Of a stretch of DNA of 64,000 bases, positions 1 through 64,000 are shown piece after piece. The DNA lies in the IMG/VR virus record IMGVR_UViG_3300021963_000094, positions 10,467 through 74,466 of that record; one strand, given 5' to 3'. Numbering within the stretch: position 1 is the first letter of the stretch; every line of letters starts with the position of its first letter. Source of the DNA: a virus. Under the pieces are notes generated by a model. It did not search any database. It was not told the origin of the DNA and was given only the letters and a program-made list of their open reading frames with translations. Position numbers and translations under genes: made by a program.

Positions 1-1
1 A

Positions 2-1297
2 TTAATATTTAGATTTACTCCACAGGATGAATCATTTTTATATACATCGTATCCTAAAGATGGTGATCTAGTTTCGCTATACATTAGATCCACATCTGAG
101 CTGTACAAGCCAGTTAGAATGGATCTATTAGTTACCGAGGTGCTAAGTCAATTTGCCATGTTAGAAGAAAAATACATGGGTGAAGAAAATAGAGCTAATG
201 GAAATAATGCATCATTTACTATAAAATGTCAAATGAGAATTCCTGGTATATTTCAGCACACCTCTAAATCATTCAAAGATAAAACATCATTTGATGTTAT
301 AAGACAGGTAGCTAAAGATCTTGGACTTGGGTTTGCATCTAATGAGAAAAACACAGAGGACAAAATGAACTGGCTATGTCCTTCTAAAACCTTATACAAA
401 TTTATAGATGATGTCTGTGGATCTGCTTGGAAAGGGGAAGAAGACTTCTTTGATTGGTGGATTGATCAGTATTACGTTTTAAACTTTGTCAATCTTAAAA
501 AACAGTTATTAGAAAAAAGTAAAGATGAAACAAGAGTACTTCAGGCTATAGGAACAGAAAATGGATTATCCGGAGGTTTAGACGGAAATGTTAAACCTGC
601 TGAAGTTAAACTGCCTTTATTTTTTACCAATGATTATTATTATAAAAAATATCCATTTTTTATCAACGCATATTCTGTTAAAAATGCATCCGGCTATATA
701 GCAAATAATTTTGGTTATTCAAGGGATCTTCAATTTTACGATACCAAGTTAGTAAGTGATAGACCTATTAATAAATTTGTGAAATATAAAGTGGAATATG
801 TCACACAAAAAAATCTAGATTATAGCAGTATTCTCTTCAAAGGAAGAGCTAACGAGGATGTTTACAAAAAAGAAACTAAAAAAACCTGGGTTGGTACACA
901 ATATGGCGAAAATCAACACAAGAATATTCAACAGGCATTAGTTCAAAACAAATTAAACAAATACGAAAATTTTAAAGTCTATCTTGAAACACAGATGCAT
1001 TCTTACGTTCCCTGGGTTTATCGAGGCCAAACAGTTCCGACCAGAATAGTACATGCTGAGGCAAAGCAGGCAAGGGTAAATTCACAGGAGGCTAATAAAA
1101 ATCCTCCTATAGATAATGAACAACATGAGATCGGTAAAAAAGTAGACAATAAATTTCTGAGCGGGGTTTATATGATCATGGGATCCTATATTGAGTATAT
1201 AGATGGTGCAATCAAGCAATCATTCCTGCTTGGAAAAAGAGAATGGTTAATTAATGATGGTAGAGGGTCAGATCCCGAGCCAGAAGTAAGTAAATAG
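2..1297 (+). CDS. Putative baseplate hub (gp27/VgrG-N-like) structural protein, 5'-truncated by the window edge
   Basis: The frame of the 119..1297 ORF is open back to base 2 (LIFRFTPQDESFLYTSYPKDGD...). It has hub-like segments (TSFDVIRQVAKDLGL, WWIDQYYVLNFVN, FLSGVYMI) and lies just upstream of the gp5-like gene. Confidence 0.5.
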   Translation, partial: LIFRFTPQDESFLYTSYPKDGDLVSLYIRSTSELYKPVRMDLLVTEVLSQFAMLEEKYMGEENRANGNNASFTIKCQMRIPGIFQHTSKSFKDKTSFDVIRQVAKDLGLGFASNEKNTEDKMNWLCPSKTLYKFIDDVCGSAWKGEEDFFDWWIDQYYVLNFVNLKKQLLEKSKDETRVLQAIGTENGLSGGLDGNVKPAEVKLPLFFTNDYYYKKYPFFINAYSVKNASGYIANNFGYSRDLQFYDTKLVSDRPINKFVKYKVEYVTQKNLDYSSILFKGRANEDVYKKETKKTWVGTQYGENQHKNIQQALVQNKLNKYENFKVYLETQMHSYVPWVYRGQTVPTRIVHAEAKQARVNSQEANKNPPIDNEQHEIGKKVDNKFLSGVYMIMGSYIEYIDGAIKQSFLLGKREWLINDGRGSDPEPEVSK

Positions 1298-1299
1298 AG

Positions 1300-3483
1300 A
1301 TGGCAAATTTTTTAAATGAGATTAAAGACAACTTTAGAAGCGTAACTGACCCAAATCAGATACTGAATAAAGGTGTAGATAAGCAAAGAACTGCCTTTCT
1401 AAAGGGATTAAAATCAACTTCTTCCGGACAAAAAGAAGATCCAACCTATACTGGATTTAGAATCATGTTTGATTTTGGGTATGGTGGATTAGTTGATCCT
1501 TCAACATTTCTACCAGTTAGTCCTTTACTTTCAAAGGGAAAATTCAACGACGGAAAAACGATGAAGGATGACGGAGCTACTGATTTTTTCCATCTCTCCA
1601 GACAAAACATGAATATAGGGGAATTTCCAAATTACACCGAGAATATTCATTATATGACCGCTGAAGGATTTCTAAGAGAAAGAAGAAGCGCTATGGAAAA
1701 CGGGGAGTACGGTGGTAGCACTGATAACACTGGTAGAAAAATAGTTGGCGGAGATTCTGATAGATTCCAATCTGGGGTTTCTCATAGAGCTGCTGCGTTA
1801 TCATCATTTAGAAATCTTCTTTCCAGTATAAACGAAAAGAGCCCTTGGTTTATTCAATCCATTGGAGGATTAGATAAAGTTTTAGGGGTAGATCAGCAAA
1901 GACAAATAGAGAGTTCTAAAGGAAGAGAACAAAGATCTGGAGTTTTAACTTTTGAATGTATGGATTCTATAGATCTTAGAATCAATGCAATGGCGGAGCT
2001 TTACAGAAAGGCGACATATGATTATCAATATCATAGACAGCTATTACCTGACAACCTTCGTAAGTTCAGAATGTATATCATTGTTACTGAGATTAGACAA
2101 ATAGATCTTCAGAAAAATCTTGCTGATGTATTAAATCCATTTAATCTTCCTGGTGTTAGAAACGCTGTTGATTCTATTAGGGATATAGCTCAATCTGCTG
2201 GTATATTGAGAACAGCTTCTCCTGAGTCCACTAATGCAAAAGCGGATTTGGAATCGTTTGTTAAATCGTTCGAAAGAATGGAACCTTATATTCTAATTTA
2301 TCAATTAGATTTATGTGAATTTAATTTTGACCAATCATATCCCTTTACAACTTTAAATAACTCTGTTGGACCAGGAGCTCCTCCAGTAAAAAACACATTT
2401 AAGGTTCACGTTGGTTCAGTTAAAGAGTACAAACTACAATACAATATCCTTTCTGATTTAATTAGAAATGAGTCCACTTTTTCTCCTATATTGATACAGG
2501 ATAGCTGGAACTTAGCTGGATCCCATATGTTACAACCAGGCTCGGGAATCAATAACAATCTGAATGTATTTAAAAAATTAGCAAGTAATTTCATAACAAA
2601 TTCGGTTGCTTCTGTTGTTCAACAACAGGTATCCCCTATTGTTACCAAACAGCTCCTTGGCAACGCTTATGGATTTAGATTGAGCGATGCTGTTAGATCT
2701 CTGAATTCTGTTCAGGATTTAGTTACTGGTATTAAAGAGATGAAGGATCCTTTCGGTGACTATAAACCACAATCCAGAGGATTGGGCGGACCTGCTGAAA
2801 GACAATATCCTATAGTCAGTCAAGATGTTTATCCGGATAATAATCCAAACAATGCAATAGGATCTGGACAGGGAAACGTTTTTCCCAGACCCGGAGTACC
2901 TGGATCTTTAGGCCCTGATGACATCTATGCGGATAGCCCAGGAAAAGATCTAGGATTACCTGATAGAATCTATGGTAAAATAAAAGATGACGAGTACAGA
3001 AGAGTAGGTGGGGATATTGATAGCACGGATCTTGGTGTACCTAATAGAGTATATCCAACAATAAAGGACGATATCTATAAAGGTGTACCCGGGGAAGATC
3101 TTGGATTACCTAAAAGAATTTATACCACTTTGAAGGATGACGAGTACTCTCAGATCCCAGGAAAAGATCTTGGTGTTCCTGATAGAAAATATGCATCTAT
3201 GAAAGAAGATGTTTATAAGAACGAAGAAATCAAATACGGATCAATAAAAGAAAGATCTTATAGCGAGGATTCTAGTATTCCCGAAGAATTAAAATCTGAT
3301 GTTTATCCAAATTCTGAGATAGAATACTCACCTATTAAAGAGACCTTATATACTAGCGATCAAACCGATCCAAAGAATACCTCAGGAGAAGATGTGTATG
3401 CTAATAGTCCAGGAAAAGATTTAGGCCTACCTAAAAGATCATATCCTACGATCAAAGATAACGCTTATAAACAGGGATCTTAA
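1300..3483 (+). CDS. Hypothetical virion/baseplate-associated protein with C-terminal tandem repeats
   Basis: 727-aa ORF between the hub-like and gp5-like genes. The C-terminal third is made of DxY...PGxDLG(L/V)PxRxY repeats. Confidence 0.6.
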   Translation: MANFLNEIKDNFRSVTDPNQILNKGVDKQRTAFLKGLKSTSSGQKEDPTYTGFRIMFDFGYGGLVDPSTFLPVSPLLSKGKFNDGKTMKDDGATDFFHLSRQNMNIGEFPNYTENIHYMTAEGFLRERRSAMENGEYGGSTDNTGRKIVGGDSDRFQSGVSHRAAALSSFRNLLSSINEKSPWFIQSIGGLDKVLGVDQQRQIESSKGREQRSGVLTFECMDSIDLRINAMAELYRKATYDYQYHRQLLPDNLRKFRMYIIVTEIRQIDLQKNLADVLNPFNLPGVRNAVDSIRDIAQSAGILRTASPESTNAKADLESFVKSFERMEPYILIYQLDLCEFNFDQSYPFTTLNNSVGPGAPPVKNTFKVHVGSVKEYKLQYNILSDLIRNESTFSPILIQDSWNLAGSHMLQPGSGINNNLNVFKKLASNFITNSVASVVQQQVSPIVTKQLLGNAYGFRLSDAVRSLNSVQDLVTGIKEMKDPFGDYKPQSRGLGGPAERQYPIVSQDVYPDNNPNNAIGSGQGNVFPRPGVPGSLGPDDIYADSPGKDLGLPDRIYGKIKDDEYRRVGGDIDSTDLGVPNRVYPTIKDDIYKGVPGEDLGLPKRIYTTLKDDEYSQIPGKDLGVPDRKYASMKEDVYKNEEIKYGSIKERSYSEDSSIPEELKSDVYPNSEIEYSPIKETLYTSDQTDPKNTSGEDVYANSPGKDLGLPKRSYPTIKDNAYKQGS
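2780..3475 (+). repeat. Intragenic ~22-aa degenerate protein repeats (PGxDLGLPxRxY...DDxY)
   Basis: Copies read directly: PGKDLGLPDRIY, STDLGVPNRVY, PGEDLGLPKRIY, PGKDLGVPDRKY, PGKDLGLPKRSY, plus degenerate copies. Confidence 0.85.
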
Positions 3484-3516
3484 AAACAAGGATAGATAAG
3501 AGAAAATCCTGTTTGT

Positions 3517-4296
3517 ATGTCTTTACAAAATTTACAAGAATCTAATATAGAAAGGACGCAACACTTCTTAGGTGTTGTTGTTGACAACAAGGACCCAGAG
3601 TTCAGAGCTAGATGCAGGGTTAGGGTTTTTGGTGTTTTTGATGATGTTAAAGACGAGGATCTTCCTTGGGCATTTCAAAGGTTCGATATATCTTTTGGTG
3701 ATAACGGCGGATCCGGTAGGGTTAGTATACCTAAGCTAGGTTGTATAGTTCATGTTCAATTCAATAACGGAAATTATTACACTCCAGAATACAAAGCAGT
3801 ACAGGAACTTTCAAAGGATCTAATAACAGAATTAAGCGCTTCTTACGAAGGTGCTCATTCACTAATATACGATGGTATAGAGAAACTTAAAATATATTAC
3901 ACCGTTGCTAAAGGATTGGTTATAGATTTAAAAGAATCTACTGTTGTAATATCCAATGATAATTCCATAACAATAACACACGCAGGTCAAACATCAACCC
4001 TAGAATTCAGGGGTGGAAAGATAACAGAATTTGCTAATTCTGAAATTGAAAGCACAGCAACAACTAGAATTAAACAAAGCAGTAACGAAGTTTGGGTAGA
4101 CGGTAAAACCACTAAGCTTGGACATGCTCCTGTATACTCAGCTATTCTTGCTGAACCATTATGGATGTTTCTGAAACAACTTGCAGCAGCAGTTGATGCT
4201 AAACTTCCATCTACACCAGGAGCAATGACAAGTTTAGCTGAAAGCTATGAACAACTATCAACCTCAGATGTAGTTAAAGTAACAAAGTCTAATTAA
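3517..4296 (+). CDS. Baseplate central spike, gp5/VgrG-like OB-fold protein (no lysozyme domain)
   Basis: N-terminal FLGVVVDNKDPEFRARCRVRVFG...LPWA...IPKLGCIVHVQF is the gp5 OB-fold signature, followed by a short beta-rich region. Confidence 0.85.
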   Translation: MSLQNLQESNIERTQHFLGVVVDNKDPEFRARCRVRVFGVFDDVKDEDLPWAFQRFDISFGDNGGSGRVSIPKLGCIVHVQFNNGNYYTPEYKAVQELSKDLITELSASYEGAHSLIYDGIEKLKIYYTVAKGLVIDLKESTVVISNDNSITITHAGQTSTLEFRGGKITEFANSEIESTATTRIKQSSNEVWVDGKTTKLGHAPVYSAILAEPLWMFLKQLAAAVDAKLPSTPGAMTSLAESYEQLSTSDVVKVTKSN

Positions 4297-4301
4297 GATA
4301 A

Positions 4302-7300
4302 ATGGATTTTAATTTCAATAAACTTCAGGACATAAGTGATAGAATATCCAGCGGTGAATTAAAACCAGAGGATGTTCTTAACGAGTTTAGTGGATTTACT
4401 GACGATCTTCCTAGTGACGAAGAGATAATCAATAATGCCCAGGAGTTAGAAAAATCAATAGAGCCGGTTCCTTTAATTTTAACCGACGATGAAATTAACG
4501 ACCTTATCTGTTCTTATGATGGAGAGGAACTAGCTAATAGAACTTTTTGGGAGATATTAAGAAAACAAAATTATTTAGACAGAATATCAGAATTGCCGGA
4601 CTTTTCTAGGAATAGAAATTTCGATAAATTCATGGATGATAATAATCTTTCCAACGAACTTAACGGTGCTAAAGAAATGATTTCTGACAATTTAGATTTA
4701 GATCTTCTTGGAATAAAATTTTCAGGATCTAACAGAAAAATCAGAAGATTTAAAATAGGTCCATTTGGATTTGACATTCATATTATAACACATAAAGGAG
4801 TTCCTCTATTTTTTCACGTTGCACCCAAAAAGATGTCTTTAAGTTTTATAAGGGATCAGCTGAAGAAAAAAAGTAAAAAAGGAAAAGCTAAGAAATGCTC
4901 CGATGATATCTACAATAAATTTGGATCTGGTTCAGGACCATCAACTTCTGACAACAATGACTTTGGTGATGGTACCGGATCAGAAGCTGGATCTGATTCG
5001 GGTTTTGGATCGAACAATATAGATCCGGAAAAATTATCATCCCTCCTAGATAATATTTTAGACAGAGAAGCTTCGGAAAAAGATTCTAATAATGCATTTG
5101 ATGTTTCGGATATAGTAGATCAGGTTTTTTGTGAACCAGATTTTCCCATTAACCCCGAAACGGGAGAACCGCTTTTCACAAAAGAGGATCTTAAATCTTT
5201 CATAGAGGAGATTTGCTTACCGGAGGAAGAATCTGCAATACCCGAGGTTTTACCTGAGGGTGATATAGATGATGTAACAGAAAAGGTAAATAAATGTCTA
5301 AGTCAAGCAAAGGAAATATTTAAAGATGTAAGGGAAAATAACGAACTTAGATCTAGATATGAAAAAGCAGAAAAAGATTTAGAAGAAATCCTATATCATT
5401 ATAAGATAGTTAAAAACTACTACAATGGGCTTTCTAAATCATTTGAGGCCAAAGCAAAATCTGGAAAGAAAGGAAATCCTTTAACTCTACTTTTAACTTT
5501 AGTCTTAGCTTCATCCGATGCAAATAAATTTTTAGATGCTGTAAAGAATTTTTCTGCTAGGTTTAAAGAAACCAAAAAACAAACATCACCCGGTAAAAAA
5601 GGATATGTTGGTATTAAATTTGATATAGCATTTCCTCATGGCCTTGGTGGGGATCTCCCTTACGAAACTGTTAAACCAGAAGCAACCTCCGATTTACTTT
5701 CATCAGACTATGAGAGAGTAGATTTAACTAAGCTTCAACTTGGGATGGAATTCTCAAGTAAAGGAATTCTTGGATCGGGCAATTCTGATTTTCTTAAATC
5801 TTATGAAGATTTTATAATATTCAGAGACGAGAATCCAAAACTTGATGTGCCTTTCTACAATTTCATTCAGGACATAGAAGGATCCAACAAACCAAAGGAA
5901 GCTATTATAAAAGATATAGAGAAAAATCATGGATTTCTTTATTCTAATCTTTTAGAGATTTCTGCAAACCCGTGGCTATTCTTTACTGCAGACGAAAGAG
6001 GGGATAATGATGCTAGAAAATCAGCGGACATAAAACCACAGAGCACAAATAGTGACGGAGAACCAAATCAATCATTTAGCGACTTCTGGGGTAATTTTAA
6101 AAAATCTTTTGATACTAAATACAATGCAAGAAAGAAGATAGTAGAGGATAAAATAAATTCGATCAAAGTTCTTTCTGATAAATTCGTAGACACCCTTGCT
6201 GATTACTATTTCACTGTTAATCTAAGTTCTACCTCTAATAATAGTAAGCTACTAAAGGATGCATCGGACAAAGCGGATAAGAACGTTAGCTATATCGAGG
6301 ATCTTTTACTTTCAATAGCTCAGAAGATACAGGAACTAGATCAGAAAAACTCCCCGGAGGTTTTACAATCTAGAGCCGAGTCTATAGATTGTTTTGGCTC
6401 TGCCAATGATGGTAGCGAAAACAGTGGAGGATCTTCTTCTACTGGTATTGGGGTTTCTATTGGACTTGATGCAAACGGAAACCCGAACAATTCTACTCCT
6501 GACACACTAAAGGCTGCTTGCCCTCCGGATTGTTGCGGTGCTTCTGGTCAGGCATTTTCGGGTGGGGGTATAATAGACGGATTAAACTCTCCAGACTGTC
6601 CTAATTTATTCACAACATGTTATTGGAAAGAATTTGCTAAAAAAGCCACGACAGTTGGAATCCTCCCAATTCCTAATGGATTACCACCAATTGAAAATCC
6701 TGCTGGATTTCTACCGAACATCGGTTTAAAATATTGGCCGGTCGGATATCTTCCGCCATCTTTTATTCCTTTACCCCCGCCATTGGTTAATCCCCTTGAC
6801 GGAACTCCTTTCATAAGAATTCCTATGCCTATGATATGGACTATTATACCTCCAATAGTTATACCATTGCCTATAGGGGTTATAGTTATATTCATACCGT
6901 TCATAGGTGGATTTATGCCTAGTCCGTTAGTTTTCTTCCATGATTTTTTAACCGGAAATTCAATATTTCTTTTGGGTATTAGAGGATTTAGATTTATACC
7001 TAGAAAATCAGATCCTGTTATACCAGATCCATTAGTTAGATTAAAGCAATTTTTATCCCTAGGAGTACCTAACTATCTTTTTCCTTTCCCAAATCTTGGT
7101 AAGGACAACGTCGACGATCCTAAGAGAATAAAAAAAGACATTTTAGCAAATCTTAAAAAAAGATTATCAAATGCTAAAGTTAATATCGATTTTTCCAAGA
7201 TTCAAAAAGTACAGGATGATTTGGCTAAAAAGAAAGCAGATCTAGAAAATCAGGTGCTTGATTTGAAAAGAAAGTCTCCACTTGATGGTTCAGATCCTAA

Positions 7301-8843
7301 ACAAAAGATGAAAGAATTAAAGGAGCTTTCTGCATCTTTTGATGCTCAGAAGATAGAAGCTGTTAGATCCGTGATGAAAGATTATTTAAAAAACTCTATC
7401 ACGGTTCCTGATATACAATTCCCTAAGCAGTCTAAAAATCTGATTGCTGAAATACCATCTCCTATAAAGATTATAAGAGACACTAACGCCAAGATAAAAA
7501 TAGGTGCAATTCCACAAATTCCGTCTGCTGGTAAAAAAGTTAATTTAAAATCCAGAATATTAGACTCTGTAAAAAATATAGAATTCAAGGCAGCATCTAA
7601 ATATGCAGATCTTAACAAAGATTTACCTAAAGGCTCAAGAATAGTTGCGGTATTTAATTCACCAATAAATGAGTTAGGTAAAAGCCAGGAGGATGTTGAA
7701 TCTTTAAAGGGATTGATATCTGATGGGATAGGACAGATATTCAGTGGAGATAAATCTCCTCTAAGTAACAAATCTCTTCTAACCTTCAAACCTAAACTAA
7801 AAAAGATTCCAAGAATTCCGGGAGCAGGTCTTCCCGCACCAGGAGCTATAATAGCAACGCCTAATCCTATAGTTAATTCTGTTAAAGGATTTATTAATAA
7901 AAATCTGAATGTCAATGTTCAGGATTTAGTAAAGCTTGCAGATCGAACTTCTATCGGAGGTAACAAAGTTTTAAGGGAAAAAGATTTGCAATTAATGATT
8001 AGGAATTCTCTAGATAAAACTTTAAGCAAATTCCCAGTTGATCTAAAGAATGTTAATTTCCAAAATATTGCTAGTGCAGGTGATGTTGCTCAAGAATATT
8101 CTAAGTTTTGTTCTTCTTTAGAACTTCCTCCATTTCCTCCAAAGAAGAGTGGCAATCCTGCTGTTCCCCTGGGACCTGGCGGAATACCACCGATAATAAT
8201 TCCAGGCTCTGTTGTTTCAAACTTTATAGTGAAGGGAGCTTCATCAGCGATAGATTCCGTGGATGTTTCTAAAATTATTCCTGGCGGATTATCTGCATTT
8301 GATAATTTAGCTGCAGATGACATCAAAGTTATGACAAACAATATTGCGGTTTCTTTTTTTAACAAAGCAAGCATACCAGCTATTGATAATTTGCCATCAA
8401 TTCCTTTAGAAGCAAGACCCCAAGATTACATAGAGCTTGTTATGAGCTTTTTACCGGTTCATCCTTATGCTGATATAGCATTCACGTTATTGTGGACCAA
8501 ATTTAAAAACCCGCCGAGGATTCCGATCCCTCCTGAAATAATAGAACCTCTGTTAGCACTACAAAAAGCTATAGTGTATAAACTACCTTGGCCTATCGTA
8601 GTATTACTTGGAAGAAATGTTATTAACATTTTAAATCCCCTTTATACAAGAGAAGATATTCCTAGATGGGATAGAATGTCTTTGAAAAATCCATTTTTTG
8701 TTGTTTTTCTGGACGAATTTATCAGATCAGCTGCGGATATATCTGGAGGATTCAAATTCTTTATAGGCGCGGGAAAATTATTTTATCCCCTCCCAACTCT
8801 TGAAATTAATTTGGGATTTGGTACTAAAATCAACATAAACTAA
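4302..8843 (+). CDS. Large hypothetical (probably virion) protein with coiled coils and Pro-rich hydrophobic blocks
   Basis: 1513-aa ORF directly after the gp5-like gene. It has helical/coiled-coil stretches, a CPPDCC motif and a Pro/Ile-rich segment (YWPVGYLPPSFIPLPPP...). Confidence 0.55.
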   Translation: MDFNFNKLQDISDRISSGELKPEDVLNEFSGFTDDLPSDEEIINNAQELEKSIEPVPLILTDDEINDLICSYDGEELANRTFWEILRKQNYLDRISELPDFSRNRNFDKFMDDNNLSNELNGAKEMISDNLDLDLLGIKFSGSNRKIRRFKIGPFGFDIHIITHKGVPLFFHVAPKKMSLSFIRDQLKKKSKKGKAKKCSDDIYNKFGSGSGPSTSDNNDFGDGTGSEAGSDSGFGSNNIDPEKLSSLLDNILDREASEKDSNNAFDVSDIVDQVFCEPDFPINPETGEPLFTKEDLKSFIEEICLPEEESAIPEVLPEGDIDDVTEKVNKCLSQAKEIFKDVRENNELRSRYEKAEKDLEEILYHYKIVKNYYNGLSKSFEAKAKSGKKGNPLTLLLTLVLASSDANKFLDAVKNFSARFKETKKQTSPGKKGYVGIKFDIAFPHGLGGDLPYETVKPEATSDLLSSDYERVDLTKLQLGMEFSSKGILGSGNSDFLKSYEDFIIFRDENPKLDVPFYNFIQDIEGSNKPKEAIIKDIEKNHGFLYSNLLEISANPWLFFTADERGDNDARKSADIKPQSTNSDGEPNQSFSDFWGNFKKSFDTKYNARKKIVEDKINSIKVLSDKFVDTLADYYFTVNLSSTSNNSKLLKDASDKADKNVSYIEDLLLSIAQKIQELDQKNSPEVLQSRAESIDCFGSANDGSENSGGSSSTGIGVSIGLDANGNPNNSTPDTLKAACPPDCCGASGQAFSGGGIIDGLNSPDCPNLFTTCYWKEFAKKATTVGILPIPNGLPPIENPAGFLPNIGLKYWPVGYLPPSFIPLPPPLVNPLDGTPFIRIPMPMIWTIIPPIVIPLPIGVIVIFIPFIGGFMPSPLVFFHDFLTGNSIFLLGIRGFRFIPRKSDPVIPDPLVRLKQFLSLGVPNYLFPFPNLGKDNVDDPKRIKKDILANLKKRLSNAKVNIDFSKIQKVQDDLAKKKADLENQVLDLKRKSPLDGSDPKQKMKELKELSASFDAQKIEAVRSVMKDYLKNSITVPDIQFPKQSKNLIAEIPSPIKIIRDTNAKIKIGAIPQIPSAGKKVNLKSRILDSVKNIEFKAASKYADLNKDLPKGSRIVAVFNSPINELGKSQEDVESLKGLISDGIGQIFSGDKSPLSNKSLLTFKPKLKKIPRIPGAGLPAPGAIIATPNPIVNSVKGFINKNLNVNVQDLVKLADRTSIGGNKVLREKDLQLMIRNSLDKTLSKFPVDLKNVNFQNIASAGDVAQEYSKFCSSLELPPFPPKKSGNPAVPLGPGGIPPIIIPGSVVSNFIVKGASSAIDSVDVSKIIPGGLSAFDNLAADDIKVMTNNIAVSFFNKASIPAIDNLPSIPLEARPQDYIELVMSFLPVHPYADIAFTLLWTKFKNPPRIPIPPEIIEPLLALQKAIVYKLPWPIVVLLGRNVINILNPLYTREDIPRWDRMSLKNPFFVVFLDEFIRSAADISGGFKFFIGAGKLFYPLPTLEINLGFGTKININ

Positions 8844-8865
8844 AATCATTTAAAAACAAACAAAA

Positions 8866-9990
8866 ATGGCTAAGAAAAGACAATACACAAGAGACGAGTA
8901 TTCTCCGGAAGAAAGGGCTATTATGGACGAACTTTACGAAGGTCACTTTAGAGTAAATTTCGCAGATAACCCTGCCCAATCATATTCTAAGGAGCTAGAA
9001 GAAAATCAAGTTCTAAGTGTAAAAATCACACAGATCAGAGGAACCAGTGCAATAGGTGAAACGTCTGTTGGACAATCTGTTGCGATAGATTTAATGAAAG
9101 AAGAAAAAGCAATCAAGAGATTAGGATTCCCTGCACTTAATGTACAGGAAGGATCTCAGCTTGATGTTGTAATATTCAAAGATAAATCTGGAATGTATAA
9201 TGGATCTTTAGCAGCAGGCTATGAGAATTCATTAAAGACCGAATTATTAAATTCGATCAAGGAAGAGAAAACAGCATACACGGTGAGAATCGATTCAACA
9301 TGTCCTGGAGGATTTATGGTGAACCTTTCTGGTATCAAGTGTTTCTTACCTGGTTCATTAGCAGCAGCTAATAGAATTATAGATTTCCAATCATTTGTTG
9401 GAAAAACAATCAATATAATGATTGAGACTTACGATGAAAGAAGAGACATTTTTGTTGTTTCCTTCAAAAAGTATCTTAAGCATGTTATTGATGCTAAAGT
9501 GGAAGAATTATCTCTCACACAAAAATACACAGGTACAGTTACAGGTATGTCAACTGCAGGTGTATTCGTTGAATGGGATGAGTATTACACTGGTTTAATC
9601 CCAGCAGAGGAATTTGATAATGCCGGAATTAAAATGGATCTAAACGCAGGAGGAAGCGTGTCATTCTATGTTTCTGACTTCAGAAATCCAAACAGAATAG
9701 TATTAAGATTAAACCCACCTGAAGGAAAAGATAGGGACTTACAGGAACTTAAAGACATTTCTTTATTGGAAGATAAAGAAAATAAAATATATAGAGGGAC
9801 AGTGTCAAAGGTGAAAAACTTCGGGGTTTTTGTAAAACTTGAAAATAACATCGTTGGCCTTGTTGAAAAGGACTATTTGGCTGGAAATCCAAAAGATTAT
9901 GAAGTAGGATCTGAAATATCCTGCACTATCATGGACGTAGAGCTACAGAGTTCAAAACTCTATTTAAAGGAAAAAATTGAAAATACTTGA
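8866..9990 (+). CDS. Ribosomal protein S1-like multi-S1-domain RNA-binding protein
   Basis: About four S1 (OB) repeats: GGFMVNLSGIKCFLPGS (like rpS1 domain 2), YTGTVTGMSTAGVFVE...GLIP and YRGTVSKVKNFGVFVKLE...GLV. Confidence 0.88.
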   Translation: MAKKRQYTRDEYSPEERAIMDELYEGHFRVNFADNPAQSYSKELEENQVLSVKITQIRGTSAIGETSVGQSVAIDLMKEEKAIKRLGFPALNVQEGSQLDVVIFKDKSGMYNGSLAAGYENSLKTELLNSIKEEKTAYTVRIDSTCPGGFMVNLSGIKCFLPGSLAAANRIIDFQSFVGKTINIMIETYDERRDIFVVSFKKYLKHVIDAKVEELSLTQKYTGTVTGMSTAGVFVEWDEYYTGLIPAEEFDNAGIKMDLNAGGSVSFYVSDFRNPNRIVLRLNPPEGKDRDLQELKDISLLEDKENKIYRGTVSKVKNFGVFVKLENNIVGLVEKDYLAGNPKDYEVGSEISCTIMDVELQSSKLYLKEKIENT

Positions 9991-11437
9991 TCAAAATTTT
10001 TATTACGCAGCTAAAATCGGATTCGAATTCGAATTCATGTCTTCTTTCTCTAGGAAGGAGATAGCCGAGAAAATTGGGGAAGATTTAGGGAAACAGGTAA
10101 AAGTCTTTAGAAAATACCACTCTAAATTTTCCCCAACTCGTGATATTTTTAAGCTGGAGCCTGATTTTTCTGGGGGTCTTAAGATGGTTGAGCTGATAAC
10201 CGGACCCATGGATTACTTCGAGGCAATCCCCGTTTTAATTAGAATTTTAAAATGGATAGACGAAAACGGATATACTAACGAAAGATGTGCACTCCAATTT
10301 GGTCTAAGCTTTGATAGAGTAAAATATCCTTCGTTAATAGATTTTAGCCAACTAAATCCCCTGAAATTTGTTTTGGGATTTGATGAAGAATTCATCTGGA
10401 AGAAATTTCCGGAGAGAAGAGGATCTTTATATGCGAAGTCAATCAAAAGAATATCCCCTTCTAATAGATTTGTAAGAGGACATAAAGACATTCTAGGAGA
10501 CAGAAACTCATATACTGTTTACACAGAAAAAAATATGGGTGTTAATCTAACCAAGTTACAGGACGGGTATATGGAGGTTAGGTATATGGGTGGAACGGAT
10601 TATCAGAAAAAGTACACAGACATCAAAGAAATTATAGATTATCTGATATCTCATACTTTTAATTGTCTTTTGCATAACGATACTCTTACACAAAAAGAAA
10701 CATCGACCCTTAGTGAATTGATATCTAAGGTTTATAAAGAAACTGAAAGTTTTATAGATCCTGAGTCTTTCATGAGAAACTATCCAGATCTACACGTTAC
10801 TGTCGATTTAAGAGAGGATTTACAGATAATTAAAACTTATTTTAATGAGGTTAAAAATTTCCTATACAGTTTAATTGTAGATAATGGAATCACAGAAGGA
10901 TTCTTAAACTACGACACGCAAATTGCTAAGTACCAATTAAAGGATGGTAAAACAAAAACAGCTAACATGCTAAAAGATCTAGATCTGATAGAATGTGAAA
11001 TTGAAGGAAACGTAGCAAGATGTAGAATATTTGGCTGTAAGTTAGAAAACTGCCAGATAGAAGATTCCCAGTTAGTCATGAACAATGACGTAACGGATTC
11101 TAAAATCCTTGACTGCGATCTTAGTTTTAGCAACAACATTTCAAATTCGTATATAGATTCAAAGGATAGAGAAATCAGCTGCGAGGTTACTGGCGGTGTT
11201 ATTAGGTCTGGTTATATAACAAAACTGGCTGAGATATCATCTTCAACTGAAATTATCAGTAATGGTGCAGATCCTAAAGGTAAAGACAAAGGAAAAGGAA
11301 AGGGTGGAAAAATGATTAAATCCACAATTTTCCCAGATAGAAACTACGAGGATATCGTAAAACCAGAGCCTTTCGAGGATCTAAATAATCGAAGACCATC
11401 TTTTTCCGTAAACCAGCTGTATAAAAATAATAATTAA
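9977..11437 (+). CDS. Putative amidoligase-like (COOH-NH2 ligase fold) protein with a C-terminal beta-helix-like region
   Basis: TTG start overlapping the S1 gene. Motifs IGFEFEF, ELITGPM and MEVRYMGG are present. C-terminal short repeats (CEIEG/CRIFG/CKLEN/CQIED/SKILD). Confidence 0.65.
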   Translation: MKILDQNFYYAAKIGFEFEFMSSFSRKEIAEKIGEDLGKQVKVFRKYHSKFSPTRDIFKLEPDFSGGLKMVELITGPMDYFEAIPVLIRILKWIDENGYTNERCALQFGLSFDRVKYPSLIDFSQLNPLKFVLGFDEEFIWKKFPERRGSLYAKSIKRISPSNRFVRGHKDILGDRNSYTVYTEKNMGVNLTKLQDGYMEVRYMGGTDYQKKYTDIKEIIDYLISHTFNCLLHNDTLTQKETSTLSELISKVYKETESFIDPESFMRNYPDLHVTVDLREDLQIIKTYFNEVKNFLYSLIVDNGITEGFLNYDTQIAKYQLKDGKTKTANMLKDLDLIECEIEGNVARCRIFGCKLENCQIEDSQLVMNNDVTDSKILDCDLSFSNNISNSYIDSKDREISCEVTGGVIRSGYITKLAEISSSTEIISNGADPKGKDKGKGKGGKMIKSTIFPDRNYEDIVKPEPFEDLNNRRPSFSVNQLYKNNN

Positions 11438-11439
11438 GA

Positions 11440-12210
11440 ATGACTACATCAGAAGAGGCACTAATACAAGAGGTAAAGGACGACATATCTCATTCTTGCG
11501 CATTACCATATGCACTGAACGATCAGGAGATAAAAAGGATCATAAAAAGAGCGAAGGCATATTTTTATGATAACTATCAATATGCGGTAGAGGATAAAAT
11601 AATGGTGTTACCTTCACAATTATTCAGTACCCAACAATTCAGAGCGACCAGACAAATCCAATTACCAGACTGCGTTATAGGTGTTTGGGACGTGAGAGAA
11701 GTAGGAGGAGCTGGTATAGTTGGAACCCCGGATAAGGATTTTGGAGATGCTAAGCTATTAGGTTCGGAGCTTATGCTTAGCCCTTTTATAGGTGATAACC
11801 TTGTTTATAGAACAGTTTTATACTCATTTTTCGATCTTGCAAAAGCTTTTTTATTGGAGACTTTTGCATTCAATTACAACAAAAACACTAAAAGATTAAC
11901 TATAAATGGTAGAGATCCTAGTAGAGCAACTTCTTCTGGAATGACCATGGGAGGTAAAGATGTCGGGGTTAGAGCTTTTATTGCAATACCTGACGAGAAT
12001 CTTTATTCCGACGAGCTTTTTGTTAGATATGTGCTTGCTGAAGCAAAAATTAACATAGGCAGACTTTTAGGCACATTTGGCTATCAATTGCCAGGAGGCG
12101 TAACCATAAATGCTGCAGCTATTCAAGGAATTGGACAAGCAGAGAAAACCGAGGTTATGGAGATGATTAAAAGTGAAAATACGCCAAGTTACTTCCTACA
12201 GTGGAATTAA
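11440..12210 (+). CDS. Neck/head-tail adaptor protein, T4 gp13-like
   Basis: QIQLPDCVIGV, FNYNKNTKRL and C-terminal YVLAEAKINIGRLLGTF..QLPGGVTIN match gp13-family motifs. Confidence 0.8.
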   Translation: MTTSEEALIQEVKDDISHSCALPYALNDQEIKRIIKRAKAYFYDNYQYAVEDKIMVLPSQLFSTQQFRATRQIQLPDCVIGVWDVREVGGAGIVGTPDKDFGDAKLLGSELMLSPFIGDNLVYRTVLYSFFDLAKAFLLETFAFNYNKNTKRLTINGRDPSRATSSGMTMGGKDVGVRAFIAIPDENLYSDELFVRYVLAEAKINIGRLLGTFGYQLPGGVTINAAAIQGIGQAEKTEVMEMIKSENTPSYFLQWN

Positions 12211-12241
12211 TCCCAATAATTATCTTCTGCTTATATTTTCT

Positions 12242-12251
12242 AAATATATAA
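12242..12251 (+). promoter_or_regulatory. Putative late promoter motif (AAATATATAA)
   Basis: The recurrent ATATATA(A/G) motif, 7 nt upstream of the gp25-like ATG. Confidence 0.65.
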
Positions 12252-12258
12252 GGGAGAT

Positions 12259-12630
12259 ATGATCAAAATTTCGGACATATACCCAAGAAATCCAGACGAC
12301 CCGCTTTACGAGGCGGATAAGCTTGAGACTGATGATGTTGTTGAATCTACCGTAGGTATGATAAAACAGATCATGCTAACCAAGCCGGGGACTGTTTTGG
12401 GCGATCCGTATTTTGGCATCGATCTGGAATCAATGATATTTGATTTTGAGGTGTCCCAAAGTGAATTGGAAGAAGCTATATCGTTACAGCTTTATACGTA
12501 TTGTACTTTTGCTAGGGGCATTCTTAATATCGATTTTCAATTGGGATTCTTTGAAGGCGAAACAAGAGATACGTGTGTGATAGAGTTCGCAATCAAAGGT
12601 AATCCAGTTCTAGGAATAAAGGTAATTTAA
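12259..12630 (+). CDS. Baseplate wedge protein, gp25/GPW-like
   Basis: IKQIMLTKPGTVLGDPYFGIDLESMIFD is the gp25 signature; 123 aa; precedes the gp6-like gene. Confidence 0.88.
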   Translation: MIKISDIYPRNPDDPLYEADKLETDDVVESTVGMIKQIMLTKPGTVLGDPYFGIDLESMIFDFEVSQSELEEAISLQLYTYCTFARGILNIDFQLGFFEGETRDTCVIEFAIKGNPVLGIKVI

Positions 12631-12632
12631 AA

Positions 12633-14357
12633 ATGGATTTATTTAAAAAAAATCGTGCCAAGATACAAGACCTGCTCCAGGACACTCTTGAGCTAATACA
12701 AAAAAGATATAATCAAGCAAATCAGCTATTTACTGTTGCTTCTGCCTGGGGACAGATATTGTTCGTTCTACAGAACCTATCTCAACTTATTTTATTCTTT
12801 ATCGAAGACTCCATAACGGAGCTTGATATCAATAAGGCGAGCAGAGAAAGCTCTGTTTATGGATTAGCAGCTCTAACTGGACACAACGCTTCCAGAAGTA
12901 GCTGTGCAAGAGGGCAGGTAGATATCACATGGAATGGACAGGATTCTACCAGTGTAGGTGGAAGTGCAATATTAATTCCTAAATATTCTTCAATTAAATT
13001 TCAAAACGGAGGTATAAACTATCTTTTAAACCTACCACAGGACTATGCAAGATTAAACCTAACGCCTTCTACCAAAATCTCTTGTGAAATAATCGAGGGA
13101 AGTATTAGAGCTTCAACTTTTACCGGGAGTGGAACAATATTACAAAGCTACAATGTTTCCGATAGGGTAACATCCACCGTAGACAACTTCGAGGTTAAGG
13201 TCTTCGTCGACAGCGAAGAATGGAAAATATACGATTCACTTTACGATATACCTTTTAATTATAACGGATGCCTGGTTAAAACCGGTATCAATAATGGTAT
13301 TGATGTTATTTTCGGGAACACCAACTTTGGAAAAATACCACCCCTTGGGTCTACCATCCAGGTTCAATATGTTGAAACTATAGGGGTTTCTGGAAATATC
13401 AATTCGATAGATCCAGGTAAGATATCATTTGAATTTGATGATGATGGAACAGATGCTTTTGGTAATCCTGTTTCTTTAAGTGATTATTTAAAAATAACCT
13501 GTGTTACTGCTCCACAACTTGGAACAGACAAAGAATCTATTCAGCTTACAAGAATATTAGCACCTAAAACATCAAGATCTTTTGTTTTAGCAAATGCTGA
13601 AACGTATACCACATATTTTGAAAAATTTGGTACATTCTCTATTATAGAGGCATTCTCAACATTTGATGATCAATATCTCGATGATGATAATATTATTTAT
13701 GTTTTACTAGTTCCTGATATCAGACAAAAATTAAAAACGAATGAAACGTATTTCGATATAAAGGAAACTGAGTTTACCTTAACCGATTATCAAAAACAAA
13801 GACTTTTAAAAGTAATAGACGAGAGCGGGCAAAAGATTGTAACAACTGAGGTAAAAATATTAGATCCTAAAATATCTAGATATGTTATAAACGTTCTGAT
13901 TAGCATATTCGAAGGATATGACCCAAGTACAGTTAAGGGACAAATAGTCGATTCCATAAGCTCTTATTTTATAGGAATAAGAAGAAGAGACAAGATACCA
14001 AGATCTGATCTAATCGCTATTCTAGAATCTATCCCAGGGGTAGATTCTGTTACATTATTCTTCGTAAGTGAGAAAAATGAAAAATATGCTAGAAGCGTAG
14101 AAAATCTTGCAGACACAGATCCTAAGAAAAATCTAGTTCTTGGATTAGACGAGTTTGGTGATATCGTTTTTGGTAAAGATGAAATAGCAATTATAACAGG
14201 TGGATGGGGAGACAGAACTGGACTTTACTACGACCAAGGTGCTGATTATAACAAACTTTCATCTATCAACATAGATATTAGAGCAACTGTTCCGGTAACA
14301 TATAACACCGAGATTAATATGAAGAACAAGACGTTCCTAAAAAATAACAATCAATAA
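12633..14357 (+). CDS. Baseplate wedge protein, gp6/J-like
   Basis: SVYGLAALTGHNA, DVIFGNTNFGKIPPLGSTIQVQY...G.SGN, ESIQLTRILAP and IPGVDSV are typical of gp6/baseplate J. It follows the gp25-like gene. Confidence 0.85.
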   Translation: MDLFKKNRAKIQDLLQDTLELIQKRYNQANQLFTVASAWGQILFVLQNLSQLILFFIEDSITELDINKASRESSVYGLAALTGHNASRSSCARGQVDITWNGQDSTSVGGSAILIPKYSSIKFQNGGINYLLNLPQDYARLNLTPSTKISCEIIEGSIRASTFTGSGTILQSYNVSDRVTSTVDNFEVKVFVDSEEWKIYDSLYDIPFNYNGCLVKTGINNGIDVIFGNTNFGKIPPLGSTIQVQYVETIGVSGNINSIDPGKISFEFDDDGTDAFGNPVSLSDYLKITCVTAPQLGTDKESIQLTRILAPKTSRSFVLANAETYTTYFEKFGTFSIIEAFSTFDDQYLDDDNIIYVLLVPDIRQKLKTNETYFDIKETEFTLTDYQKQRLLKVIDESGQKIVTTEVKILDPKISRYVINVLISIFEGYDPSTVKGQIVDSISSYFIGIRRRDKIPRSDLIAILESIPGVDSVTLFFVSEKNEKYARSVENLADTDPKKNLVLGLDEFGDIVFGKDEIAIITGGWGDRTGLYYDQGADYNKLSSINIDIRATVPVTYNTEINMKNKTFLKNNNQ

Positions 14358-14611
14358 TGTTTAACACAGAAAGAAAGAGTTATTACGAGTATATTGAATC
14401 AACAGAGGATAAAAGAACCAACGTTGGTTTTGAATATGAAGGAAGAATATTCGAAAAGACCCTTTCTTCTATAACTTTGGGTGGAGATAACAACAGAAAA
14501 AGTATATTAAGCTCAATAGAAAGAGTTGTTTTTAGGTTAATTGAGACAACAAAAAACATTAGAAATTTTGTTAACTACAGAGTTCCTAAAAATAATAAGT
14601 ATGTTCGATAA
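14357..14611 (+). CDS. Small hypothetical protein (baseplate operon)
   Basis: 84-aa ORF coupled by TAATG overlaps at both ends. Confidence 0.65.
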   Translation: MFNTERKSYYEYIESTEDKRTNVGFEYEGRIFEKTLSSITLGGDNNRKSILSSIERVVFRLIETTKNIRNFVNYRVPKNNKYVR

Positions 14612-17600
14612 TGAGTTATAAGAATCTTTTATTTTTTAATAAATCCGGTCATCAGACAAACTTAATCTGGAATGGGGATTTCTGGGAAGCAAGATTGCTT
14701 CTCCCTAGGGTTTCTGTAGATCTTTTTGAGATTGAGCATTTTTTTATTGTGGAAAAATTTCTTGACACTAATGGAAATATTGTTTATGGATATCCACACA
14801 TAACCCCCGATATAAATTCTTTAACCTCTGCCTCTGGAATATATGGAAATTTTAAATCGGGATCTACTGTTGTAAATACTGATATTAAACCTCTTGCTGA
14901 TTATGTGGGTGCTAAAATATTTACTGAGCAATTCCCTAACGGAAACGAGGTGGTTTCTGTGGATACCACTTTAAACAGAATAACCTTAAAAGATCCAGCA
15001 ACTGCAACGGAGGGTGGGATACCCTTGTTTTTCAATCTTTGGAAATCTTCTTTCGAAACCAGCAGAAACGTTTTAGATTTTGATTCTTTTGATTCGTTTA
15101 AAGGAAATATAATCAAAGGTGCTGATTACATCACAACTTCGTCTGATATTTCAAAAATTAAACTTAGCGGAGATTATTTAAGTATCTTAGGTAACGGTGT
15201 TCCTAAGAATGCTAGAATAACAAGTATAGTTGGTGATAAGATCTATTTAAACAAAATATGTAACGTTGATCTTTCAAACAGTACTATATTTGTTTATCCA
15301 GTCGAGGAAAAAAACGATGTTTCCAATTACATATTTCAATATGAACTTTTAGAAGATCAAACACTAGATGCGCCGGTATTAAACAAATTGCAGGATTCGT
15401 ATATTAAAATAGGATATGACGGAAACGAGTCTTTCCAAAATGACATAAGAACCAGTAACGATATTGATTCTGCTAGTGTTACTATTAATATAGCTTTAAG
15501 TTCTGATGAAGAAGGAATTTTCGGAAGAACACTTGTTATAGAGGATTACTCGCTTGGATATCCTAAAATCATAGCAAGAATTGAGATCCACGGAGAGACT
15601 ATAGGCGAAGACGAAAGATATAAAACATTATTAAGCAACTTCGGTAGAAAGTTAAATTCCGAAGATGCTTACATATTAAGACCTAGCGATCCAAAAGAAC
15701 CTTACACCGATTACGAAATTGTAAACGCAAAGAGAAAAGAACTTCTATTAGAGGGTCACGAAATATTCTCTTATTTAGGGTCTTATAAGGGCTTAATAAA
15801 CGCAATTAGATTTTTCGGATATCAAGATTTAAGGGTGAAAGAATACTGGCTGAATGTTAAAAAATCAGACACAGCAACATCTGCACTCAAAGAGAATTCC
15901 GATTTCATGGACAAGATAAAGGGCAAGCCTTATAGTCAAAGTACCTTGATAGGAAATCTTTTAGATGACGAAAACTCTGGGAAGTATAAACAAGTAGAAA
16001 TATACGGTAAAAAGAAAGACGGAACATACGGATTAAAATCCCCGATAGAACAATTATTTCCTTCTTCAAGTTATAAAAAGACTGCACTATTTGGATTATT
16101 TTATGACATCAATGTTGTAGTGGATGATGAATATGATGAGTTTGGTTATCCAATCACAGAAAATGCTGATGTGTTTTCACCTGATGAGGTATTAATTAAA
16201 TTGTTTGGTTTAAAAGAAAAGCTTAAAAAAGACTACCTACCTTTAAATGCTAGAATTATAGACATCACAGGTGAGGGGGTTTATTTTGGTATCTATAAAA
16301 ACAGAACATGGATCGATAACTTAAAGATCGACGAACTTCAGCAAGGTATAGATATAGATCTTGCATTTACTCCAGAATATGGGTACATTGAGGATCTAAG
16401 ACCTTTCTATCTTAGACCTAATAAGTACATTCCGTTTGTTCCTTTTGTCGGCGAAAATCTAGCCACATATAAATACACAACATACGGAAACCAAGTAGAA
16501 CCAAAGGCTACCAATCCCAAACTAAATGGAAGAGAATCTAAAAGATTGGCTGACGCAATTAAACTTTTTTACGAAAGAAGAAATAGTGGAGAACCTAAAT
16601 ATAGACTCGGTGATGGAGATAGCAAGAACAATGGCTACCTTAAATTATTCGACGGACAAAGATATGAAGTGCCTGCTGGATTCCCAACAGTACTAGAAGT
16701 TACCACCTTTAATATAACATGGGATGAAGTTGGAAATACATGGGGTTCTTTAGAAAACAACATTGCAACTTATTCTACGTCTTTATCTTCTTGGGACGAT
16801 ACTGGTTATACTGGAAACGGATTAATAGATTCATCTTTTGATTTCAGCTTTGATACTGCCACTGGATTCGGTACTCTTTTCGATATTACCCTACCAACTG
16901 GATTAGATTTTCTTCGTCCAGAAGCAGGATCTGTTCAGCTTAAGTTTACTTCAAATGATGATGATTCTTTTCAGCTTCTTTGCGAAGTACAAAACGGATC
17001 TATCCCTGGAACCTATTACGATTCTGCGACGGGAGAAACCTCATTAAAACTTTTATGGTCTAAAGGAGATGGAATAATTGATAACTGGAAGATTGAACTT
17101 GTGAATAGCTTCCAAAGCACATTACCTCTTGAGTATTACGATTACTCATTTAATCCTGGGGGTTTTTATTCGTGGGACAATCTAAGATTCGCAGGATTCT
17201 ATGAAATAGAATGGACCGTAATCAAAAGAGGAGAAACCCCCTTCTATTACGAATTTAGAGGCGCTATAAGCGACTATTATAAATTACCAATTATACTACC
17301 GTACGACGGAATATACACTGTTAAATGCAGAGTATGGGATGGCTTCAATGATATTTGTAGTGTTAACTATGAAAATTGTATAGAGGTTAAGAAAAGAGAC
17401 ATAGAATTAACCAATATTGCCAGATTTAGGGAGACTGAGGTTTACACCTGGGATAACACTAAACAAAACTGGGATGATTATGTTTCAATGTGGTTATTTC
17501 CAGTAGAGAAAGGAAAGGATCCAGGAATTATCTCAAATCAGATTTTAAACCCTGCTGAATATGGCAATCAATTTGGAGAAGGCCAAGAGTGTAAGGTTTT

Positions 17601-20600
17601 AAAAACATACGAAGAAACAATAGGATCGGGTATCTGTGAATTTGGACTTCAAACTGTTCAAGTTGCTGGTATAACTAGTGATTATCCAGGTGGGGGTAAA
17701 GGACCAGCTATCATCACTATCGATCCTGCATATCTTCCGCATGAATTTGCTGTTGGCGATGATGTTTTATTATTAGACAATTTCAATCAGCAAATACAAA
17801 CATCCTCCACTGATACATTCACCCTTGGAGAAGGAGGAACCCTAACAGTTGGAACCGGATTGGAATTCATTGTAGGCAAAAAGGTTAGGATCTCCCATAA
17901 TTATGGAAAATATCAAATAAGTGAGATTATATCATACGATCCATTAACAGGAATTCTTGTTTTCGATGATCCATCAAAGGTTTCGGGAAGAGGAACTAAA
18001 ACGTTTACTGCAGTTTCTGGTTTTAATTTCTTTATCTTCCCTTATAGAGTTGGATATGTCGAGGTATTAATTAATAATGTTGTAACATCTCCTTCTAATT
18101 ATAGCGCAACAGATGGTGTGGTTGTATTCTTAAATTCCGGATACACTGCGGGAGATTCAGTAAAGATAAGAGAAATTATAGGACCATACGCACAGTGGGA
18201 GGTATCATCACAGAACTATTCCGGAAACTATAAAATATCATCGGTAACTTCCGACGGATTTTACATTCCATTAATAATGGACGGGAACGTAGATCCTGCT
18301 GACTTTAGCTTGATAGAAAAAGGATCAATCACTATTAACTATGAAGGTAAAAGATTTGCAAGAGTCGATTTTAACGGAAGGCTAGATACCACTCTCGGAA
18401 ATTTAATGAGCAAGCTCAACAATTCCAAAAAAGATCCTGCTTTTGCTATTGATACCATATTCAACGATTCGGAGATAGTAAATGCATTAGTGCAAGAATG
18501 GAAAGAAGTTGAATTTAAAGCACCGATAGGTTCTGGAAATTTATTTAACGGAAAGAAACTTGATATAACCACAACAGGGGGTTTATATCTGTACGATGGT
18601 CAAAACCCAGTAAAATCTTTAAGTGTTGAAATAAGCGGAGGAGTAAATCCTTATAGTGAATATATTGATTACTCTTTCGACGGTAATCTTCCGGTAGAAA
18701 ATATAAGATATTACGGAACTAAGAAATTAGACTGGGATGCTTTTGATATCTTACAGTGGGATAATTTATATGCACAAACGTGGCAATTTTATGACTATCA
18801 TAACGATTGGCTAGGAGGATTTTCTTTGTACAATCTTCAAGCCGGTGACAAAATTAGAATCGGTGCTAACACTAAAGGTATTGTGCTAGGAAACGATACT
18901 AATGACAGTAGCCCAGACTATTTGGATCTTAGAGAAGCGTGTAGACAATTAAATGCTTCAAAAGACAAAGGTGTATCCAAATTCTCTTACGAAGTTAGAG
19001 GATTTTCTAAACTTCCTAGTAAGTTTGATATAGACGGAGACACCGTAAATTCACCTTTGACCTGTTTGGCAATACCGTATAACGAAGAAACTGAATCATA
19101 CGATCTTCAAGAAAATCCAAGCGTAACAGACGGACCAACATCTATAGTTCAAGACAAGCACGGCGATATCATAATGGGCGGTGAGTATGATGTTAAATTA
19201 TTCAGATCGCCAGAAAAAATAGACGTTTTTAATATCTCGACTAGATTTCCAGGATCAAAACCAAGAAAGGTTATGACCGATGAGTACAATAACTGGTGGT
19301 GCTATGGAGACTATGCAGATATTCCTTTATTGGTATTCGATAGAGAAAACCCAGAAAACACAAAGATCTTTACATCAAGAATTATCGAAGGATTTGCTAG
19401 ACCTGATTTAAATTTTGTAGTTCCCATTCCTGACGATCAATTCCAAGTGATCTCACTTGCTATTGACGATCTAACAGGAAACTTTGTAATGTATGTTAAG
19501 TATTTCCAAAGCTATACGTCTTCTTTACCCGATTCTGTGTTTAGATTAATAGAGTATGATGCAGGATCCCAAGAGTTCAATACTATATCAACAGTAGGAC
19601 CAGTTTGGAATGTTAATAAAATATATGACCAAGGAAGTGTAGTAAGCTACCTTGGGAATTCATATGTTTCTTTATTAGGTTCTAACAATCAAAGAAATCC
19701 CACTGCCTATCCTAATTATTGGGAAAAAATATATCAGCCTAATCCTGGGGTTGTTGATTTAACTCTTTATTATATTAGACAGATGAAGTACAACTATGTT
19801 GGAAAAAAATCTGAGCTTTGGATAGCGACTAACGATGGAATTAAGATTTATGATGGAATTAAAATTAAAACTGTCAATACTGACAATTCAGGATTACACT
19901 CGAAAGACATCTATTCCATAACATTCGACGAGACTGGCGGTAAATGGATAGGAACAAGTAACGGTATAGCATATTACGATAACGGTAGATGGGGATGCTG
20001 GACACCTTCATCTAATCCGGAATTACCTATCGGTAGATCAAGAAATATAGTTAATCTAGGAAACGGAAGAATATTCTTCATGCTTCAATACGGGTCTGGA
20101 CTTTATAAGCTAATTTATTTTAACGGTATTAACTTTATCATTTATGATAATAATCCAGGAACTTCCGAAGGATTCTCTCCTGGATCTGGAGCAGATAATG
20201 ATTATGAGGATCTATATTTAGTATTGAACAAAACTAAATTTATAGATGGTGGATTCACCAGATATGTTAGCGATCTATTCTATCTTGGAGATTCCCTTAG
20301 AGGTGGTGATCCTTATGTAGATCCTTCTTATTGGGATATAACTTATGTTGGGTATTTCTCTGAAGGCAGAAACGTTTTCTTAAAGAAAATCAATTATCTT
20401 GTTCCTTATGTTCATGCCTCTGCAAAATCTCCAGGAATGCTAGGGTGGGAATTCATTTATCATCTTTCGTATAGACCTTTTGCAGATCCTATTTATGTGA
20501 AAAATAAAGGACTTGGTGATGTTGAGATCAACTTTAACTTGATAGTTGGACCTTTATATACATCATCTATTAATATAGGTAAAGATCCACAGCTTCCTTA

Positions 20601-22587
20601 TGTAGACAGAACTAGCTGGAGATTGCCTGAATGGATTAAATACGATTTCGATGATATCATAGAATCTCATCCAGGAATTGATAAGAATGATTTATTCTTG
20701 GATGCTCCTTTGAGAGATATTATTTCCGGAAAAGCTAAAACAGAAACCTACTGGAGAAATTCAAATGTGATAAGAAGTGCAGCTAGAGATACCGGAAATC
20801 TAATTGATAGCTTTGAATGGGTTATTAAAATAGGGGATTCTTCTGATGATAGAGGAACCAAGATTTTCATAGACAGCGAAGGATATGTTTATGCAACCGG
20901 GTATTTTAACGGCAATGCATACTTCGGTGCTAAGAACAATTTACCAAGTGGTGCTAACACGACACTTCCTTCTCCAAACACCCAGTCAATATTTGTTGTT
21001 AAGTACAATCAGTTTGGTGTAGTTCAATGGGCAAGAAAATACGGTGGAACGGATTCATTAGGGACATCTTCAGATACTACTAACGATTATTCATATACCC
21101 CAACAGGTATAAAAGTTGATAACTTAGGAAATGTAATAGTTATTGGATACAAATCAAAGGTTAGGAATAATACCACAAACGAAAAACCTACAAACATATT
21201 TTTAAAGTGGGATTTTAATGCGCATCTTTCAACCTCTACGAATTTGTTTGCACCATCCAGCGCTACTGCAGATGACACTATTAGAGATCTTGCAATTGAT
21301 AAAGTTGGTAACACCTATATTACTGGTGTTTATAAAGGAACATTAACAGCAGGAACCAATTCAATAACTTCCTCCGGTAATAACTACGAGGTGTTTGTTG
21401 CAAGAGTAGAAAATGACGGATACATTAAATGGCTTTATAAAGCTGGAACCGGTGGAAATGAAACCAACCCTTCAATTCAGATAGGGAATGCATTTGAAGA
21501 TCTTTATCTAGCGTTCAATACCAATGATGGCGTATCTCAAAAAATAGTTTTAAATAGACATTCTAGCTATGACTTCCATCTTGATTGGGAAAAACAAATA
21601 GAAAATATCAATCACGGCGGAACCCCTGTATCTCCTAGAATTAAAATTTCAGGAAACGGAGAAATAGCAATGGGAGCAACGTTTGCAGGTACAATCTCAG
21701 TTGATGGAATTGGCATCACCTCAAATGGAATTTCTGATATAGCTATTATCAAGTTTAATGGATACAGAACCTTATGGGCTAAGAACGTAGGATCATCTGC
21801 CGCTGATTACTGTCAAGATGTTGATATAGATTCAGAGGGAAGTATATTTGTACTAGGATCTTATGGAGCTAAATTGATAGCATCCCCAGAAATATCTTCT
21901 CCGACTTATTATCCTTCGCCTCAAGGAGATCTTGACCTAATCATGTTTAAATATTCAGGAATTGGAACACTTCTTGATGTCGTTGATGCCGGAGGTATAG
22001 CTAAGGATGAAGGTATATCTCTTTCGATAGACAGCAGTGATAACATTTACTTAACTGGATATATTTCCGGGCAAGCTCAATTCTCTAACTGGATCACCTC
22101 CCCTAGTGGTGGTGAAGATGCCTTTGTTGGAAAAATCTCAAATTTAAGATACCAGAAAGGTAATAAGAACGGAAACGCGTTTTCGTGGTTTGGATCCGGA
22201 GCTTGGCAAACTGGCGAAGCCAAAATATTCAAAGAGGAATTTGAAATCCCTATCGGAACAACCGTAGTGTTTAACCCGATAGATTCATTGATCCCTGGTA
22301 AGAAAAATCACATTTGGAAATTAATCTATGATGGGGATGGAGCTGAGATAATCAACGTAAAGGATGCACAATCTTTTATCTGGACCTTTAATCAGCCAGG
22401 ATTCTATACCCTGTATTCATCCATAGAGGATAGCAACGGAAATATATCGGTGCATGATAAGAATGGATACATCAGAGTGATCGATCACAAAAATGCTCCT
22501 CCAGGCGAATCTGTAACATCAGTAACCAGTGACACCTTCAGAAGAAGGTCAATCTACGAGTTAAAATCTAAGCCTCAGCTGATTTAA
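14611..22587 (+). CDS. Giant multidomain baseplate/adhesion protein (gp7-like position; PKD-like, carbohydrate-binding-like and beta-propeller domains)
   Basis: 2658 aa. Contains the wedge-like motif YLGSYKGLINAIRFFG, a CBM-like WNVNKIYDQGSVVSYLGNSYVS, propeller repeats (LWIATNDG, KWIGTSNG), SBBP-like repeats (DSEGYVYATGYF, DKVGNTYITG, DSSDNIYLTG) and a C-terminal PKD-like FNQPGFYTL. Confidence 0.7.
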   Translation: MSYKNLLFFNKSGHQTNLIWNGDFWEARLLLPRVSVDLFEIEHFFIVEKFLDTNGNIVYGYPHITPDINSLTSASGIYGNFKSGSTVVNTDIKPLADYVGAKIFTEQFPNGNEVVSVDTTLNRITLKDPATATEGGIPLFFNLWKSSFETSRNVLDFDSFDSFKGNIIKGADYITTSSDISKIKLSGDYLSILGNGVPKNARITSIVGDKIYLNKICNVDLSNSTIFVYPVEEKNDVSNYIFQYELLEDQTLDAPVLNKLQDSYIKIGYDGNESFQNDIRTSNDIDSASVTINIALSSDEEGIFGRTLVIEDYSLGYPKIIARIEIHGETIGEDERYKTLLSNFGRKLNSEDAYILRPSDPKEPYTDYEIVNAKRKELLLEGHEIFSYLGSYKGLINAIRFFGYQDLRVKEYWLNVKKSDTATSALKENSDFMDKIKGKPYSQSTLIGNLLDDENSGKYKQVEIYGKKKDGTYGLKSPIEQLFPSSSYKKTALFGLFYDINVVVDDEYDEFGYPITENADVFSPDEVLIKLFGLKEKLKKDYLPLNARIIDITGEGVYFGIYKNRTWIDNLKIDELQQGIDIDLAFTPEYGYIEDLRPFYLRPNKYIPFVPFVGENLATYKYTTYGNQVEPKATNPKLNGRESKRLADAIKLFYERRNSGEPKYRLGDGDSKNNGYLKLFDGQRYEVPAGFPTVLEVTTFNITWDEVGNTWGSLENNIATYSTSLSSWDDTGYTGNGLIDSSFDFSFDTATGFGTLFDITLPTGLDFLRPEAGSVQLKFTSNDDDSFQLLCEVQNGSIPGTYYDSATGETSLKLLWSKGDGIIDNWKIELVNSFQSTLPLEYYDYSFNPGGFYSWDNLRFAGFYEIEWTVIKRGETPFYYEFRGAISDYYKLPIILPYDGIYTVKCRVWDGFNDICSVNYENCIEVKKRDIELTNIARFRETEVYTWDNTKQNWDDYVSMWLFPVEKGKDPGIISNQILNPAEYGNQFGEGQECKVLKTYEETIGSGICEFGLQTVQVAGITSDYPGGGKGPAIITIDPAYLPHEFAVGDDVLLLDNFNQQIQTSSTDTFTLGEGGTLTVGTGLEFIVGKKVRISHNYGKYQISEIISYDPLTGILVFDDPSKVSGRGTKTFTAVSGFNFFIFPYRVGYVEVLINNVVTSPSNYSATDGVVVFLNSGYTAGDSVKIREIIGPYAQWEVSSQNYSGNYKISSVTSDGFYIPLIMDGNVDPADFSLIEKGSITINYEGKRFARVDFNGRLDTTLGNLMSKLNNSKKDPAFAIDTIFNDSEIVNALVQEWKEVEFKAPIGSGNLFNGKKLDITTTGGLYLYDGQNPVKSLSVEISGGVNPYSEYIDYSFDGNLPVENIRYYGTKKLDWDAFDILQWDNLYAQTWQFYDYHNDWLGGFSLYNLQAGDKIRIGANTKGIVLGNDTNDSSPDYLDLREACRQLNASKDKGVSKFSYEVRGFSKLPSKFDIDGDTVNSPLTCLAIPYNEETESYDLQENPSVTDGPTSIVQDKHGDIIMGGEYDVKLFRSPEKIDVFNISTRFPGSKPRKVMTDEYNNWWCYGDYADIPLLVFDRENPENTKIFTSRIIEGFARPDLNFVVPIPDDQFQVISLAIDDLTGNFVMYVKYFQSYTSSLPDSVFRLIEYDAGSQEFNTISTVGPVWNVNKIYDQGSVVSYLGNSYVSLLGSNNQRNPTAYPNYWEKIYQPNPGVVDLTLYYIRQMKYNYVGKKSELWIATNDGIKIYDGIKIKTVNTDNSGLHSKDIYSITFDETGGKWIGTSNGIAYYDNGRWGCWTPSSNPELPIGRSRNIVNLGNGRIFFMLQYGSGLYKLIYFNGINFIIYDNNPGTSEGFSPGSGADNDYEDLYLVLNKTKFIDGGFTRYVSDLFYLGDSLRGGDPYVDPSYWDITYVGYFSEGRNVFLKKINYLVPYVHASAKSPGMLGWEFIYHLSYRPFADPIYVKNKGLGDVEINFNLIVGPLYTSSINIGKDPQLPYVDRTSWRLPEWIKYDFDDIIESHPGIDKNDLFLDAPLRDIISGKAKTETYWRNSNVIRSAARDTGNLIDSFEWVIKIGDSSDDRGTKIFIDSEGYVYATGYFNGNAYFGAKNNLPSGANTTLPSPNTQSIFVVKYNQFGVVQWARKYGGTDSLGTSSDTTNDYSYTPTGIKVDNLGNVIVIGYKSKVRNNTTNEKPTNIFLKWDFNAHLSTSTNLFAPSSATADDTIRDLAIDKVGNTYITGVYKGTLTAGTNSITSSGNNYEVFVARVENDGYIKWLYKAGTGGNETNPSIQIGNAFEDLYLAFNTNDGVSQKIVLNRHSSYDFHLDWEKQIENINHGGTPVSPRIKISGNGEIAMGATFAGTISVDGIGITSNGISDIAIIKFNGYRTLWAKNVGSSAADYCQDVDIDSEGSIFVLGSYGAKLIASPEISSPTYYPSPQGDLDLIMFKYSGIGTLLDVVDAGGIAKDEGISLSIDSSDNIYLTGYISGQAQFSNWITSPSGGEDAFVGKISNLRYQKGNKNGNAFSWFGSGAWQTGEAKIFKEEFEIPIGTTVVFNPIDSLIPGKKNHIWKLIYDGDGAEIINVKDAQSFIWTFNQPGFYTLYSSIEDSNGNISVHDKNGYIRVIDHKNAPPGESVTSVTSDTFRRRSIYELKSKPQLI

Positions 22588-23268
22588 TTATCTGTCGTTG
22601 TATTCTGTGTAAACTCCAAGAATTTCTGGAACAATAGGATGTCTGTGATTTTTCTTAAGTGAAATAACCTGAACCCCTGGTACTCTTGCAGCAACGGTAT
22701 TAAGAAAATCCAATCCTGAATCCTTCTTAACCTTAAGATCTATCTGAGAAATATCTCCGCAGATCATAATTTTTGATGCTACACCAAGTCTTCCTAAAAC
22801 CATTTCCATTTGATTATTAGTTACGTTTTGTGCTTCGTCAACTATAACACAAGAGTTTAAAAAAGTTCTACCCCTCATAAAAGGGAAAGGAAGAATTTCA
22901 ATAACATTATTTTCTACTAATTTGTCTATTTTTTCTTTGTCATAAAGCATATAAAGATTTGAATAGATTGGTGCTAACCAAGGATCCATTTTTTCTTTTA
23001 AATCACCTGGCAAAAATCCAATATCTTCTTTTGCTACTGTTGGCCTTGTAATGATAATTTTTTCAGCTTCTCTGTTAAAAAGAAGGTCTAAAGCAATCTG
23101 ACATGCCAAAAGGGTCTTTCCAGATCCCGCCATTCCTCTAATAACTGTGACTGGATTCTCCAGAATTAACGACTTTGCTTCTTTTTGCTCTTCGTTTAAT
23201 TGTAACTTGAACTTAATAGGTCCCTTAACCTTCCCTTTAGAGGGCTGTTCTTTAACTTCTCTTTCCAT
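22588..23268 (-). CDS. phoH: PhoH-family ATPase
   Basis: Motifs GMAGSGKT, ITRP, IGFLPGDLKEKMDPW, FMRGRTF, DEAQN, GDISQIDL and RHPIV. The likely start is the ATG at 23268 (MEREVKE). Confidence 0.95.
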   Translation of the reverse strand: MEREVKEQPSKGKVKGPIKFKLQLNEEQKEAKSLILENPVTVIRGMAGSGKTLLACQIALDLLFNREAEKIIITRPTVAKEDIGFLPGDLKEKMDPWLAPIYSNLYMLYDKEKIDKLVENNVIEILPFPFMRGRTFLNSCVIVDEAQNVTNNQMEMVLGRLGVASKIMICGDISQIDLKVKKDSGLDFLNTVAARVPGVQVISLKKNHRHPIVPEILGVYTEYNDR

Positions 23269-23290
23269 AAGTGTTTTGGTTTTTTTGACA

Positions 23291-23318
23291 GAAACTAATG
23301 TATGTTTTAGTGTATGAT
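23291..23318 (+). promoter_or_regulatory. Putative GAAAC-N17-TATGAT promoter
   Basis: Same bipartite motif and 17-nt spacer as at 44661, 56736 and 59228. Confidence 0.45.
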
Positions 23319-23357
23319 CTATGCATGAAGGATTTATTTCTTCGTTCAAGCTTATTT

Positions 23358-23370
23358 GATATATATATTC
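23358..23370. promoter_or_regulatory. Putative bidirectional late promoter motif (GATATATATATTC)
   Basis: Reads GATATATA on + and GAATATATA on -, between divergent phoH and the 23388 gene. Confidence 0.55.
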
Positions 23371-23387
23371 AGAATAAAAAATAGCAA

Positions 23388-24353
23388 ATGATTACTATAC
23401 AGGAGATCCTAGGGACAGATTCGATTGCAGCTTCGAGACTGACCATTAATTCAAATTTTCTACTAGTTGAGAATGAAATCAACGATTTAGAGAACGTTTT
23501 TAATCTTAACGTGGTTACAGGGGCGATGGACATCTCCCAGGCAACTAGCGGACAGTTAAAAGCCAAAACAATTTATTCCAATCAGGCAGCCTTTCCAGCT
23601 TCCGGAACACCTACCGTGAACATCTACGGAACAGGCGCAAGTGCAGGTAATGCTTCCTTCTCTGGAATAGTTTCTGCAAACCAAATGACCCTGTCTGCAA
23701 CAGGAACATTTAACCAAATAAATGCATCTGGTCCTGCTGTTTTTGGATCTACAGCTAGATATGACGGAGCAGTGACATTTAATTCTTCAGTTACCAACGG
23801 GCCAACTGGATCTTATATCGAGAAAAACGCAACAGGTGCATCCGGATCAACCAATGCCTTTATATCCCCACTTAGCGGTGGCGGAGGGGGTATTACTGGT
23901 ACATTTAGTAATCCGTATGCTTTATCACTAAATGAGAGCGTGGTTTATGTTGATGCTGGATATGTTAGCACTGCTACAGGAGATTCTGGGTTTAATACTG
24001 GATTTTTCTTCTATGTTGCTACAGGAACAGCTCCTTCGGGAACTCCTCCTGCTATCCCACAGGGTTTTAGATTAACTTTGATTAATACTAACGGATCTAA
24101 TGGAAGAATAGCTACTGGAATAACAGGTCCTACTGGAGGCACATATTACACTGGATTTAACACTCTAGCAAACGGTGGTGCATGGGCTTCTAAAGCAATT
24201 TCGGTTCCATCATCACTTCCTTACAAAACGTCTGTTACCTTACAATGGGAAAACAGAGTAGGAAAAGGTGGTACAACACAAAACGGATCTTGGGTGGTTA
24301 TATCATCCTCTGGATACACAGGAAGCGATTTTAACGCAGGAACTGGAGCATAA
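23388..24353 (+). CDS. Putative short fibre/virion structural protein (Gly/Ser/Thr-rich)
   Basis: N-terminal IQEILGTDSIAASRLTINSNF resembles fibre attachment motifs; the body is beta-rich and G/T/S-rich. Confidence 0.6.
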   Translation: MITIQEILGTDSIAASRLTINSNFLLVENEINDLENVFNLNVVTGAMDISQATSGQLKAKTIYSNQAAFPASGTPTVNIYGTGASAGNASFSGIVSANQMTLSATGTFNQINASGPAVFGSTARYDGAVTFNSSVTNGPTGSYIEKNATGASGSTNAFISPLSGGGGGITGTFSNPYALSLNESVVYVDAGYVSTATGDSGFNTGFFFYVATGTAPSGTPPAIPQGFRLTLINTNGSNGRIATGITGPTGGTYYTGFNTLANGGAWASKAISVPSSLPYKTSVTLQWENRVGKGGTTQNGSWVVISSSGYTGSDFNAGTGA

Positions 24354-24374
24354 TATTTAATAAAATAAAATCGA

Positions 24375-26558
24375 ATGGCTAAAACCCCATTTATTAGGCC
24401 CTTACAAGTACAAGGCGGAACTTTTTACACATTTAGTTCTGCTGCGGAGGATCTTGCGTTAACTTTTAACAACACTGTAAACAAATTTAGATTTTCAAAA
24501 TATGTTCTTTTGAATCTTCCTGAGTTTAGAGAACCTTTGTATGGCGAGAATACAATTTTATTCAACACCACGGACACTGCTTTTTTGGATGTTGCTGAAG
24601 AAGCATTTACTGTGGTCGATCCTAATAATTTAAGTCCAAACCTAGAAATAGCATTTCAAAACTATTGTTTGAATCTAGAAGCATCTTTAGTTTCCAGCGA
24701 GAATTACAATCCAACATTAAAAAGAAACGTTTCTGAAAGAGTTTTTTGGAAATGGCTAAAAGAAATGGGCGGGATTAGATTTAGACCTGCTAATTCAAAT
24801 GAGGTTGTACCAACACTAGATCAAAACTATACTGGTCTTTCCGGGGGATTTCCATATTCAGATAAGAGATGGACAGAGGAAGATGATCTTTCAACAGGTA
24901 ACGGAAGTGGAACACCTAGATATTCTAGAGTAGTAAAATACATTGGTGAATGTGATATTATCAACTCTGTACAGCACAAAAATAATTCTTACTCTGAGGT
25001 ATACATTCACGTTCCAACAAGCGATGGACATACTCCATTAGTTATGTTTAAAACAAAAGCTGATGAAAATTATTATCCGGGACAAATATTAACACATACA
25101 CCTAATGATCCATTAGATACCGAATACCTTCAGGGAAGAAGTTATAGTGATGGATTATTCGGCCCTAATGGATTTCCAACACTTGCGATTTTTGATCAGG
25201 ACGTTATAGGACAGCCTGGTATCACAGGAACAGACGCAGCGGGAAATCAATTTGTGAATCAATGGTATTATCCTAGAAACGTAGCTAATTCTTATTATAC
25301 CGATTCTTCTTTCTTTAGTTCTGATACCGATACTATTACTAAGTATTTAAAAAATGGAACTTATGAGGTTTCTTATAAAAGAAATAAACTTGACGGGATT
25401 CAATTAGATTTTAACCCCGACAATTATAAGCCTATATTAGACAATCCTTCTATTAGCACGATGGATGAGTTTAACGGAACTATAGATTCAGCTTCTTTTG
25501 AGTTTAACACTGTTCTTCTTTATTATGATGTATATGATCCTAATAACCCAGAAGATGCAGAGACTAACCTGTATGGTATTTTATTCCTTGAAGACATTGA
25601 GCCAATTTCAAACTCTGCTGGAAGAATACCTACATTCAAGAAATACAAGCCAGATCCGATTACTAAACTTAACGGTAACTCGTATGGATTAAAGGTTAAT
25701 CTTAAGTTTGATACTGACGTAGATAGCACCGGTGTTGAATTAGCGGTCAATGATTATTCATCATTCTCTCTTTCGATGTTTATGGATGCTGCTAACGTTC
25801 TTCAGGAAGCTTCTAGAACACTTAACGATCAATCTCTTGAAATGATCGACGTAGCTAAAAGAGTAACAGTTTTGGAGGATCTAGTTGTGACTATGGACGA
25901 TAATACTTCCATTGGCGCAAGGCTAACTGCTTTAGAAAATGCAATGGTTGCTAATCAAGCACTATTTAGAAACACACAAGATATTTTAGGTCTGATAGAA
26001 AGAAACTACTCTTTAACGAATGATCTTTTAAATGGTAGGACTAACATTAAACTTTCGTATGATCTTGATTTAATTAAGAGCGGAGATGGTATTAATGTTG
26101 ACAGATCTGTACAGAACAGATTAATACTTAATAACACAGTACAGCACTATAATATTTCAGAGGATGTAAATTACAACTTTACTATCAATGAAACTAGTGG
26201 TAACACGTTAGTTTTAAATCCTTTTAACAATTATTATAAACACAGCAATTTTGGATTGACTATCACATTAACTAATGACGTAATCATTAGAATAGATGAT
26301 ACTAACAGCCAATGGAAAAAAGGACAGACAATCAGATTAGTTTTTGATGACAAAATAGTTCTTGCTGGTAATAATATTCTTATCTACACAGATACAAAAG
26401 GAGTATACCCGTTGAGCTCACCATCAGGAGTTGCATATAGCAAATTAGTTGGGGGTTTCACACAAAGCATATTTGATTCTGCAGGCAACAAACCTATCTT
26501 TGATATTGTTTGTGTTGACGAAAAGAATTTAGCTTTCGAAATAGATCAAATAAGATAA
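24375..26558 (+). CDS. Hypothetical virion structural protein
   Basis: 727-aa ORF in the structural operon, with a coiled-coil segment (KRVTVLEDLV...ARLTALEN). Confidence 0.55.
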   Translation: MAKTPFIRPLQVQGGTFYTFSSAAEDLALTFNNTVNKFRFSKYVLLNLPEFREPLYGENTILFNTTDTAFLDVAEEAFTVVDPNNLSPNLEIAFQNYCLNLEASLVSSENYNPTLKRNVSERVFWKWLKEMGGIRFRPANSNEVVPTLDQNYTGLSGGFPYSDKRWTEEDDLSTGNGSGTPRYSRVVKYIGECDIINSVQHKNNSYSEVYIHVPTSDGHTPLVMFKTKADENYYPGQILTHTPNDPLDTEYLQGRSYSDGLFGPNGFPTLAIFDQDVIGQPGITGTDAAGNQFVNQWYYPRNVANSYYTDSSFFSSDTDTITKYLKNGTYEVSYKRNKLDGIQLDFNPDNYKPILDNPSISTMDEFNGTIDSASFEFNTVLLYYDVYDPNNPEDAETNLYGILFLEDIEPISNSAGRIPTFKKYKPDPITKLNGNSYGLKVNLKFDTDVDSTGVELAVNDYSSFSLSMFMDAANVLQEASRTLNDQSLEMIDVAKRVTVLEDLVVTMDDNTSIGARLTALENAMVANQALFRNTQDILGLIERNYSLTNDLLNGRTNIKLSYDLDLIKSGDGINVDRSVQNRLILNNTVQHYNISEDVNYNFTINETSGNTLVLNPFNNYYKHSNFGLTITLTNDVIIRIDDTNSQWKKGQTIRLVFDDKIVLAGNNILIYTDTKGVYPLSSPSGVAYSKLVGGFTQSIFDSAGNKPIFDIVCVDEKNLAFEIDQIR

Positions 26559-26559
26559 A

Positions 26560-29500
26560 ATGGCAGGTACCAAAAATTCAATAAGTTCTCTATTAGCTCA
26601 GTTTTTGAGACTTCAGAAAAATTCTCTGGAGATCATTAACAAGTTAAGTAATGCTACTACATCCAAGCAAGACACTGTCAATGTGGAATTTCTTGATGAT
26701 AATAACGTTACTAGTATCATTCCGATACCTTCTTGGGGATACATTATAAATGAGATTAAAAGATTAGACTCTAACATTAAAACCCTAAGTGGTTTAGATG
26801 ATGGAAATGCCAATGTTAGAAATGCTGACGGAACAGTTTCTAGAATTTATCAGACCAAACCTTTACTAGATCCAGTTGCTCCAAGCAATCTTCAAGTTCC
26901 TTCCAATTTTAAATTTAGAAGTAATCACTTTTTTGAAAGTTTTTTAAACCCTCTTTTGTTTGTTTCCTTTAGTTTAGACGGACAAGTAGATCCAGGAACT
27001 AAAAGAGTTTTTGTTAAAAGAATTATTGCTAATACCATATCAGATTCACAGAGAAATTATTTCGATACCAATTTAAAGGGCAGAAATGATATTTCTGATT
27101 CAGATTTTATGAATTCCCTTTATGGCCAGGGTATCACATATACAGTTGATGAAAATCCAGAGGATCTTCCTTTACAAGTTATAAGATACAGCGGAACATT
27201 CTCTGTCCTTAGAGTTTTTGATACAACAATTCCAGTAACTGTCGGGGGACAAATAATTAACCAGACTGTTAGAAAATACAAACTTGACTTAATCACATAC
27301 AAGGATCTAATATCTAGCTCTTTGAATGCAGATCGTCAGCTTAAAACTGGCGACGTTTTAATGACTAGTGGTGGAAGCAAATTTGAAATAACAAATGTAG
27401 ATCTTTCTGAATCCACTGTGGTTCTGAAAAGACTTAATGGATATGAACCAGTTCCTATAGGAACTAATGCTCTTGTATTAGCTTCTGAAATACTTTCACC
27501 TTTGCAAGTGAATGTTAACATTGGACACGACGAAAGACAAGCGGTTTTTATCAAATCAATTAACGATGAAAAACACGTTACTGGTTCAGCATATAGCAGA
27601 GGTGTAGTTTTCCATTCTAATGAAATGCTGATCAACACATCGGAGGGAACAATGACCCTTGATGAATTTTACAAGAATCAAGTAGCAGATTTTGGAGCAC
27701 AATTCCTAGCTAACACTAAGGAAAAAGCAATACCTTCTGTTTATGGATTGACCCCAAACTCTCCAACGGTTGATTCTGCTAATTTTAAGGTTGTTCAAAT
27801 CAACAAACAAATAACGCAAACCAATACGTCTGATAAATTCTCAAACACTGTACAAACAAAGGTTAAATTACAGAATGAGATAGATGCTCTTAATAAATCT
27901 ATAGATCAAGCTAGAAGCGAGGTTGCACAATTAGTTACAACATCAGTGACTTCTGCAAACACATCCAGCAGAGAAAGCTTAATAACTAAGATAGACAGTT
28001 TAACTAGAGAGAAGTCCACTAAGACTGCTTTGTTGCAAACTGTTATTCAAGACCTAAATAATATCACATCTACGTCTCCTGAAATTTCGGAAACACCGAA
28101 ATATAGAGTTAGAGGATTCTGGCCTATTCCTGCTCCTATCACAGACGGGAAAACAGGAAACCAAGATGTTATTCAATTTAGAGTTAGATATAGATATTTA
28201 ACAAAACAAGGAAATGCAACAGCTTCCGACGAGATTAAATTTAAGGATAACGACGGAACTGAAAGAAGAGCAACCTATAGTAACTGGGTAGAGTTTAAAA
28301 CTGATATCAGAAAGAAGGGGTACAACACAACAACTAAAAAATACTACTGGTTAGATGAAGATGTTCAGAATGCTGATGTCCCAAACATTAACCAATTAGA
28401 TATTCCTATAACAGCAGGTGAGAAAGTTGAAATTAAAGTTGCTTCGGTCTCTGAAGCTGGATGGCCAACCAATCCGCTAGAATCAGATTTTTCGTCTCCA
28501 ATCACTATTGGATTTCCTGAAGAATTAACCACTGCAAGCGGAAACGAGCAGTACGTGAAGCAAAATTCTAATGATCAGATTTTGGTTTCTTTGCAGCAGG
28601 ATTTATCCGCTAGGGGTTTAGATTCACATTTATCTACTGCTTTTAATAGTGGTGACAAATATTATGCACACGTTGCAGATACTATATCGTCGGGATTCTT
28701 TGACGGAACAACCGGTAAATCTCTAGACCTTTATCAGAAGCTACTTTCAATGGACCAAGAGATAGCATCTCTTAAAGCTCTTATTGCTGTTGCTAAAGGT
28801 GTGCTCTCTGTTTATGTTACATATGGAGCAGGAGCGAATGCCACATCAATATCTGTTAAGAGAGGATCTTTAGTAGAATTATTTGCTGGATATTACAGTG
28901 AATTGTTAGATCTTACAACAGATAACACTAAATGGGGAAAAATCATTTCAACATTATACACAATAGAATTAAGAAATGAAACAGCTTCTCCTTTAGAATT
29001 ATCATCAACCATACCAGGAGGGCAGAATATTATAGCTCTATCTAGCGGTGCCACAGGAGACGGAAGTGCAGACTATAAGAACTTTAGAAAATACGATCTA
29101 ACGCCTATCTCTTTAACCGGAGTTAAATCGTCTGATATAACAGTTGGACTAAGAGACGTTTCTTCTTTTGTTCATGCTGCTCCTTTTCAATCGGCTAATT
29201 CAAATTCACAGTTTGTTTACACCAGATATAAATCAGTTGGATATGACGAAGATTTATTCTTCCAACCTATAACATCTACATCATGGAATGAAAATACAGG
29301 AGTTGCTGGACAGCCAGTAGATTATGGCACTTTAATTCCATTTAATCCAACTGGGACAAACACCCCAGGATCTACAAACGCAAGCGTTTGGTCTGGTACA
29401 TATTCAGCAGGAGCTCCGGTAGGAAGTGGAAGATTAAATGAATTTTGCGTTCATATAAGTCACCCTACTGTGGTTTACGAAGCAACTCAGGGTACACCTA

Positions 29501-30120
29501 AAACTTTCAAACAGTTGGTTAAGCCAGCTCAGCCTTCACCAGGATCAAAGGGATTTGTTTATCCTGAATTTAGACATGCTGCGGGATTTGAAGCTGCAAT
29601 AACTGATGTTACACCACAGTATCCTTCAAATCAGACTAAGCCTTATCAACAGCTAGGATACAATTTGATTGCAAGTAACATTTATGGTGTAGGGGGAGAT
29701 AACCACTCTTATCCAGAAAAATTAGGATTTTCAACTAACGACGAATATCTAATAGGAAAATATTCATGTGGATCTTATTTATTTATGGCTCCTTCAAGCC
29801 ACGCTCCTATACAGGTTGAGGGATCAACTTCGCTAGCAACAAAGGTTCTTTCCCCAGGAGCACAAAATGCAATAGTTATACCAGTTTTATTCCAAATGAG
29901 ATGTCAGGATAAGCTAGGATATATTGGAGGATTTAGAACCAGCGGAACGATCAGAAACATTACCTATACCAAAAAGATAGGGATAGATATAAAGGTAAGT
30001 AATGAAGAGATATTCTCTTTTGACTTATCAGTTTCAGGAAGCTATACTAAATCTGCTTTAGCTTCTCCTACTTATTCAAGTTTCAAGGATACGTTAGGAG
30101 TTAAGAGATTTAACAACTAA
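26560..30120 (+). CDS. Large hypothetical virion structural protein
   Basis: 1186-aa ORF, tightly coupled to its neighbours, with internal coiled coils and beta-rich regions. Confidence 0.55.
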   Translation: MAGTKNSISSLLAQFLRLQKNSLEIINKLSNATTSKQDTVNVEFLDDNNVTSIIPIPSWGYIINEIKRLDSNIKTLSGLDDGNANVRNADGTVSRIYQTKPLLDPVAPSNLQVPSNFKFRSNHFFESFLNPLLFVSFSLDGQVDPGTKRVFVKRIIANTISDSQRNYFDTNLKGRNDISDSDFMNSLYGQGITYTVDENPEDLPLQVIRYSGTFSVLRVFDTTIPVTVGGQIINQTVRKYKLDLITYKDLISSSLNADRQLKTGDVLMTSGGSKFEITNVDLSESTVVLKRLNGYEPVPIGTNALVLASEILSPLQVNVNIGHDERQAVFIKSINDEKHVTGSAYSRGVVFHSNEMLINTSEGTMTLDEFYKNQVADFGAQFLANTKEKAIPSVYGLTPNSPTVDSANFKVVQINKQITQTNTSDKFSNTVQTKVKLQNEIDALNKSIDQARSEVAQLVTTSVTSANTSSRESLITKIDSLTREKSTKTALLQTVIQDLNNITSTSPEISETPKYRVRGFWPIPAPITDGKTGNQDVIQFRVRYRYLTKQGNATASDEIKFKDNDGTERRATYSNWVEFKTDIRKKGYNTTTKKYYWLDEDVQNADVPNINQLDIPITAGEKVEIKVASVSEAGWPTNPLESDFSSPITIGFPEELTTASGNEQYVKQNSNDQILVSLQQDLSARGLDSHLSTAFNSGDKYYAHVADTISSGFFDGTTGKSLDLYQKLLSMDQEIASLKALIAVAKGVLSVYVTYGAGANATSISVKRGSLVELFAGYYSELLDLTTDNTKWGKIISTLYTIELRNETASPLELSSTIPGGQNIIALSSGATGDGSADYKNFRKYDLTPISLTGVKSSDITVGLRDVSSFVHAAPFQSANSNSQFVYTRYKSVGYDEDLFFQPITSTSWNENTGVAGQPVDYGTLIPFNPTGTNTPGSTNASVWSGTYSAGAPVGSGRLNEFCVHISHPTVVYEATQGTPKTFKQLVKPAQPSPGSKGFVYPEFRHAAGFEAAITDVTPQYPSNQTKPYQQLGYNLIASNIYGVGGDNHSYPEKLGFSTNDEYLIGKYSCGSYLFMAPSSHAPIQVEGSTSLATKVLSPGAQNAIVIPVLFQMRCQDKLGYIGGFRTSGTIRNITYTKKIGIDIKVSNEEIFSFDLSVSGSYTKSALASPTYSSFKDTLGVKRFNN

Positions 30121-30135
30121 AAAGTATAACTAAGA

Positions 30136-33100
30136 ATGGCAGAGAAAAAAGACAAGTATAAATCTTCCTTCGGTATTATAAGAGCTAATCCCAGAATTTC
30201 TGGTAACCTTAAGATCAGCGTAGATTCAACCGAAAACATCTGGTTAAATTCCATTGATTCCAATGATGAGATGTCTAGGAATCAATACAAGGGATATAGA
30301 ATATCCCCAGACGGAGATTTTGCAAATGATGTATATTCTTTTTTCAATGGCGGGAAAACCCCTACCAATTTTATCTTTGGGATTAAGGGTGAAGAGACTA
30401 TCAAAGAAAATTTTGTTTCTGCCCTGGGGGATCAGTACGATGGATTTTATCATGCTGGTGTATCCCCCCTGGTTTCAACCGTTCATGATGAAAGCTTTTC
30501 CTACCTAGCACCGATTTGGTTGGGTAAGGATATACCGAAATATTTTATTATATTTAGAATAGATGATCCGATAGATTTTTCTTATGTTGTGAAGGTTACC
30601 CAACTTGAGATTGGGAAAACCTATAAAGTTTTAGAAGATTATGGTCTTGATACAACGGCTTTAACCTATCAACAGTATAAGATTAAAACAGACGGTGTTG
30701 AGTATTCTGCAGGAAGCATATTTAGTGCAACAACAACGTCATTTACCGCTGTTGCTGGATCGGGTAGTGTAGTTCTTTTGGATGCTAATTATAATGTACA
30801 AAACGTTGGAGATATCCAAAAACATTTCATTGAAAACATTCTTCCTAAATCATCGATAGTTTCTACATTTTCACTTCAGAAAGAAAGTAAAATTGGAAGA
30901 TACATTAGAAATATTCAAAATAATTCTGGGTATTCTAAATCACTGATAGATGTTAGATTCGAAAAAAATTCTCTCAGCACCTATAACGGTGTTTCAGTTT
31001 CTGATGGGGTTTATTGCAAAAAGGGTGAATACCTGGATTCTCTTTTTACTACCGATTCTACTATGATAGAATTCGATCAGATAATCACTGATGGATTCAA
31101 GAGAAATGGAGTTGTTTCGTATAATCTTTTAAATCTTGAATTTTTATTTGACGATAAGGATGCTGATCTTTATACCATCAACAGGTATTATGGATTATAT
31201 GTTGATGATATACCTACTGGTAAATTTCAATTGTCTGGAGATTTATTTTATAACAAATCAACTGAGAAAGGAAATTTTCCAGAACCTAAATCGTCATTAC
31301 AGATTTCCAAACAAATGCTCAATCCATTCAATCAAAATAATGATAATGGATTAAGACTTTTTGTAGATAGTGATTCTAAATGGGGTTATATACCTTCATC
31401 AGAAAATATACATATAGATGATAGACTTAAATATTTTTACGTAAAAGACAAATACAATAAGTTCCATTCATATAAGCAGGTTAAGAATTACAGTACTGGT
31501 GTTTTAAGCTCTGATACATGGGGAGATGATACAGATCAGAATGATCTAATAATTTTAAAAGATAGAAAATTAGATCTTTCGATATTCGGAGGAATAGACA
31601 AGACTAAAACAAAAGAGTATAAAGGGATTCTTGCAAAGACTGGGGGAAGATCCTACGGCGTTATAAAAATAACAGGAGAATTACTTCCAAACGATGCTAT
31701 AGTTTTATATCACCCGTTTGGTGAGAATAAGATAGGTAATAAAAGATATGATTATTTTGTTGCATCCGAATTAACCTACGTTATAAGCGGGTGGGGTCCA
31801 GGAAGTCATATAGACGATAGCGGTGCTTATTATTTCCATCCATTTGGTACAAACGAAGAAATAGCTAAAGCAATTGCTGCAGCTATTAATAGTGTTAATT
31901 ACAAATCTTACAAGGCATTTAATATAGGTGATGAAGTGGTTATTAGATCAGAAGGAAGCGATCATAGAAATAACGATATATTTTCTCTTTTTGTTTATAA
32001 GGATTTTTACAACAAAGAAAAATTCAGCACCAGAGAAAAAATCTATTTCAATGGAATAGACGGGGCAGATTTGACCAACTACTTAAATTTCATTGGTGGA
32101 TCTGAACATAAAAATACCAGAGTTAAAATCAAGGCCGAGGATGCTAATAAATTATCGCCTGAAAAAAGTTATATCCGAACAAATTTTGGATTATCAAAAG
32201 TTAGATTTGTTGGTAAATTCATAGACGAGACCGAAGATGAATTATCTTATTACACAATCAAGGATTATACGAGTCATGCAATAGTTGAAATAGAAGACAA
32301 TACCCATACGATATTATTAGGAACTAGTAATACCATTATTGTTGAAGAACTTGTTGAAATAGAAACCGGGATTTTTTCAATGTACGGAGTAAGAGATCTA
32401 GATATTGATTTCTGGTCCAGTACTTACGGAAGGACACCAACAGAAGAGTATTATCGATATATTGATGTACAACCTGACGGTGTATCAACAATTTATCCAG
32501 GAATAGATTATGCATTAGCAGCAGGATCTAGTATAGAATACAACGGAGTAACTTACGGACCTAATTCAAACTTTATATTTAGAGGGGTAACTGGAGCGAC
32601 TGAATATAAACTTTTGAATACTGCTAACGATGCAAGGGTCAATGTGGTTCCAACCATGTATGTGAATGTTCCCTTGAATATCTCCGGTGGTAATAATGAT
32701 CCGCATTCGGATCTTGATAAATTTCCAGGATTTTTAGGATTGCAGGATATTAAATTTCTAGACGATGCTAATTCTATCTACACCAAGAAAGATCAAATGA
32801 ATTTCGGAAAGGTTGAAAGTGAGTACGATGTACTAAAAGAAAACTATCTGAGAAATTTAGTTACTCTATCAAGAATAACTCCTTATGTTACTAAATGGGT
32901 TTATAATGGGGGAATTGATGTTAGAGGTAACGAGTATAGACTTAATTCAAGCCCAGCATTTACACCATTAAATTTTTCACCAAGCTTTTTTGGTCAAACA
33001 AGGGATCCTTTGTATTTCACTAACGAATGGTATCTTTTGGAAAACCCTCCAATTGATTCTCCCGCTAATCTTTTAAAGAACTCGTCTAGTTATTGTGTGG

Positions 33101-35820
33101 GCGGAACAGGGGGAATAAATTTAGACCTAATTAAAAATGCAGATCCTTCTTTGGAGGATTATTTCGTGAATCACTTCACTATAGATGGCGAAGATTTTTA
33201 CAATCTCGATAATGTTAAATTTAGTGATGCAAGAAATAGAAATTCTGATCAGCTTTACACGTATTTCTCCTATGACGGTGCTTCTGGTTTTTCTGATACA
33301 CTATTCAGGGGGGTAAAGGTTAGGATCAAAGAAAGAACCGATGCTTCTTTAGAAACGAAGGAAAGGAATCTTTTCAAATTGAACGATTCTAAATTTGATG
33401 GCTATAAGTTTTCTTGCGTGTTAAAATCAATAGATGACCCGGATCCGTATAAGGTTACTTCACCTTTAACTTTTAGTGTTCACCAGAATGATCAATTTAA
33501 AACTGTAACCCTTGTAATTACAATTGTTAATAATGATTTAAGATTTGTGGATCCTGTTAAATTTAGATCAAGCATATACAACGTAAATGGAGATGCTAAT
33601 AGATTTTTCGAAACAGCTACAGGATCTTGGTTTTATAACCCAACAGGAATATACGGGGGACTTGATTATTTTGGACTATATTCAGTTAGTAACAAATACA
33701 GACATAGTGTTTCATTAGGATCTGGAGGCACTGAATATGCCAGATTAAATAATGGTGGTTATCTTTCCTCTGCCATAGGTAATGTTAAATTGAGCTCAGG
33801 TTTAAATGTAACAAGAAGAGCTACGATAGGATTCTCATCCATTGTTGACGAAACAACCACTGAAGGAACTGGAATAGTGGCGATAGCGGTTAATTCTGAA
33901 TACGACACAGATCTTCGTGAAGAAGTTAAATTCTATTCTCCAACAACCCCTGTTGGAGGAACCGGATCTAGACCAAGCACATTTAAATCGGCCTACACTA
34001 TGTTCTCGCCTAGATCCGATGTTAATGGAGGATATTGGTTTAGAACTCCATGGATCACTGGAGCAGGAAAAAATTATGTCAATTATAACGAGGTTAGTTA
34101 TAATAACGGTGCTGGATATTTCTTCGACTTTACAAGTTTAGGATATCCTTTTACCAACGGATACACTAACGTTCCTATCAGTGCTTCATATAATGCTATT
34201 AAGAACAGAGCGGTTTATCAATTTGCTTCTGGAGAAAACTATTGGGATTCCTTATTAAATAAGATAACATTCCCTGAGATCTATAGGATTTTCACCGAGG
34301 ATAGCAGTTACATCAATTATACAAAATCAACATGGGACGCTGCAACACAGACCACGGTGATAACAGAGAACACATTTGCTTTAGAATTTATTAAACCATC
34401 GTCTTTCGTTCAGAATTTTAGGAAAATTCCTATCGAAGAGGATTATAAGCCAGAATCATATTCAAATACAAATGTTGGATATAAACTTGTAGAAGAAGAG
34501 GCTGTAACGGAATTCTTCAGATATGGAGGTGGATATGTTCCTAAATTCAAAGATATTTTGTTATTCGATAACATAAAGAACGACAGATTATCAGCAGATA
34601 AAAATCCACCAACAGATCAAAATCCAAATGTTTTAGATGTTATTGTTAAGATACAATTAAAAACGTTGACCTCTAAATACTATGGAGTAGGATCGAACTA
34701 TGAGATATTAATAAACGGGACTACTAGAAAAAAACTAAGATTGGTTAAGGGTAATTCTTATAATTTTATATTTGATAATTTCTCCATTCTTTCTTCCAAC
34801 AATTCTGGCCTTAAGAAAAACTTTGTTATGTCCTATGTGGCTGATTCGGGAGAGCCAGCTAATCTTTATACCGATGGGTTTTCATACACTAGTAACACGA
34901 CAGCTTTATTCGTTGTTCCACAGGATGCACCGGATCAATTGTACTATGAGATACAAAGCGAAAATTTCTCTGGAGCCTCTGCTTTAATAACAGAATCTCT
35001 GGAATACAAGAACGTAACATTAGGTGTAAACAAGGATTCATTTGCAAAAGTTAAGAATCTTAGTCTTTACAAATATTCTAAATCCAATCCGTTTGGAATA
35101 GATCCACAATCAGGATTTAAACCCCAGTATCCTTTAATAGGTGAAACACCTATTGACAGAAGGGATATGTTTATATTCGAAAGCACATGGGATGCTGGAA
35201 GATATAGAGAATATTTTGCACCTACAACATATCAGTATGTTCCTGGAGTAAAAAATATGCTAGAGCAAAAATCGTTTTTCGGAAGCAAGGTGATGCAAAC
35301 ACCTAATCTAATAAAACAACCTATGCAATTAAAGTATCCGTCAGCCTTATCGGATGTTTTCAATGTTAATCAAGATCTTTATCCTAAATATGAAATTTTA
35401 TGGGAAGAAACTGATACTGAGATAAAGGCATTACTATTAGTGGACAGAACAGCGGTTAAACATTTCCAGAACGGAGGAATAGATAAGAAATTTTCAGAAT
35501 TGCTTGTTTCTGAATTCGGTGTGGGAAATGAGACGATTTTAACTGATGATGCCGATGAATATGTGAAAAACAACATTTTACCTCAATACGAGGCGAAAGA
35601 GATTTTAGTTTTTGTGAAAAAAATAAAAGTAACGCAGGGAGTGGATCTTCAACCGATAATAACAGATTTATCTGATTATCAAAAGATATCCACTGGATTT
35701 ATCAAATCTGCTAATAATGACATTAAAAAAAGAGGTTCTCTTGCATATGAATATAAATTACAAAAGGATCCTTCCTTCGATTACTCGGTGGCATTCTCTT
35801 TTGTGATTGGAAAAATATAA
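30136..35820 (+). CDS. Giant hypothetical virion structural protein
   Basis: 1894-aa ORF with a cupredoxin-like segment (LRLVKGNSYNF...FVVPQDAPDQLYY). Confidence 0.55.
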   Translation: MAEKKDKYKSSFGIIRANPRISGNLKISVDSTENIWLNSIDSNDEMSRNQYKGYRISPDGDFANDVYSFFNGGKTPTNFIFGIKGEETIKENFVSALGDQYDGFYHAGVSPLVSTVHDESFSYLAPIWLGKDIPKYFIIFRIDDPIDFSYVVKVTQLEIGKTYKVLEDYGLDTTALTYQQYKIKTDGVEYSAGSIFSATTTSFTAVAGSGSVVLLDANYNVQNVGDIQKHFIENILPKSSIVSTFSLQKESKIGRYIRNIQNNSGYSKSLIDVRFEKNSLSTYNGVSVSDGVYCKKGEYLDSLFTTDSTMIEFDQIITDGFKRNGVVSYNLLNLEFLFDDKDADLYTINRYYGLYVDDIPTGKFQLSGDLFYNKSTEKGNFPEPKSSLQISKQMLNPFNQNNDNGLRLFVDSDSKWGYIPSSENIHIDDRLKYFYVKDKYNKFHSYKQVKNYSTGVLSSDTWGDDTDQNDLIILKDRKLDLSIFGGIDKTKTKEYKGILAKTGGRSYGVIKITGELLPNDAIVLYHPFGENKIGNKRYDYFVASELTYVISGWGPGSHIDDSGAYYFHPFGTNEEIAKAIAAAINSVNYKSYKAFNIGDEVVIRSEGSDHRNNDIFSLFVYKDFYNKEKFSTREKIYFNGIDGADLTNYLNFIGGSEHKNTRVKIKAEDANKLSPEKSYIRTNFGLSKVRFVGKFIDETEDELSYYTIKDYTSHAIVEIEDNTHTILLGTSNTIIVEELVEIETGIFSMYGVRDLDIDFWSSTYGRTPTEEYYRYIDVQPDGVSTIYPGIDYALAAGSSIEYNGVTYGPNSNFIFRGVTGATEYKLLNTANDARVNVVPTMYVNVPLNISGGNNDPHSDLDKFPGFLGLQDIKFLDDANSIYTKKDQMNFGKVESEYDVLKENYLRNLVTLSRITPYVTKWVYNGGIDVRGNEYRLNSSPAFTPLNFSPSFFGQTRDPLYFTNEWYLLENPPIDSPANLLKNSSSYCVGGTGGINLDLIKNADPSLEDYFVNHFTIDGEDFYNLDNVKFSDARNRNSDQLYTYFSYDGASGFSDTLFRGVKVRIKERTDASLETKERNLFKLNDSKFDGYKFSCVLKSIDDPDPYKVTSPLTFSVHQNDQFKTVTLVITIVNNDLRFVDPVKFRSSIYNVNGDANRFFETATGSWFYNPTGIYGGLDYFGLYSVSNKYRHSVSLGSGGTEYARLNNGGYLSSAIGNVKLSSGLNVTRRATIGFSSIVDETTTEGTGIVAIAVNSEYDTDLREEVKFYSPTTPVGGTGSRPSTFKSAYTMFSPRSDVNGGYWFRTPWITGAGKNYVNYNEVSYNNGAGYFFDFTSLGYPFTNGYTNVPISASYNAIKNRAVYQFASGENYWDSLLNKITFPEIYRIFTEDSSYINYTKSTWDAATQTTVITENTFALEFIKPSSFVQNFRKIPIEEDYKPESYSNTNVGYKLVEEEAVTEFFRYGGGYVPKFKDILLFDNIKNDRLSADKNPPTDQNPNVLDVIVKIQLKTLTSKYYGVGSNYEILINGTTRKKLRLVKGNSYNFIFDNFSILSSNNSGLKKNFVMSYVADSGEPANLYTDGFSYTSNTTALFVVPQDAPDQLYYEIQSENFSGASALITESLEYKNVTLGVNKDSFAKVKNLSLYKYSKSNPFGIDPQSGFKPQYPLIGETPIDRRDMFIFESTWDAGRYREYFAPTTYQYVPGVKNMLEQKSFFGSKVMQTPNLIKQPMQLKYPSALSDVFNVNQDLYPKYEILWEETDTEIKALLLVDRTAVKHFQNGGIDKKFSELLVSEFGVGNETILTDDADEYVKNNILPQYEAKEILVFVKKIKVTQGVDLQPIITDLSDYQKISTGFIKSANNDIKKRGSLAYEYKLQKDPSFDYSVAFSFVIGKI

Positions 35821-35824
35821 GGGA

Positions 35825-35835
35825 GATATATATAA
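35825..35835 (+). promoter_or_regulatory. Putative late promoter motif (GATATATATAA)
   Basis: Recurrent motif upstream of the fibre gene at 35852. Confidence 0.65.
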
Positions 35836-35851
35836 AAAGTAATACTTAGAG

Positions 35852-38119
35852 ATGCCGAAAATAAACATATTAAATATTCTTGCAGGGGATCAACAGGCAA
35901 TACTTGTAGACAAGGTAAACTACAACTTTGATCAAATTTTAACTGCAGGTGGTGGACCACAAGGCCCTCAAGGCATCAGAGGTGCTACTGGACCTATAGG
36001 ACCTCAAGGAATACAGGGACCAACCGGCCCACAGGGACTAAAAGGAGCTAGATGGTACGTTCAGGTAACAGCACCTGATTCCGAGAATATTTTTCACACC
36101 CCATGGGGAGAACCAGAATTAGGCGATTATTGGTTAGCTGGTGCTGACAATGATAATCCCTATGGAATTTATGTTTATAATGAAACTAGCCCAGGAACTT
36201 TAAGCTGGGAATATTCTGGTGTATTCTTTGCTAATACCTCAGCATTTACTCCGGTTGACGACATAAACCAAACGGACGAGAGAGCATTAATACATGACAC
36301 ATTGTTCAGTAATAGATATTCTCTAGTTTTAAGTGATTATGGAGTTACTGGATCCGAAACAGATTTTAAATACAGAGAGACCAATAAATTTGGTATTAAC
36401 GGTGAAAGGTCCAAGCTTAAGATAGCTACAGATTTCAATTCCCCATTCTTATCTCTATTATCATTTGGTAGAGCTAATTTGGATGATGGTAACAGATCCA
36501 ATACATCCTATAGCTTAAATAGAAATCCTAGATTTAGATGGAAGAATCTAACAGGAAGCGATCATCATATAGAATTCTTTTCTCCGGTCGGTGATTACCA
36601 TGTAACAACCCCTAAGTTTGTTATCGGGGGTGCAACTGCTGCTTTTTCTATCACAGGTTATAATACAACTGGAGATATAGCTCAGCTTAGAACAAATGGA
36701 GGTACATATTTCTTTGGATTTGATAAAGATGGATATGCCACTAAAGGTATGCCTTATAATCCAACAATAAGTGCAGGTATCCTTTCTTCCAGTCCTAATA
36801 ATTTGGATTATTATGAAGAGGGTGATATGAGATCATTCCTCCAATTAAAAACATACTGTAATACATCAGAATGGAGTGGAGCACCAGATTCTACGTATAA
36901 AAACGTGAAAGCCAGATATACCAGAATAGGTAATTTAGTTCATGTTGATTTTACAATTAAAATAGATGGACTTTCTGCTACTGTTCCTCAGTATAACGAT
37001 TTCGGGGGTGTACTATTCATTAAAGGATTTCCTTATGATCCGGACTTTACGTTAAGATCTGGTGAAAGTGCTAATGCAACATCATCTGATATACCTAGAC
37101 CTTCGATGCCAGCGATACCACTCAAGGCATCTATAGGAGATTCAACCCTGGTTGATCTCTCTGGTGCATTTTTTAACTATACAACAAGTACTAGTGAAAC
37201 TGAAACAAGATTGGTTCTTTATAAAAATAATGGGTCTTTATTTAACGTTAGCAATCTAACAACTGCTACTTCATATTTATATGGTAGTTTTAGTTACAGC
37301 ACACAAAGCCCAACTAGAATCAGTAGCATAGTTACCCCAAGTGGATATTGTACAGGACTTTTACCAGTACCAACTCCAGCACCAACGCCAGCGCCAACAC
37401 CGGCTCCGACACCGGCTCCAACGCCAGCGCCAACACCGGCGCCTGATTATAGTTTCGAATGGGAATATGCTAATTATGTTGCAGGACCAACACCAGCACC
37501 AACACCAGCACCGACGCCAGCACCAACGCCAGCACCAACGCCAGCGCCTCCTGGCCCAACGCCAGCGCCTACACCGGCTCCGACGCCAGCACCAACGCCA
37601 GCACCAACGCCAGCGCCAACGCCAGCACCGACGCCAGCACCAACACCAGCACCGACGCCAGCACCAACACCTGCTCCTGCAGCATGTAACATAAGCGATC
37701 CAAGCTATGTGACTGTGAGTACACCTAGTACATACGGATCAATTTACGTGTCAACTGGTAGAAATATAAGATTGAGTGTCTTTGGAGGAGCTACGTACGG
37801 AGGTAATAATAGAGGCTTCCTTACTGTAACAGGGGTAAGCGGAACACCTACACCTAGTCCAAATGCTATAAGTGTTTATGCAGCAAACTTTGCTAATGCA
37901 TCGGATAATCTTGGATTACCTGCTGGTTATTACAGTTTCTATCTGTACATGACACCACAAGGATCTTCTGGACATAATGCTGGTATATCTTGCGGTGATG
38001 TTATAACATATACACCAACACCTAGCCCAACACCTAGCCCAACCCCTAGTCCAACACCTAGTCCTGGCGGAGGCGGCGGAGGCGGAGGCGGCGGAGGTAG
38101 CATCCCGCAGTTTGAGTAA
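35852..38119 (+). CDS. Tail-fibre-like protein with short collagen segment and PTPA/PTPS repeats
   Basis: N-terminal D....VDKVNYNF motif, GPQGPQG collagen, the fibre-type motif LDYYEEG...[10 protein letters not shown], and PTPA arrays. Confidence 0.75.
37367..37683 (+). repeat. 12-bp-unit tandem repeats encoding (PTPA)n
   Basis: CCAAC(G/A)CC(A/G)GC(A/G/T) units in two blocks separated by [14 protein letters not shown]. Confidence 0.95.
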
Positions 38120-38126
38120 ATAATAA

Positions 38127-38771
38127 ATGGATCCAATTATGAATAGAGAGGTAAAACCGGGAGAAAATTTTCTATACCAAAGAGGGGTAGTTTCAACTAC
38201 CTTTCCTTGGGATAGACCATCATACACATCGGTAAAGAATTATTTAGAATATCTAAAAACCGAATCTACTGTGTTTGACGAATTTGAAATTTATCTGGCA
38301 GGTGGAATATTATATGATTTCAATAATACATGGGACGTAGACATATTTCTGGTTGGGGGATCTCAGACCGATGCAAGAATAGAGGAGCAACTTAATTTCA
38401 TGACCGACGTTGCTTTAAATAAATTTTTCCTGCTTGTTGATGTTTCCTGGTATGAAAGAAAAACCTCAGATTATGAGTACAGCACAATGGAGGCTAATAA
38501 CTTTCTTTCTGAGGATATCACCTATAAAAAGATAGGACATTTTAAAAAGGAAATGGGGGGTGAGGCAATCGAATATGATATGAGAATCATCCCGGATATA
38601 GAAACTATAGGTGATTATTTGGTAAAGGGGAGTTTTAATGGATTTAGGCACAAAGATAAAATGATAAATAAGGTTAAAGATCATCCAAATCAATCTGTAA
38701 TAACAACATTTAGTGCAGAGGAATTTCTATTGAGTGACGAGGATCATTTTTTGAATAATACTAATAGATAA
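38127..38771 (+). CDS. Pol-beta superfamily nucleotidyltransferase-like protein
   Basis: [20 protein letters not shown] fits the hG[GS]...DxD nucleotidyltransferase motif. Confidence 0.6.
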
Positions 38772-38776
38772 ACAAA

Positions 38777-39853
38777 ATGCCGTTCAACGTAAATATAAAA
38801 TTTTCATCTGCCGGGAACATCACGAGTCAATCGTACGAGATATCCGCAAGCTCATCAGAGAATGGGAGTTATAGTACAACTGGGGTTCAACCTAGTACTA
38901 TAGCAAGAGCAGATCTTCTTGGAGGAACTTATATTCAGGTTCCTGATGGTTCTACATGGATCAAAGGTGATAATGTTACTCAGGGAGCACCAGCTGGTAC
39001 AAAAAAAATAGCAATAGCAAATATTCCATCAGCACCAACGCCAGCACCAACGCCAGCACCAACACCTGAGCCAACACCGGCTCCTCCTGGACCAACGCCA
39101 GAGCCAACGCCAGCGCCAACACCGGCTCCAACACCAGCGCCTACACCGGCTCCGACACCAGCACCAACGCCAGAGCCAACGCCAGCGCCAACACCGGCTC
39201 CAACACCAGCGCCTACACCGGCTCCGACACCAGCACCAACGCCAGCGCCTACACCAGCACCGACGCCAGCACCAACACCACTTGGTAGCATACTTCTTCT
39301 TGATGGTAGCCTTGGGTATTACACTGCAGACATATTAGATAGCGGACAAGACTATTACAGCGGAGGAGGATTCTGCTACATTTCACAAGGTTCCTATTAT
39401 AATGCAGGGGATGTTACCGGAAAAACACAAATATTCGGAACTGCTTGTAATTCTTCTGGTGGACAATGTAATGACTGTACTGGGGTATCACCATCACCAA
39501 CGCCAGCACCAACACCTGCTCCGACGCCAGCACCAACTCCAGCACCTCTTTCGATAATATTCAGATCTCTGGGATTAAGTGCATTTAATAGCCACTGTGG
39601 AGAAAACTATTTAATTAGTGCCGATTTATGGGTGATTACAACATCGATACCTAGCTTATATTATACAACAGTTTATAGTGATGGAAGTTATACTCCTTTC
39701 AATGGATCTGATCTATGGTATGCAGTTTCGAATGGCGATCCAGCAAACACAGAGACCGCTCCTTACCAGGTTATTCAGATTGATTCGTCTGGTGTTGTTA
39801 CGAGCGTTCAAACAGTTACATCATGCGGTGGCGGTGGAGGAGCTATAAATTAA
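38777..39853 (+). CDS. PTPA-repeat virion surface/fibre-associated protein
   Basis: Small beta/Cys-containing domains separated by long PTPA/PTPE linkers. Confidence 0.7.
39028..39280 (+). repeat. 12-bp-unit tandem repeats encoding (PTPA/PTPE)n
   Basis: About 20 units, with a second short block at ~39490-39547. Confidence 0.95.
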
Positions 39854-39871
39854 TCCCAAATTTAAATATTT

Positions 39872-40156
39872 ATGAGATTATCAGAAATAGAAATAAACCA
39901 GATAGGATCGATAATGAATAATTATCGATCCATTCATGAAAGCCTAAACTTCTATGAAAAGAATCTAGGCCTAATGGAGAATGGTACAATAAAAAAATCT
40001 AAGGAAGAAATATCTTCACTTGGTTTAAAAATAAAAGAGAGTATATCAAAATTACAACAGGAGCGAGCTAAGGAAAAAGATTTCTTTGGTTTTCTTGAAC
40101 AGAAATACGGTCCTGGACAATTTGATGTGGAAACTTTTGAATATAAAACAAAGTAA
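39872..40156 (+). CDS. Small hypothetical coiled-coil protein
   Basis: 94-aa ORF ending LEQKYGPGQFDVETFEY; TAATG coupling to the next gene. Confidence 0.7.
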   Translation: MRLSEIEINQIGSIMNNYRSIHESLNFYEKNLGLMENGTIKKSKEEISSLGLKIKESISKLQQERAKEKDFFGFLEQKYGPGQFDVETFEYKTK

Positions 40157-40899
40157 TGAAAAAAGTAGAAAAACATATTGAGGTTGTAAAGGAGTTTAAA
40201 AACAACAATAAGAAATTACTTATAGTTGCAGGACTTTTTATATTGGCATTCTTATTATACGGTACATTTAACAATGAATACCATGCTAAGGAAATAAAAG
40301 CTCTAGAAACCGAAATAGGCGTTGTACAGAAAAAATTTGATGCAGCAGTAGAAGAGAAAGAAAAATTCAGGGATTCTTCCTTGGTATATGAAAACCTAGC
40401 TGAGCAAGCAGGAGCAGAAGCTGATGCGTTTAGAGCAAAGGCAGAAAAAGAAAAAAGAGCAAAAGAAGCAGCGTTAGCATCTTTACAGAATTTACCAAAA
40501 GATGTGATTGACACATTTTTTGTTAAAAGATATGCAGAAGTTGTTAAAGCAGACATTGGTTTAGAGCTTGATAAAAACGTGGGAAATGCCATAGTTATAG
40601 AATTAGTTGAAAAAGATCATTTAGTAGGTCAATTGAAGACCTCGGAGAATCTAGCTAACACACTAACCACACAGGTTGGAACCTTACAAACATCTTTGGC
40701 TTTTTCAAAATCCGCATTGGTAAGCGCAGATTCTGCAATTGCAGCTAGATCCAAACAGTTTGAACTACAACAGCAAGTGAGCAATTTATTAAAAGAAGAC
40801 CTAAAAGTTGCCAAGAAAAAGGCATTCTGGAATAAGATCAAGGGAACTGCCTTTGGTGTGGGAGTAGGCCTAGTTGTTGGTATCATCGCAGTAAAATAA
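40156..40899 (+). CDS. Membrane-anchored coiled-coil protein (possible spanin-like lysis protein)
   Basis: N-terminal TM helix (LLIVAGLFILAFLLY), long coiled coil and C-terminal hydrophobic tail (GTAFGVGVGLVVGIIAVK). Confidence 0.55.
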   Translation: MKKVEKHIEVVKEFKNNNKKLLIVAGLFILAFLLYGTFNNEYHAKEIKALETEIGVVQKKFDAAVEEKEKFRDSSLVYENLAEQAGAEADAFRAKAEKEKRAKEAALASLQNLPKDVIDTFFVKRYAEVVKADIGLELDKNVGNAIVIELVEKDHLVGQLKTSENLANTLTTQVGTLQTSLAFSKSALVSADSAIAARSKQFELQQQVSNLLKEDLKVAKKKAFWNKIKGTAFGVGVGLVVGIIAVK

Positions 40900-40981
40900 T
40901 TGCTAAATAATGATTGTACGAGGAAAGATGAAGAAAACTGTGTGTGGATGGAGTACAATATTATTGCATGCTAATAAACTT

Positions 40982-40990
40982 GATATATAA
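40982..40990 (+). promoter_or_regulatory. Putative late promoter motif (GATATATAA)
   Basis: Recurrent motif, 5 nt upstream of the ATG at 40996. Confidence 0.65.
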
Positions 40991-40995
40991 GGGAT

Positions 40996-43449
40996 ATGTC
41001 AAGCTTCACTTATACCAGTAAATTTTTTAGTCTGGCTCCGTATTTACTTATGGAGTACAGATATGGTACACAGCCTAATCCAGAGAATCATCCGGTACTA
41101 TACGGACTAGATGCAATAGGGTTCGAAAAGATCTCTAATGGATATTTTAATGGTGCTGTTCAAATAACAAACAGAAATCAAGACACACAGGCAACTGGTA
41201 ACGTAAGAGACAGAAGCTCGGTTCAGATCTCGCAGAACACCTTTGTTAGACTTGATATAGACCGTTTGCAGGAATACCTTGATTATGACGATAAGCTAAC
41301 TGATGTTAGCAACGTCCCTGTTGAATTTGAAAACAACATTAATGTTTATTATGACACGGTAAGGTATCACTTTATAAGTGGATACAATTTTGGAACAAAG
41401 GATGGTGCTATCATGCAAATCCAATTCCAAGAAAGAAATGGTAAAAAAGCCACTATCTCACAGGTAACATACGAGAAGGGTGATATTGATATCACAACAC
41501 CTAATCCAAATCCAATTTATTTTAATGCTGGGATATATGATCATTATATAGAGGTTAAGATACCTTCTTATGCTTCAATCACTTATGATTACGACACACA
41601 AGCAGTAAATGGATTAGCTGATCAAACGATTGCTTCTAAGATTAGTTCTGATGGCCAGGGGTTCATTAGAAATCAACCTTTCAATGTTTCTCTTTATGAA
41701 ATAGAAACAACGAATGAAATCAACGAGTTCTTCTATTATCAAACTGCTTTATTTACAATTGCAACAATCACTCCTTTCGATGAGTATGCAGATCTAGCAG
41801 CTAATATAGTGGAGAATGAAGACTTTGATTACTTTGAATACTATCCTTCTTGGCAAGGAAATTTCATCGAAGATTTTATCTATGCTGAAAGTTCTTTAGG
41901 TAACATATACTATATCATTCACGATATTGAATTAAAAGAGCAGATAGGACTTAGAAGAGTTTCCACACAGAAAATACAATTACTTCAAGACAAGGATTTT
42001 AACAGTCCTTACTTGTATCGTCCAGTTGTAATGAATCCGAAAGCAACTAGCTTTTCCATTAACTACTCAATGAGATTAGTTAATAAATTTAGCAACGTTT
42101 CTATTCTGAGAACATCAACTGTTACTAGTACAGAAGTTGACAAATATGGCCCAGGGGTAAAGAGAATAAATCTATTACATCAACCATATCCACAAAAGGT
42201 TTACAATAAAGTTGTTGAACCTGCTGTTTCTAAAGCATACACACTAAACGTGAATCCAATTGAAAGAGTTATCACCAAATACGTTCCTGCTTTCTTCGAA
42301 AGAGAAAACGTGAACATCTCGGAGGAAGATTTAACAATAGACAATCTTGGTGGATTAACACAATCTGCAACAGTCGATGCATCAATAGCATTTGGCCAGG
42401 GCAAATCTAAGATCGTGATCAATCCTTATGACAACTACTACAAGTTTAGAGTTTTTGTTAAAAATGATGGGAAAGAAAATACGTTATTAGATCTTGGATC
42501 AAATTCTGATTTTTATCTTGTATTCGAAGGTGGAGACAGTAAAACTGTAAGGGTATCTAGTTTAATTAACAGCACTTTCCAAAATCCTAGCAAAGGTGAA
42601 TTAGTATTTAGAGTTGTTGAATCTGATTCTAAAAAAATAGCAGCATTCACTGGAAGAGATTTTCATATAGTTGCAAAAACTAATAATGGAATAGAAACGT
42701 CAATTTATCACGGATATTGGATATTACCTAGTGAGAGAGATCAGAAGCCAGTTGCGGTAACACCCGCAACTCCTCCTCCTGTTCCAGCACCAGTAATAAT
42801 TGCACCAGTTCAGGCAACATCTGCACCTGCGCCAGCACCTGCACCTGCTCCTGCACCTACTGCATCTCCAACACCGGCACCACCACCGCCACCTGTTCCA
42901 TCACCGATTGAAGTTGCCACACCAGCACCTGCAGCACCAACTGTTGATATTATACCTCAACAGCCTAAAGAATACTTTGACGTGAAAACTGACCCTGTTA
43001 TTCTGAACGTTGAACCTGCTGTGATAAGAACACCAATCATTGAAGAACCAGTAATAGTGAAAAAAGTTCCGATCAGAGCTGATATTGATACTTTGGCCAA
43101 TCTAATTAAGATGGATGAAAATGCAGGAAAATTAGTTCCTGAAATTTGTGACTACTATACAGTTCCTGGAAATCCTGGAAATCTTCTTTATGAGGGTATA
43201 AATGTTAGATTCTTCTTAAACGCAGTTAGATTAGTTCATCCAGACATATTCGGAAGAAGAAGCGACGAGTTTGCAATGTATGCTAATTACCTAGGAGAAA
43301 TCTATGATCCTTATGAGAATCAAAGATATCCATCAGGCGGTGGAGGTGGAGCAGGTGGTGGATACATCGGAGGCGGCGGAGTAGGATATAACATCTACGA
43401 TAAAATACAAGACAAAAGCGAAACGATGGGTCAAACCTTCTTTCTATAA
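40996..43449 (+). CDS. Hypothetical virion structural protein with Pro/Ala-rich linker
   Basis: 817-aa ORF with a PA/PT-rich linker at ~42750-42945; precedes the gp3-like gene. Confidence 0.55.
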   Translation: MSSFTYTSKFFSLAPYLLMEYRYGTQPNPENHPVLYGLDAIGFEKISNGYFNGAVQITNRNQDTQATGNVRDRSSVQISQNTFVRLDIDRLQEYLDYDDKLTDVSNVPVEFENNINVYYDTVRYHFISGYNFGTKDGAIMQIQFQERNGKKATISQVTYEKGDIDITTPNPNPIYFNAGIYDHYIEVKIPSYASITYDYDTQAVNGLADQTIASKISSDGQGFIRNQPFNVSLYEIETTNEINEFFYYQTALFTIATITPFDEYADLAANIVENEDFDYFEYYPSWQGNFIEDFIYAESSLGNIYYIIHDIELKEQIGLRRVSTQKIQLLQDKDFNSPYLYRPVVMNPKATSFSINYSMRLVNKFSNVSILRTSTVTSTEVDKYGPGVKRINLLHQPYPQKVYNKVVEPAVSKAYTLNVNPIERVITKYVPAFFERENVNISEEDLTIDNLGGLTQSATVDASIAFGQGKSKIVINPYDNYYKFRVFVKNDGKENTLLDLGSNSDFYLVFEGGDSKTVRVSSLINSTFQNPSKGELVFRVVESDSKKIAAFTGRDFHIVAKTNNGIETSIYHGYWILPSERDQKPVAVTPATPPPVPAPVIIAPVQATSAPAPAPAPAPAPTASPTPAPPPPPVPSPIEVATPAPAAPTVDIIPQQPKEYFDVKTDPVILNVEPAVIRTPIIEEPVIVKKVPIRADIDTLANLIKMDENAGKLVPEICDYYTVPGNPGNLLYEGINVRFFLNAVRLVHPDIFGRRSDEFAMYANYLGEIYDPYENQRYPSGGGGGAGGGYIGGGGVGYNIYDKIQDKSETMGQTFFL

Positions 43450-43459
43450 TTCATAGGAT

Positions 43460-44011
43460 ATGTTATTAAATTCAAGGCAGAATGGTTTTATATTTAATTT
43501 TCCAAAGGGATTTTTCTCTAAGGAGTTGGAAGACAAGTATCATGCCTATGTGAGAAGAATGCCTATCCCTTATGACAATCTGAAGGATTTCATGAATTCC
43601 ACAATTCAGCAGGTTTCTTTTCCGACGTTCCAATCGATAGATCACGTTGAACAGACAAGACCTGGTGGATACAAACAGAATTACAAAAGTGCAACCAACA
43701 TCCAGAATTTAATTAGAAGGGATTTCACAGTGTCTTTTAAGCTTGGTGAGGGTTTAATTAACTATTGGATCATGTATGAAAGCATGGTTAATTTTTTGGA
43801 CTTCAACAACACAGAACAAGTTCTTCCTGACTTAACCCTTAGATTATTAGACCATGAAGGTGTTATGATGTCAAGCATTGAATTTCAGCAACCGATATAT
43901 ACATCATTATCAGAGACCCAATTAAACTATTCCAGCACGACTCCTCAGTTTTCCACTTTCAGTGTGGGTTTTAGATGTAACTACGTAAACATAAAATTAG
44001 AAATTGGCTAA
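43460..44011 (+). CDS. Tail completion/tube terminator protein, T4 gp3-like (tube fold)
   Basis: IQQVSFP...FTVSFKLGEGLINY...F..PIYTSLSE.QL......TFSVGF follows the gp3/gp19 pattern; 183 aa. Confidence 0.65.
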   Translation: MLLNSRQNGFIFNFPKGFFSKELEDKYHAYVRRMPIPYDNLKDFMNSTIQQVSFPTFQSIDHVEQTRPGGYKQNYKSATNIQNLIRRDFTVSFKLGEGLINYWIMYESMVNFLDFNNTEQVLPDLTLRLLDHEGVMMSSIEFQQPIYTSLSETQLNYSSTTPQFSTFSVGFRCNYVNIKLEIG

Positions 44012-44672
44012 ACGAATCCTAGGAGTGGATTTCAGTTTAAATTCTCCAGCTTGGTGCTTATTAGCAGAGGGTGAATCTAAATGGGGATCCTTTCATCGAA
44101 CAACAAAAAAGATAGAACCAATGATGGCCAAAGAGTCATCTCCGTTCAAGGTATTTTCTGAAATCCCAAATTTCTCGATTAAGGTTATAGAGAAAGAAAG
44201 AGCAGATGGTGAATACTGGGAAGTAGAGAGGAAAAAGATAGAAAATTTCCTCGTCATAGCTGATTCTTTCATCGAAATGATCAAACCCCACATTGACGAA
44301 GAGACCGTTGTTTTCATGGAGGGTATATCATTCGGAAGCTCTGGAAATTCCCTGATCGATATTTCTATGTGTACTGCTCTTATCAGAGAAAGACTAGTTG
44401 ATATAGTGGGATTCGGGAGATTAAACATTTATTCCCCGACTGCTATTAAAAAATTTGCACACAAGGGAAATGCAAAAAAAGATGAACTTTATCAAGCACT
44501 TTTAGATAAATACAGTGAGGATAACCTTCTAAGTCCTCTTATCAGACCGCTGAAACAAAACCAGGATCTATGGATAAAGAAAAGTAAGGAAGTTGAAACC
44601 CCTTGCTCCGATATTATAGATGCTACTTGGATTAGCCTTTATGGTAAACAAATTTTAGGGGAAACTTTTTGA
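44004..44672 (+). CDS. RuvC-like (RNase H fold) Holliday junction resolvase/nuclease
   Basis: TTG start. Motifs ILGVDFSLNSPA, MEGISFGS, PTAIKKFA..GNAKKDE and DIIDA. Confidence 0.8.
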   Translation: MAKRILGVDFSLNSPAWCLLAEGESKWGSFHRTTKKIEPMMAKESSPFKVFSEIPNFSIKVIEKERADGEYWEVERKKIENFLVIADSFIEMIKPHIDEETVVFMEGISFGSSGNSLIDISMCTALIRERLVDIVGFGRLNIYSPTAIKKFAHKGNAKKDELYQALLDKYSEDNLLSPLIRPLKQNQDLWIKKSKEVETPCSDIIDATWISLYGKQILGETF

Positions 44673-44688
44673 ACAACTTAGGTATAAC
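44661..44688 (+). promoter_or_regulatory. Putative GAAAC-N17-TATAAC promoter upstream of the SSB gene
   Basis: Bipartite motif with a 17-nt spacer, repeated at three other sites. Confidence 0.55.
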
Positions 44689-44729
44689 TTAGGAATCAAT
44701 TTTAGTTAATTTAAAAAATTTAGAAAAAC

Positions 44730-45713
44730 ATGGACAATTTAGACATTTTCAGTTTGGACAACGAGGACTTCTTAAAGCCCGAACCAGCAACCACAGGAAG
44801 CGGAGACGCTAACATTTACAAGCCTTATCCAGAATTAGGCAAAGACGGTGTTTACAAAGCACTTATCAGATTTCTACCTAACGTAGCAAATCCAAAAAAA
44901 TCAAAAATCCATAAGTATTACGTTTGGTTGAAAGACCCAGTAGACAACAGCAACTTCGTTGCAGATTGTCCATCAACTGTTGGTAAGAAATCAATCTTGA
45001 AAGATATCTTCTGGAAATTAAAAAACTCCCCATCTGCAAAAGATCAAGAGTTAGCAAAATCATTTGCTAGAAAAGAAGACTACTATTCTTTAGTACAAAT
45101 AGTAAAAGATCCTAACCACCCTGAATTAGAAGGTAAGGTTATGGTATTTAAATTTGGTAAAAAAGTTGCAGATCTAATCGAGCAACAAATTAAACCAGAA
45201 TATGGTAATCCATGCAACCCTTATGATTTATTTGAAGGTAAAAACTTCGGTATTCATGTAAGAAAAGTTGGAGACTGGAACAACTACGATCTTTGCCAAT
45301 TCGTTGGTGAGAAAGGACCAATCTCAATCGATGGTACACCAGTAGAAAAATCAGAAGACGATCAAAAAAGAATTGTTGAGTATTTAAAGAAAGGTCCACA
45401 AGACTTAGTAGAGAAATACGACTACAAAGAATGGACTGATGAAGACCGTGAAAAAATCACATCTATCATTAGAAACATCGTACCAGACGGAAGAATGGTA
45501 GCAGAAATTCTTTCAGGATCCCCAGATTCTAGACCTTCTACTAGCATCAACAATCCACTTAAAAACGAAGCTAAGAAAAGTCCAGCACCAGCTGATGATT
45601 TCTTCGGCGATTCATCATCTCCTGACGAGATCGAAGAACCAGCACCGAAGGCAGCTCCTAAAAAGGCAGCATCATCTTCAGGAAGTTTAGACGATTTGTA
45701 TAACGATCTCTAA
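44730..45713 (+). CDS. Single-stranded DNA-binding protein, T4 gp32-like
   Basis: ALIRFLP, VKDPNHPELEGKVMVFKFGKK, NPYDLFEGKNF, NYD and an acidic tail (SLDDLYNDL). Confidence 0.9.
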   Translation: MDNLDIFSLDNEDFLKPEPATTGSGDANIYKPYPELGKDGVYKALIRFLPNVANPKKSKIHKYYVWLKDPVDNSNFVADCPSTVGKKSILKDIFWKLKNSPSAKDQELAKSFARKEDYYSLVQIVKDPNHPELEGKVMVFKFGKKVADLIEQQIKPEYGNPCNPYDLFEGKNFGIHVRKVGDWNNYDLCQFVGEKGPISIDGTPVEKSEDDQKRIVEYLKKGPQDLVEKYDYKEWTDEDREKITSIIRNIVPDGRMVAEILSGSPDSRPSTSINNPLKNEAKKSPAPADDFFGDSSSPDEIEEPAPKAAPKKAASSSGSLDDLYNDL

Positions 45714-45733
45714 GATAATAAAGATGAGATTTT

Positions 45734-46786
45734 ATGCAAAAGTTAGGACTAGAAGAGGTAAAGAACCTTGTAAATAAGGTTCTACAAAAATCCTTTCCGG
45801 GTAATTCTGGAAAGCAACAGATCTATACCTCTCAGAACAGATTAAATTTTTCTTGTCCTTATTGCGGAGATTCAAATGATCCTAGAAAAAAGAGAGGCAA
45901 TCTATATCTAGATAGCCTCTCTTTTAAGTGTTACAACGGCGGTTGTGGACAGTTCAGGGATTTAATTGGGTTGCTGTTTGATCATGACTTAAATCGTGAA
46001 TTAAGTATAGAACAATTAGAGGAAGCTAAGAACACTATTTCTTTGAAGAAGACCTCTAGAAGAATCAGTGCAAATGTTGATGTTTTCATTCTTGAAAATT
46101 ACAAAGACGTTTTAGTTTCCCGTGATGACTACAAGACAAAACTTAAATTGATAGAGGTTCCAAGACCGATTAAAGAGTATCTTTCTTCGAGGAATCAAAC
46201 TGTGGATGAAAAGTACCTGTATTGCCCGTTTAAGAAGTCAATACACATTCTAAATCTCACCTCTGATGGTAAGTATATACTGGGTTTACAGCTTAGAAAT
46301 ATGAACAAAAACGCTGTTAACAAGTACTTTACTTATAAGCTTAGTGGGATCCATAAAAATCTATTAAGAAACTTCAATCCTGATATCATTGCTAAAGCGG
46401 AAGAACTAGATCCGATTTCTTTGGTGTTTGGATTTTCAACAGTTAACCTAGATGAAACAGTTACAATTTTTGAAGGTCCTCTTGATTCTTTCCTCTTTCC
46501 TAATGCTGTTGCACTTTGTTCAATCAACAATCCGTTTCCGTTTGACATTCCAAACAAAAGATGGTTTTACGACGGAGATGATGCTGGACGTGATGCCCTT
46601 AGAAAAAAATTAGCTGTGGGTGACACTGTTTTTCTTTGGGATAAATTTATAAAGGAGAACGATTTACCGGAAAGAGATAAATGGGATCTAAATGATTTAG
46701 TAAACTATCTAAGAGAATCTGGAAAGAAGATCAAAAGATTAGAAAAATATTTTAGCAACGAACAATGGGATTTAATTGGGATTTAA
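45734..46786 (+). CDS. DNA primase, T4 gp61-like
   Basis: Zn finger CPYCGDS...FKCYNGGC; TOPRIM motifs FEGPLDS, DGDDAG and KWDLND. Confidence 0.85.
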   Translation: MQKLGLEEVKNLVNKVLQKSFPGNSGKQQIYTSQNRLNFSCPYCGDSNDPRKKRGNLYLDSLSFKCYNGGCGQFRDLIGLLFDHDLNRELSIEQLEEAKNTISLKKTSRRISANVDVFILENYKDVLVSRDDYKTKLKLIEVPRPIKEYLSSRNQTVDEKYLYCPFKKSIHILNLTSDGKYILGLQLRNMNKNAVNKYFTYKLSGIHKNLLRNFNPDIIAKAEELDPISLVFGFSTVNLDETVTIFEGPLDSFLFPNAVALCSINNPFPFDIPNKRWFYDGDDAGRDALRKKLAVGDTVFLWDKFIKENDLPERDKWDLNDLVNYLRESGKKIKRLEKYFSNEQWDLIGI

Positions 46787-46992
46787 CAAAAGAAGAGCTA
46801 GCTGAAATAGAGCGTAAAAAATCTCTATTGAAAGCCCCTATAGTATATAGAGTAGATGATTCACTTGAGATCCCGGATCTGAGTGAAAACTTTACCCCTA
46901 AGGAGGAAAAAGCAGCTAAGAAAATTAAAACCGAAATAGTAGATATCAAAATTAAGAAGACAAAGAATAAAAGCAATAAGTTGTATGAGTGA
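46765..46992 (+). CDS. Small hypothetical protein
   Basis: 75-aa ORF bridging the primase and UvsY-like genes, with short overlaps on both sides. Confidence 0.5.
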   Translation: MGFNWDLTKEELAEIERKKSLLKAPIVYRVDDSLEIPDLSENFTPKEEKAAKKIKTEIVDIKIKKTKNKSNKLYE

Positions 46993-47425
46993 TGAACTAA
47001 GCAATCTGGAAGAACAATTTACAAACGAGAGAACTGAATGGACTGAGAGAATCCGAGAACTTTCTGTTCGAATGAGAAACATCAGAGAAATGGCGGAAGT
47101 TCAGGTCGAACTATATTCTGATAGACAAAGATTACTTGAATATGCTTATAAATTAGGTCAGATTCTAACCAGGCTGAATGCAAGGTTTAGAGCAGACCGT
47201 AGAAATAAAATGGTTTATTATTCAGAAGAACATAACACCAGATACGGAGCAAACGAAAAAACTGCTTTAATAGAGGGTGATTTGACAGAGCTAAAGAGAA
47301 AAATAGATGTTGTTGATAATCACTCTAGCTTTATGAATGAGACCGTTAAAACCGTTGATCATTTTCTTTATGGGGTGAAGAGTAGAATCGCCCTTGAGGA
47401 ATTTATGAGAGGCGGAACAAAATAA
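46985..47425 (+). CDS. uvsY: Recombination mediator, UvsY-like
   Basis: 146-aa helical protein (LIEGDL...ETVKTVD...YGVKSRIALEEF) directly upstream of UvsW. Confidence 0.65.
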   Translation: MSDELSNLEEQFTNERTEWTERIRELSVRMRNIREMAEVQVELYSDRQRLLEYAYKLGQILTRLNARFRADRRNKMVYYSEEHNTRYGANEKTALIEGDLTELKRKIDVVDNHSSFMNETVKTVDHFLYGVKSRIALEEFMRGGTK

Positions 47426-47436
47426 GAAAAATTTGA

Positions 47437-48978
47437 ATGCTAAAATTTATAGTATCTGAAGACCTTCAATGGTTACTTTTACAAGACTACGATGAAGAGG
47501 TTGACAGAAAGCAACTTGAAATATCTTTAACAAGAAAAATACACAATTATTTTTTTCATCCACTCGTGAAGAAAAAACATTGGGATGGAGCAATTTGCTT
47601 TGTTGACAAGCGTGGTCCATTGTGGAGAATCCCTAGTGGTCTTTGGAGTGAGGTTTTTGAAATCGGTGAAAAATATAAAATAGAGGTTGAGATAATAGGC
47701 CTTGATAAAATAGTAGATGGTAATTTAACCCTTGAAGAATTCACTGAATGGGCTAATGAATTTTTTGCAGATAAAGAATTAAAGCCTAGAGACTATCAGA
47801 TAGAAGCTGCATGGAGAATTGTTAAATTTAGATTTTCCTGTTTGGAAATTGCAACATCATCGGGTAAGACCCTAATTGCATTTATTGTTCTTGCGTACTT
47901 AAAAAATGTAAGGGGAATCAATAAATTTCTGATGATAGTTCCTAATACCACATTGATCTTGCAGGGATCTGAAGATTTCGAAGGATATGGATTGAAGGAA
48001 TTAGATAACTGTGACATTCAATTGATCCATGGAGGAAATAAGAATAAAATCTCGGGAGGATTAATGATTGGTACGTATCAATCTCTTGTTAAGCAAGAAG
48101 ATGATTTCTTTGATGGTGTTGAAGCTATCTTTGTTGATGAATCACATCAATCCCATTCCAAGTCAATTAAAGAGGTTATATCTAAGTGTAAGGATTCGAG
48201 ATATAGATTCGGTCTTTCAGGAACATTGACAAACAGAAACACCGCAGAACATTTAACTATCCAGCAGTACCTAGGTCCATTAACCATGGAGATTAGTCCT
48301 AAGTTTTTGTTTGATAACAAGTACGCCACACCTGTCGCTATTAAAATAGTTAAGATGGATTGGCTGGACGAAAACCTCAAACAAAAACTTTACGAACTGA
48401 GGACCAATAAAAATAACAAGGACACCGAAAAGTTGGAAGGGAGTGAAATATTCGGGGTGGAAAGAAAGCTTGTTATATCTTCAGACAAAAGATTAAAATA
48501 TATCGTAGATTTTATTGCTAAGACAAGTAAAAATTCACTTGTGCTTTTCCAGTCTGTTGGTGAGGGATACGGTAAAAGAATATACGAGAATCTAAGGGAG
48601 ATCCAAGCAGACAAGGAAGTTTTTTATATAGACGGTGACACTGATCCCGAGAGAAGAGACTATTACAAGACCAAACTTGAAGAAGGAGCTAACAAAGTTA
48701 TGGTAGCAAGCTTTGGTACACTTAGTACCGGGGTTTCTGTGAAGAATATTCACAATATATTTTTGGTCGAATCATATAAATCTGAGGTTTTGATCAAACA
48801 AAGCTTAGGAAGGGGTATGAGACTTTACGAGGGCAAGGAAAGGGTAAATATCATCGATTTTGTGGACGATTTCTCCTATGAGGGGTCTATGAATTATCTA
48901 ATGAAGCATTCTCTGGAAAGGATAGAAATATACAAAAGGGAGAAGTTTGAATATAAGACCTACGATATTACTCTTTAG
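47437..48978 (+). CDS. uvsW: SF2 DNA helicase, UvsW-like
   Basis: WDG.I, PRDYQ, ATSSGKT, DESH, GLSGT, STGVSVKNIHNI, QSLGRGMR and IIDFVDD. Confidence 0.92.
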   Translation: MLKFIVSEDLQWLLLQDYDEEVDRKQLEISLTRKIHNYFFHPLVKKKHWDGAICFVDKRGPLWRIPSGLWSEVFEIGEKYKIEVEIIGLDKIVDGNLTLEEFTEWANEFFADKELKPRDYQIEAAWRIVKFRFSCLEIATSSGKTLIAFIVLAYLKNVRGINKFLMIVPNTTLILQGSEDFEGYGLKELDNCDIQLIHGGNKNKISGGLMIGTYQSLVKQEDDFFDGVEAIFVDESHQSHSKSIKEVISKCKDSRYRFGLSGTLTNRNTAEHLTIQQYLGPLTMEISPKFLFDNKYATPVAIKIVKMDWLDENLKQKLYELRTNKNNKDTEKLEGSEIFGVERKLVISSDKRLKYIVDFIAKTSKNSLVLFQSVGEGYGKRIYENLREIQADKEVFYIDGDTDPERRDYYKTKLEEGANKVMVASFGTLSTGVSVKNIHNIFLVESYKSEVLIKQSLGRGMRLYEGKERVNIIDFVDDFSYEGSMNYLMKHSLERIEIYKREKFEYKTYDITL

Positions 48979-48986
48979 TATCTTTG

Positions 48987-48995
48987 GATATATAA
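48987..48995 (+). promoter_or_regulatory. Putative late promoter motif (GATATATAA)
   Basis: Recurrent motif upstream of 49007. Confidence 0.65.
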
Positions 48996-49006
48996 AATAA
49001 AAAAAG

Positions 49007-49699
49007 ATGAGACATCTCCAATCATTCGAATTACTAGAGAGCAGTAATAAATATGTTAAGTCGTATACCCCTGAAAAATACAAAAAAATCACGGGTAGTG
49101 ATTCTGCCCCTGGATTTACTGGGTGGATTTATAATATTTTCATGTCTCTGAAGAGTAATTTTGAGAATATGGATAATTTCTTTATGAGTAATATCTACAT
49201 GAAAGATATCCACGGAAAACCAATCGATACCGGAATGGGATGGCTAATTGGACAGGCTGGGTCACTTGCCACGTCTGTTGCAGCCAAAATTTTCGAGCCT
49301 AGTGAATTTATTAGCACAGATTGGAAATCTTCTGACGGATCTACTATAACCCCTCCAACATCAGATAAAGATGTGAAACCGGAGCATCTTAGATTGTTCA
49401 ACGATAATTTCGCAAAAAAAGATCTTCCTAATATCAAGAACGACGGGGATATGAAAAACTGGATTACAGACTTCTATAAAAAATCAGGCACCCCTCCAGG
49501 AAAGATAAGATGGGTAGATGATGCAGCATCAACTGCTAGCAACACATACTACAATAGATCAATGGGATATGGCGGAACGGAGGTAGAATCTGGATCGGGA
49601 GGAGTAGGAACCGCAATGAATATAGCAAGCGCAGCATCATCTTTACTTCCGATTGGGAAGGCAGGTAAGATAGCAGCTACTGTATTAAAAAAATCATAA
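49007..49699 (+). CDS. Hypothetical protein with CTS-like N-terminus (candidate internal head protein)
   Basis: Starts MRHLQSFELLES; preceded by the late motif. Confidence 0.6.
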   Translation: MRHLQSFELLESSNKYVKSYTPEKYKKITGSDSAPGFTGWIYNIFMSLKSNFENMDNFFMSNIYMKDIHGKPIDTGMGWLIGQAGSLATSVAAKIFEPSEFISTDWKSSDGSTITPPTSDKDVKPEHLRLFNDNFAKKDLPNIKNDGDMKNWITDFYKKSGTPPGKIRWVDDAASTASNTYYNRSMGYGGTEVESGSGGVGTAMNIASAASSLLPIGKAGKIAATVLKKS

Positions 49700-49712
49700 T
49701 ATAAAAAAATAA

Positions 49713-49976
49713 ATGAAAAAAGTATCACAAATTCAGGAAAGCTTAAAGGTACAAAAAGCTACTGCAATCTCTAAATTGGAAGAGACGAATAAGTATCTGA
49801 CTTTTGCTAAAGCGTACTATAAGAAGCATGGCGTTTCTGGTCCTTTCGATGAGAAATTCAAAGGCAATAAAAAAGCACAAGAAAAATTCATGGAAGAATT
49901 AGGAAAGGCCTGGTCTGATTACAAGAAAGAAAAAGGAATCGAAACTAAGTCTAGCAAACCTTGGGGTAAGAAGTAG
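49713..49976 (+). CDS. Small basic hypothetical protein
   Basis: 87-aa Lys-rich ORF starting MKKVSQIQES. Confidence 0.65.
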   Translation: MKKVSQIQESLKVQKATAISKLEETNKYLTFAKAYYKKHGVSGPFDEKFKGNKKAQEKFMEELGKAWSDYKKEKGIETKSSKPWGKK

Positions 49977-49993
49977 GAATAAAATCCAAAAAC

Positions 49994-50422
49994 ATGTACG
50001 ATATATTTTTCCCTATTATTGAGCACTATACAGGAACTGTGGTATCGAAGGTAAGAAGAATAGATGAACTAATTCTATTCCGAACCATACAGGGTCAAGC
50101 AGGTAAGATAGAGAGAAATTTATACGGAGATTGGGATTTATTGGTTGATGAGGAAAAAGTAGCTGAAATAGAAGATGTGTTATTTTCTATCTTTTGTGAG
50201 TCCAAGGATCAACCCCCAATTGACAAGTATTATAAAGAATTATTAAGATTAAAAAATAAAGGCGTATTGAATTATAAATCCAATGTGCTAGTAGATCAAC
50301 TAATAACTTCCATAGAATTTCTAATTCTACACATGGAAGTTCAATTAGAAGATCCTATAGCAATGGGACCTTATTATACATTCAGCCACAATGGAACTAA
50401 ACACGTTTTAGTATTAAATTAA
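49994..50422 (+). CDS. Hypothetical protein
   Basis: 142-aa ORF in operon context. Confidence 0.65.
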   Translation: MYDIFFPIIEHYTGTVVSKVRRIDELILFRTIQGQAGKIERNLYGDWDLLVDEEKVAEIEDVLFSIFCESKDQPPIDKYYKELLRLKNKGVLNYKSNVLVDQLITSIEFLILHMEVQLEDPIAMGPYYTFSHNGTKHVLVLN

Positions 50423-50426
50423 AAAT

Positions 50427-52403
50427 ATGGCAGGGATAAAACATTTAAGCGAGATTTACAAAAAACAAGGAGCGCAATTCCTTGATGATTTATTTGGAAA
50501 GGAATTAACAGTTTCTGAAAAATTAAATGGGATGAGCTTTTCTTTCGAGAAAAGTATCTTCGACGGATCTCTGTCTTTTTATAAAAGAGATCAGGTAAAT
50601 CCCATCTCAAAAATTGATCGTGTACTAATGAAGTACTACGAATCACCAATTTCACACATTCAGGAACTACCAGCATTAACTTTAGACGAAATCCCTAGCG
50701 GATGGAGATTTGGGATGGAATTTTTTATTAATCCTAGTCCAGTTTTAGTTTCCTATCAAAGAGTACCTAAAAATGGATTGGTTCTGACACATATTGTTGT
50801 TAAGAATCAATTCGGTGACGTTGAAAGAACTATCGTTGAAAAAGAAGAACTAGATTACTGGGCAGATCTTTTAGGCGTTGAAACACCACCTATCATATTT
50901 CAGGGTAAGCTATCTGACGAGCAAAAAGTATCAATTAATGATTTTGTTAATTCACCGCATGATAATCTTAAGAAAGATCACGGAACAGAAAGCTTTGCTA
51001 AATATCTTGTTACCATTTTAAATCCAGGGTTAAATAAAACATTCCTAAATGATTCTTTGGAAGAACCAATAGAGGGTGTGGTATTTAGATTTGGATCGAT
51101 TGATGGGACAGGAGAATCTTTCACTGCAAAGATATTAGATCCGGTTTTTGAAGATATCACAAGACAGAACAATGTAAAGAAGGTAAGTTATTTTCCAAGC
51201 GATATCTACGGAATTACTATACTAGAAGTGATGAACTACATCCTCGATAAAGGAGTTGATTCATTCTCATTTACCGGGGAGGATCCACAAGACAAATATA
51301 TTTCTTTTGTGTGTTCTGTGTTCAATTCATTCACTGATGAATATGGAGAAAAATATTTAGGACTTGATTTTCAAGAGCCTCAATTTTTAAAGCAAGAAGG
51401 ATTTGAATCAAATCACGATTTAATTCAAGATGAGAAAACAAGATCTTTAATTACTGATGATGAAAGCTATGAGTCTCTTTTCAAATTAATTCTTTCTGCT
51501 TTCAGAAAAATCAAGAAAAGACCTGGAGGGTTTTTCACACAGGGAGCTATTGAACAATTTAATTTATTGGTTAAAGAAATCTCCGAATACCTAAACAACA
51601 ATTCAATCGTTGTTGAATCTATCATTCCAACATTCGATCAATTCAGAAAGGTTAAAAAACCTTTCATTCCTCAAGAGGAAGAGGATGAAGAGGATATCGA
51701 AGATGAGGTTGAGGAAATTCCAAGAGATGAAGTTGTAGAAGAACCTGTAGAGAACCCGATCGAAGAACCAGAGGTTGAAATCGAGGAAGACCCAATAGGA
51801 GATGAAGTAGTTTTAGATCCAGAAGTTATTGATCAAATCAAAACAGCACTTGGACAAAATGAACCGATTTCACAGAAATCTGTAGAAGATGACGTTAGAA
51901 GAGTAAACATAGTGATTGGTAAATTCCAACCTTTCAACAACGGTCACTTAAAGATGATTAAAAAAGCAAATCAGAATAACGGATTACCTGTTGCTGTGTT
52001 TGTAATTAAACCAGGTCCACATAGCTTCATAGACGATCAAACGATGGACAAGATGATGGGAATAGTATCCAACGATCTTTCTGATGTGATAGACTCTGTT
52101 CATTATGTTGATGATGATCTTTTATCAACAGCTGTTCAAACCCTTGGAGATAAATATGAGCCCAAAACATTGACTGTTGGGAAGAAAAGATTGGATAATT
52201 ATTTGCTTCAAACAAGATCATTAAAGAAGAGAAAAAAGCTAAACCCTGCTTTTCAAATTCAAACTTCACCTGAATGGATCAATTCAATGGATGTATCCAA
52301 GACTATCCAAGAGAAAAATTACATGGAATTCAAAAAGAACGTTCCTAAATCTCTCTCCGGCCTTTGGGAGGAACTCACAAGATGCTACGATTCGTCTAAA
52401 TAA
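50427..52403 (+). CDS. Fusion of an RNA-ligase-like nucleotidyltransferase domain and a cytidylyltransferase-like (HxGH) domain
   Basis: N-terminal motifs SEKLNG, GMEFF, IEGVVF and TAKI; an acidic linker; C-terminal IVIGKFQPFNNGH. Confidence 0.7.
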   Translation: MAGIKHLSEIYKKQGAQFLDDLFGKELTVSEKLNGMSFSFEKSIFDGSLSFYKRDQVNPISKIDRVLMKYYESPISHIQELPALTLDEIPSGWRFGMEFFINPSPVLVSYQRVPKNGLVLTHIVVKNQFGDVERTIVEKEELDYWADLLGVETPPIIFQGKLSDEQKVSINDFVNSPHDNLKKDHGTESFAKYLVTILNPGLNKTFLNDSLEEPIEGVVFRFGSIDGTGESFTAKILDPVFEDITRQNNVKKVSYFPSDIYGITILEVMNYILDKGVDSFSFTGEDPQDKYISFVCSVFNSFTDEYGEKYLGLDFQEPQFLKQEGFESNHDLIQDEKTRSLITDDESYESLFKLILSAFRKIKKRPGGFFTQGAIEQFNLLVKEISEYLNNNSIVVESIIPTFDQFRKVKKPFIPQEEEDEEDIEDEVEEIPRDEVVEEPVENPIEEPEVEIEEDPIGDEVVLDPEVIDQIKTALGQNEPISQKSVEDDVRRVNIVIGKFQPFNNGHLKMIKKANQNNGLPVAVFVIKPGPHSFIDDQTMDKMMGIVSNDLSDVIDSVHYVDDDLLSTAVQTLGDKYEPKTLTVGKKRLDNYLLQTRSLKKRKKLNPAFQIQTSPEWINSMDVSKTIQEKNYMEFKKNVPKSLSGLWEELTRCYDSSK

Positions 52404-52408
52404 CTACT

Positions 52409-52434
52409 AAATCCTGCAATCGCAGGATTTTTTT
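52409..52434 (+). terminator. Rho-independent terminator
   Basis: AAATCCTGC-aatc-GCAGGATTT followed by a T-tract. Confidence 0.9.
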
Positions 52435-52455
52435 ACGTGGATATGTGGTACATTT

Positions 52456-52465
52456 GAATATATAA
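52456..52465 (+). promoter_or_regulatory. Putative late promoter motif (GAATATATAA)
   Basis: Recurrent motif between the terminator and the ATG at 52482. Confidence 0.7.
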
Positions 52466-52481
52466 AGCAAAAAACATAGGA

Positions 52482-53291
52482 ATGTCTAAATTAGTAAAAT
52501 GGAAAGACTATAGCAAAATCTACGAGGATGCTAATTCCAATACAGGTATCGATGAGGTAGCTGCCAAAAAAATACAAAAATGCCAGATTATTTTAATAAC
52601 CCAAGCGGCATTTTTTGGCCAGCTTTGCATGAATCTAAAATTCATAGAGGATAGAAATTTAAGATTCAAAACCATGGCTACCGACGGAATGAATATTTAT
52701 TATGATCCAGGTTTCGTTAATGATCACACGGATGCAGAAATTAGATGGGTAATATGTCATGAGATATTACACTGCTCTTTGCATCACTTTTTAAGAAAGC
52801 AGGCAAATCCTAGTATTTGGAATATGGCAGCTGATTATGAAATCAATCAATTGATAGATCCTAAAAATTATACATCTAAGCCAACTTATCAAAATGCTTT
52901 GGGAACAATGCCTTCTGGTGCTTTAGGTGGTTCTGGTGATAAAGATAAAGGATTTTTAAATGGCGATTACAAAGGTAAAGCAGCAGAGCAAATCTATCAA
53001 ATGCTCATAGAAAATAACACACAAGTACCTCCTGAAGAAGGGTGGAATTACGGAGGGGTTCAGCCTCCTGTCATGGTTTCTGCCCCTCCGGGATCTGGCG
53101 GTGGGAATGATGAAGATTATGGTGAAAAAGCAAAGGTTGGTGATTATGTTGCCTTACCTGGTGGAGGATACGGAAAGATCGAATCAATTGATCCTGCAAC
53201 AGGTGATGCTGATATTACACAAGTAACAGAGCCAGATTTGAGGTCAATGATTGAATCAAAAACGGGTAAAACAGTTAAAAAAATAAGCTAA
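52482..53291 (+). CDS. HEXXH putative metallopeptidase (DUF2201 N-terminal-like) with CTS-like N-terminus
   Basis: TMATDG..IYYDP.F, VICHEILHC and WNMAADYEINQ; begins MSKLVKWKDYSKIYE. Confidence 0.85.
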   Translation: MSKLVKWKDYSKIYEDANSNTGIDEVAAKKIQKCQIILITQAAFFGQLCMNLKFIEDRNLRFKTMATDGMNIYYDPGFVNDHTDAEIRWVICHEILHCSLHHFLRKQANPSIWNMAADYEINQLIDPKNYTSKPTYQNALGTMPSGALGGSGDKDKGFLNGDYKGKAAEQIYQMLIENNTQVPPEEGWNYGGVQPPVMVSAPPGSGGGNDEDYGEKAKVGDYVALPGGGYGKIESIDPATGDADITQVTEPDLRSMIESKTGKTVKKIS

Positions 53292-53301
53292 TTATAATAA
53301 T

Positions 53302-54231
53302 ATGAAATTTAGTGTAAAGGATTTAAGGAAAATTGAGGTTGAGTATGAGCCAACACCGCCACCACCTACCCCACCACCGGGTGAAGATCCACCCCCTCCA
53401 CTTCCCCCAATGCCACCGGGGGAAGAAAAACCATGGAATGAAAAACCAGATCCGAACGAAAAAGGTGGAGATGGCCCAGGCAAAGAGGGTCAAGGGACTA
53501 AACCTAAATTAGTGTCTAAGAAAATAGAATCTGAAGAAGATCTTAAAAAATTCTGGGAGTCTAAACTAGAAGAGGCAAAAGACAGACATGCTGGTGATAT
53601 TCCAGGAGAATTAATGAGAGCAATCGAAAAACTCCTGGGTGTTAAAGTTGATTGGAAACAGGAATTAAGAAAGATGATTAGCAGCTTGAGTAGCAAGGCT
53701 GATTATTTCTTACCTAATAGAAGATTTCTTGCAACTGGTGCTCAATGGGGATCTAAAAAAAGAAAGGAAGCTTTTGAATCTTTGGTAATTATAGCGGACA
53801 CATCAGGATCTGTTAGTCAAAAGGAACTAGAACAATTTGTTTCCGAAGCTATGGATATAATGGAATCATTTAAGCCTAAGGAGACTTATCTTCTCTGGTG
53901 CGATACCACAGTATATGAACCAGTTGACGTGATTAAAAAAGGAGAAACCTGGAATTATCGCAAAGCGTATGGCGGAGGTGGAACAAGTTTCATCCCCCCT
54001 GTTGCTTGGATAGAGGAAAATATCATCAAGAAGGGTAAGAAATTAGGACCTGTACTTTTCTTTACTGATGGCGAGCCAAATACAGGGCCTAACGGCGGAT
54101 GGCCAAAAGAGACAGAATATAGTATTAGAAGCTATGTAAATAAATTTTTCTGGATTATACTAGGAGAAGGCGGGGTACCAAGAAAGCACGTAAAAGTTCC
54201 TTTCGGGAAGAGAATTGATCTTATCATGTAA
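53302..54231 (+). CDS. VWA-like domain protein (DUF2201 C-terminal-like)
   Basis: VDWKQELR, PNRR, MIDAS DTSGS, GGGGTSF and FFTDG; Pro-rich N-terminal linker. Confidence 0.88.
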   Translation: MKFSVKDLRKIEVEYEPTPPPPTPPPGEDPPPPLPPMPPGEEKPWNEKPDPNEKGGDGPGKEGQGTKPKLVSKKIESEEDLKKFWESKLEEAKDRHAGDIPGELMRAIEKLLGVKVDWKQELRKMISSLSSKADYFLPNRRFLATGAQWGSKKRKEAFESLVIIADTSGSVSQKELEQFVSEAMDIMESFKPKETYLLWCDTTVYEPVDVIKKGETWNYRKAYGGGGTSFIPPVAWIEENIIKKGKKLGPVLFFTDGEPNTGPNGGWPKETEYSIRSYVNKFFWIILGEGGVPRKHVKVPFGKRIDLIM

Positions 54232-54234
54232 TAA

Positions 54235-54243
54235 GATATATAA
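54235..54243 (+). promoter_or_regulatory. Putative late promoter motif (GATATATAA)
   Basis: Recurrent motif; ATATATAAAGCAAAA is identical to the sequence upstream of 52482. Confidence 0.7.
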
Positions 54244-54264
54244 AGCAAAATAACAAAATAAAAA

Positions 54265-55809
54265 ATGGCAAGAATTAAGAAGTTTAGCGACTATGTGAAC
54301 GAGGACTACTCGTTCAAAGGAGCTATACAAAAAGGAAAGGAATTATTTGCAAAAGCTGGTGACTGGGTTTCTGGCTTTATCTCAAAATTAAAGCAAGGTA
54401 TTTTTCCTGCAATTCCAGAGGGACCTAAAGCAGGAGCTCCTATGGTTGCATATCTATCACCAAGCGGAAAAAGATCAGTGGTGGATCAGATTAAAAATTT
54501 ATACGGGGTTACAGCTGAGGAATCCGCAGAAGCTACCTTAGATTTGGATAATCAACAAATAGAGGAAGCTATGAAGGATCTATCATATCCAGGAAAAGAC
54601 GTTATTAATATCAATGCTGCAGAGTTAGCTGATGAAATCATAACAAGATACGAAACATTAGTAGACGGTGGTTTCAGCAAGCCTATCTTCATATACGGAG
54701 CACCTGGTATTGGAAAAACTGAAATCGTTGGACAAGCATGTGATGCTTTAGGTATAGACCTAATGACAATAGATTTACAGTTCATGGACCCTGCAGACTT
54801 TTTAGGTATACCTTCGGTTGTAGATATTGCTTCTGAAGATCCAAAAGGTGAAGGTGTTACTAGAACAAACCCTCCTATTTGGTTGCCAAGAGATAATGGA
54901 CCAGAAGGTAAAGGCGGTATCCTATTTTTTGACGAGATGAACAGAGCTCAACAACCGGTTAGAACTGGTATGATGAACTTGGCTCAAGGTAGAAGAATTA
55001 ATACATATAAGCTTCCTTCAAATTGGTTAATCGTAGCAGCTGGAAACAGAGAAAGCGATGATAGACCAGGTGAAGTTGAACCAATCAGTACTGCACTTGC
55101 GGATCGTTTCTCTATCTACAATTATGTACCGACAGTAAAAGGATTCCAGGACTATGTGACAACATCAGAGGTTCCTTTAAAAGGAGCTATGGGTGCTAGA
55201 CCAAGAGAGGTTGTTATTCCTGAATTATTATCATTCTTAGAATACTCTGACGATTATTTCCACAATTTGGATCCGCAATCTCCTGATGTTAAATTTGCTA
55301 CACCTAGAGGTTGGATCGATGCTTCTAAGCTTCTTTATTCCAAAATGAAAAGATTAGAAAAACAAGGAAAAGTTAGCAACGAGATTTCTGCAGATGAACT
55401 TAAGAAGGTATTCCAAACGGAAGTTGGATTCTCTGCAGCTAATGCTTTTGTTAAATTCTATGAGGTAGTACAAAGTATTCCTCTTGCTGATGTTATGAAA
55501 GTATTTGATGATCCAAATTCAGCTCCAGTTCCTAAACCGATTCAAAAATCAGATCCTGGTAAATTTAATACAACATACGAGCCAGATATTATGTTTGCTA
55601 CAATAGCAGCTATTGTTTCTAAGTCTGAGAAAATTAAACCTCTTACAGCTGATCAGTATTCAAACGCTGTTGATTATGCAATCAGATTGGATTCAGCATC
55701 ATACGGAGCTTCCTTCATAGCTATGTTAAATTCCAAGCACGATTACATTAAACTTGATAGAGCATACACAATGCATCTTAAGAAGTTCACGTCACACTAC
55801 GGTCTTTAA
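54265..55809 (+). CDS. MoxR-related AAA+ ATPase with CTS-like N-terminus
   Basis: Walker A GAPGIGKT, Walker B ILFFDEMN, IVAAGN, ALADRF and TPRGW; begins MARIKKFSDYVNE. Confidence 0.9.
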   Translation: MARIKKFSDYVNEDYSFKGAIQKGKELFAKAGDWVSGFISKLKQGIFPAIPEGPKAGAPMVAYLSPSGKRSVVDQIKNLYGVTAEESAEATLDLDNQQIEEAMKDLSYPGKDVININAAELADEIITRYETLVDGGFSKPIFIYGAPGIGKTEIVGQACDALGIDLMTIDLQFMDPADFLGIPSVVDIASEDPKGEGVTRTNPPIWLPRDNGPEGKGGILFFDEMNRAQQPVRTGMMNLAQGRRINTYKLPSNWLIVAAGNRESDDRPGEVEPISTALADRFSIYNYVPTVKGFQDYVTTSEVPLKGAMGARPREVVIPELLSFLEYSDDYFHNLDPQSPDVKFATPRGWIDASKLLYSKMKRLEKQGKVSNEISADELKKVFQTEVGFSAANAFVKFYEVVQSIPLADVMKVFDDPNSAPVPKPIQKSDPGKFNTTYEPDIMFATIAAIVSKSEKIKPLTADQYSNAVDYAIRLDSASYGASFIAMLNSKHDYIKLDRAYTMHLKKFTSHYGL

Positions 55810-55827
55810 TAGAACCAAATTAATATC

Positions 55828-55854
55828 AAAACCCCTGAATTTCAGGGGTTTTTT
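55828..55854 (+). terminator. Rho-independent terminator
   Basis: AAAACCCCTGA-att-TCAGGGGTTTT plus Ts. Confidence 0.9.
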
Positions 55855-55876
55855 GTGGAGCTAAGTTTTATCTTTT

Positions 55877-55886
55877 GAATATATAA
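55877..55886 (+). promoter_or_regulatory. Putative late promoter motif (GAATATATAA)
   Basis: Recurrent motif between the terminator and the ATG at 55904. Confidence 0.7.
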
Positions 55887-55903
55887 AGAAAAAGAACATC
55901 TAA

Positions 55904-56443
55904 ATGAAATTCATTAAAGATTTTAAAGCATACAAAATAAACGAGGAAGCTGGATATGGCAACGACTATTTTGTTGATCAAAAAGTTGAAAAATCCCAAT
56001 ACTACTTTTTTAAAGTTGGTGAGGGCGAAGAAGAAATTGGCCTAATCGTTAAAATCGGAAAATTTGCAAAATCTGCTATCATTTCAGAGAACGAAAAAAG
56101 CTATGGTGTTATTCACATAGAACCTATCGATGTTAATGACATGGATGATTATTTGGTGAATGACAGCGAGTATAGATCAAGAGAGGATGACAAATTCTCT
56201 ATCCCTAGCGATTTACTGGCTCAAACCTTTGACATCATCGAAAAAGCAATGGACAATTACCTAGAGAAGAATCCAAAGGTAACTAAGTTCTATGATGAGA
56301 TGTTGGAGAATCTAGAAATGACCCCGGAAGAATACACAAGCTTTGTTACACCTAAGATCGAAGATTGGTCAGAGGGAAGATGGAGTGTTCAGTCAGGATC
56401 CACACAAAGCGTTCTAATCTACATGAAAACATCCCATGAGTAA
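55904..56443 (+). CDS. Hypothetical protein with CTS-like N-terminus
   Basis: Begins MKFIKDFKAYKINE. Confidence 0.7.
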   Translation: MKFIKDFKAYKINEEAGYGNDYFVDQKVEKSQYYFFKVGEGEEEIGLIVKIGKFAKSAIISENEKSYGVIHIEPIDVNDMDDYLVNDSEYRSREDDKFSIPSDLLAQTFDIIEKAMDNYLEKNPKVTKFYDEMLENLEMTPEEYTSFVTPKIEDWSEGRWSVQSGSTQSVLIYMKTSHE

Positions 56444-56753
56444 TTTAAAGAAATATGGTGAATTTATCAATGAGTCTTTAACTCCTGTCATGTACATGAG
56501 TGTTAAGAACCCATTGAAAAATTCAATAGTTAAATTCTTATACGAAAAAGACAAAGCCACCCGAAAGGAAATCATGGAGTTTGCCGCAACCCTTGGCGAA
56601 AGCGGACAATCCGTGGATAGAAGATGGATCTCTAGAAACAAGCAATTAATCAAATGTGTTGTCTCTGAAGAGGGTCCAAACCACTATTCTCTAACCAAAT
56701 TAGGGAAAAGATTTGCTAAAAGCCTCATAGTTAATGAAACTAAAGGGGCATAG
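56436..56753 (+). CDS. Winged-helix-like putative DNA-binding protein with CTS-like N-terminus
   Basis: Begins MSNLKKYGEFINE; wHTH-like pattern IVKFLYEKDKATRKEI...HYSLTKLGKRF. Confidence 0.6.
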   Translation: MSNLKKYGEFINESLTPVMYMSVKNPLKNSIVKFLYEKDKATRKEIMEFAATLGESGQSVDRRWISRNKQLIKCVVSEEGPNHYSLTKLGKRFAKSLIVNETKGA

Positions 56754-56763
56754 TCAATATAAT
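56736..56763 (+). promoter_or_regulatory. Putative GAAAC-N17-TATAAT promoter upstream of the Hc1-like gene
   Basis: Bipartite motif with a perfect TATAAT and a 17-nt spacer. Confidence 0.6.
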
Positions 56764-56779
56764 TAATAAATATTTTTTT

Positions 56780-56962
56780 ATGGAAAGCTACGAAAAATTA
56801 GTTGCACTCTTAGAGTCAATGAAAGAAAACGTTGAAAAATTCTTTGTTAAAGGCAATAAATCAGCCGGAACAAGAGTTAGAACTCAAGCTCAAGAAATCA
56901 AGAAATTAGCACAAGAACTTCGTTTAGATGTTCAGAATGCTAAGAAGACAACTGAGCAATAA
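56780..56962 (+). CDS. Histone H1-like (Hc1 family) nucleoid protein
   Basis: KGNKSAGTRVR...EIKKLAQELR matches the Hc1 N-terminal/Bacteroidota 'histone H1' motif. Confidence 0.8.
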   Translation: MESYEKLVALLESMKENVEKFFVKGNKSAGTRVRTQAQEIKKLAQELRLDVQNAKKTTEQ

Positions 56963-56975
56963 GATAAAACTTTAG

Positions 56976-57000
56976 AAGCCAGCCTTAGGGCTGGTTTTTT
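56976..57000 (+). terminator. Rho-independent terminator
   Basis: AAGCCAGCC-ttag-GGCTGGTTT plus Ts. Confidence 0.88.
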
Positions 57001-57009
57001 GTGTCCATT

Positions 57010-57070
57010 GATATATAGAACATCAAAATTTGAAACAACCTCATTGATTATATCTTTAATTGGTATATAA
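57010..57070 (+). promoter_or_regulatory. Two putative late promoter motifs (GATATATAG, GGTATATAA)
   Basis: Motif copies at 57010-57018 and 57062-57070, upstream of 57083. Confidence 0.5.
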
Positions 57071-57082
57071 AAACAAAAAATT

Positions 57083-57301
57083 ATGGCTTATTATCAATGT
57101 AAAGTAACGTTTGATTCTGGTGAAACAAACAAACAAGGAAAACCAATGATCACTAAAACCGTGATGCTAGTAGAGGCTACAGGTGTAACCGAGGCAGAAG
57201 CTAGAATCCACGACCACTTAAAATCCGATATTTTGGAATTTGAAGTGACCTCGGTTGCCTTGTCTAACATCGAATCGGTGTTGCAAGAAAAAGACAAGTA
57301 A
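57083..57301 (+). CDS. DUF4494-like protein (Bacteroidota-associated family)
   Basis: YYQCKV...LVEATGVTEAEARI...FEVTSV...I. Confidence 0.75.
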   Translation: MAYYQCKVTFDSGETNKQGKPMITKTVMLVEATGVTEAEARIHDHLKSDILEFEVTSVALSNIESVLQEKDK

Positions 57302-57305
57302 AAAA

Positions 57306-57503
57306 ATGAAAAATCCTAAATCTCCTGTAGAAGATCAAATCCAAGAGGGAAACTCAGAAACCCATAACTATGAGGTTCCTGATAGTCCTGTTAAAATCCC
57401 AGACAATGATACTGGATTTAAAATGGTTAAGAAAAACTACAGGAGATTTATTTGGACAATGGATGAGCATTCCAAGAAAAGAGTTTCTGGTAAAGATAAA
57501 TAG
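57306..57503 (+). CDS. Small hypothetical protein
   Basis: Likely start is the ATG at 57306 (MKNPKSP...), just after the previous stop. Confidence 0.6.
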   Translation: MKNPKSPVEDQIQEGNSETHNYEVPDSPVKIPDNDTGFKMVKKNYRRFIWTMDEHSKKRVSGKDK

Positions 57504-57520
57504 TTATATTAACACGAACT

Positions 57521-57874
57521 ATGATTAATGAGAAATCACTCTCCAGAACTCAACAAAGATTATTTGGTCAGGCATACGGAGTAAAGATGTGGAAAAAGAC
57601 CAACGGCAAGAAAGGAATCAATCCCACCGATATTAATCCCAAATACAAAGAAGAGATAACAAATTTAGCTAATAGCATGTCCTTAGCTAAGCTGAAAGAG
57701 TTTGCTGAGACCAAACATAAGAAATTACCAGAAGAGGTAGAAGAAGGAGTATTAAAGGACATTCATTATCGTTTAAGCCCAGATGCACAATACGATCCTT
57801 CCAAAGAAAAATCTAGAAGACCCGGTAATCTAGCAGACTATAGAGAATTTATAAAGAAGAATAAAATTAAATAA
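57521..57874 (+). CDS. DUF3008-like small basic protein
   Basis: S..QQRLFG.A...SMS...LKEFAETKHKKLPE. Confidence 0.65.
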   Translation: MINEKSLSRTQQRLFGQAYGVKMWKKTNGKKGINPTDINPKYKEEITNLANSMSLAKLKEFAETKHKKLPEEVEEGVLKDIHYRLSPDAQYDPSKEKSRRPGNLADYREFIKKNKIK

Positions 57875-57875
57875 T

Positions 57876-58337
57876 ATGGCAGACCAAAAGATCAATGAAG
57901 GATGCGGATGTGGCGGTGGATCGTCTAATGCACAACCATCAGCTAATATTGTTAGAGAACAAGATCCAGCAGTTGGAAAACAAGCTTCCCTATTGGATGG
58001 AAGAACTGGAACAATCAATGATTCTATTAGAAACTCTAGAGGGGAAGTTATTGGATATGTTCTAAATAACGACAATGGTGCTTTCAGAGTATTCAAGGAG
58101 AAAGTTACCAACATTTATGAAAGCGAAGGAGCAATGGCTTCTTTAGATGCTACCCCTGGCATGGGAGAGGTTGCACCGCCAACAAAAGATTCAGTTGGAT
58201 CTGGTGATGTGTTTCCATCTCTGACTGCAGGAACCGGAGCAGCTAAGAAAGGTAAAAAGAAAAAAGAATCTAAGTCTATAAGTAATCCAGTAATGGGATG
58301 GAAAGAATTCCAGAAAAATATGCTTAAGAGTCAATAA
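57876..58337 (+). CDS. Hypothetical protein with SH3/KOW-like segment
   Basis: 153 aa; VGKQASLLDGRTGTI...; starts MADQKINE. Confidence 0.6.
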   Translation: MADQKINEGCGCGGGSSNAQPSANIVREQDPAVGKQASLLDGRTGTINDSIRNSRGEVIGYVLNNDNGAFRVFKEKVTNIYESEGAMASLDATPGMGEVAPPTKDSVGSGDVFPSLTAGTGAAKKGKKKKESKSISNPVMGWKEFQKNMLKSQ

Positions 58338-58397
58338 TCGGGTGACAAAATTTCTAATTTTCCCCGTAACGTATGTGAAAATGTCTTAATATTTATT

Positions 58398-58414
58398 AAG
58401 GCATTTTTTTTGCA
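58398..58414 (+). promoter_or_regulatory. Sigma-54-type -24/-12 promoter upstream of Hsp20
   Basis: AAGGCATTTTTTTTGCA has exact GG-N10-GC spacing and resembles the consensus TGGCAC-N5-TTGCW. It overlaps a hairpin plus T-tract (58380-58411). Confidence 0.55.
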
Positions 58415-58442
58415 GTTTATTAGTTAATATAATTTATAAACT

Positions 58443-58802
58443 ATGAATACAAGAATCTATTCACCAGCAACTAGACTATTGGATATCTACAATGGTTTAG
58501 ATTTATTCCTAGGTAATAATCTACAGGAAGAAACCCAAATCCTTTCGTTCGATGTACCTGGATTCAGCAAAGACGATCTTTCAGTTGTGATTGATCAGGA
58601 TGAAGCTTTATTAACCATTAAGGGAGAAAAAGAAATCAACGGAAAATCAAGATCAATCAATAAGAGTATCAGGGATTATTCTTTTAGAAATCTAGATCTA
58701 AAGAAAGTAGAAGCTAAAGTTGAAAATGGAATTTTAACCATTGATCTAAGTGAAGCTGAAGATAAGAACAAATTGAGAAAAAAACAAATTTCTCTAAACT
58801 AA
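58443..58802 (+). CDS. Small heat shock protein (Hsp20/alpha-crystallin)
   Basis: DVPGFSKDDLSV...LTIKGE...VEAKVENGILTIDL. Confidence 0.92.
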   Translation: MNTRIYSPATRLLDIYNGLDLFLGNNLQEETQILSFDVPGFSKDDLSVVIDQDEALLTIKGEKEINGKSRSINKSIRDYSFRNLDLKKVEAKVENGILTIDLSEAEDKNKLRKKQISLN

Positions 58803-58820
58803 ATCTCTTACATTTGGTGT

Positions 58821-59210
58821 GTGGAAAAACTCGATCTAATACAAACACACTATATAGGGAATCCTTGGAAGATCATGATTTCGTGCATTCTCTTAAATCA
58901 AACTAGTAATCAACAGGTTCGTCCAGTGATTACTAAGTTCTTCGATGTTTTTCCCACACCAAATTCTTTAAACGAATCTCACATACCCGCCATCTCCGAA
59001 ATCCTTAAATCCACTGGATTTCAAAACATCAAGGCAAAGAGAATACTGGATTTCACCAAAGCATGGAATTCGGGTGAAAGAGATCCTAACAAATTTCCAG
59101 GAATAGGTCCATACGGTAGAGATGCCTGGAAAATCTTCATTGAGGAAAAAATAGACTTCGTCCCCGCGGATAAAAAACTATCTGCCTATCTTGCCCAATT
59201 AAATCAATAG
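58821..59210 (+). CDS. HhH-GPD DNA glycosylase, MBD4-like catalytic domain
   Basis: GTG start; PWKIMISCILLNQT, FF..FPTP, GFQNIKAKRI, HhH FPGIGPYGRDAWKIF and P.DKKL..Y. Confidence 0.85.
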   Translation: MEKLDLIQTHYIGNPWKIMISCILLNQTSNQQVRPVITKFFDVFPTPNSLNESHIPAISEILKSTGFQNIKAKRILDFTKAWNSGERDPNKFPGIGPYGRDAWKIFIEEKIDFVPADKKLSAYLAQLNQ

Positions 59211-59227
59211 AACAGGATTTATTCCTT

Positions 59228-59255
59228 GAAACTACTCCGTTTATTTTTGTATAAA
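59228..59255 (+). promoter_or_regulatory. Putative GAAAC-N17-TATAAA promoter upstream of the DNA polymerase
   Basis: Bipartite motif with a 17-nt spacer. Confidence 0.55.
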
Positions 59256-59262
59256 AGTCGAT

Positions 59263-60672
59263 ATGATAATCGACATTGAAAATCTCGGAGAATCTTTAAG
59301 GGTTTCTCATTACACGGAAGAAGGCGATTTAGCCTACTTAGATTTAAAGATACCAGTATCCGAAAGATACACATGGAGAAAGTGTTCGGCTTCCGATAGG
59401 AGTCGTGAAAAGGGTTGGGCTTCTTGGGACGGTTTTCCTGTTAAGAAGCAATCAACTTTAAAATACGACAAATATCGGCAAGTTGAATTACTTGAATCAT
59501 TCGACCCTGAAATCACAAAGCCTCTCTGGGCAACGCAAACCCCCAAAAAATACTTTGTCGATATTGAGGTTGAGATCACAGACAACAGAGCAGATTCGCT
59601 TGACACCCTACGTGCTAACAACAAGGTACTAACAATTGCAATTGCATCATCCACTGGTAAGATCTTAGTTCTTGGTTTAGATAAAATGGATTCTCCAAAG
59701 ATTCTAAATATTGAAAAGAGAGTTAACGATCACTTTAAGGATTTACCTTACGATACCAAATGGACTTTCAATTATAGATCTTTTGAAAGTGAGTTTGATA
59801 TGATCTATACGTTCATGGCAAAGCTCATGCACAAAATGCCACTCATCACAGGATGGAACTGGTTTGGATATGACTGGCCTTATTTAACTAATCGTGCTCG
59901 TAAATTAGGTATTGATCCTAAAATATCTTCACCAAGTGGTGTGCTTCTAGGTAAAGATCAAATTCCAATGCACGTACTAATGGTCGATTACATTCAGATC
60001 TATAAGAAATGGGATAGAGTAATTAAGATCAGGGAATCAGATTCATTAGCATATGTTTCCAATGCAGCACTCGGAGTTTCTAAGATCACATACAATGGAA
60101 CATTAAAAGATTTATATGAATCAGATTTTGAGACGTATATCTTTTATAACGCCATTGACTCCTGTCTAGTACATTACATTGATCAGAAGTTAAATACGCT
60201 TGCTACGTTCTTTAAAATAGCAAACGTAAGTGGTGTAGAGATTAACAGGGCTTTGTCTCCTGTCTGGACAACTGAAGTATTAATGCTCCGAAAATTCAGA
60301 CAAAAAAATCGTGTCATAGTATACGATAGAAAGGATGAAGAACATGTTAGATTCGAAGGAGCTTATGTTAAACAGCCCATTAAAGGATTACACGAATGGG
60401 TAGTATGTTTTGACTTTGCTTCACTATATCCTAATACAATGATGCAATGGGGATTATCACCAGAGATATTCATAGGAAAGAATCTAGCAAGCCCACCGGA
60501 GGGTGCAATCAAAACTGCAGGAGGTGCATACTTCTTACCTAAGGAAGGCGAAGAACCGGTACTAAGAGATGTACTTACAACATTATACACGATGAGAAAA
60601 TCCGCTAAGAAGAAATATGTTGAATGCGAGACTAAAATCATGGAATTACAAGAACTATTAAAAACAAAATAA
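59263..60672 (+). CDS. Family B DNA polymerase, N-terminal part (3'-5' exonuclease plus motif A); split gene
   Basis: ExoI VDIEV, ExoII GWNWFGYDWPYL, ExoIII YNAIDS, FEGAYV and motif A DFASLYP. It ends in the fingers helix and lacks motifs B and C. Confidence 0.9.
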   Translation: MIIDIENLGESLRVSHYTEEGDLAYLDLKIPVSERYTWRKCSASDRSREKGWASWDGFPVKKQSTLKYDKYRQVELLESFDPEITKPLWATQTPKKYFVDIEVEITDNRADSLDTLRANNKVLTIAIASSTGKILVLGLDKMDSPKILNIEKRVNDHFKDLPYDTKWTFNYRSFESEFDMIYTFMAKLMHKMPLITGWNWFGYDWPYLTNRARKLGIDPKISSPSGVLLGKDQIPMHVLMVDYIQIYKKWDRVIKIRESDSLAYVSNAALGVSKITYNGTLKDLYESDFETYIFYNAIDSCLVHYIDQKLNTLATFFKIANVSGVEINRALSPVWTTEVLMLRKFRQKNRVIVYDRKDEEHVRFEGAYVKQPIKGLHEWVVCFDFASLYPNTMMQWGLSPEIFIGKNLASPPEGAIKTAGGAYFLPKEGEEPVLRDVLTTLYTMRKSAKKKYVECETKIMELQELLKTK

Positions 60673-60673
60673 T

Positions 60674-61153
60674 ATGGCTAACGTAGACAATTCATGCGCA
60701 CACCTAGAAGTTGAAGATGTATTCAATGAATCTAAAAACACCCTTGCTGATCTTTATAATTTGCAAAAGGATATTCAAGAGAATGTGTATGGTTATAATT
60801 TCGAAGAGCTAAGAAATAAACCATTAAATGAATTCAGACAATTCTTTGATTGGAATTATCATGCAATTCAAGATGAATTGAGGGAAACATTTGATGCACT
60901 AGGAGGGATCAAAGATGGCATTGGAAATGGTGTTTGGAAACCATGGAAAAAGGTATACCACGAAAAAGCTCCTAATATGACTTTTGAATCATTAACTGAT
61001 GACGACAAGAAAGAACTTCAAATGGAACTAATTGATATTCAACACTTTCTATTTAACATGATGTTAGCAGCAGGATTAACACCTTCAGATCTAATGAACA
61101 TGTATTTTGCTAAAAACAAAGAAAATAGAGAAAGACAAAAGAGAGGTTATTAG
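60674..61153 (+). CDS. Dimeric all-alpha dUTPase/dCTPase (T4 gp56-like)
   Basis: DELRE, WKPWK, ELIDIQHF and YFAKNKENRERQKRGY. Confidence 0.88.
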   Translation: MANVDNSCAHLEVEDVFNESKNTLADLYNLQKDIQENVYGYNFEELRNKPLNEFRQFFDWNYHAIQDELRETFDALGGIKDGIGNGVWKPWKKVYHEKAPNMTFESLTDDDKKELQMELIDIQHFLFNMMLAAGLTPSDLMNMYFAKNKENRERQKRGY

Positions 61154-61182
61154 AAGAAAAAATTATAAAAATTCATTATTTC

Positions 61183-61212
61183 AAAAAGAAGATCCTACGA
61201 TCTTCTTTTTTT
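61183..61212 (+). terminator. Rho-independent terminator
   Basis: AAAAAGAAGATC-ctac-GATCTTCTTTTT plus Ts. Confidence 0.88.
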
Positions 61213-61244
61213 GCGGGTAAATATACCTTAACCAAATTGATGAT

Positions 61245-61253
61245 GATATATAG
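61245..61253 (+). promoter_or_regulatory. Putative late promoter motif (GATATATAG)
   Basis: Recurrent motif upstream of the collagen fibre gene. Confidence 0.6.
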
Positions 61254-61274
61254 GGTTGAATAAAAGCACTAGAG

Positions 61275-64000
61275 TTGGCACAGAAAACCAGACCGGAACT
61301 TAGGATACGATTTCAAACGGGTGATATACCAACCCAACAAGACTTCGAAGATTTATTCGACAGTTTCTATAACATATTAGAAGATCCCCTTAATACTGCA
61401 GTGGGACCGACCGGAGCAGCAGGTCCAATGGGTGCTCAAGGTGATCCCGGAGAGACAGGAGCACAAGGTGCTCAAGGTGGTCCTGGTGTAAACGGAGCTC
61501 AAGGAGCAACCGGACCAACTGGTCTTCAAGGAATAGGCGGAGCACAGGGATATGCAGGATCCGACGGAGCACAAGGAGCCAAGGGAGGTACTGGTGCACA
61601 AGGAGCTGCTGGTGCAGGAGCGCAAGGAGCAGCTGGACCACAAGGAGCAGCAGGTTCTGCCGGATCTCAAGGTTTAGATGGTGCTGATGGAGCACAGGGT
61701 TCAAAGGGAGATACAGGAGCGCAAGGTTCAAAAGGCGATGCTGGTTCAACAGGAGCCCAAGGATCTAAAGGTGATGCTGGATCTACGGGAGCACAAGGTT
61801 CAAAGGGAGACACAGGATCCCAGGGTTTAAAAGGCGATACAGGATCACAAGGATCTGCTGGTGTTGGCGTACCTACTGGCGGAACTCAAGGGCAAATTCT
61901 AGCAAAAAATAGTAACGGAGACTACGACACATATTGGATAACTAATACTGGTGGAACTAGTGGTGGTTCAGGAGCACAGGGTGACACAGGAGCACAGGGT
62001 GACACAGGAGCACAAGGAGCACAAGGAGCACAAGGATTATCAGGAGCTCAAGGTTCAAAGGGTGACACGGGAGAACAAGGATTATCAGGAGCTCAAGGCT
62101 CAAAGGGTGACACCGGAGCACAGGGATTATCAGGAGCTCAAGGTTCAAAGGGTGACACTGGAGCACAGGGATTATCAGGAGCTCAAGGAGCTAATGGTTC
62201 CGATGGAGCACAGGGATCACAAGGAGCAACTGGTTCTGATGGTGTAGACGGAGCACAAGGAGCAACTGGTTCTGATGGTGTAGACGGAGCACAAGGAGCT
62301 AATGGCTCCGATGGAGCACAAGGAGCAGATGGTATAGATGGAGCACAAGGTGCTATCGGATCACAAGGAGCAACTGGTTCTGATGGTGTAGACGGAGCAC
62401 AGGGTTCTGATGGAGCACAAGGAGCAACTGGTTCCGATGGAGCACAAGGAGCAGATGGTATAGACGGAGCACAAGGATCTAATGGAGCAGACGGAGCGCA
62501 AGGATCTAATGGTATAGACGGAGCACAAGGAGCAACTGGTTCCGATGGAGCACAGGGTTCTGATGGAGCACAAGGAGCTAATGGTTCCGACGGAGCTCAA
62601 GGAGCTAATGGAGCAGACGGAGCACAGGGAGCTAATGGTTCTGATGGAGCACAAGGATCTAATGGAGCAGATGGTATAGATGGAGCTCAGGGAGCAACTG
62701 GTTCTGATGGAGCTCAGGGAGCAACTGGTTCTGATGGAGCTCAGGGAGCAACTGGTTCTGATGGAGCTCAGGGAGCAACTGGTTCTGATGGAGCTCAGGG
62801 AGCAACTGGTTCTGATGGAGCACAGGGAGCAACTGGTTCCGATGGAGCACAGGGAGCAGATGGTATAGATGGAGCGCAAGGAGCAACTGGTTCTGATGGA
62901 GCACAGGGAGCAACTGGTTCTGATGGAGCACAGGGAGCAGATGGTATAGATGGAGCGCAAGGTGCTGATGGAGCACAGGGATATACTGGATTACAGGGTG
63001 AACAGGGAGCGCAAGGTGCTGAGGGGGCGCAAGGTACTGATGGAGCACAAGGATCGATCGGAGCAGACGGAGCACAAGGATCTAATGGATCTGATGGAGC
63101 ACAAGGAGCAACCGGTTTTGACGGAGCACAAGGAGCAGAGGGAGCACAGGGAGCAACGGGTTCTGATGGAGCACAAGGAGCAACTGGTTTCGATGGAGCA
63201 CAGGGAGCAACGGGTGCTGAAGGAGCACAAGGAGCTAACGGATTCGACGGAGCTCAAGGAGCAGAAGGTGCTTCTGGGACATCCGGAATATCCGGTGTTG
63301 ATGGAGCACAAGGAGCAGAGGGAGCACAAGGAGCAGAGGGAGCACAAGGAGATTCTGGAGCAGATGGAGCACAGGGAGCGCAGGGATTTTCTGGTCTGCA
63401 GGGAGATACTGGAGCACAGGGATCAACCGGTTCTGATGGGGCACAAGGAGATTCTGGAGCAGACGGAGCACAAGGAGCGCAGGGATTTTCTGGTCTACAG
63501 GGTGACACTGGAGCACAGGGAGCAACGGGTTTCGATGGAGCACAAGGAGATACCGGAGCACAAGGAGCAACAGGTTCCGATGGAGCACAAGGAGCAACAG
63601 GTTCCGATGGAGCACAAGGAGATCAAGGTCTTCAAGGAGCACAAGGTGACACAGGAGCACAAGGTGACACAGGAGCACAAGGTGACACAGGAGCACAAGG
63701 TGACACAGGAGCACAAGGAGATCAAGGTCTTCAAGGAGCACAAGGTGACACAGGTCTTCAAGGAGCACAAGGTGACACAGGAGCACAAGGTGACACAGGA
63801 GCACAAGGTGACACAGGAGCACAAGGTGACATAGGAGCACAGGGTGACACAGGTCTTCAAGGAGCACAAGGTGACACAGGTCTTCAAGGAGCACAAGGAG
63901 ATCAAGGTCTTCAAGGAGCACAAGGAGATCAAGGTCTTCAAGGAGCACAAGGAGATCAAGGTCTTCAAGGAGCACAAGGTGACACAGGAGCACAAGGTGA
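61275..64000 (+). CDS. Long collagen-like (GAQ-GXY) tail fibre/whisker protein, 3'-truncated by the window edge
   Basis: Not in the ORF track because it has no stop in the window. TTG start gives [31 protein letters not shown], then Gly-X-Y repeats in the same frame up to base 64000. Confidence 0.9.
61404..64000 (+). repeat. Collagen-encoding tandem repeats (GGAGCACAA/GGAGCTCAG-based 18-45 bp units)
   Basis: Blocks of [30 protein letters not shown] and GAQ-GDQ-GLQ. Confidence 0.95.

Follow-up and report, generated by a model that had tools for sequence, protein, structure and literature searches.

Why should neighbouring genes that encode unrelated proteins begin with one and the same short peptide? 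The question arises from a fragment of the genome of a huge uncultured phage (a 74-kb contig, ~26% of the genome), in which we analysed a stretch of 64,000 nucleotides, hereafter the window; the genes of the locus, named here by their start positions, all lie on its + strand. A preliminary description had assigned a common N-terminal tag to eight ORFs. All eight exist and start where they were placed, and in five the tag holds up. Four of the 66 window ORFs carry it in strong form – 52482 (MSKLVKWKDYSKIYE/D, the slash marking the candidate cut), 54265 (MARIKKFSDYVNE/D), 55904 (MKFIKDFKAYKINE/E) and 56436 (MSNLKKYGEFINE/S) – with the consensus M-x-x-[IL]-K-x-[FYW]-x-[DE]-[FY]-(0-2)-[IV]-[NY]-E, and 49007 carries a variant, so that five neighbouring unrelated genes have a tag of 11–15 residues at their start. 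The remaining three fared less well. ORF 49713 (MKKVSQIQE) lacks the aromatic pattern and is rejected by comparison with its orthologues, while the 'MINE' of 57521, which reads MLSE and MPAV in orthologues and is thus not conserved, is put down to chance. The case of 57876 (57876..58337, a 153-aa protein starting MADQKINE/G) is ambiguous: it might be a minimal I-N-E propeptide, comparable to the starts of T4 gp24 (MAKINELLRE/S) and of the capsid protein of the related 462-kb phage LR756500.1 (MIKLINE/A), with Q-x-I-N-E kept in one orthologue only (MGTEQINE/E, in relative G002), and is statistically indistinguishable from chance. Internal or C-terminal look-alikes that had also been listed (IPTFDQF in 50427, LADYREF in 57521, VMGWKEF in 57876) are missing the closing [ILV]-x-E and are set aside. 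Baseplate and replication proteins, as had been claimed, do start differently.

Enrichment of the motif at N-termini is borne out by counting. The gapped pattern, fitted to the four strong ORFs, matches 4 of 66 N-termini in the window, where its frequency inside proteins would predict 0.10 (P 5e-6). It also matches the N-termini of 4/54 ORFs in G001, 3/77 in G002 and 8/230 in G003 (expected counts across sets, 0.1–1.1) and, in LR756500.1, where it was not fitted, of 26/670 ORFs against 1.07 expected (P 5e-27). Within proteins the pattern is ~40-fold rarer than at N-termini on the phage's own contig and ~24-fold rarer in LR756500.1. The 30 tagged proteins from these two sources fall into 23 unrelated clusters. 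A weight matrix trained solely on homologues of the ATPase 54265 found its best non-self match, among ~23,000 sequence segments, at the N-terminus of 56436 (score 14.8; the best internal segment scored 4.4).

Could such a pattern arise without any function, because gene starts favour AT-rich codons, because translation initiation constrains them, or because they have a DNA element in common? The residues K, N, I, F, Y and E do have AT-rich codons, and the genome has 35% GC and is without Shine-Dalgarno sites. Set against this are the fixed register and order of the residues, the conservative substitutions at protein level with differing codons, the internal rarity just described, and retention of the tag down to 36% identity; we regard this explanation as very improbable. 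A DNA repeat or translation signal as such is ruled out, since the copies have no common DNA word longer than 8 nt and their codons differ. The tag works at the peptide level, not as a DNA repeat.

What do the genes encode? The first, 49007..49699, specifies a 230-aa protein for which Pfam and PHROG searches gave no match. Its variant tag occupies residues 1–11 (MRHLQSFELLE/SS, 49007–49039), and the form M[RK]HL[QK]x[YF]ELLE/SS is the same in 13 of 14 homologues, that is, in all with the N-terminus present, down to 49% identity; the remaining homologue, a 165-aa form, starts further in. The orthologue in G003 begins MKYIRSYALYE/SS. A protein identical to the 49007 product is also encoded on a 112-kb contig.

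Further on lie three neighbouring genes. ORF 52482..53291 encodes the first part of a split DUF2201_N putative metallopeptidase domain (Pfam PF13203, E 6e-23) behind a tag of residues 1–15 (52482–52526), and 53302..54231, untagged, encodes the rest of DUF2201_N (PF13203 positions 151–258) and a VWA-like domain (PF09967, E 3e-14). The peptidase orthologue begins MGKLSNFENSQKSPLLE/N in G003; in LR756500.1 it carries a tag (MKYIKSYENFIFE/N) and continues into the VWA part, the two counterparts forming a single polypeptide. The untagged 53302 product would presumably be carried as a complex with the tagged peptidase. ORF 54265..55809 encodes a MoxR-type AAA+ ATPase (AAA_5, PF07728, E 4e-7; phrog_1297, E 1e-49) with Walker motifs (GAPGIGKT at residue 145); judged by its domains, and by PF09967 and PF13203 in the two upstream genes, it is a MoxR AAA+ ATPase with a VWA/DUF2201 partner. 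In N4-like and other phages, the homologous pairs of MoxR and VWA proteins have no tag and are not known to occur in virions, a point against capsid targeting.

The ATPase has a 101-residue N-terminal extension (54265–54567) that comprises the tag (residues 1–13, 54265–54303), a small domain (~30–81) and a disordered acidic linker (82–103) with an I-E-E101/A end. Of 121 aligned sequences (the query and 120 homologues), 104 retain the tag, down to 36% identity, and F7, N12 and E13 are each at least 90% conserved. Among the tagged forms, P3 is V, I or L in 102/104 and P1 is Glu in 104/104, the latter being required by the pattern itself, and the junction that ends the extension has Glu in 96/104. 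The ATPase forms of G002 and P0015 begin exactly after this junction. A whole-library HMM search with the extension returned only the ATPase family, short or truncated N-terminal forms and two low-complexity false matches; the extension beyond the tag is thus family-specific.

ORF 55904..56443 encodes a 179-aa protein tagged at residues 1–14 (55904–55945). Its 36 homologues with an N-terminal part begin M[KR][FYH][IL].x[F]..[YH], which a linker connects to [LIV]-x-E (I-N-E in most); M1, F7 and E14 are invariant. The linker is 0–9 residues longer than in the query, longest in the G003 orthologue, and [LIV]-x-E is retained throughout close to a conserved AGYGNDYF, in nearly all directly before (E/D)AGYGNDYF. 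Conservation of this kind, in the ATPase family and in this one, speaks for purifying selection on the peptide. A Foldseek search of the AF2 model against the PDB gave no match at E <=0.001, and the top rows from VIA-align are mostly GNAT chains (Z <=6.9); the predicted fold is possibly GNAT-like. The last gene, 56436..56753 (105 aa; tag at residues 1–13, 56436–56474), keeps its tag in G001, G002 and G003; its start overlaps the end of 55904, so the two are probably co-transcribed. Tags are predicted to be disordered and to lie outside the folds: residues 1–27 and 82–103 of the ATPase model and 1–21 of the 55904 model have pLDDT <50, and the 55904 fold itself (22–179) a mean of 82.

The tag thus described falls into two parts, a putative amphipathic docking element at the N-terminus, M-x-x-[IL]-K-x-[FY]-x-x-[FY], and a closing candidate site [LIV]-x-E, usually [IV]-N-E. 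Glu closes the motif in every family aligned, a regularity to be read against the ~2 [LIV]-x-E per 100 residues that occur by chance. The tag recalls phage T4, whose internal proteins IPII and IPIII reportedly carry a capsid-targeting sequence (CTS; Mullaney and Black, 1996). In T4, the genes ipII and ipIII (NC_000866) start MKTYQEFIAE, the common core being [FY]-x-[DE]-[FY]-[IVL]-x-E (YQEFIAE in T4, YGEFINE in 56436), and in 100 kb of T4 the core pattern finds, among the N-termini of 158 ORFs, ipII, ipIII and two others. MKTYQEFIAE is the T4 CTS (PMC8442874) and is removed from IPII and IPIII by the gp21 prohead protease (PMC8442874, PMC9958956); S77-type proteases of T4, phiKZ, 201phi2-1 and SPN3US cut behind Glu at an x-X-E motif (PMC5694885). 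The claim of a reusable, CTS-like N-terminal address tag with a Glu-type site end on unrelated proteins is therefore supported at the level of sequence, and we favour, by somewhat better than even chances, a T4-like capsid-targeting propeptide cut after Glu.

Is there a head and a protease for such a peptide to act on? Neither head genes nor an S77 protease were found on the phage's own 74-kb contig, nor was an S77 protease on G001, so the link to the protease comes from relatives (71% and ~35% identity). We discount a weak S77 match in G002 (11.7 bits), which falls in an S1-domain protein of the baseplate module. G003, a syntenic 219-kb relative (50 of 66 ORFs common, 71% mean identity), encodes a gp23-like capsid protein, a gp55-like late sigma (phrog_234, E 6e-17) and an S77, T4 gp21-type protease (PF03420, 34 bits; phrog_207, E 3e-37). 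S77 protease and T4-type head occur together in G003, in G004–G009 and in LR756500.1, and the lineage also has a gp20-like portal.

In G003 the protease is fused to at least nine tandem 14-residue repeats, Y-[SAGT]-[EKD]-Y-[LIV]-A-E/N, whose core Y-S-E-Y-L-A-E matches that of the tag, with Ala at P2 in the scaffold repeats versus Asn in the tags. The tag-core pattern [FYW]..[FYW][ILV].E occurs 28 times in the 70,241 aa of G003, eight of them in the protease ORF against 0.12 expected (P 9e-13), and among G003 proteins only this protease-scaffold ORF has multiple internal copies. It also comes first of 230 under a matrix made solely from N-terminal tags. In LR756500.1, a matrix test of the same kind failed to put the protease-scaffold ORF at the top, and there the likeness was seen by eye only; such a test thus worked in the closer lineage alone. 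In six further relatives, five of them complete genomes, each protease ORF holds the tag-core pattern 12–14 times. The reading of the preliminary description, a reusable address tag, is strengthened by this protease tail built of the tag motif and by the promoter described below. Right behind the gp23-like capsid gene of G003, ORF 133762 starts MKKYSEFISE/S, identical to the T4 MKTYQEFIAE at 7 of 10 positions; a profile comparison of this ORF with the ATPase extension gave a weak 38-column match (probability 15%).

Because the peptide resembles both the T4 head-loading signal and the repeat of the lineage's own protease-scaffold, it is probable that the tagged enzymes are taken into the capsid and undergo trimming inside it. 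The motif, short, disordered, amphipathic and found at the N-termini of many unrelated proteins, could also be a docking or sorting signal that has nothing to do with capsids, one leading to a cytoplasmic complex, to another phage-made compartment or to timed degradation. We think this unlikely, at perhaps one chance in five, because it leaves unexplained that only the prohead protease-scaffold has multiple internal copies, that a near-copy of the T4 CTS stands beside the capsid gene, and that Glu closes the motif in every aligned family; moreover, the ATPase or the peptidase, were it the receptor of the tag, would need no tag itself.

Transcription signals also appear to tie the tagged genes to virion genes. 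Six exact copies of ATATATAAA occur on the contig, all on the + strand and 19–37 nt upstream of a start codon. They include 48988..48996 (19 nt upstream of the 49007 ATG), 52458..52466 (before 52482, with a terminator hairpin at 52409–52430 preceding the motif), 54236..54244 (before 54265), 55879..55887 (before 55904, preceded by a hairpin at 55828–55852) and 35828..35836, the last before a tail-fibre-like gene (35852–38119), which ties the motif to structural genes. Variants (ATATATAA) lie upstream of 12259 and 40996, and the divergent gene pair 22588/23388 has ATATATAT forms between its members. The shorter ATATATA[AT] is found within 50 nt upstream of 3/4 tagged and 8/62 other window genes (P 0.013), and of 9/26 tagged and 62/644 other genes in LR756500.1 (P 7e-4). 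On the phage's own contig it precedes baseplate and tail-fibre genes and no replication gene, and in LR756500.1 also capsid and protease genes; a sigma-70 promoter scan gave fewer sites than in shuffles. Tagged and structural genes thus share a TATA-type promoter, putatively a late one, and G003 has, as noted, a gp55-like late sigma.

Granted recruitment to the prohead core, the carriers might still serve head assembly or maturation and then be degraded or expelled like scaffold, not injected. The tag does mimic a scaffold repeat. MoxR/VWA pairs elsewhere are maturation chaperones (CbbQ/CbbO, GvpN-type systems), which counts in favour of this alternative. So does the degradation of the T4 scaffold proteins gp22, gp67 and gp68 (PMC9958956). 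Against it, each protein has one or two conserved sites, at domain borders and not throughout the folds, and the tagged proteins of relatives include a CHAP cell-wall hydrolase, LRR proteins and a PNK-type phosphatase, which look host-directed and are plausible virion-delivered enzymes. In G002 the tag proves modular: the ATPase extension is wholly lost together with the peptidase tag, while neighbouring genes keep theirs. Since ATPase and peptidase do without the tag there, head assembly does not depend on their tagged forms. We give this alternative a low probability, slightly below that of a signal unrelated to capsids.

The mechanism we propose for a capsid-targeting propeptide runs as follows. 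Late in infection, tagged proteins would be expressed from the TATA-type promoter that also serves virion genes; the cargo would be the MoxR ATPase, the DUF2201 metallopeptidase with its VWA partner, the possibly GNAT-like protein and two function-unassigned proteins. The tag, in effect a copy of one unit of the 14-residue tandem repeat in the protease's scaffold-like tail, would co-assemble with the scaffold repeats within the prohead, where the S77 protease would cut behind the Glu of each repeat and of the tag, and probably a second time in the ATPase, at the conserved I-x-E/A that ends its 101-residue extension. Once mature, the proteins would stay inside the capsid and may pass into the cell along with the DNA; that they are packaged, cleaved and ejected is inferred. 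More tentatively, and at rather less than even chances, a whole clade of huge T4-related phages may use a single scaffold-repeat copy to direct a large and rapidly evolving enzyme repertoire into the capsid, including a MoxR-VWA-metallopeptidase machine, cell-wall hydrolases, LRR binders and RNA-repair enzymes, with the tag co-polymerising with scaffold and the same cut freeing the cargo.

If true, metagenome sequence could reveal, without culture, which proteins huge phages inject, and the delivered proteins would be likely first-strike counter-defence and takeover factors. The origin of a capsid-loading signal would be explained as a copy of the scaffold's self-association and cleavage unit, and the tag would give a portable means of bringing foreign proteins into large capsids, a use to which the T4 CTS is already put. 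By gaining or losing 13 codons, an enzyme would change between 'made after infection' and 'delivered with the DNA', a difference seen between the window phage and G002, a sister lineage in which the paired loss from ATPase and peptidase offers a natural experiment on what packaging contributes.

Our literature search found no paper describing such a tag in huge phages, and three known systems are instructive. At the level of sequence, the T4 CTS is alike in its place at the extreme N-terminus, its 10–15 residues, its core aromatic-x-[DE]-aromatic-[ILV]-x-E, its Glu-type end and its unrelated carriers; relatives in the lineage share the gp21-type S77 protease, gp23-like capsid, gp20-like portal and gp55-like late sigma. 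Unlike the T4 CTS, the huge-phage tag is 3–5 residues longer N-terminally, usually has Asn at P2, and has a linker of varying length between docking part and cleavage site. It sits on many more protein families, and these are enzymes (MoxR ATPase, metallopeptidase, CHAP hydrolase, LRR, phosphatase), not small basic proteins. As scaffold partner it has a protease-fused tail of tandem repeats, in contrast to the separate gp22 of T4. Ejection or inner-body proteins of phiKZ, 201phi2-1 and SPN3US have propeptides of ~100 or more residues, cut behind Glu by S77-family proteases and thought to direct prohead incorporation, with identical N-termini among paralogues (PMC5694885, PMC10052503). The 101-residue ATPase extension with its two candidate sites fits this type; most window tags, in contrast, have only 11–15 residues, and the phiKZ-type phages use A/S/G-x-E and no common short tag across unrelated proteins. 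The cargo-loading peptides of encapsulins are comparable by analogy only, in that a short disordered terminal peptide sends unrelated enzymes into an HK97-fold shell, and have no sequence likeness to the tag. They are usually C-terminal, bind the shell protein itself and are not removed by a protease.

Four N-termini encoded in the window align closely over a peptide of 13–15 residues, written here with a slash for the predicted cut after its closing Glu: MSKLVKWKDYSKIYE/D in a DUF2201 metallopeptidase whose VWA part is encoded separately (gene 52482; handles are start positions), MARIKKFSDYVNE/D in a MoxR AAA+ ATPase (54265), MKFIKDFKAYKINE/E in a possibly GNAT-like protein (55904; Z ≤6.9), and MSNLKKYGEFINE/S in 56436, to which, as to the tagged protein 49007, no function is assigned. 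The preliminary description had proposed that eight ORFs share such a tag; all eight starts were confirmed at their positions, and 49007 proved a variant, but 49713 has no aromatic pattern, and the 'MINE' of 57521 reads MLSE or is absent in orthologues. Internal and C-terminal peptides likewise proposed as similar miss the closing Glu motif.

The N-terminal likeness exceeds chance by three tests. A gapped pattern derived from the four N-termini, with its own internal frequency as expectation, matches 4 of 66 N-termini in the contig (0.10 expected) and, in the related huge phage LR756500.1, to which it was not fitted, 26 of 670 ORFs (1.07 expected). A weight matrix trained on ATPase homologues only found its best non-self window in the whole proteome at the N-terminus of 56436, in identical register. 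The codons of the tag copies differ, and DNA words common to them reach 8 nt at most; thus it is the peptide rather than the DNA that carries the signal. Stripped of the tag, 30 tagged proteins from this contig and LR756500.1 fall into 23 unrelated BLAST clusters.

The tag is conserved within families. Among 121 ATPase sequences (the query and 120 homologues, identity down to 36%), the tag pattern matches 104; its usual form is M-x-[KR]-R-I-x-N-F-x-[DE]-F-[VI]-N-E-[SGD], with F7, N12 and E13 each at least 90% conserved. The 55904 family (41 matches, N-terminal part present in 36) retains both a docking part (M-K-F-I-K-x-F-x-x-Y) and the closing [LIV]-x-E, joined by a linker that exceeds the query's by as many as 7 residues, or by 9 in the orthologue of the syntenic relative G003; that both parts are kept despite the variable linker argues for two elements under separate selection. 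In the 49007 family, M[RK]HL[QK]x[YF]ELLE/SS is unchanged in 13 of 14 homologues, i.e. all with the N-terminus present, and the G003 orthologue is more canonical (MKYIRSYALYE/SS). Elsewhere in the locus, the adjacent small proteins 57521–57874 and 57876–58337 have a common C-terminal motif, [YW]-x-E-F-x-K-N, conserved in orthologues of the former and partial (W-E-T-F-R-K-N) in the orthologue of the latter in G002, another syntenic relative. An RNA-ligase-like and cytidylyltransferase-like fusion (50427–52403; both weak Pfam matches, with an acidic linker between) bears at its junction the tag-like peptide IIPTFDQF (FKTFGDYIIMKE in the LR756500.1 orthologue), perhaps a fossil tag left from a formerly separate gene.

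Tagged proteins of the relatives include a CHAP-domain hydrolase, six LRR paralogues, a PNK-type phosphatase and a nucleotidyltransferase-like protein; elsewhere in G003 (62492–63286; 68645–71186) the tag marks a CHAP-domain hydrolase and a second MoxR ATPase/DUF2201_N peptidase pair. The DUF2201_N peptidase domain of the window (52482–54231) is divided over two ORFs 10 nt apart, a split conserved in G001–G003; LR756500.1 has peptidase and VWA as a single tagged polypeptide of 491 aa.

Comparison of the tags in two syntenic IMG/VR relatives revealed losses in G002, where the ATPase orthologue lacks all 101 residues of the N-terminal extension and the peptidase orthologue begins differently, the tags of 55904 and 56436 being retained. 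The tag is therefore modular, dispensable for the enzyme folds and lost jointly from two partner enzymes. In predicted structures, the disordered stretch of 55904 (pLDDT <50) takes in the tag and a few residues beyond it (1–21) and precedes a confident fold at 22–179, and in the ATPase residues 1–27 and 82–103 are disordered, with a small domain at about 30–81 between them and the AAA+ core beginning near residue 104. The last residues of this disordered linker are I-E-E101/A; in tagged homologues the aligned column is Glu in 96 of 104, with I/L/V at P3 in 73 and Ala at P1' in 62. A clade lacking the extension has D-Q at the aligned position, and the short G002 ATPase starts directly after the site. 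E101 is a candidate second maturation site, and hence the whole 101-residue extension a candidate propeptide.

The source is a single IMG/VR contig of 74,466 bp, of which the window covers bases 10467–74466; it is rated about 26% complete, and no head genes lie on it; longer relatives were therefore sought. DNA-polymerase and AsnB-like queries both matched IMGVR_UViG_3300008110_010000 (G003; 219 kb, 79% complete), which has 50 of 66 ORFs in common with the contig (mean identity 71%, order preserved). It encodes a T4-type head module: two tandem gp20-like portal genes (110635–113994; PF07230, E 6e-66 and 6e-62), a gp23-like capsid protein (PF07068, E 2e-40) and an S77 prohead protease (PF03420; phrog_207, E 3e-37). 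Repeated 14-residue units make up its C-terminal half, among them KYADYLAE/N, KYGEYLAE/N, YSKYLAE/N, YSEYIAE/N, YTEYVAE/S and YSEYLAE/N, and their core is that of the tag. Two objective tests agree with this. Of 28 matches to [FYW]..[FYW][ILV].E in G003 (70,241 residues), eight fall within the 413-residue protease ORF (0.12 expected, P 9e-13), and when the 230 ORFs are scored for internal matches with a matrix made solely from seven N-terminal tags, the protease ORF comes out on top. The same fusion occurs in six further relatives (12–14 matches each to the [FYW]..[FYW][ILV].E pattern), five of them complete genomes of 319–435 kb with terminal repeats. In the more distant LR756500.1 the protease likewise has a fused repeat tail (NYVKYVAE, DYVGYVANE, QYMEHIAE), but the matrix test did not single it out; the likeness of tag and scaffold repeat is firm solely in the window's own lineage.

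A promoter-like motif is common to tagged and structural genes. Six copies of ATATATAAA lie in the contig, each on the coding strand and 19–37 nt upstream of an ATG; the motif and close variants precede baseplate and tail-fibre genes, 49007, 52482, 54265 and 55904 (which 56436 overlaps), and none precedes the contig's replication genes. Terminator hairpins lie upstream of two sites. In LR756500.1 the motif stands before capsid and protease genes and is enriched upstream of tagged genes (9/26 vs 62/644). The T4 late promoter is TATAAATA; the motif, together with a gp55-like late sigma factor in G003 (phrog_234, E 6e-17), resembles T4 late transcription, from which we infer late timing.

The window further encodes a baseplate hub (3517) and wedge (12633), a tail-fibre-like gene (35852), several very large structural proteins, and a replication/recombination set: a RuvC-like gene (44004), SSB (44730), helicase (47437) and a split family-B DNA polymerase, present as its N-terminal half (59263). 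Its closest annotated relatives are uncultured huge phages, first LR756500.1 (462 kb), whose DNA polymerase is 38% identical, followed by further LR75xxxx records and Lak phages. The polymerase ORF (59263–60672) holds the exonuclease domain but, of the polymerase domain, just the first third; a small dUTPase_2/MazG-like gene (60674–61153) comes next; the split is identical in G002, G003 and LR756500.1 and is therefore no assembly error. Immediately upstream (58443–59210) lie an Hsp20/alpha-crystallin and an HhH-GPD base-excision-repair-like gene. A collagen-triple-helix repeat ORF (61275–63998; at least 908 aa; GC 54% vs 35% elsewhere) runs past the contig end; as the contig, G002 and G003 all terminate within it, it is a recurrent assembly breakpoint. 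The baseplate-module protein 8866–9990 has a C-terminal S1 RNA-binding/OB domain (PF00575, E 8e-16), and its G002 orthologue a weak, sub-threshold S77 match.

The tag is real, conserved and modular. In the most coherent mechanism, which we consider moderately probable, a tagged protein would dock in the prohead core via its scaffold-like unit and the S77 protease would then remove the tag at [LIV]-x-E; that the protein then stays in the head and is ejected into the host, the payload originally proposed, is less certain. Among the publications searched, none describes such tags in huge phages. If cut at E101, the 101-residue ATPase extension would resemble the propeptides of SPN3US (PMC5694885). 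A close parallel is T4, whose capsid-targeting sequence is MKTYQEFIAE (PMC8442874; PMC9958956); ipII and ipIII in the T4 record start MKTYQEFIAE/A, and the product of the second gene (133762) past the G003 capsid gene begins MKKYSEFISE/S. The window tag matches both this T4 sequence and the repeat unit of its own lineage's protease-scaffold.

Follow-up and report, generated by a model that had tools for sequence, protein, structure and literature searches.

In the genome of an uncultured jumbo phage of Bacteroidota, we found a three-gene unit encoding a MoxR-type AAA+ ATPase, a VWA protein and a zinc metallopeptidase, in which the ATPase and the peptidase begin with a T4-like N-terminal leader. 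This leader closely resembles the tag that loads proteins into the T4 head, and we therefore consider, on this resemblance, that the machine is on balance probably packed in the virion. The module belongs to a type already described in jumbo phages and is not a new kind; the new element is the leader, [FYW]xx[FYW][VIL]NE, on this module. The window analyzed (64,000 nucleotides) is part of a 74-kb source fragment, 26% complete, for which a DNA-similarity search against cultured phages gave no match.

A MoxR-type ATPase and a split zincin-VWA protein

The unit comprises the ORFs of the peptidase (52482-53291, 269 aa), the VWA protein (53302-54231, 309 aa) and the ATPase (54265-55809, 514 aa), on the plus strand like all features described here. 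Its left boundary is a terminator-like hairpin with a T-run (52409..52436), which ends the upstream RNA-ligase fusion gene, and its right boundary is a bidirectional terminator-like hairpin with a T-run (55828..55854). The unit is placed 3' of primase, helicase and RNA-ligase genes, outside the structural block, and is followed by two unrelated leader-bearing genes of 179 aa and 105 aa (55904..56753; leaders MKFIKDFKAYKINE and MSNLKKYGEFINE) that keep their synteny with the module in most relatives. Gene contexts of database homologues were taken from IMG/VR loci; homologous modules in N4-like and other phages lie among replication genes, without leader. Both the replication genes adjoining the unit and these leaderless modules count against packaging.

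The peptidase ORF matches DUF2201_N (PF13203) with 82.3 bits (Pfam cut-off 23.2), and the VWA ORF matches the VWA-like DUF2201 (PF09967; 53.5 bits, cut-off 26.4) as well as the rest of DUF2201_N (29.9 bits, cut-off 23.2). Both ORFs match phrog_1314 (E 5.5e-37 and 1.6e-38), at profile positions 11-162 and 146-389, respectively. The two genes are two halves of a single family: DUF2201_N and DUF2201, expected on a single polypeptide, here lie on two ORFs, an arrangement that a large uncultured clade has conserved. It was found in more than 30 related loci, with fused forms of 380-515 aa in more distant loci. The two ORFs are in different frames, each closed by stops at the junction; this, together with the recurrence of the split in over 30 diverged loci, ruled out a programmed frameshift or a sequencing error.

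In the zincin half, which ends in a small C-terminal beta-barrel, the zinc site HExxHxxxxH is intact (H93-E94-x-x-H97-x4-H102; HEILH), with no change at H93, E94, H97 or H102 among 27 homologues and conservation of at least 85% among 58. The VWA half lacks a leader and consists of a Pro-rich linker, the C-terminal part of DUF2201_N and the VWA domain, with a complete MIDAS (D166-T-S168-G-S170 and T255-D256) conserved in 61 homologues. A search of solved structures by sequence gave no match for the VWA protein and only selecase (E ~0.7-0.9) for the peptidase.

A MoxR ATPase accompanied by a metallopeptidase-vWA fusion was described in “group 2.2” jumbo phages by Iyer, Anantharaman, Krishnan, Burroughs and Aravind (2021), who proposed a role as virion-assembly chaperone and did not propose packaging (PMC7824862). 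The module reported here is alike in its AAA_5/MoxR ATPase, HExxH zincin and MIDAS VWA, in the adjacency of the genes, in its T4-like jumbo phage source and in the virion-related role predicted for it. The VWA family member is fused to a SprT/minigluzincin-like zinc peptidase in many jumbo phages; in contrast, zincin and VWA are split in two ORFs throughout the clade studied here, the ATPase has an extension of ~100 residues, and both ATPase and zincin carry the T4-like leader.

The ATPase scores 30.7 bits against AAA_5 (PF07728; curated cut-off 22), and the gene of its VWA partner adjoins it, ending 33 nt upstream. Its MoxR-type AAA+ core and helical C-terminal domain occupy residues 102-514 (54568..55809), with Walker A (G145-T152), Walker B (D223-E224), N261, R262 and R281 invariant in 26 diverse homologues. 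Among compact structures, Foldseek placed NorQ (TMt 0.60-0.64) and CbbQ2 (TMt 0.65) closest to the core, with E ~1e-6; a search of solved structures by sequence gave no match for the ATPase. NorQ/NorD and CbbQ/CbbO are cellular metallo-enzyme activases, in which the VWA MIDAS partner engages the hexamer. They share the fold of the ATPase core (TM 0.60-0.65 on target), but have no peptidase, N-terminal extension or viral context, and sequence identity is 14-18%. We also considered PF20030 (bpMoxR), which is sub-threshold on the homologues and covers the AAA core only, leaving the N-terminal extension unexplained.

The original prediction of three genes between terminators is thus borne out by the hairpins and the ORFs, and that of a MoxR-like ATPase with a VWA partner by the AAA_5 score, the invariant motifs and the NorQ/CbbQ2 fold. 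The HEILH and DTSGS motifs it had pointed out are intact as well, but the metallopeptidase and the VWA protein, which it had listed separately, are one split family (phrog_1314).

The N-terminal leader and the candidate cleavage sites

The N-termini are as earlier quoted, MSKLVKWKDYSKIYE in the peptidase and MARIKKFSDYVNE in the ATPase. The leader pattern has the spacing of the T4 capsid-targeting sequence MKTYQEFIAE, which is found on IPI-III and Alt and is removed by the gp21 protease (PMC8442874). As in T4, an aromatic-x-x-aromatic-(V/I/L)-x-Glu element occupies the N-terminal 10-15 residues and is common to unrelated proteins, and relatives of this phage encode a protease, a portal and a capsid protein of the T4 type. 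It differs from the T4 sequence in that P2 is almost always Asn, in an added basic/hydrophobic prefix M-x-(K/R)-I, and in that its packaging role is a prediction; furthermore, the ATPase leader heads a much longer conserved pro-region, and the cargo would be a large ATP-driven enzyme, whereas that of T4 consists of small basic proteins.

The leader is kept in more than 100 ATPase homologues, with identity down to 36%, and peptidase homologues carry a variant of it. In this phage the peptidase leader is a weak variant with two inserted residues relative to the consensus, which counts against packaging. Across 2080 ORFs (448,369 residues) the strict leader matched 78 times at the N-terminus and 15 times internally, and it occurs on at least eight unrelated protein families; 4-5 genes of the window have a leader. 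AlphaFold2 models predict disorder in the leader and in the linker around the second site, with pLDDT values under 50 for ATPase residues 1-31 and 83-103 and for peptidase residues 1-12. Synonymous codons at the conserved leader positions vary freely (AAT 31, AAC 29; GAA 39, GAG 21), and selection therefore acts on the peptide; the same variation ruled out an element acting at the nucleotide level, for example a translation enhancer. Leaders on the ATPase and on the peptidase co-occur (27/5/8/17, p=9e-5), and both have been lost jointly in L003/L006 and L019/L023.

Leader-bearing genes are scattered genome-wide in two relatives (G003 and G005), including in the head module far from the ATPase gene. 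In G003, a leader is also carried by a protein with a CHAP domain, and cell-wall hydrolases of this sort are common among ejected proteins. In 185,579 species genomes, the N-terminal extension of the ATPase is covered at a single locus, on a contig that is itself phage-like, and the strict leader has 0 matches among the 965 ORFs of the other 79 cellular loci. The T4-like peptides originally predicted on both proteins were therefore found to be conserved, confined to the N-terminus and of T4 spacing, the peptidase copy as a weak variant, and to be missing from cellular homologues, whose possession of them had been named beforehand as a refutation. We found no cultured phage carrying the leader; the cultured relative PTm1 lacks both module and leaders, which makes it unsuitable as a test system and counts against packaging.

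In the ATPase, the leader (MARIKKFSDYVNE13|D) opens an N-terminal extension (residues 1-101; 54265..54567) that continues with a small folded element (~32-82) and a disordered linker ending in I99-E100-E101|A102. Serine proteases of the gp21 type cut behind a Glu and have a hydrophobic P3, a (V/I/L)xE specificity known from earlier work. Candidate cleavage sites are VNE13|D and IEE101|A in the ATPase, where E13 and E101 are at least 90% conserved, and IYE15|D and IDE25|V in the peptidase. In 60 of the 107 long forms, Walker A follows the second Glu of the ATPase at a distance of 44-46 residues (background 1.8% per position), and natural leaderless ATPases begin 34-61 residues before Walker A. 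That the leaderless ATPases start where this second IxE|A site is conserved suggests that residues 1-101 are a propeptide, so that the ATPase would probably lose ~101 residues rather than the 13 originally predicted.

Long propeptides have been reported in the giant phages phiKZ, 201phi2-1 and SPN3US, where those of head and ejection proteins exceed 100 residues and contain several Glu-ending sites, and where the extreme N-termini are conserved among diverged proteins and prohead targeting was proposed (PMC5694885). The ATPase resembles these proteins in its long propeptide with several Glu-ending sites; they differ in having (S/A/G)xE motifs and belonging to another lineage, and MoxR, VWA or zincin cargo is unreported among the processed proteins.

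No S77 protease or T4-type head genes are found on the 74-kb fragment. For this reason, the protease of this phage was inferred from relatives, which are collinear and have 46% ATPase identity: S77 prohead protease, Gp23 and Portal_T4 are above the Pfam cut-offs in the collinear relatives G003, G004, G005 and G007. Close to the N-terminus, the capsid protein of the relatives contains a conserved segment, ...SLNE|SAGAYNT, and ORFs immediately 3' of the capsid gene begin with MKKYSEFISE (7/10 identical to T4) and MKVLRYSEFSLNE. When this capsid N-terminus was aligned to T4 gp23, the placement of the known cut site was ambiguous; this ambiguity and the reliance on relatives for the protease count against packaging. 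By its capsid protein the clade is related to Lak megaphages and to phages of Tenacibaculum, Flavobacterium and Chryseobacterium.

Proposed packaging and alternative explanations

The reading that we favour, with somewhat better than even confidence, is that of a MoxR ATPase with a VWA co-factor and a split zincin, putatively loaded through the leader, trimmed by the prohead protease, and either ejected or active in maturation. The leader would bind the scaffolding core and bring ATPase and peptidase into the prohead, and the leaderless VWA subunit would enter in complex with them. Cleavage behind Glu by the S77 prohead protease, of T4 type, would follow: cuts at VNE13|D and IEE101|A would turn the ATPase into a 413-residue (~46 kDa) enzyme that matches the natural leaderless forms, and the peptidase would be cut at IYE15|D and/or IDE25|V. 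Once mature, the machine would stay with the DNA and be ejected into the host, where ATP is present, or alternatively would act during head maturation; we rank ejection slightly ahead. As far as we know, an AAA+ hexamer in a filled head has no ATP supply, which counts against packaging. Injection, with host or defence proteins as targets, is speculative.

A more ambitious version we offer only tentatively, as possible and rather less than probable: a single N-terminal code, M-x-(K/R)-I-x-x-F-x-x-F-V-N-E, shared by a large uncultured clade of T4-like Bacteroidota jumbo phages, would load varied head cargo (including an ATP-driven, unfoldase-like MoxR ATPase, its VWA adaptor and a zinc peptidase) that enters the cell alongside the DNA, where it remodels or cleaves proteins of the host or its defences ahead of any phage gene expression. 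If true, this would make it the first capsid-delivered AAA+/protease machine of a phage, phage cargo would extend to energy-dependent remodelling and proteolysis, and the packaged and ejected proteome of an uncultured jumbo-phage group would be predictable from genome sequence. The leader might then also find use as a packaging tag, in the manner of the T4 sequence. We know of no such class of injected effector in bacteriophages. This variant offers a concrete, testable hypothesis for the function of the widespread phage MoxR/VWA/peptidase module.

There is precedent for a machine borne by a virus particle. In the Acidianus two-tailed virus, the MoxR ATPase p618 is a major virion component and has a VWA partner, p892 (Scheele et al. 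2011; PMC4124505). That system is likewise a MoxR ATPase with a VWA partner, but it belongs to an archaeal spindle virus, has neither peptidase nor cleavable leader, and was proposed to act in extracellular tail growth. In the Staphylococcus jumbo phage DC4, an AAA ATPase gene adjoins a metallopeptidase-VWA gene and the ATPase was detected in virion mass spectrometry; the precedent is weak, because it consists of one peptide only and that ATPase has no N-terminal extension.

The strongest alternative, which we consider unlikely, is a late assembly chaperone and processing peptidase for virion proteins that stays in the cytoplasm and is never packaged, with the leader docking transiently to scaffold or prohead or having a regulatory role. 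The cytoplasm would supply the ATP, the best structural matches, NorQ/NorD and CbbQ/CbbO, are maturation chaperones, and a late-type promoter is equally compatible. The leaderless variant L003 retains the module, so its function has no strict need for the leader, and the published proposal concerns the same architecture (Iyer et al., PMC7824862). However, a chaperone of this kind leaves unexplained why small unrelated proteins and a CHAP hydrolase have the same leader, why it ends in a protease-type (V/I/L)xE, why a second conserved Glu lies in a disordered linker exactly where the short forms start, and why leader genes cluster 3' of the capsid gene.

The promoter motifs bear on the timing of expression. 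The promoter-like region of the peptidase gene (52449..52472) consists of a host-type box, TACATTTG (TAnnTTTG), immediately followed by the structural-gene motif AATATATAAAGCAAAA. An identical 15-nt promoter-like string, ATATATAAAGCAAAA, is found at 52458-52472 and again at 54236-54250, 14 nt 5' of the start codon of the ATPase. ATATATA is the top enriched upstream 7-mer, found before 10 of the window's 68 genes (0.4 expected), 40 of the 233 genes of the relative G003 (against 1.7 expected) and 87 of the 657 genes of G005, and the promoter-like motif also precedes portal, protease, baseplate and fibre genes. The claim that the peptidase and ATPase genes each have their own copy of the motif, in an identical string, is confirmed, with enrichment above chance. 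All computational tests that we ran agree with the motif as a structural-gene promoter and the leader as a predicted head tag.

The host-type box makes early transcription possible too, and its abutting the peptidase motif counts against packaging. It also favours a second alternative, to which we give a low probability, namely an early or dual-timed counter-defence or host-takeover cassette whose leader is a timing degron or an interaction tag unrelated to the capsid. The TAnnTTTG sequence is the Bacteroidota -7 box, the same arrangement of box and motif recurs at 49007 and at the G003 orthologue, and the unit adjoins replication genes; against this, the ATPase gene has the late-type motif only, without host-type box, composite boxes are rare (2/68, 2/233 and 4/657 genes in this phage, G003 and G005, respectively), and we know of no degron like the leader. 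T4 internal-protein genes are transcribed both early and late, and dual timing is therefore compatible with packaging.

It is very improbable that the leader instead marks proteins as substrates of, or for recognition by, the zincin or AAA+ unfoldase of the module itself, independently of the prohead protease. The intact peptidase active site and the synteny of the tagged 179-aa and 105-aa genes with the module in most loci would fit such self-processing. Leader genes are nevertheless scattered over G003 and G005, also in the head module distant from the ATPase; the capsid protein bears the same LNE|S element; and a cut after Glu with hydrophobic P3 is the signature of gp21-type serine proteases, a specificity that, to our knowledge, no SprT- or minigluzincin-like zincin has. 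Finally, Lys/Asn-rich N-termini are common at 35% G+C, but we rejected a compositional accident of AT-rich gene starts, since 15 matches were observed in G003 against 2.2 expected from shuffled N-termini, internal Met-started segments match at ~1%, the N-terminal excess is 78 to 15, and homologues of 36% identity retain the leader while its synonymous codons vary freely.

Organization of the three-gene module

The source contig (74.5 kb) is rated 26% complete by CheckV, implying a complete genome of about 280 kb, in the jumbo-phage range. Nearly all genes of the contig lie on the + strand. Baseplate and fibre genes fill 1-44 kb of the window, followed by a primase (45734), a helicase (47437) and an RNA-ligase fusion (50427). 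The module itself consists of ORFs for a peptidase (52482-53291, 269 aa), a VWA protein (53302-54231, 309 aa) and an ATPase (54265-55809, 514 aa). The original prediction described a terminator-bounded unit with an identical string upstream of the peptidase and ATPase genes, and it was correct on both points: hairpins with T-runs flank the unit at 52409-52436 and 55828-55854, and the promoter-like string ATATATAAAGCAAAA is present at 52458-52472 and 54236-54250. Further along, window positions 61275-64000 reach 54% G+C and contain repetitive overlapping ORFs, a long open frame leaving the window end and, in an alternative frame, MELREQLVL repeats; this region resembles a repeat-rich, collagen-like or fibre gene.

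Pfam matches, all above curated cut-offs, identified gene 1 as DUF2201_N (putative metallopeptidase), gene 2 as the rest of DUF2201_N together with the VWA-like domain DUF2201, and gene 3 as AAA_5. The domains and motifs of the proposed HEXXH peptidase, VWA and AAA+ set were thus recovered. The first two genes match successive parts of one 394-position PHROGs family (profile positions 11-162 and 146-389) and together make up a protein that elsewhere is usually encoded as one chain. This division is genuine: stops close both reading frames at the junction, and the same two-ORF arrangement is seen across more than 30 diverged related loci, either as peptidase-VWA-ATPase or as ATPase-peptidase-VWA. 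Fused peptidase-VWA proteins of 380-515 aa occur in more distant loci.

Catalytic residues are intact in the peptidase (zinc site H93-E94-x-x-H97-x4-H102), the VWA half (MIDAS D166-T-S-G-S170 with T255-D256) and the ATPase (Walker A G145-T152, Walker B D223-E224), where N261, R262 and R281 are invariant. For the ATPase, AlphaFold2 gave a model (mean pLDDT 78) whose nearest compact matches were the MoxR ATPases NorQ and CbbQ2 (TM 0.60-0.65 on target). The peptidase was modelled as a minimal zincin core with weak likeness to selecase, abylysin and Wss1, and with a small beta-barrel at its C-terminus. The predicted structures are consistent with the Pfam and motif assignments.

In "group 2.2" jumbo phages, Iyer et al. 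(2021, PMC7824862) described a MoxR ATPase accompanied by a vWA co-chaperone that carries a metallopeptidase at its N-terminus, and they suggested that the set takes part in the assembly and processing of virions. The window module is a split variant of this known module, with two ORFs in place of the fused vWA-metallopeptidase. In G003, a related phage genome of 219 kb, a paralogous second module lies at 67825-72022 on the - strand (locus L091), in the order 273-aa leader protein, leader-bearing ATPase, leader-bearing peptidase and leaderless VWA; several IMG/VR contigs also have two ATPase loci each. Given these cases, the window phage probably has another such module in the part of the genome that the contig lacks.

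Distribution of the leader peptide

Among 5.8 billion proteins searched, more than 100 homologues of the ATPase were found, ~500 aa long and with identities reaching down to 36%; almost all of them start M-x-(K/R)-I-x-x-F-x-x-F-(V/I)-N-E-(S/G/D)-Y. With this leader at its head, the conserved N-terminal extension spans about 100-130 residues, and no Pfam model covers it. We scanned the ORFs of 79 IMG/VR loci fetched with the ATPase profile (2080 ORFs, 448,369 residues) and found the strict pattern [FYW]xx[FYW][VIL]NE 78 times in the first ~20 residues versus 15 times elsewhere, on at least eight unrelated families. A looser pattern matched ~1% of shuffled N-termini and internal Met-started segments (for G003, 2.2 expected versus 15 observed). 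Among the leader-bearing families are those of two genes just downstream of the unit, of 179 aa (55904) and 105 aa (56436). Peptidase homologues have a variant, e.g. MKRILSFSDFAIFE or MRRILGWSEFKLFE, of which the window peptidase N-terminus, MSKLVKWKDYSKIYE, is a weak form; among the homologous loci the leader was never found on the VWA half. At the conserved residues there is free synonymous codon variation, so it is the peptide that is under selection, not the RNA.

ATPase and peptidase leaders are gained and lost jointly across loci. In L003/L006 (8204-11212, 65% ATPase identity), the peptidase leader and the whole ATPase extension are lost, and the adjoining 179-aa and 105-aa genes retain theirs. 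ATPase homologues without a leader are found in N4-like phages, cyanophage S-TIM5 and Bacillus phage G, among many others; their identities are all below 32%, and the matches begin only at about residue 110-140 of the window ATPase. Both module and leaders are missing from the genome of the cultured relative PTm1 (L212-L223).

By its own terms, the original prediction would be refuted by the same N-terminal peptides in cellular homologues, and it passed this test. Across 185,579 species, one genome each, only one locus covered the ATPase extension, a phage-like 26.8-kb contig full of leaders in a Saprospirales MAG; the remaining 79 cellular loci had no leader. The leader is a genuine feature, conserved throughout the clade. 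Besides the module, the phage-like contig (L108, CALAZP010000224.1) has numerous leader genes, and its peptidase and VWA genes are set apart by a 49-aa KOW-like ORF of their own; the binning of this contig hints at the host lineage. Saprospirales and further Bacteroidota are the candidate hosts.

Promoter motifs and timing

The top enriched 7-mer upstream of genes in the window contig, G003 and the related genome G005 was (G)ATATATA(A), located 5-27 nt ahead of the start codons of portal, protease, head, baseplate and fibre genes; it likewise stands upstream of both the peptidase and ATPase genes and of numerous genes with leaders. We infer that it is a "late" motif, because it accompanies structural genes. 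This agrees with the expectation that the module is made late. A Bacteroidota-type TAnnTTTG box adjoins the phage motif ahead of 52482 and 49007, and early transcription may occur in addition. At 48979-48997 and 52449-52467 a host-type -7 box (TATCTTTG, TACATTTG) directly precedes (G/A)ATATATAAA, and the G003 orthologues (208080, 211603) have the same arrangement, which may represent a tandem early-plus-late promoter. In PTm1 a different 7-mer, ATACATA(A), is enriched, ahead of 41 genes.

Likeness to capsid targeting

The T4 targeting sequence MKTYQEFIAE is removed by a single cut of the prohead protease (PMC8442874). Its spacing (aromatic, two residues, aromatic, I/V/L, one residue, Glu) is exactly that of the leader. 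Of the T4-like peptides originally noted on both proteins, that of the peptidase is the weak variant.

The head genes of relatives are also T4-like. G003 is collinear with the window contig, with near-identical N-termini of structural genes, and G005 is complete (434.5 kb, terminal repeats). Above Pfam cut-offs, an S77 (gp21-type) protease was found in G003, G004, G005 and G007. G003 and G005 were the two genomes searched for Gp23 capsid protein and Portal_T4, and both encode them. Their capsid protein has a conserved ...KYCHYHSLNE/SAGAYNT close to the N-terminus (LNE43 in G003), and ORFs directly downstream start MKKYSEFISE (7/10 identical to the T4 sequence), ...NPFLNE and MKVLRYSEFSLNE. The PTm1 capsid protein has ...GIINE/SYGSQG close to its N-terminus, despite absent leaders. 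A tandem pair of Portal_T4 paralogues (547 and 570 aa) is present in both G003 (110635-113994) and G005 (282831-285717). The S77 domain lies in open frames of ~415-680 aa (G003 128801-130042, 413 aa; L084 and L085 in G004 and G005), much longer than T4 gp21, which suggests a protease-scaffold fusion. A candidate scaffold gene of G003 is at 130192-130791.

Within the ATPase, residues 1-31 and 83-103 are predicted to be disordered (AlphaFold2), as are residues 1-12 of the peptidase. E13 and E101 fall in these ATPase stretches, each at least 90% conserved with V or I at P3. Of 107 long forms, 60 have the second Glu 44-46 residues ahead of Walker A, and it is where natural leaderless ATPases, including that of L003, begin, suggesting a removable pro-region of about 101 residues. 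Giant-phage head proteins have similarly long, multi-site propeptides (PMC5694885). A leader, MRKIQSFSQFVSE, is also present on a CHAP-domain peptidoglycan hydrolase of G003 (62492-63286; L091:2492-3283), a candidate ejected cell-wall enzyme.

On the T4 spacing, head genes, capsid neighbours, disorder, Glu sites, joint loss, CHAP hydrolase and cellular absence, we regard a capsid-targeting propeptide as the best reading of the leader; with moderate confidence, it most likely tags the ATPase and peptidase for the prohead. The packaged machine would then be either ejected or active during maturation; the injection and anti-host action first proposed for it are plausible but unsupported. A virion-borne MoxR/VWA pair has a precedent in p618/p892 of Acidianus two-tailed virus (PMC4124505). 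Among homologous phage ATPases, a single one has been detected in virions, by one peptide of a leaderless protein in the Staphylococcus jumbo phage DC4.
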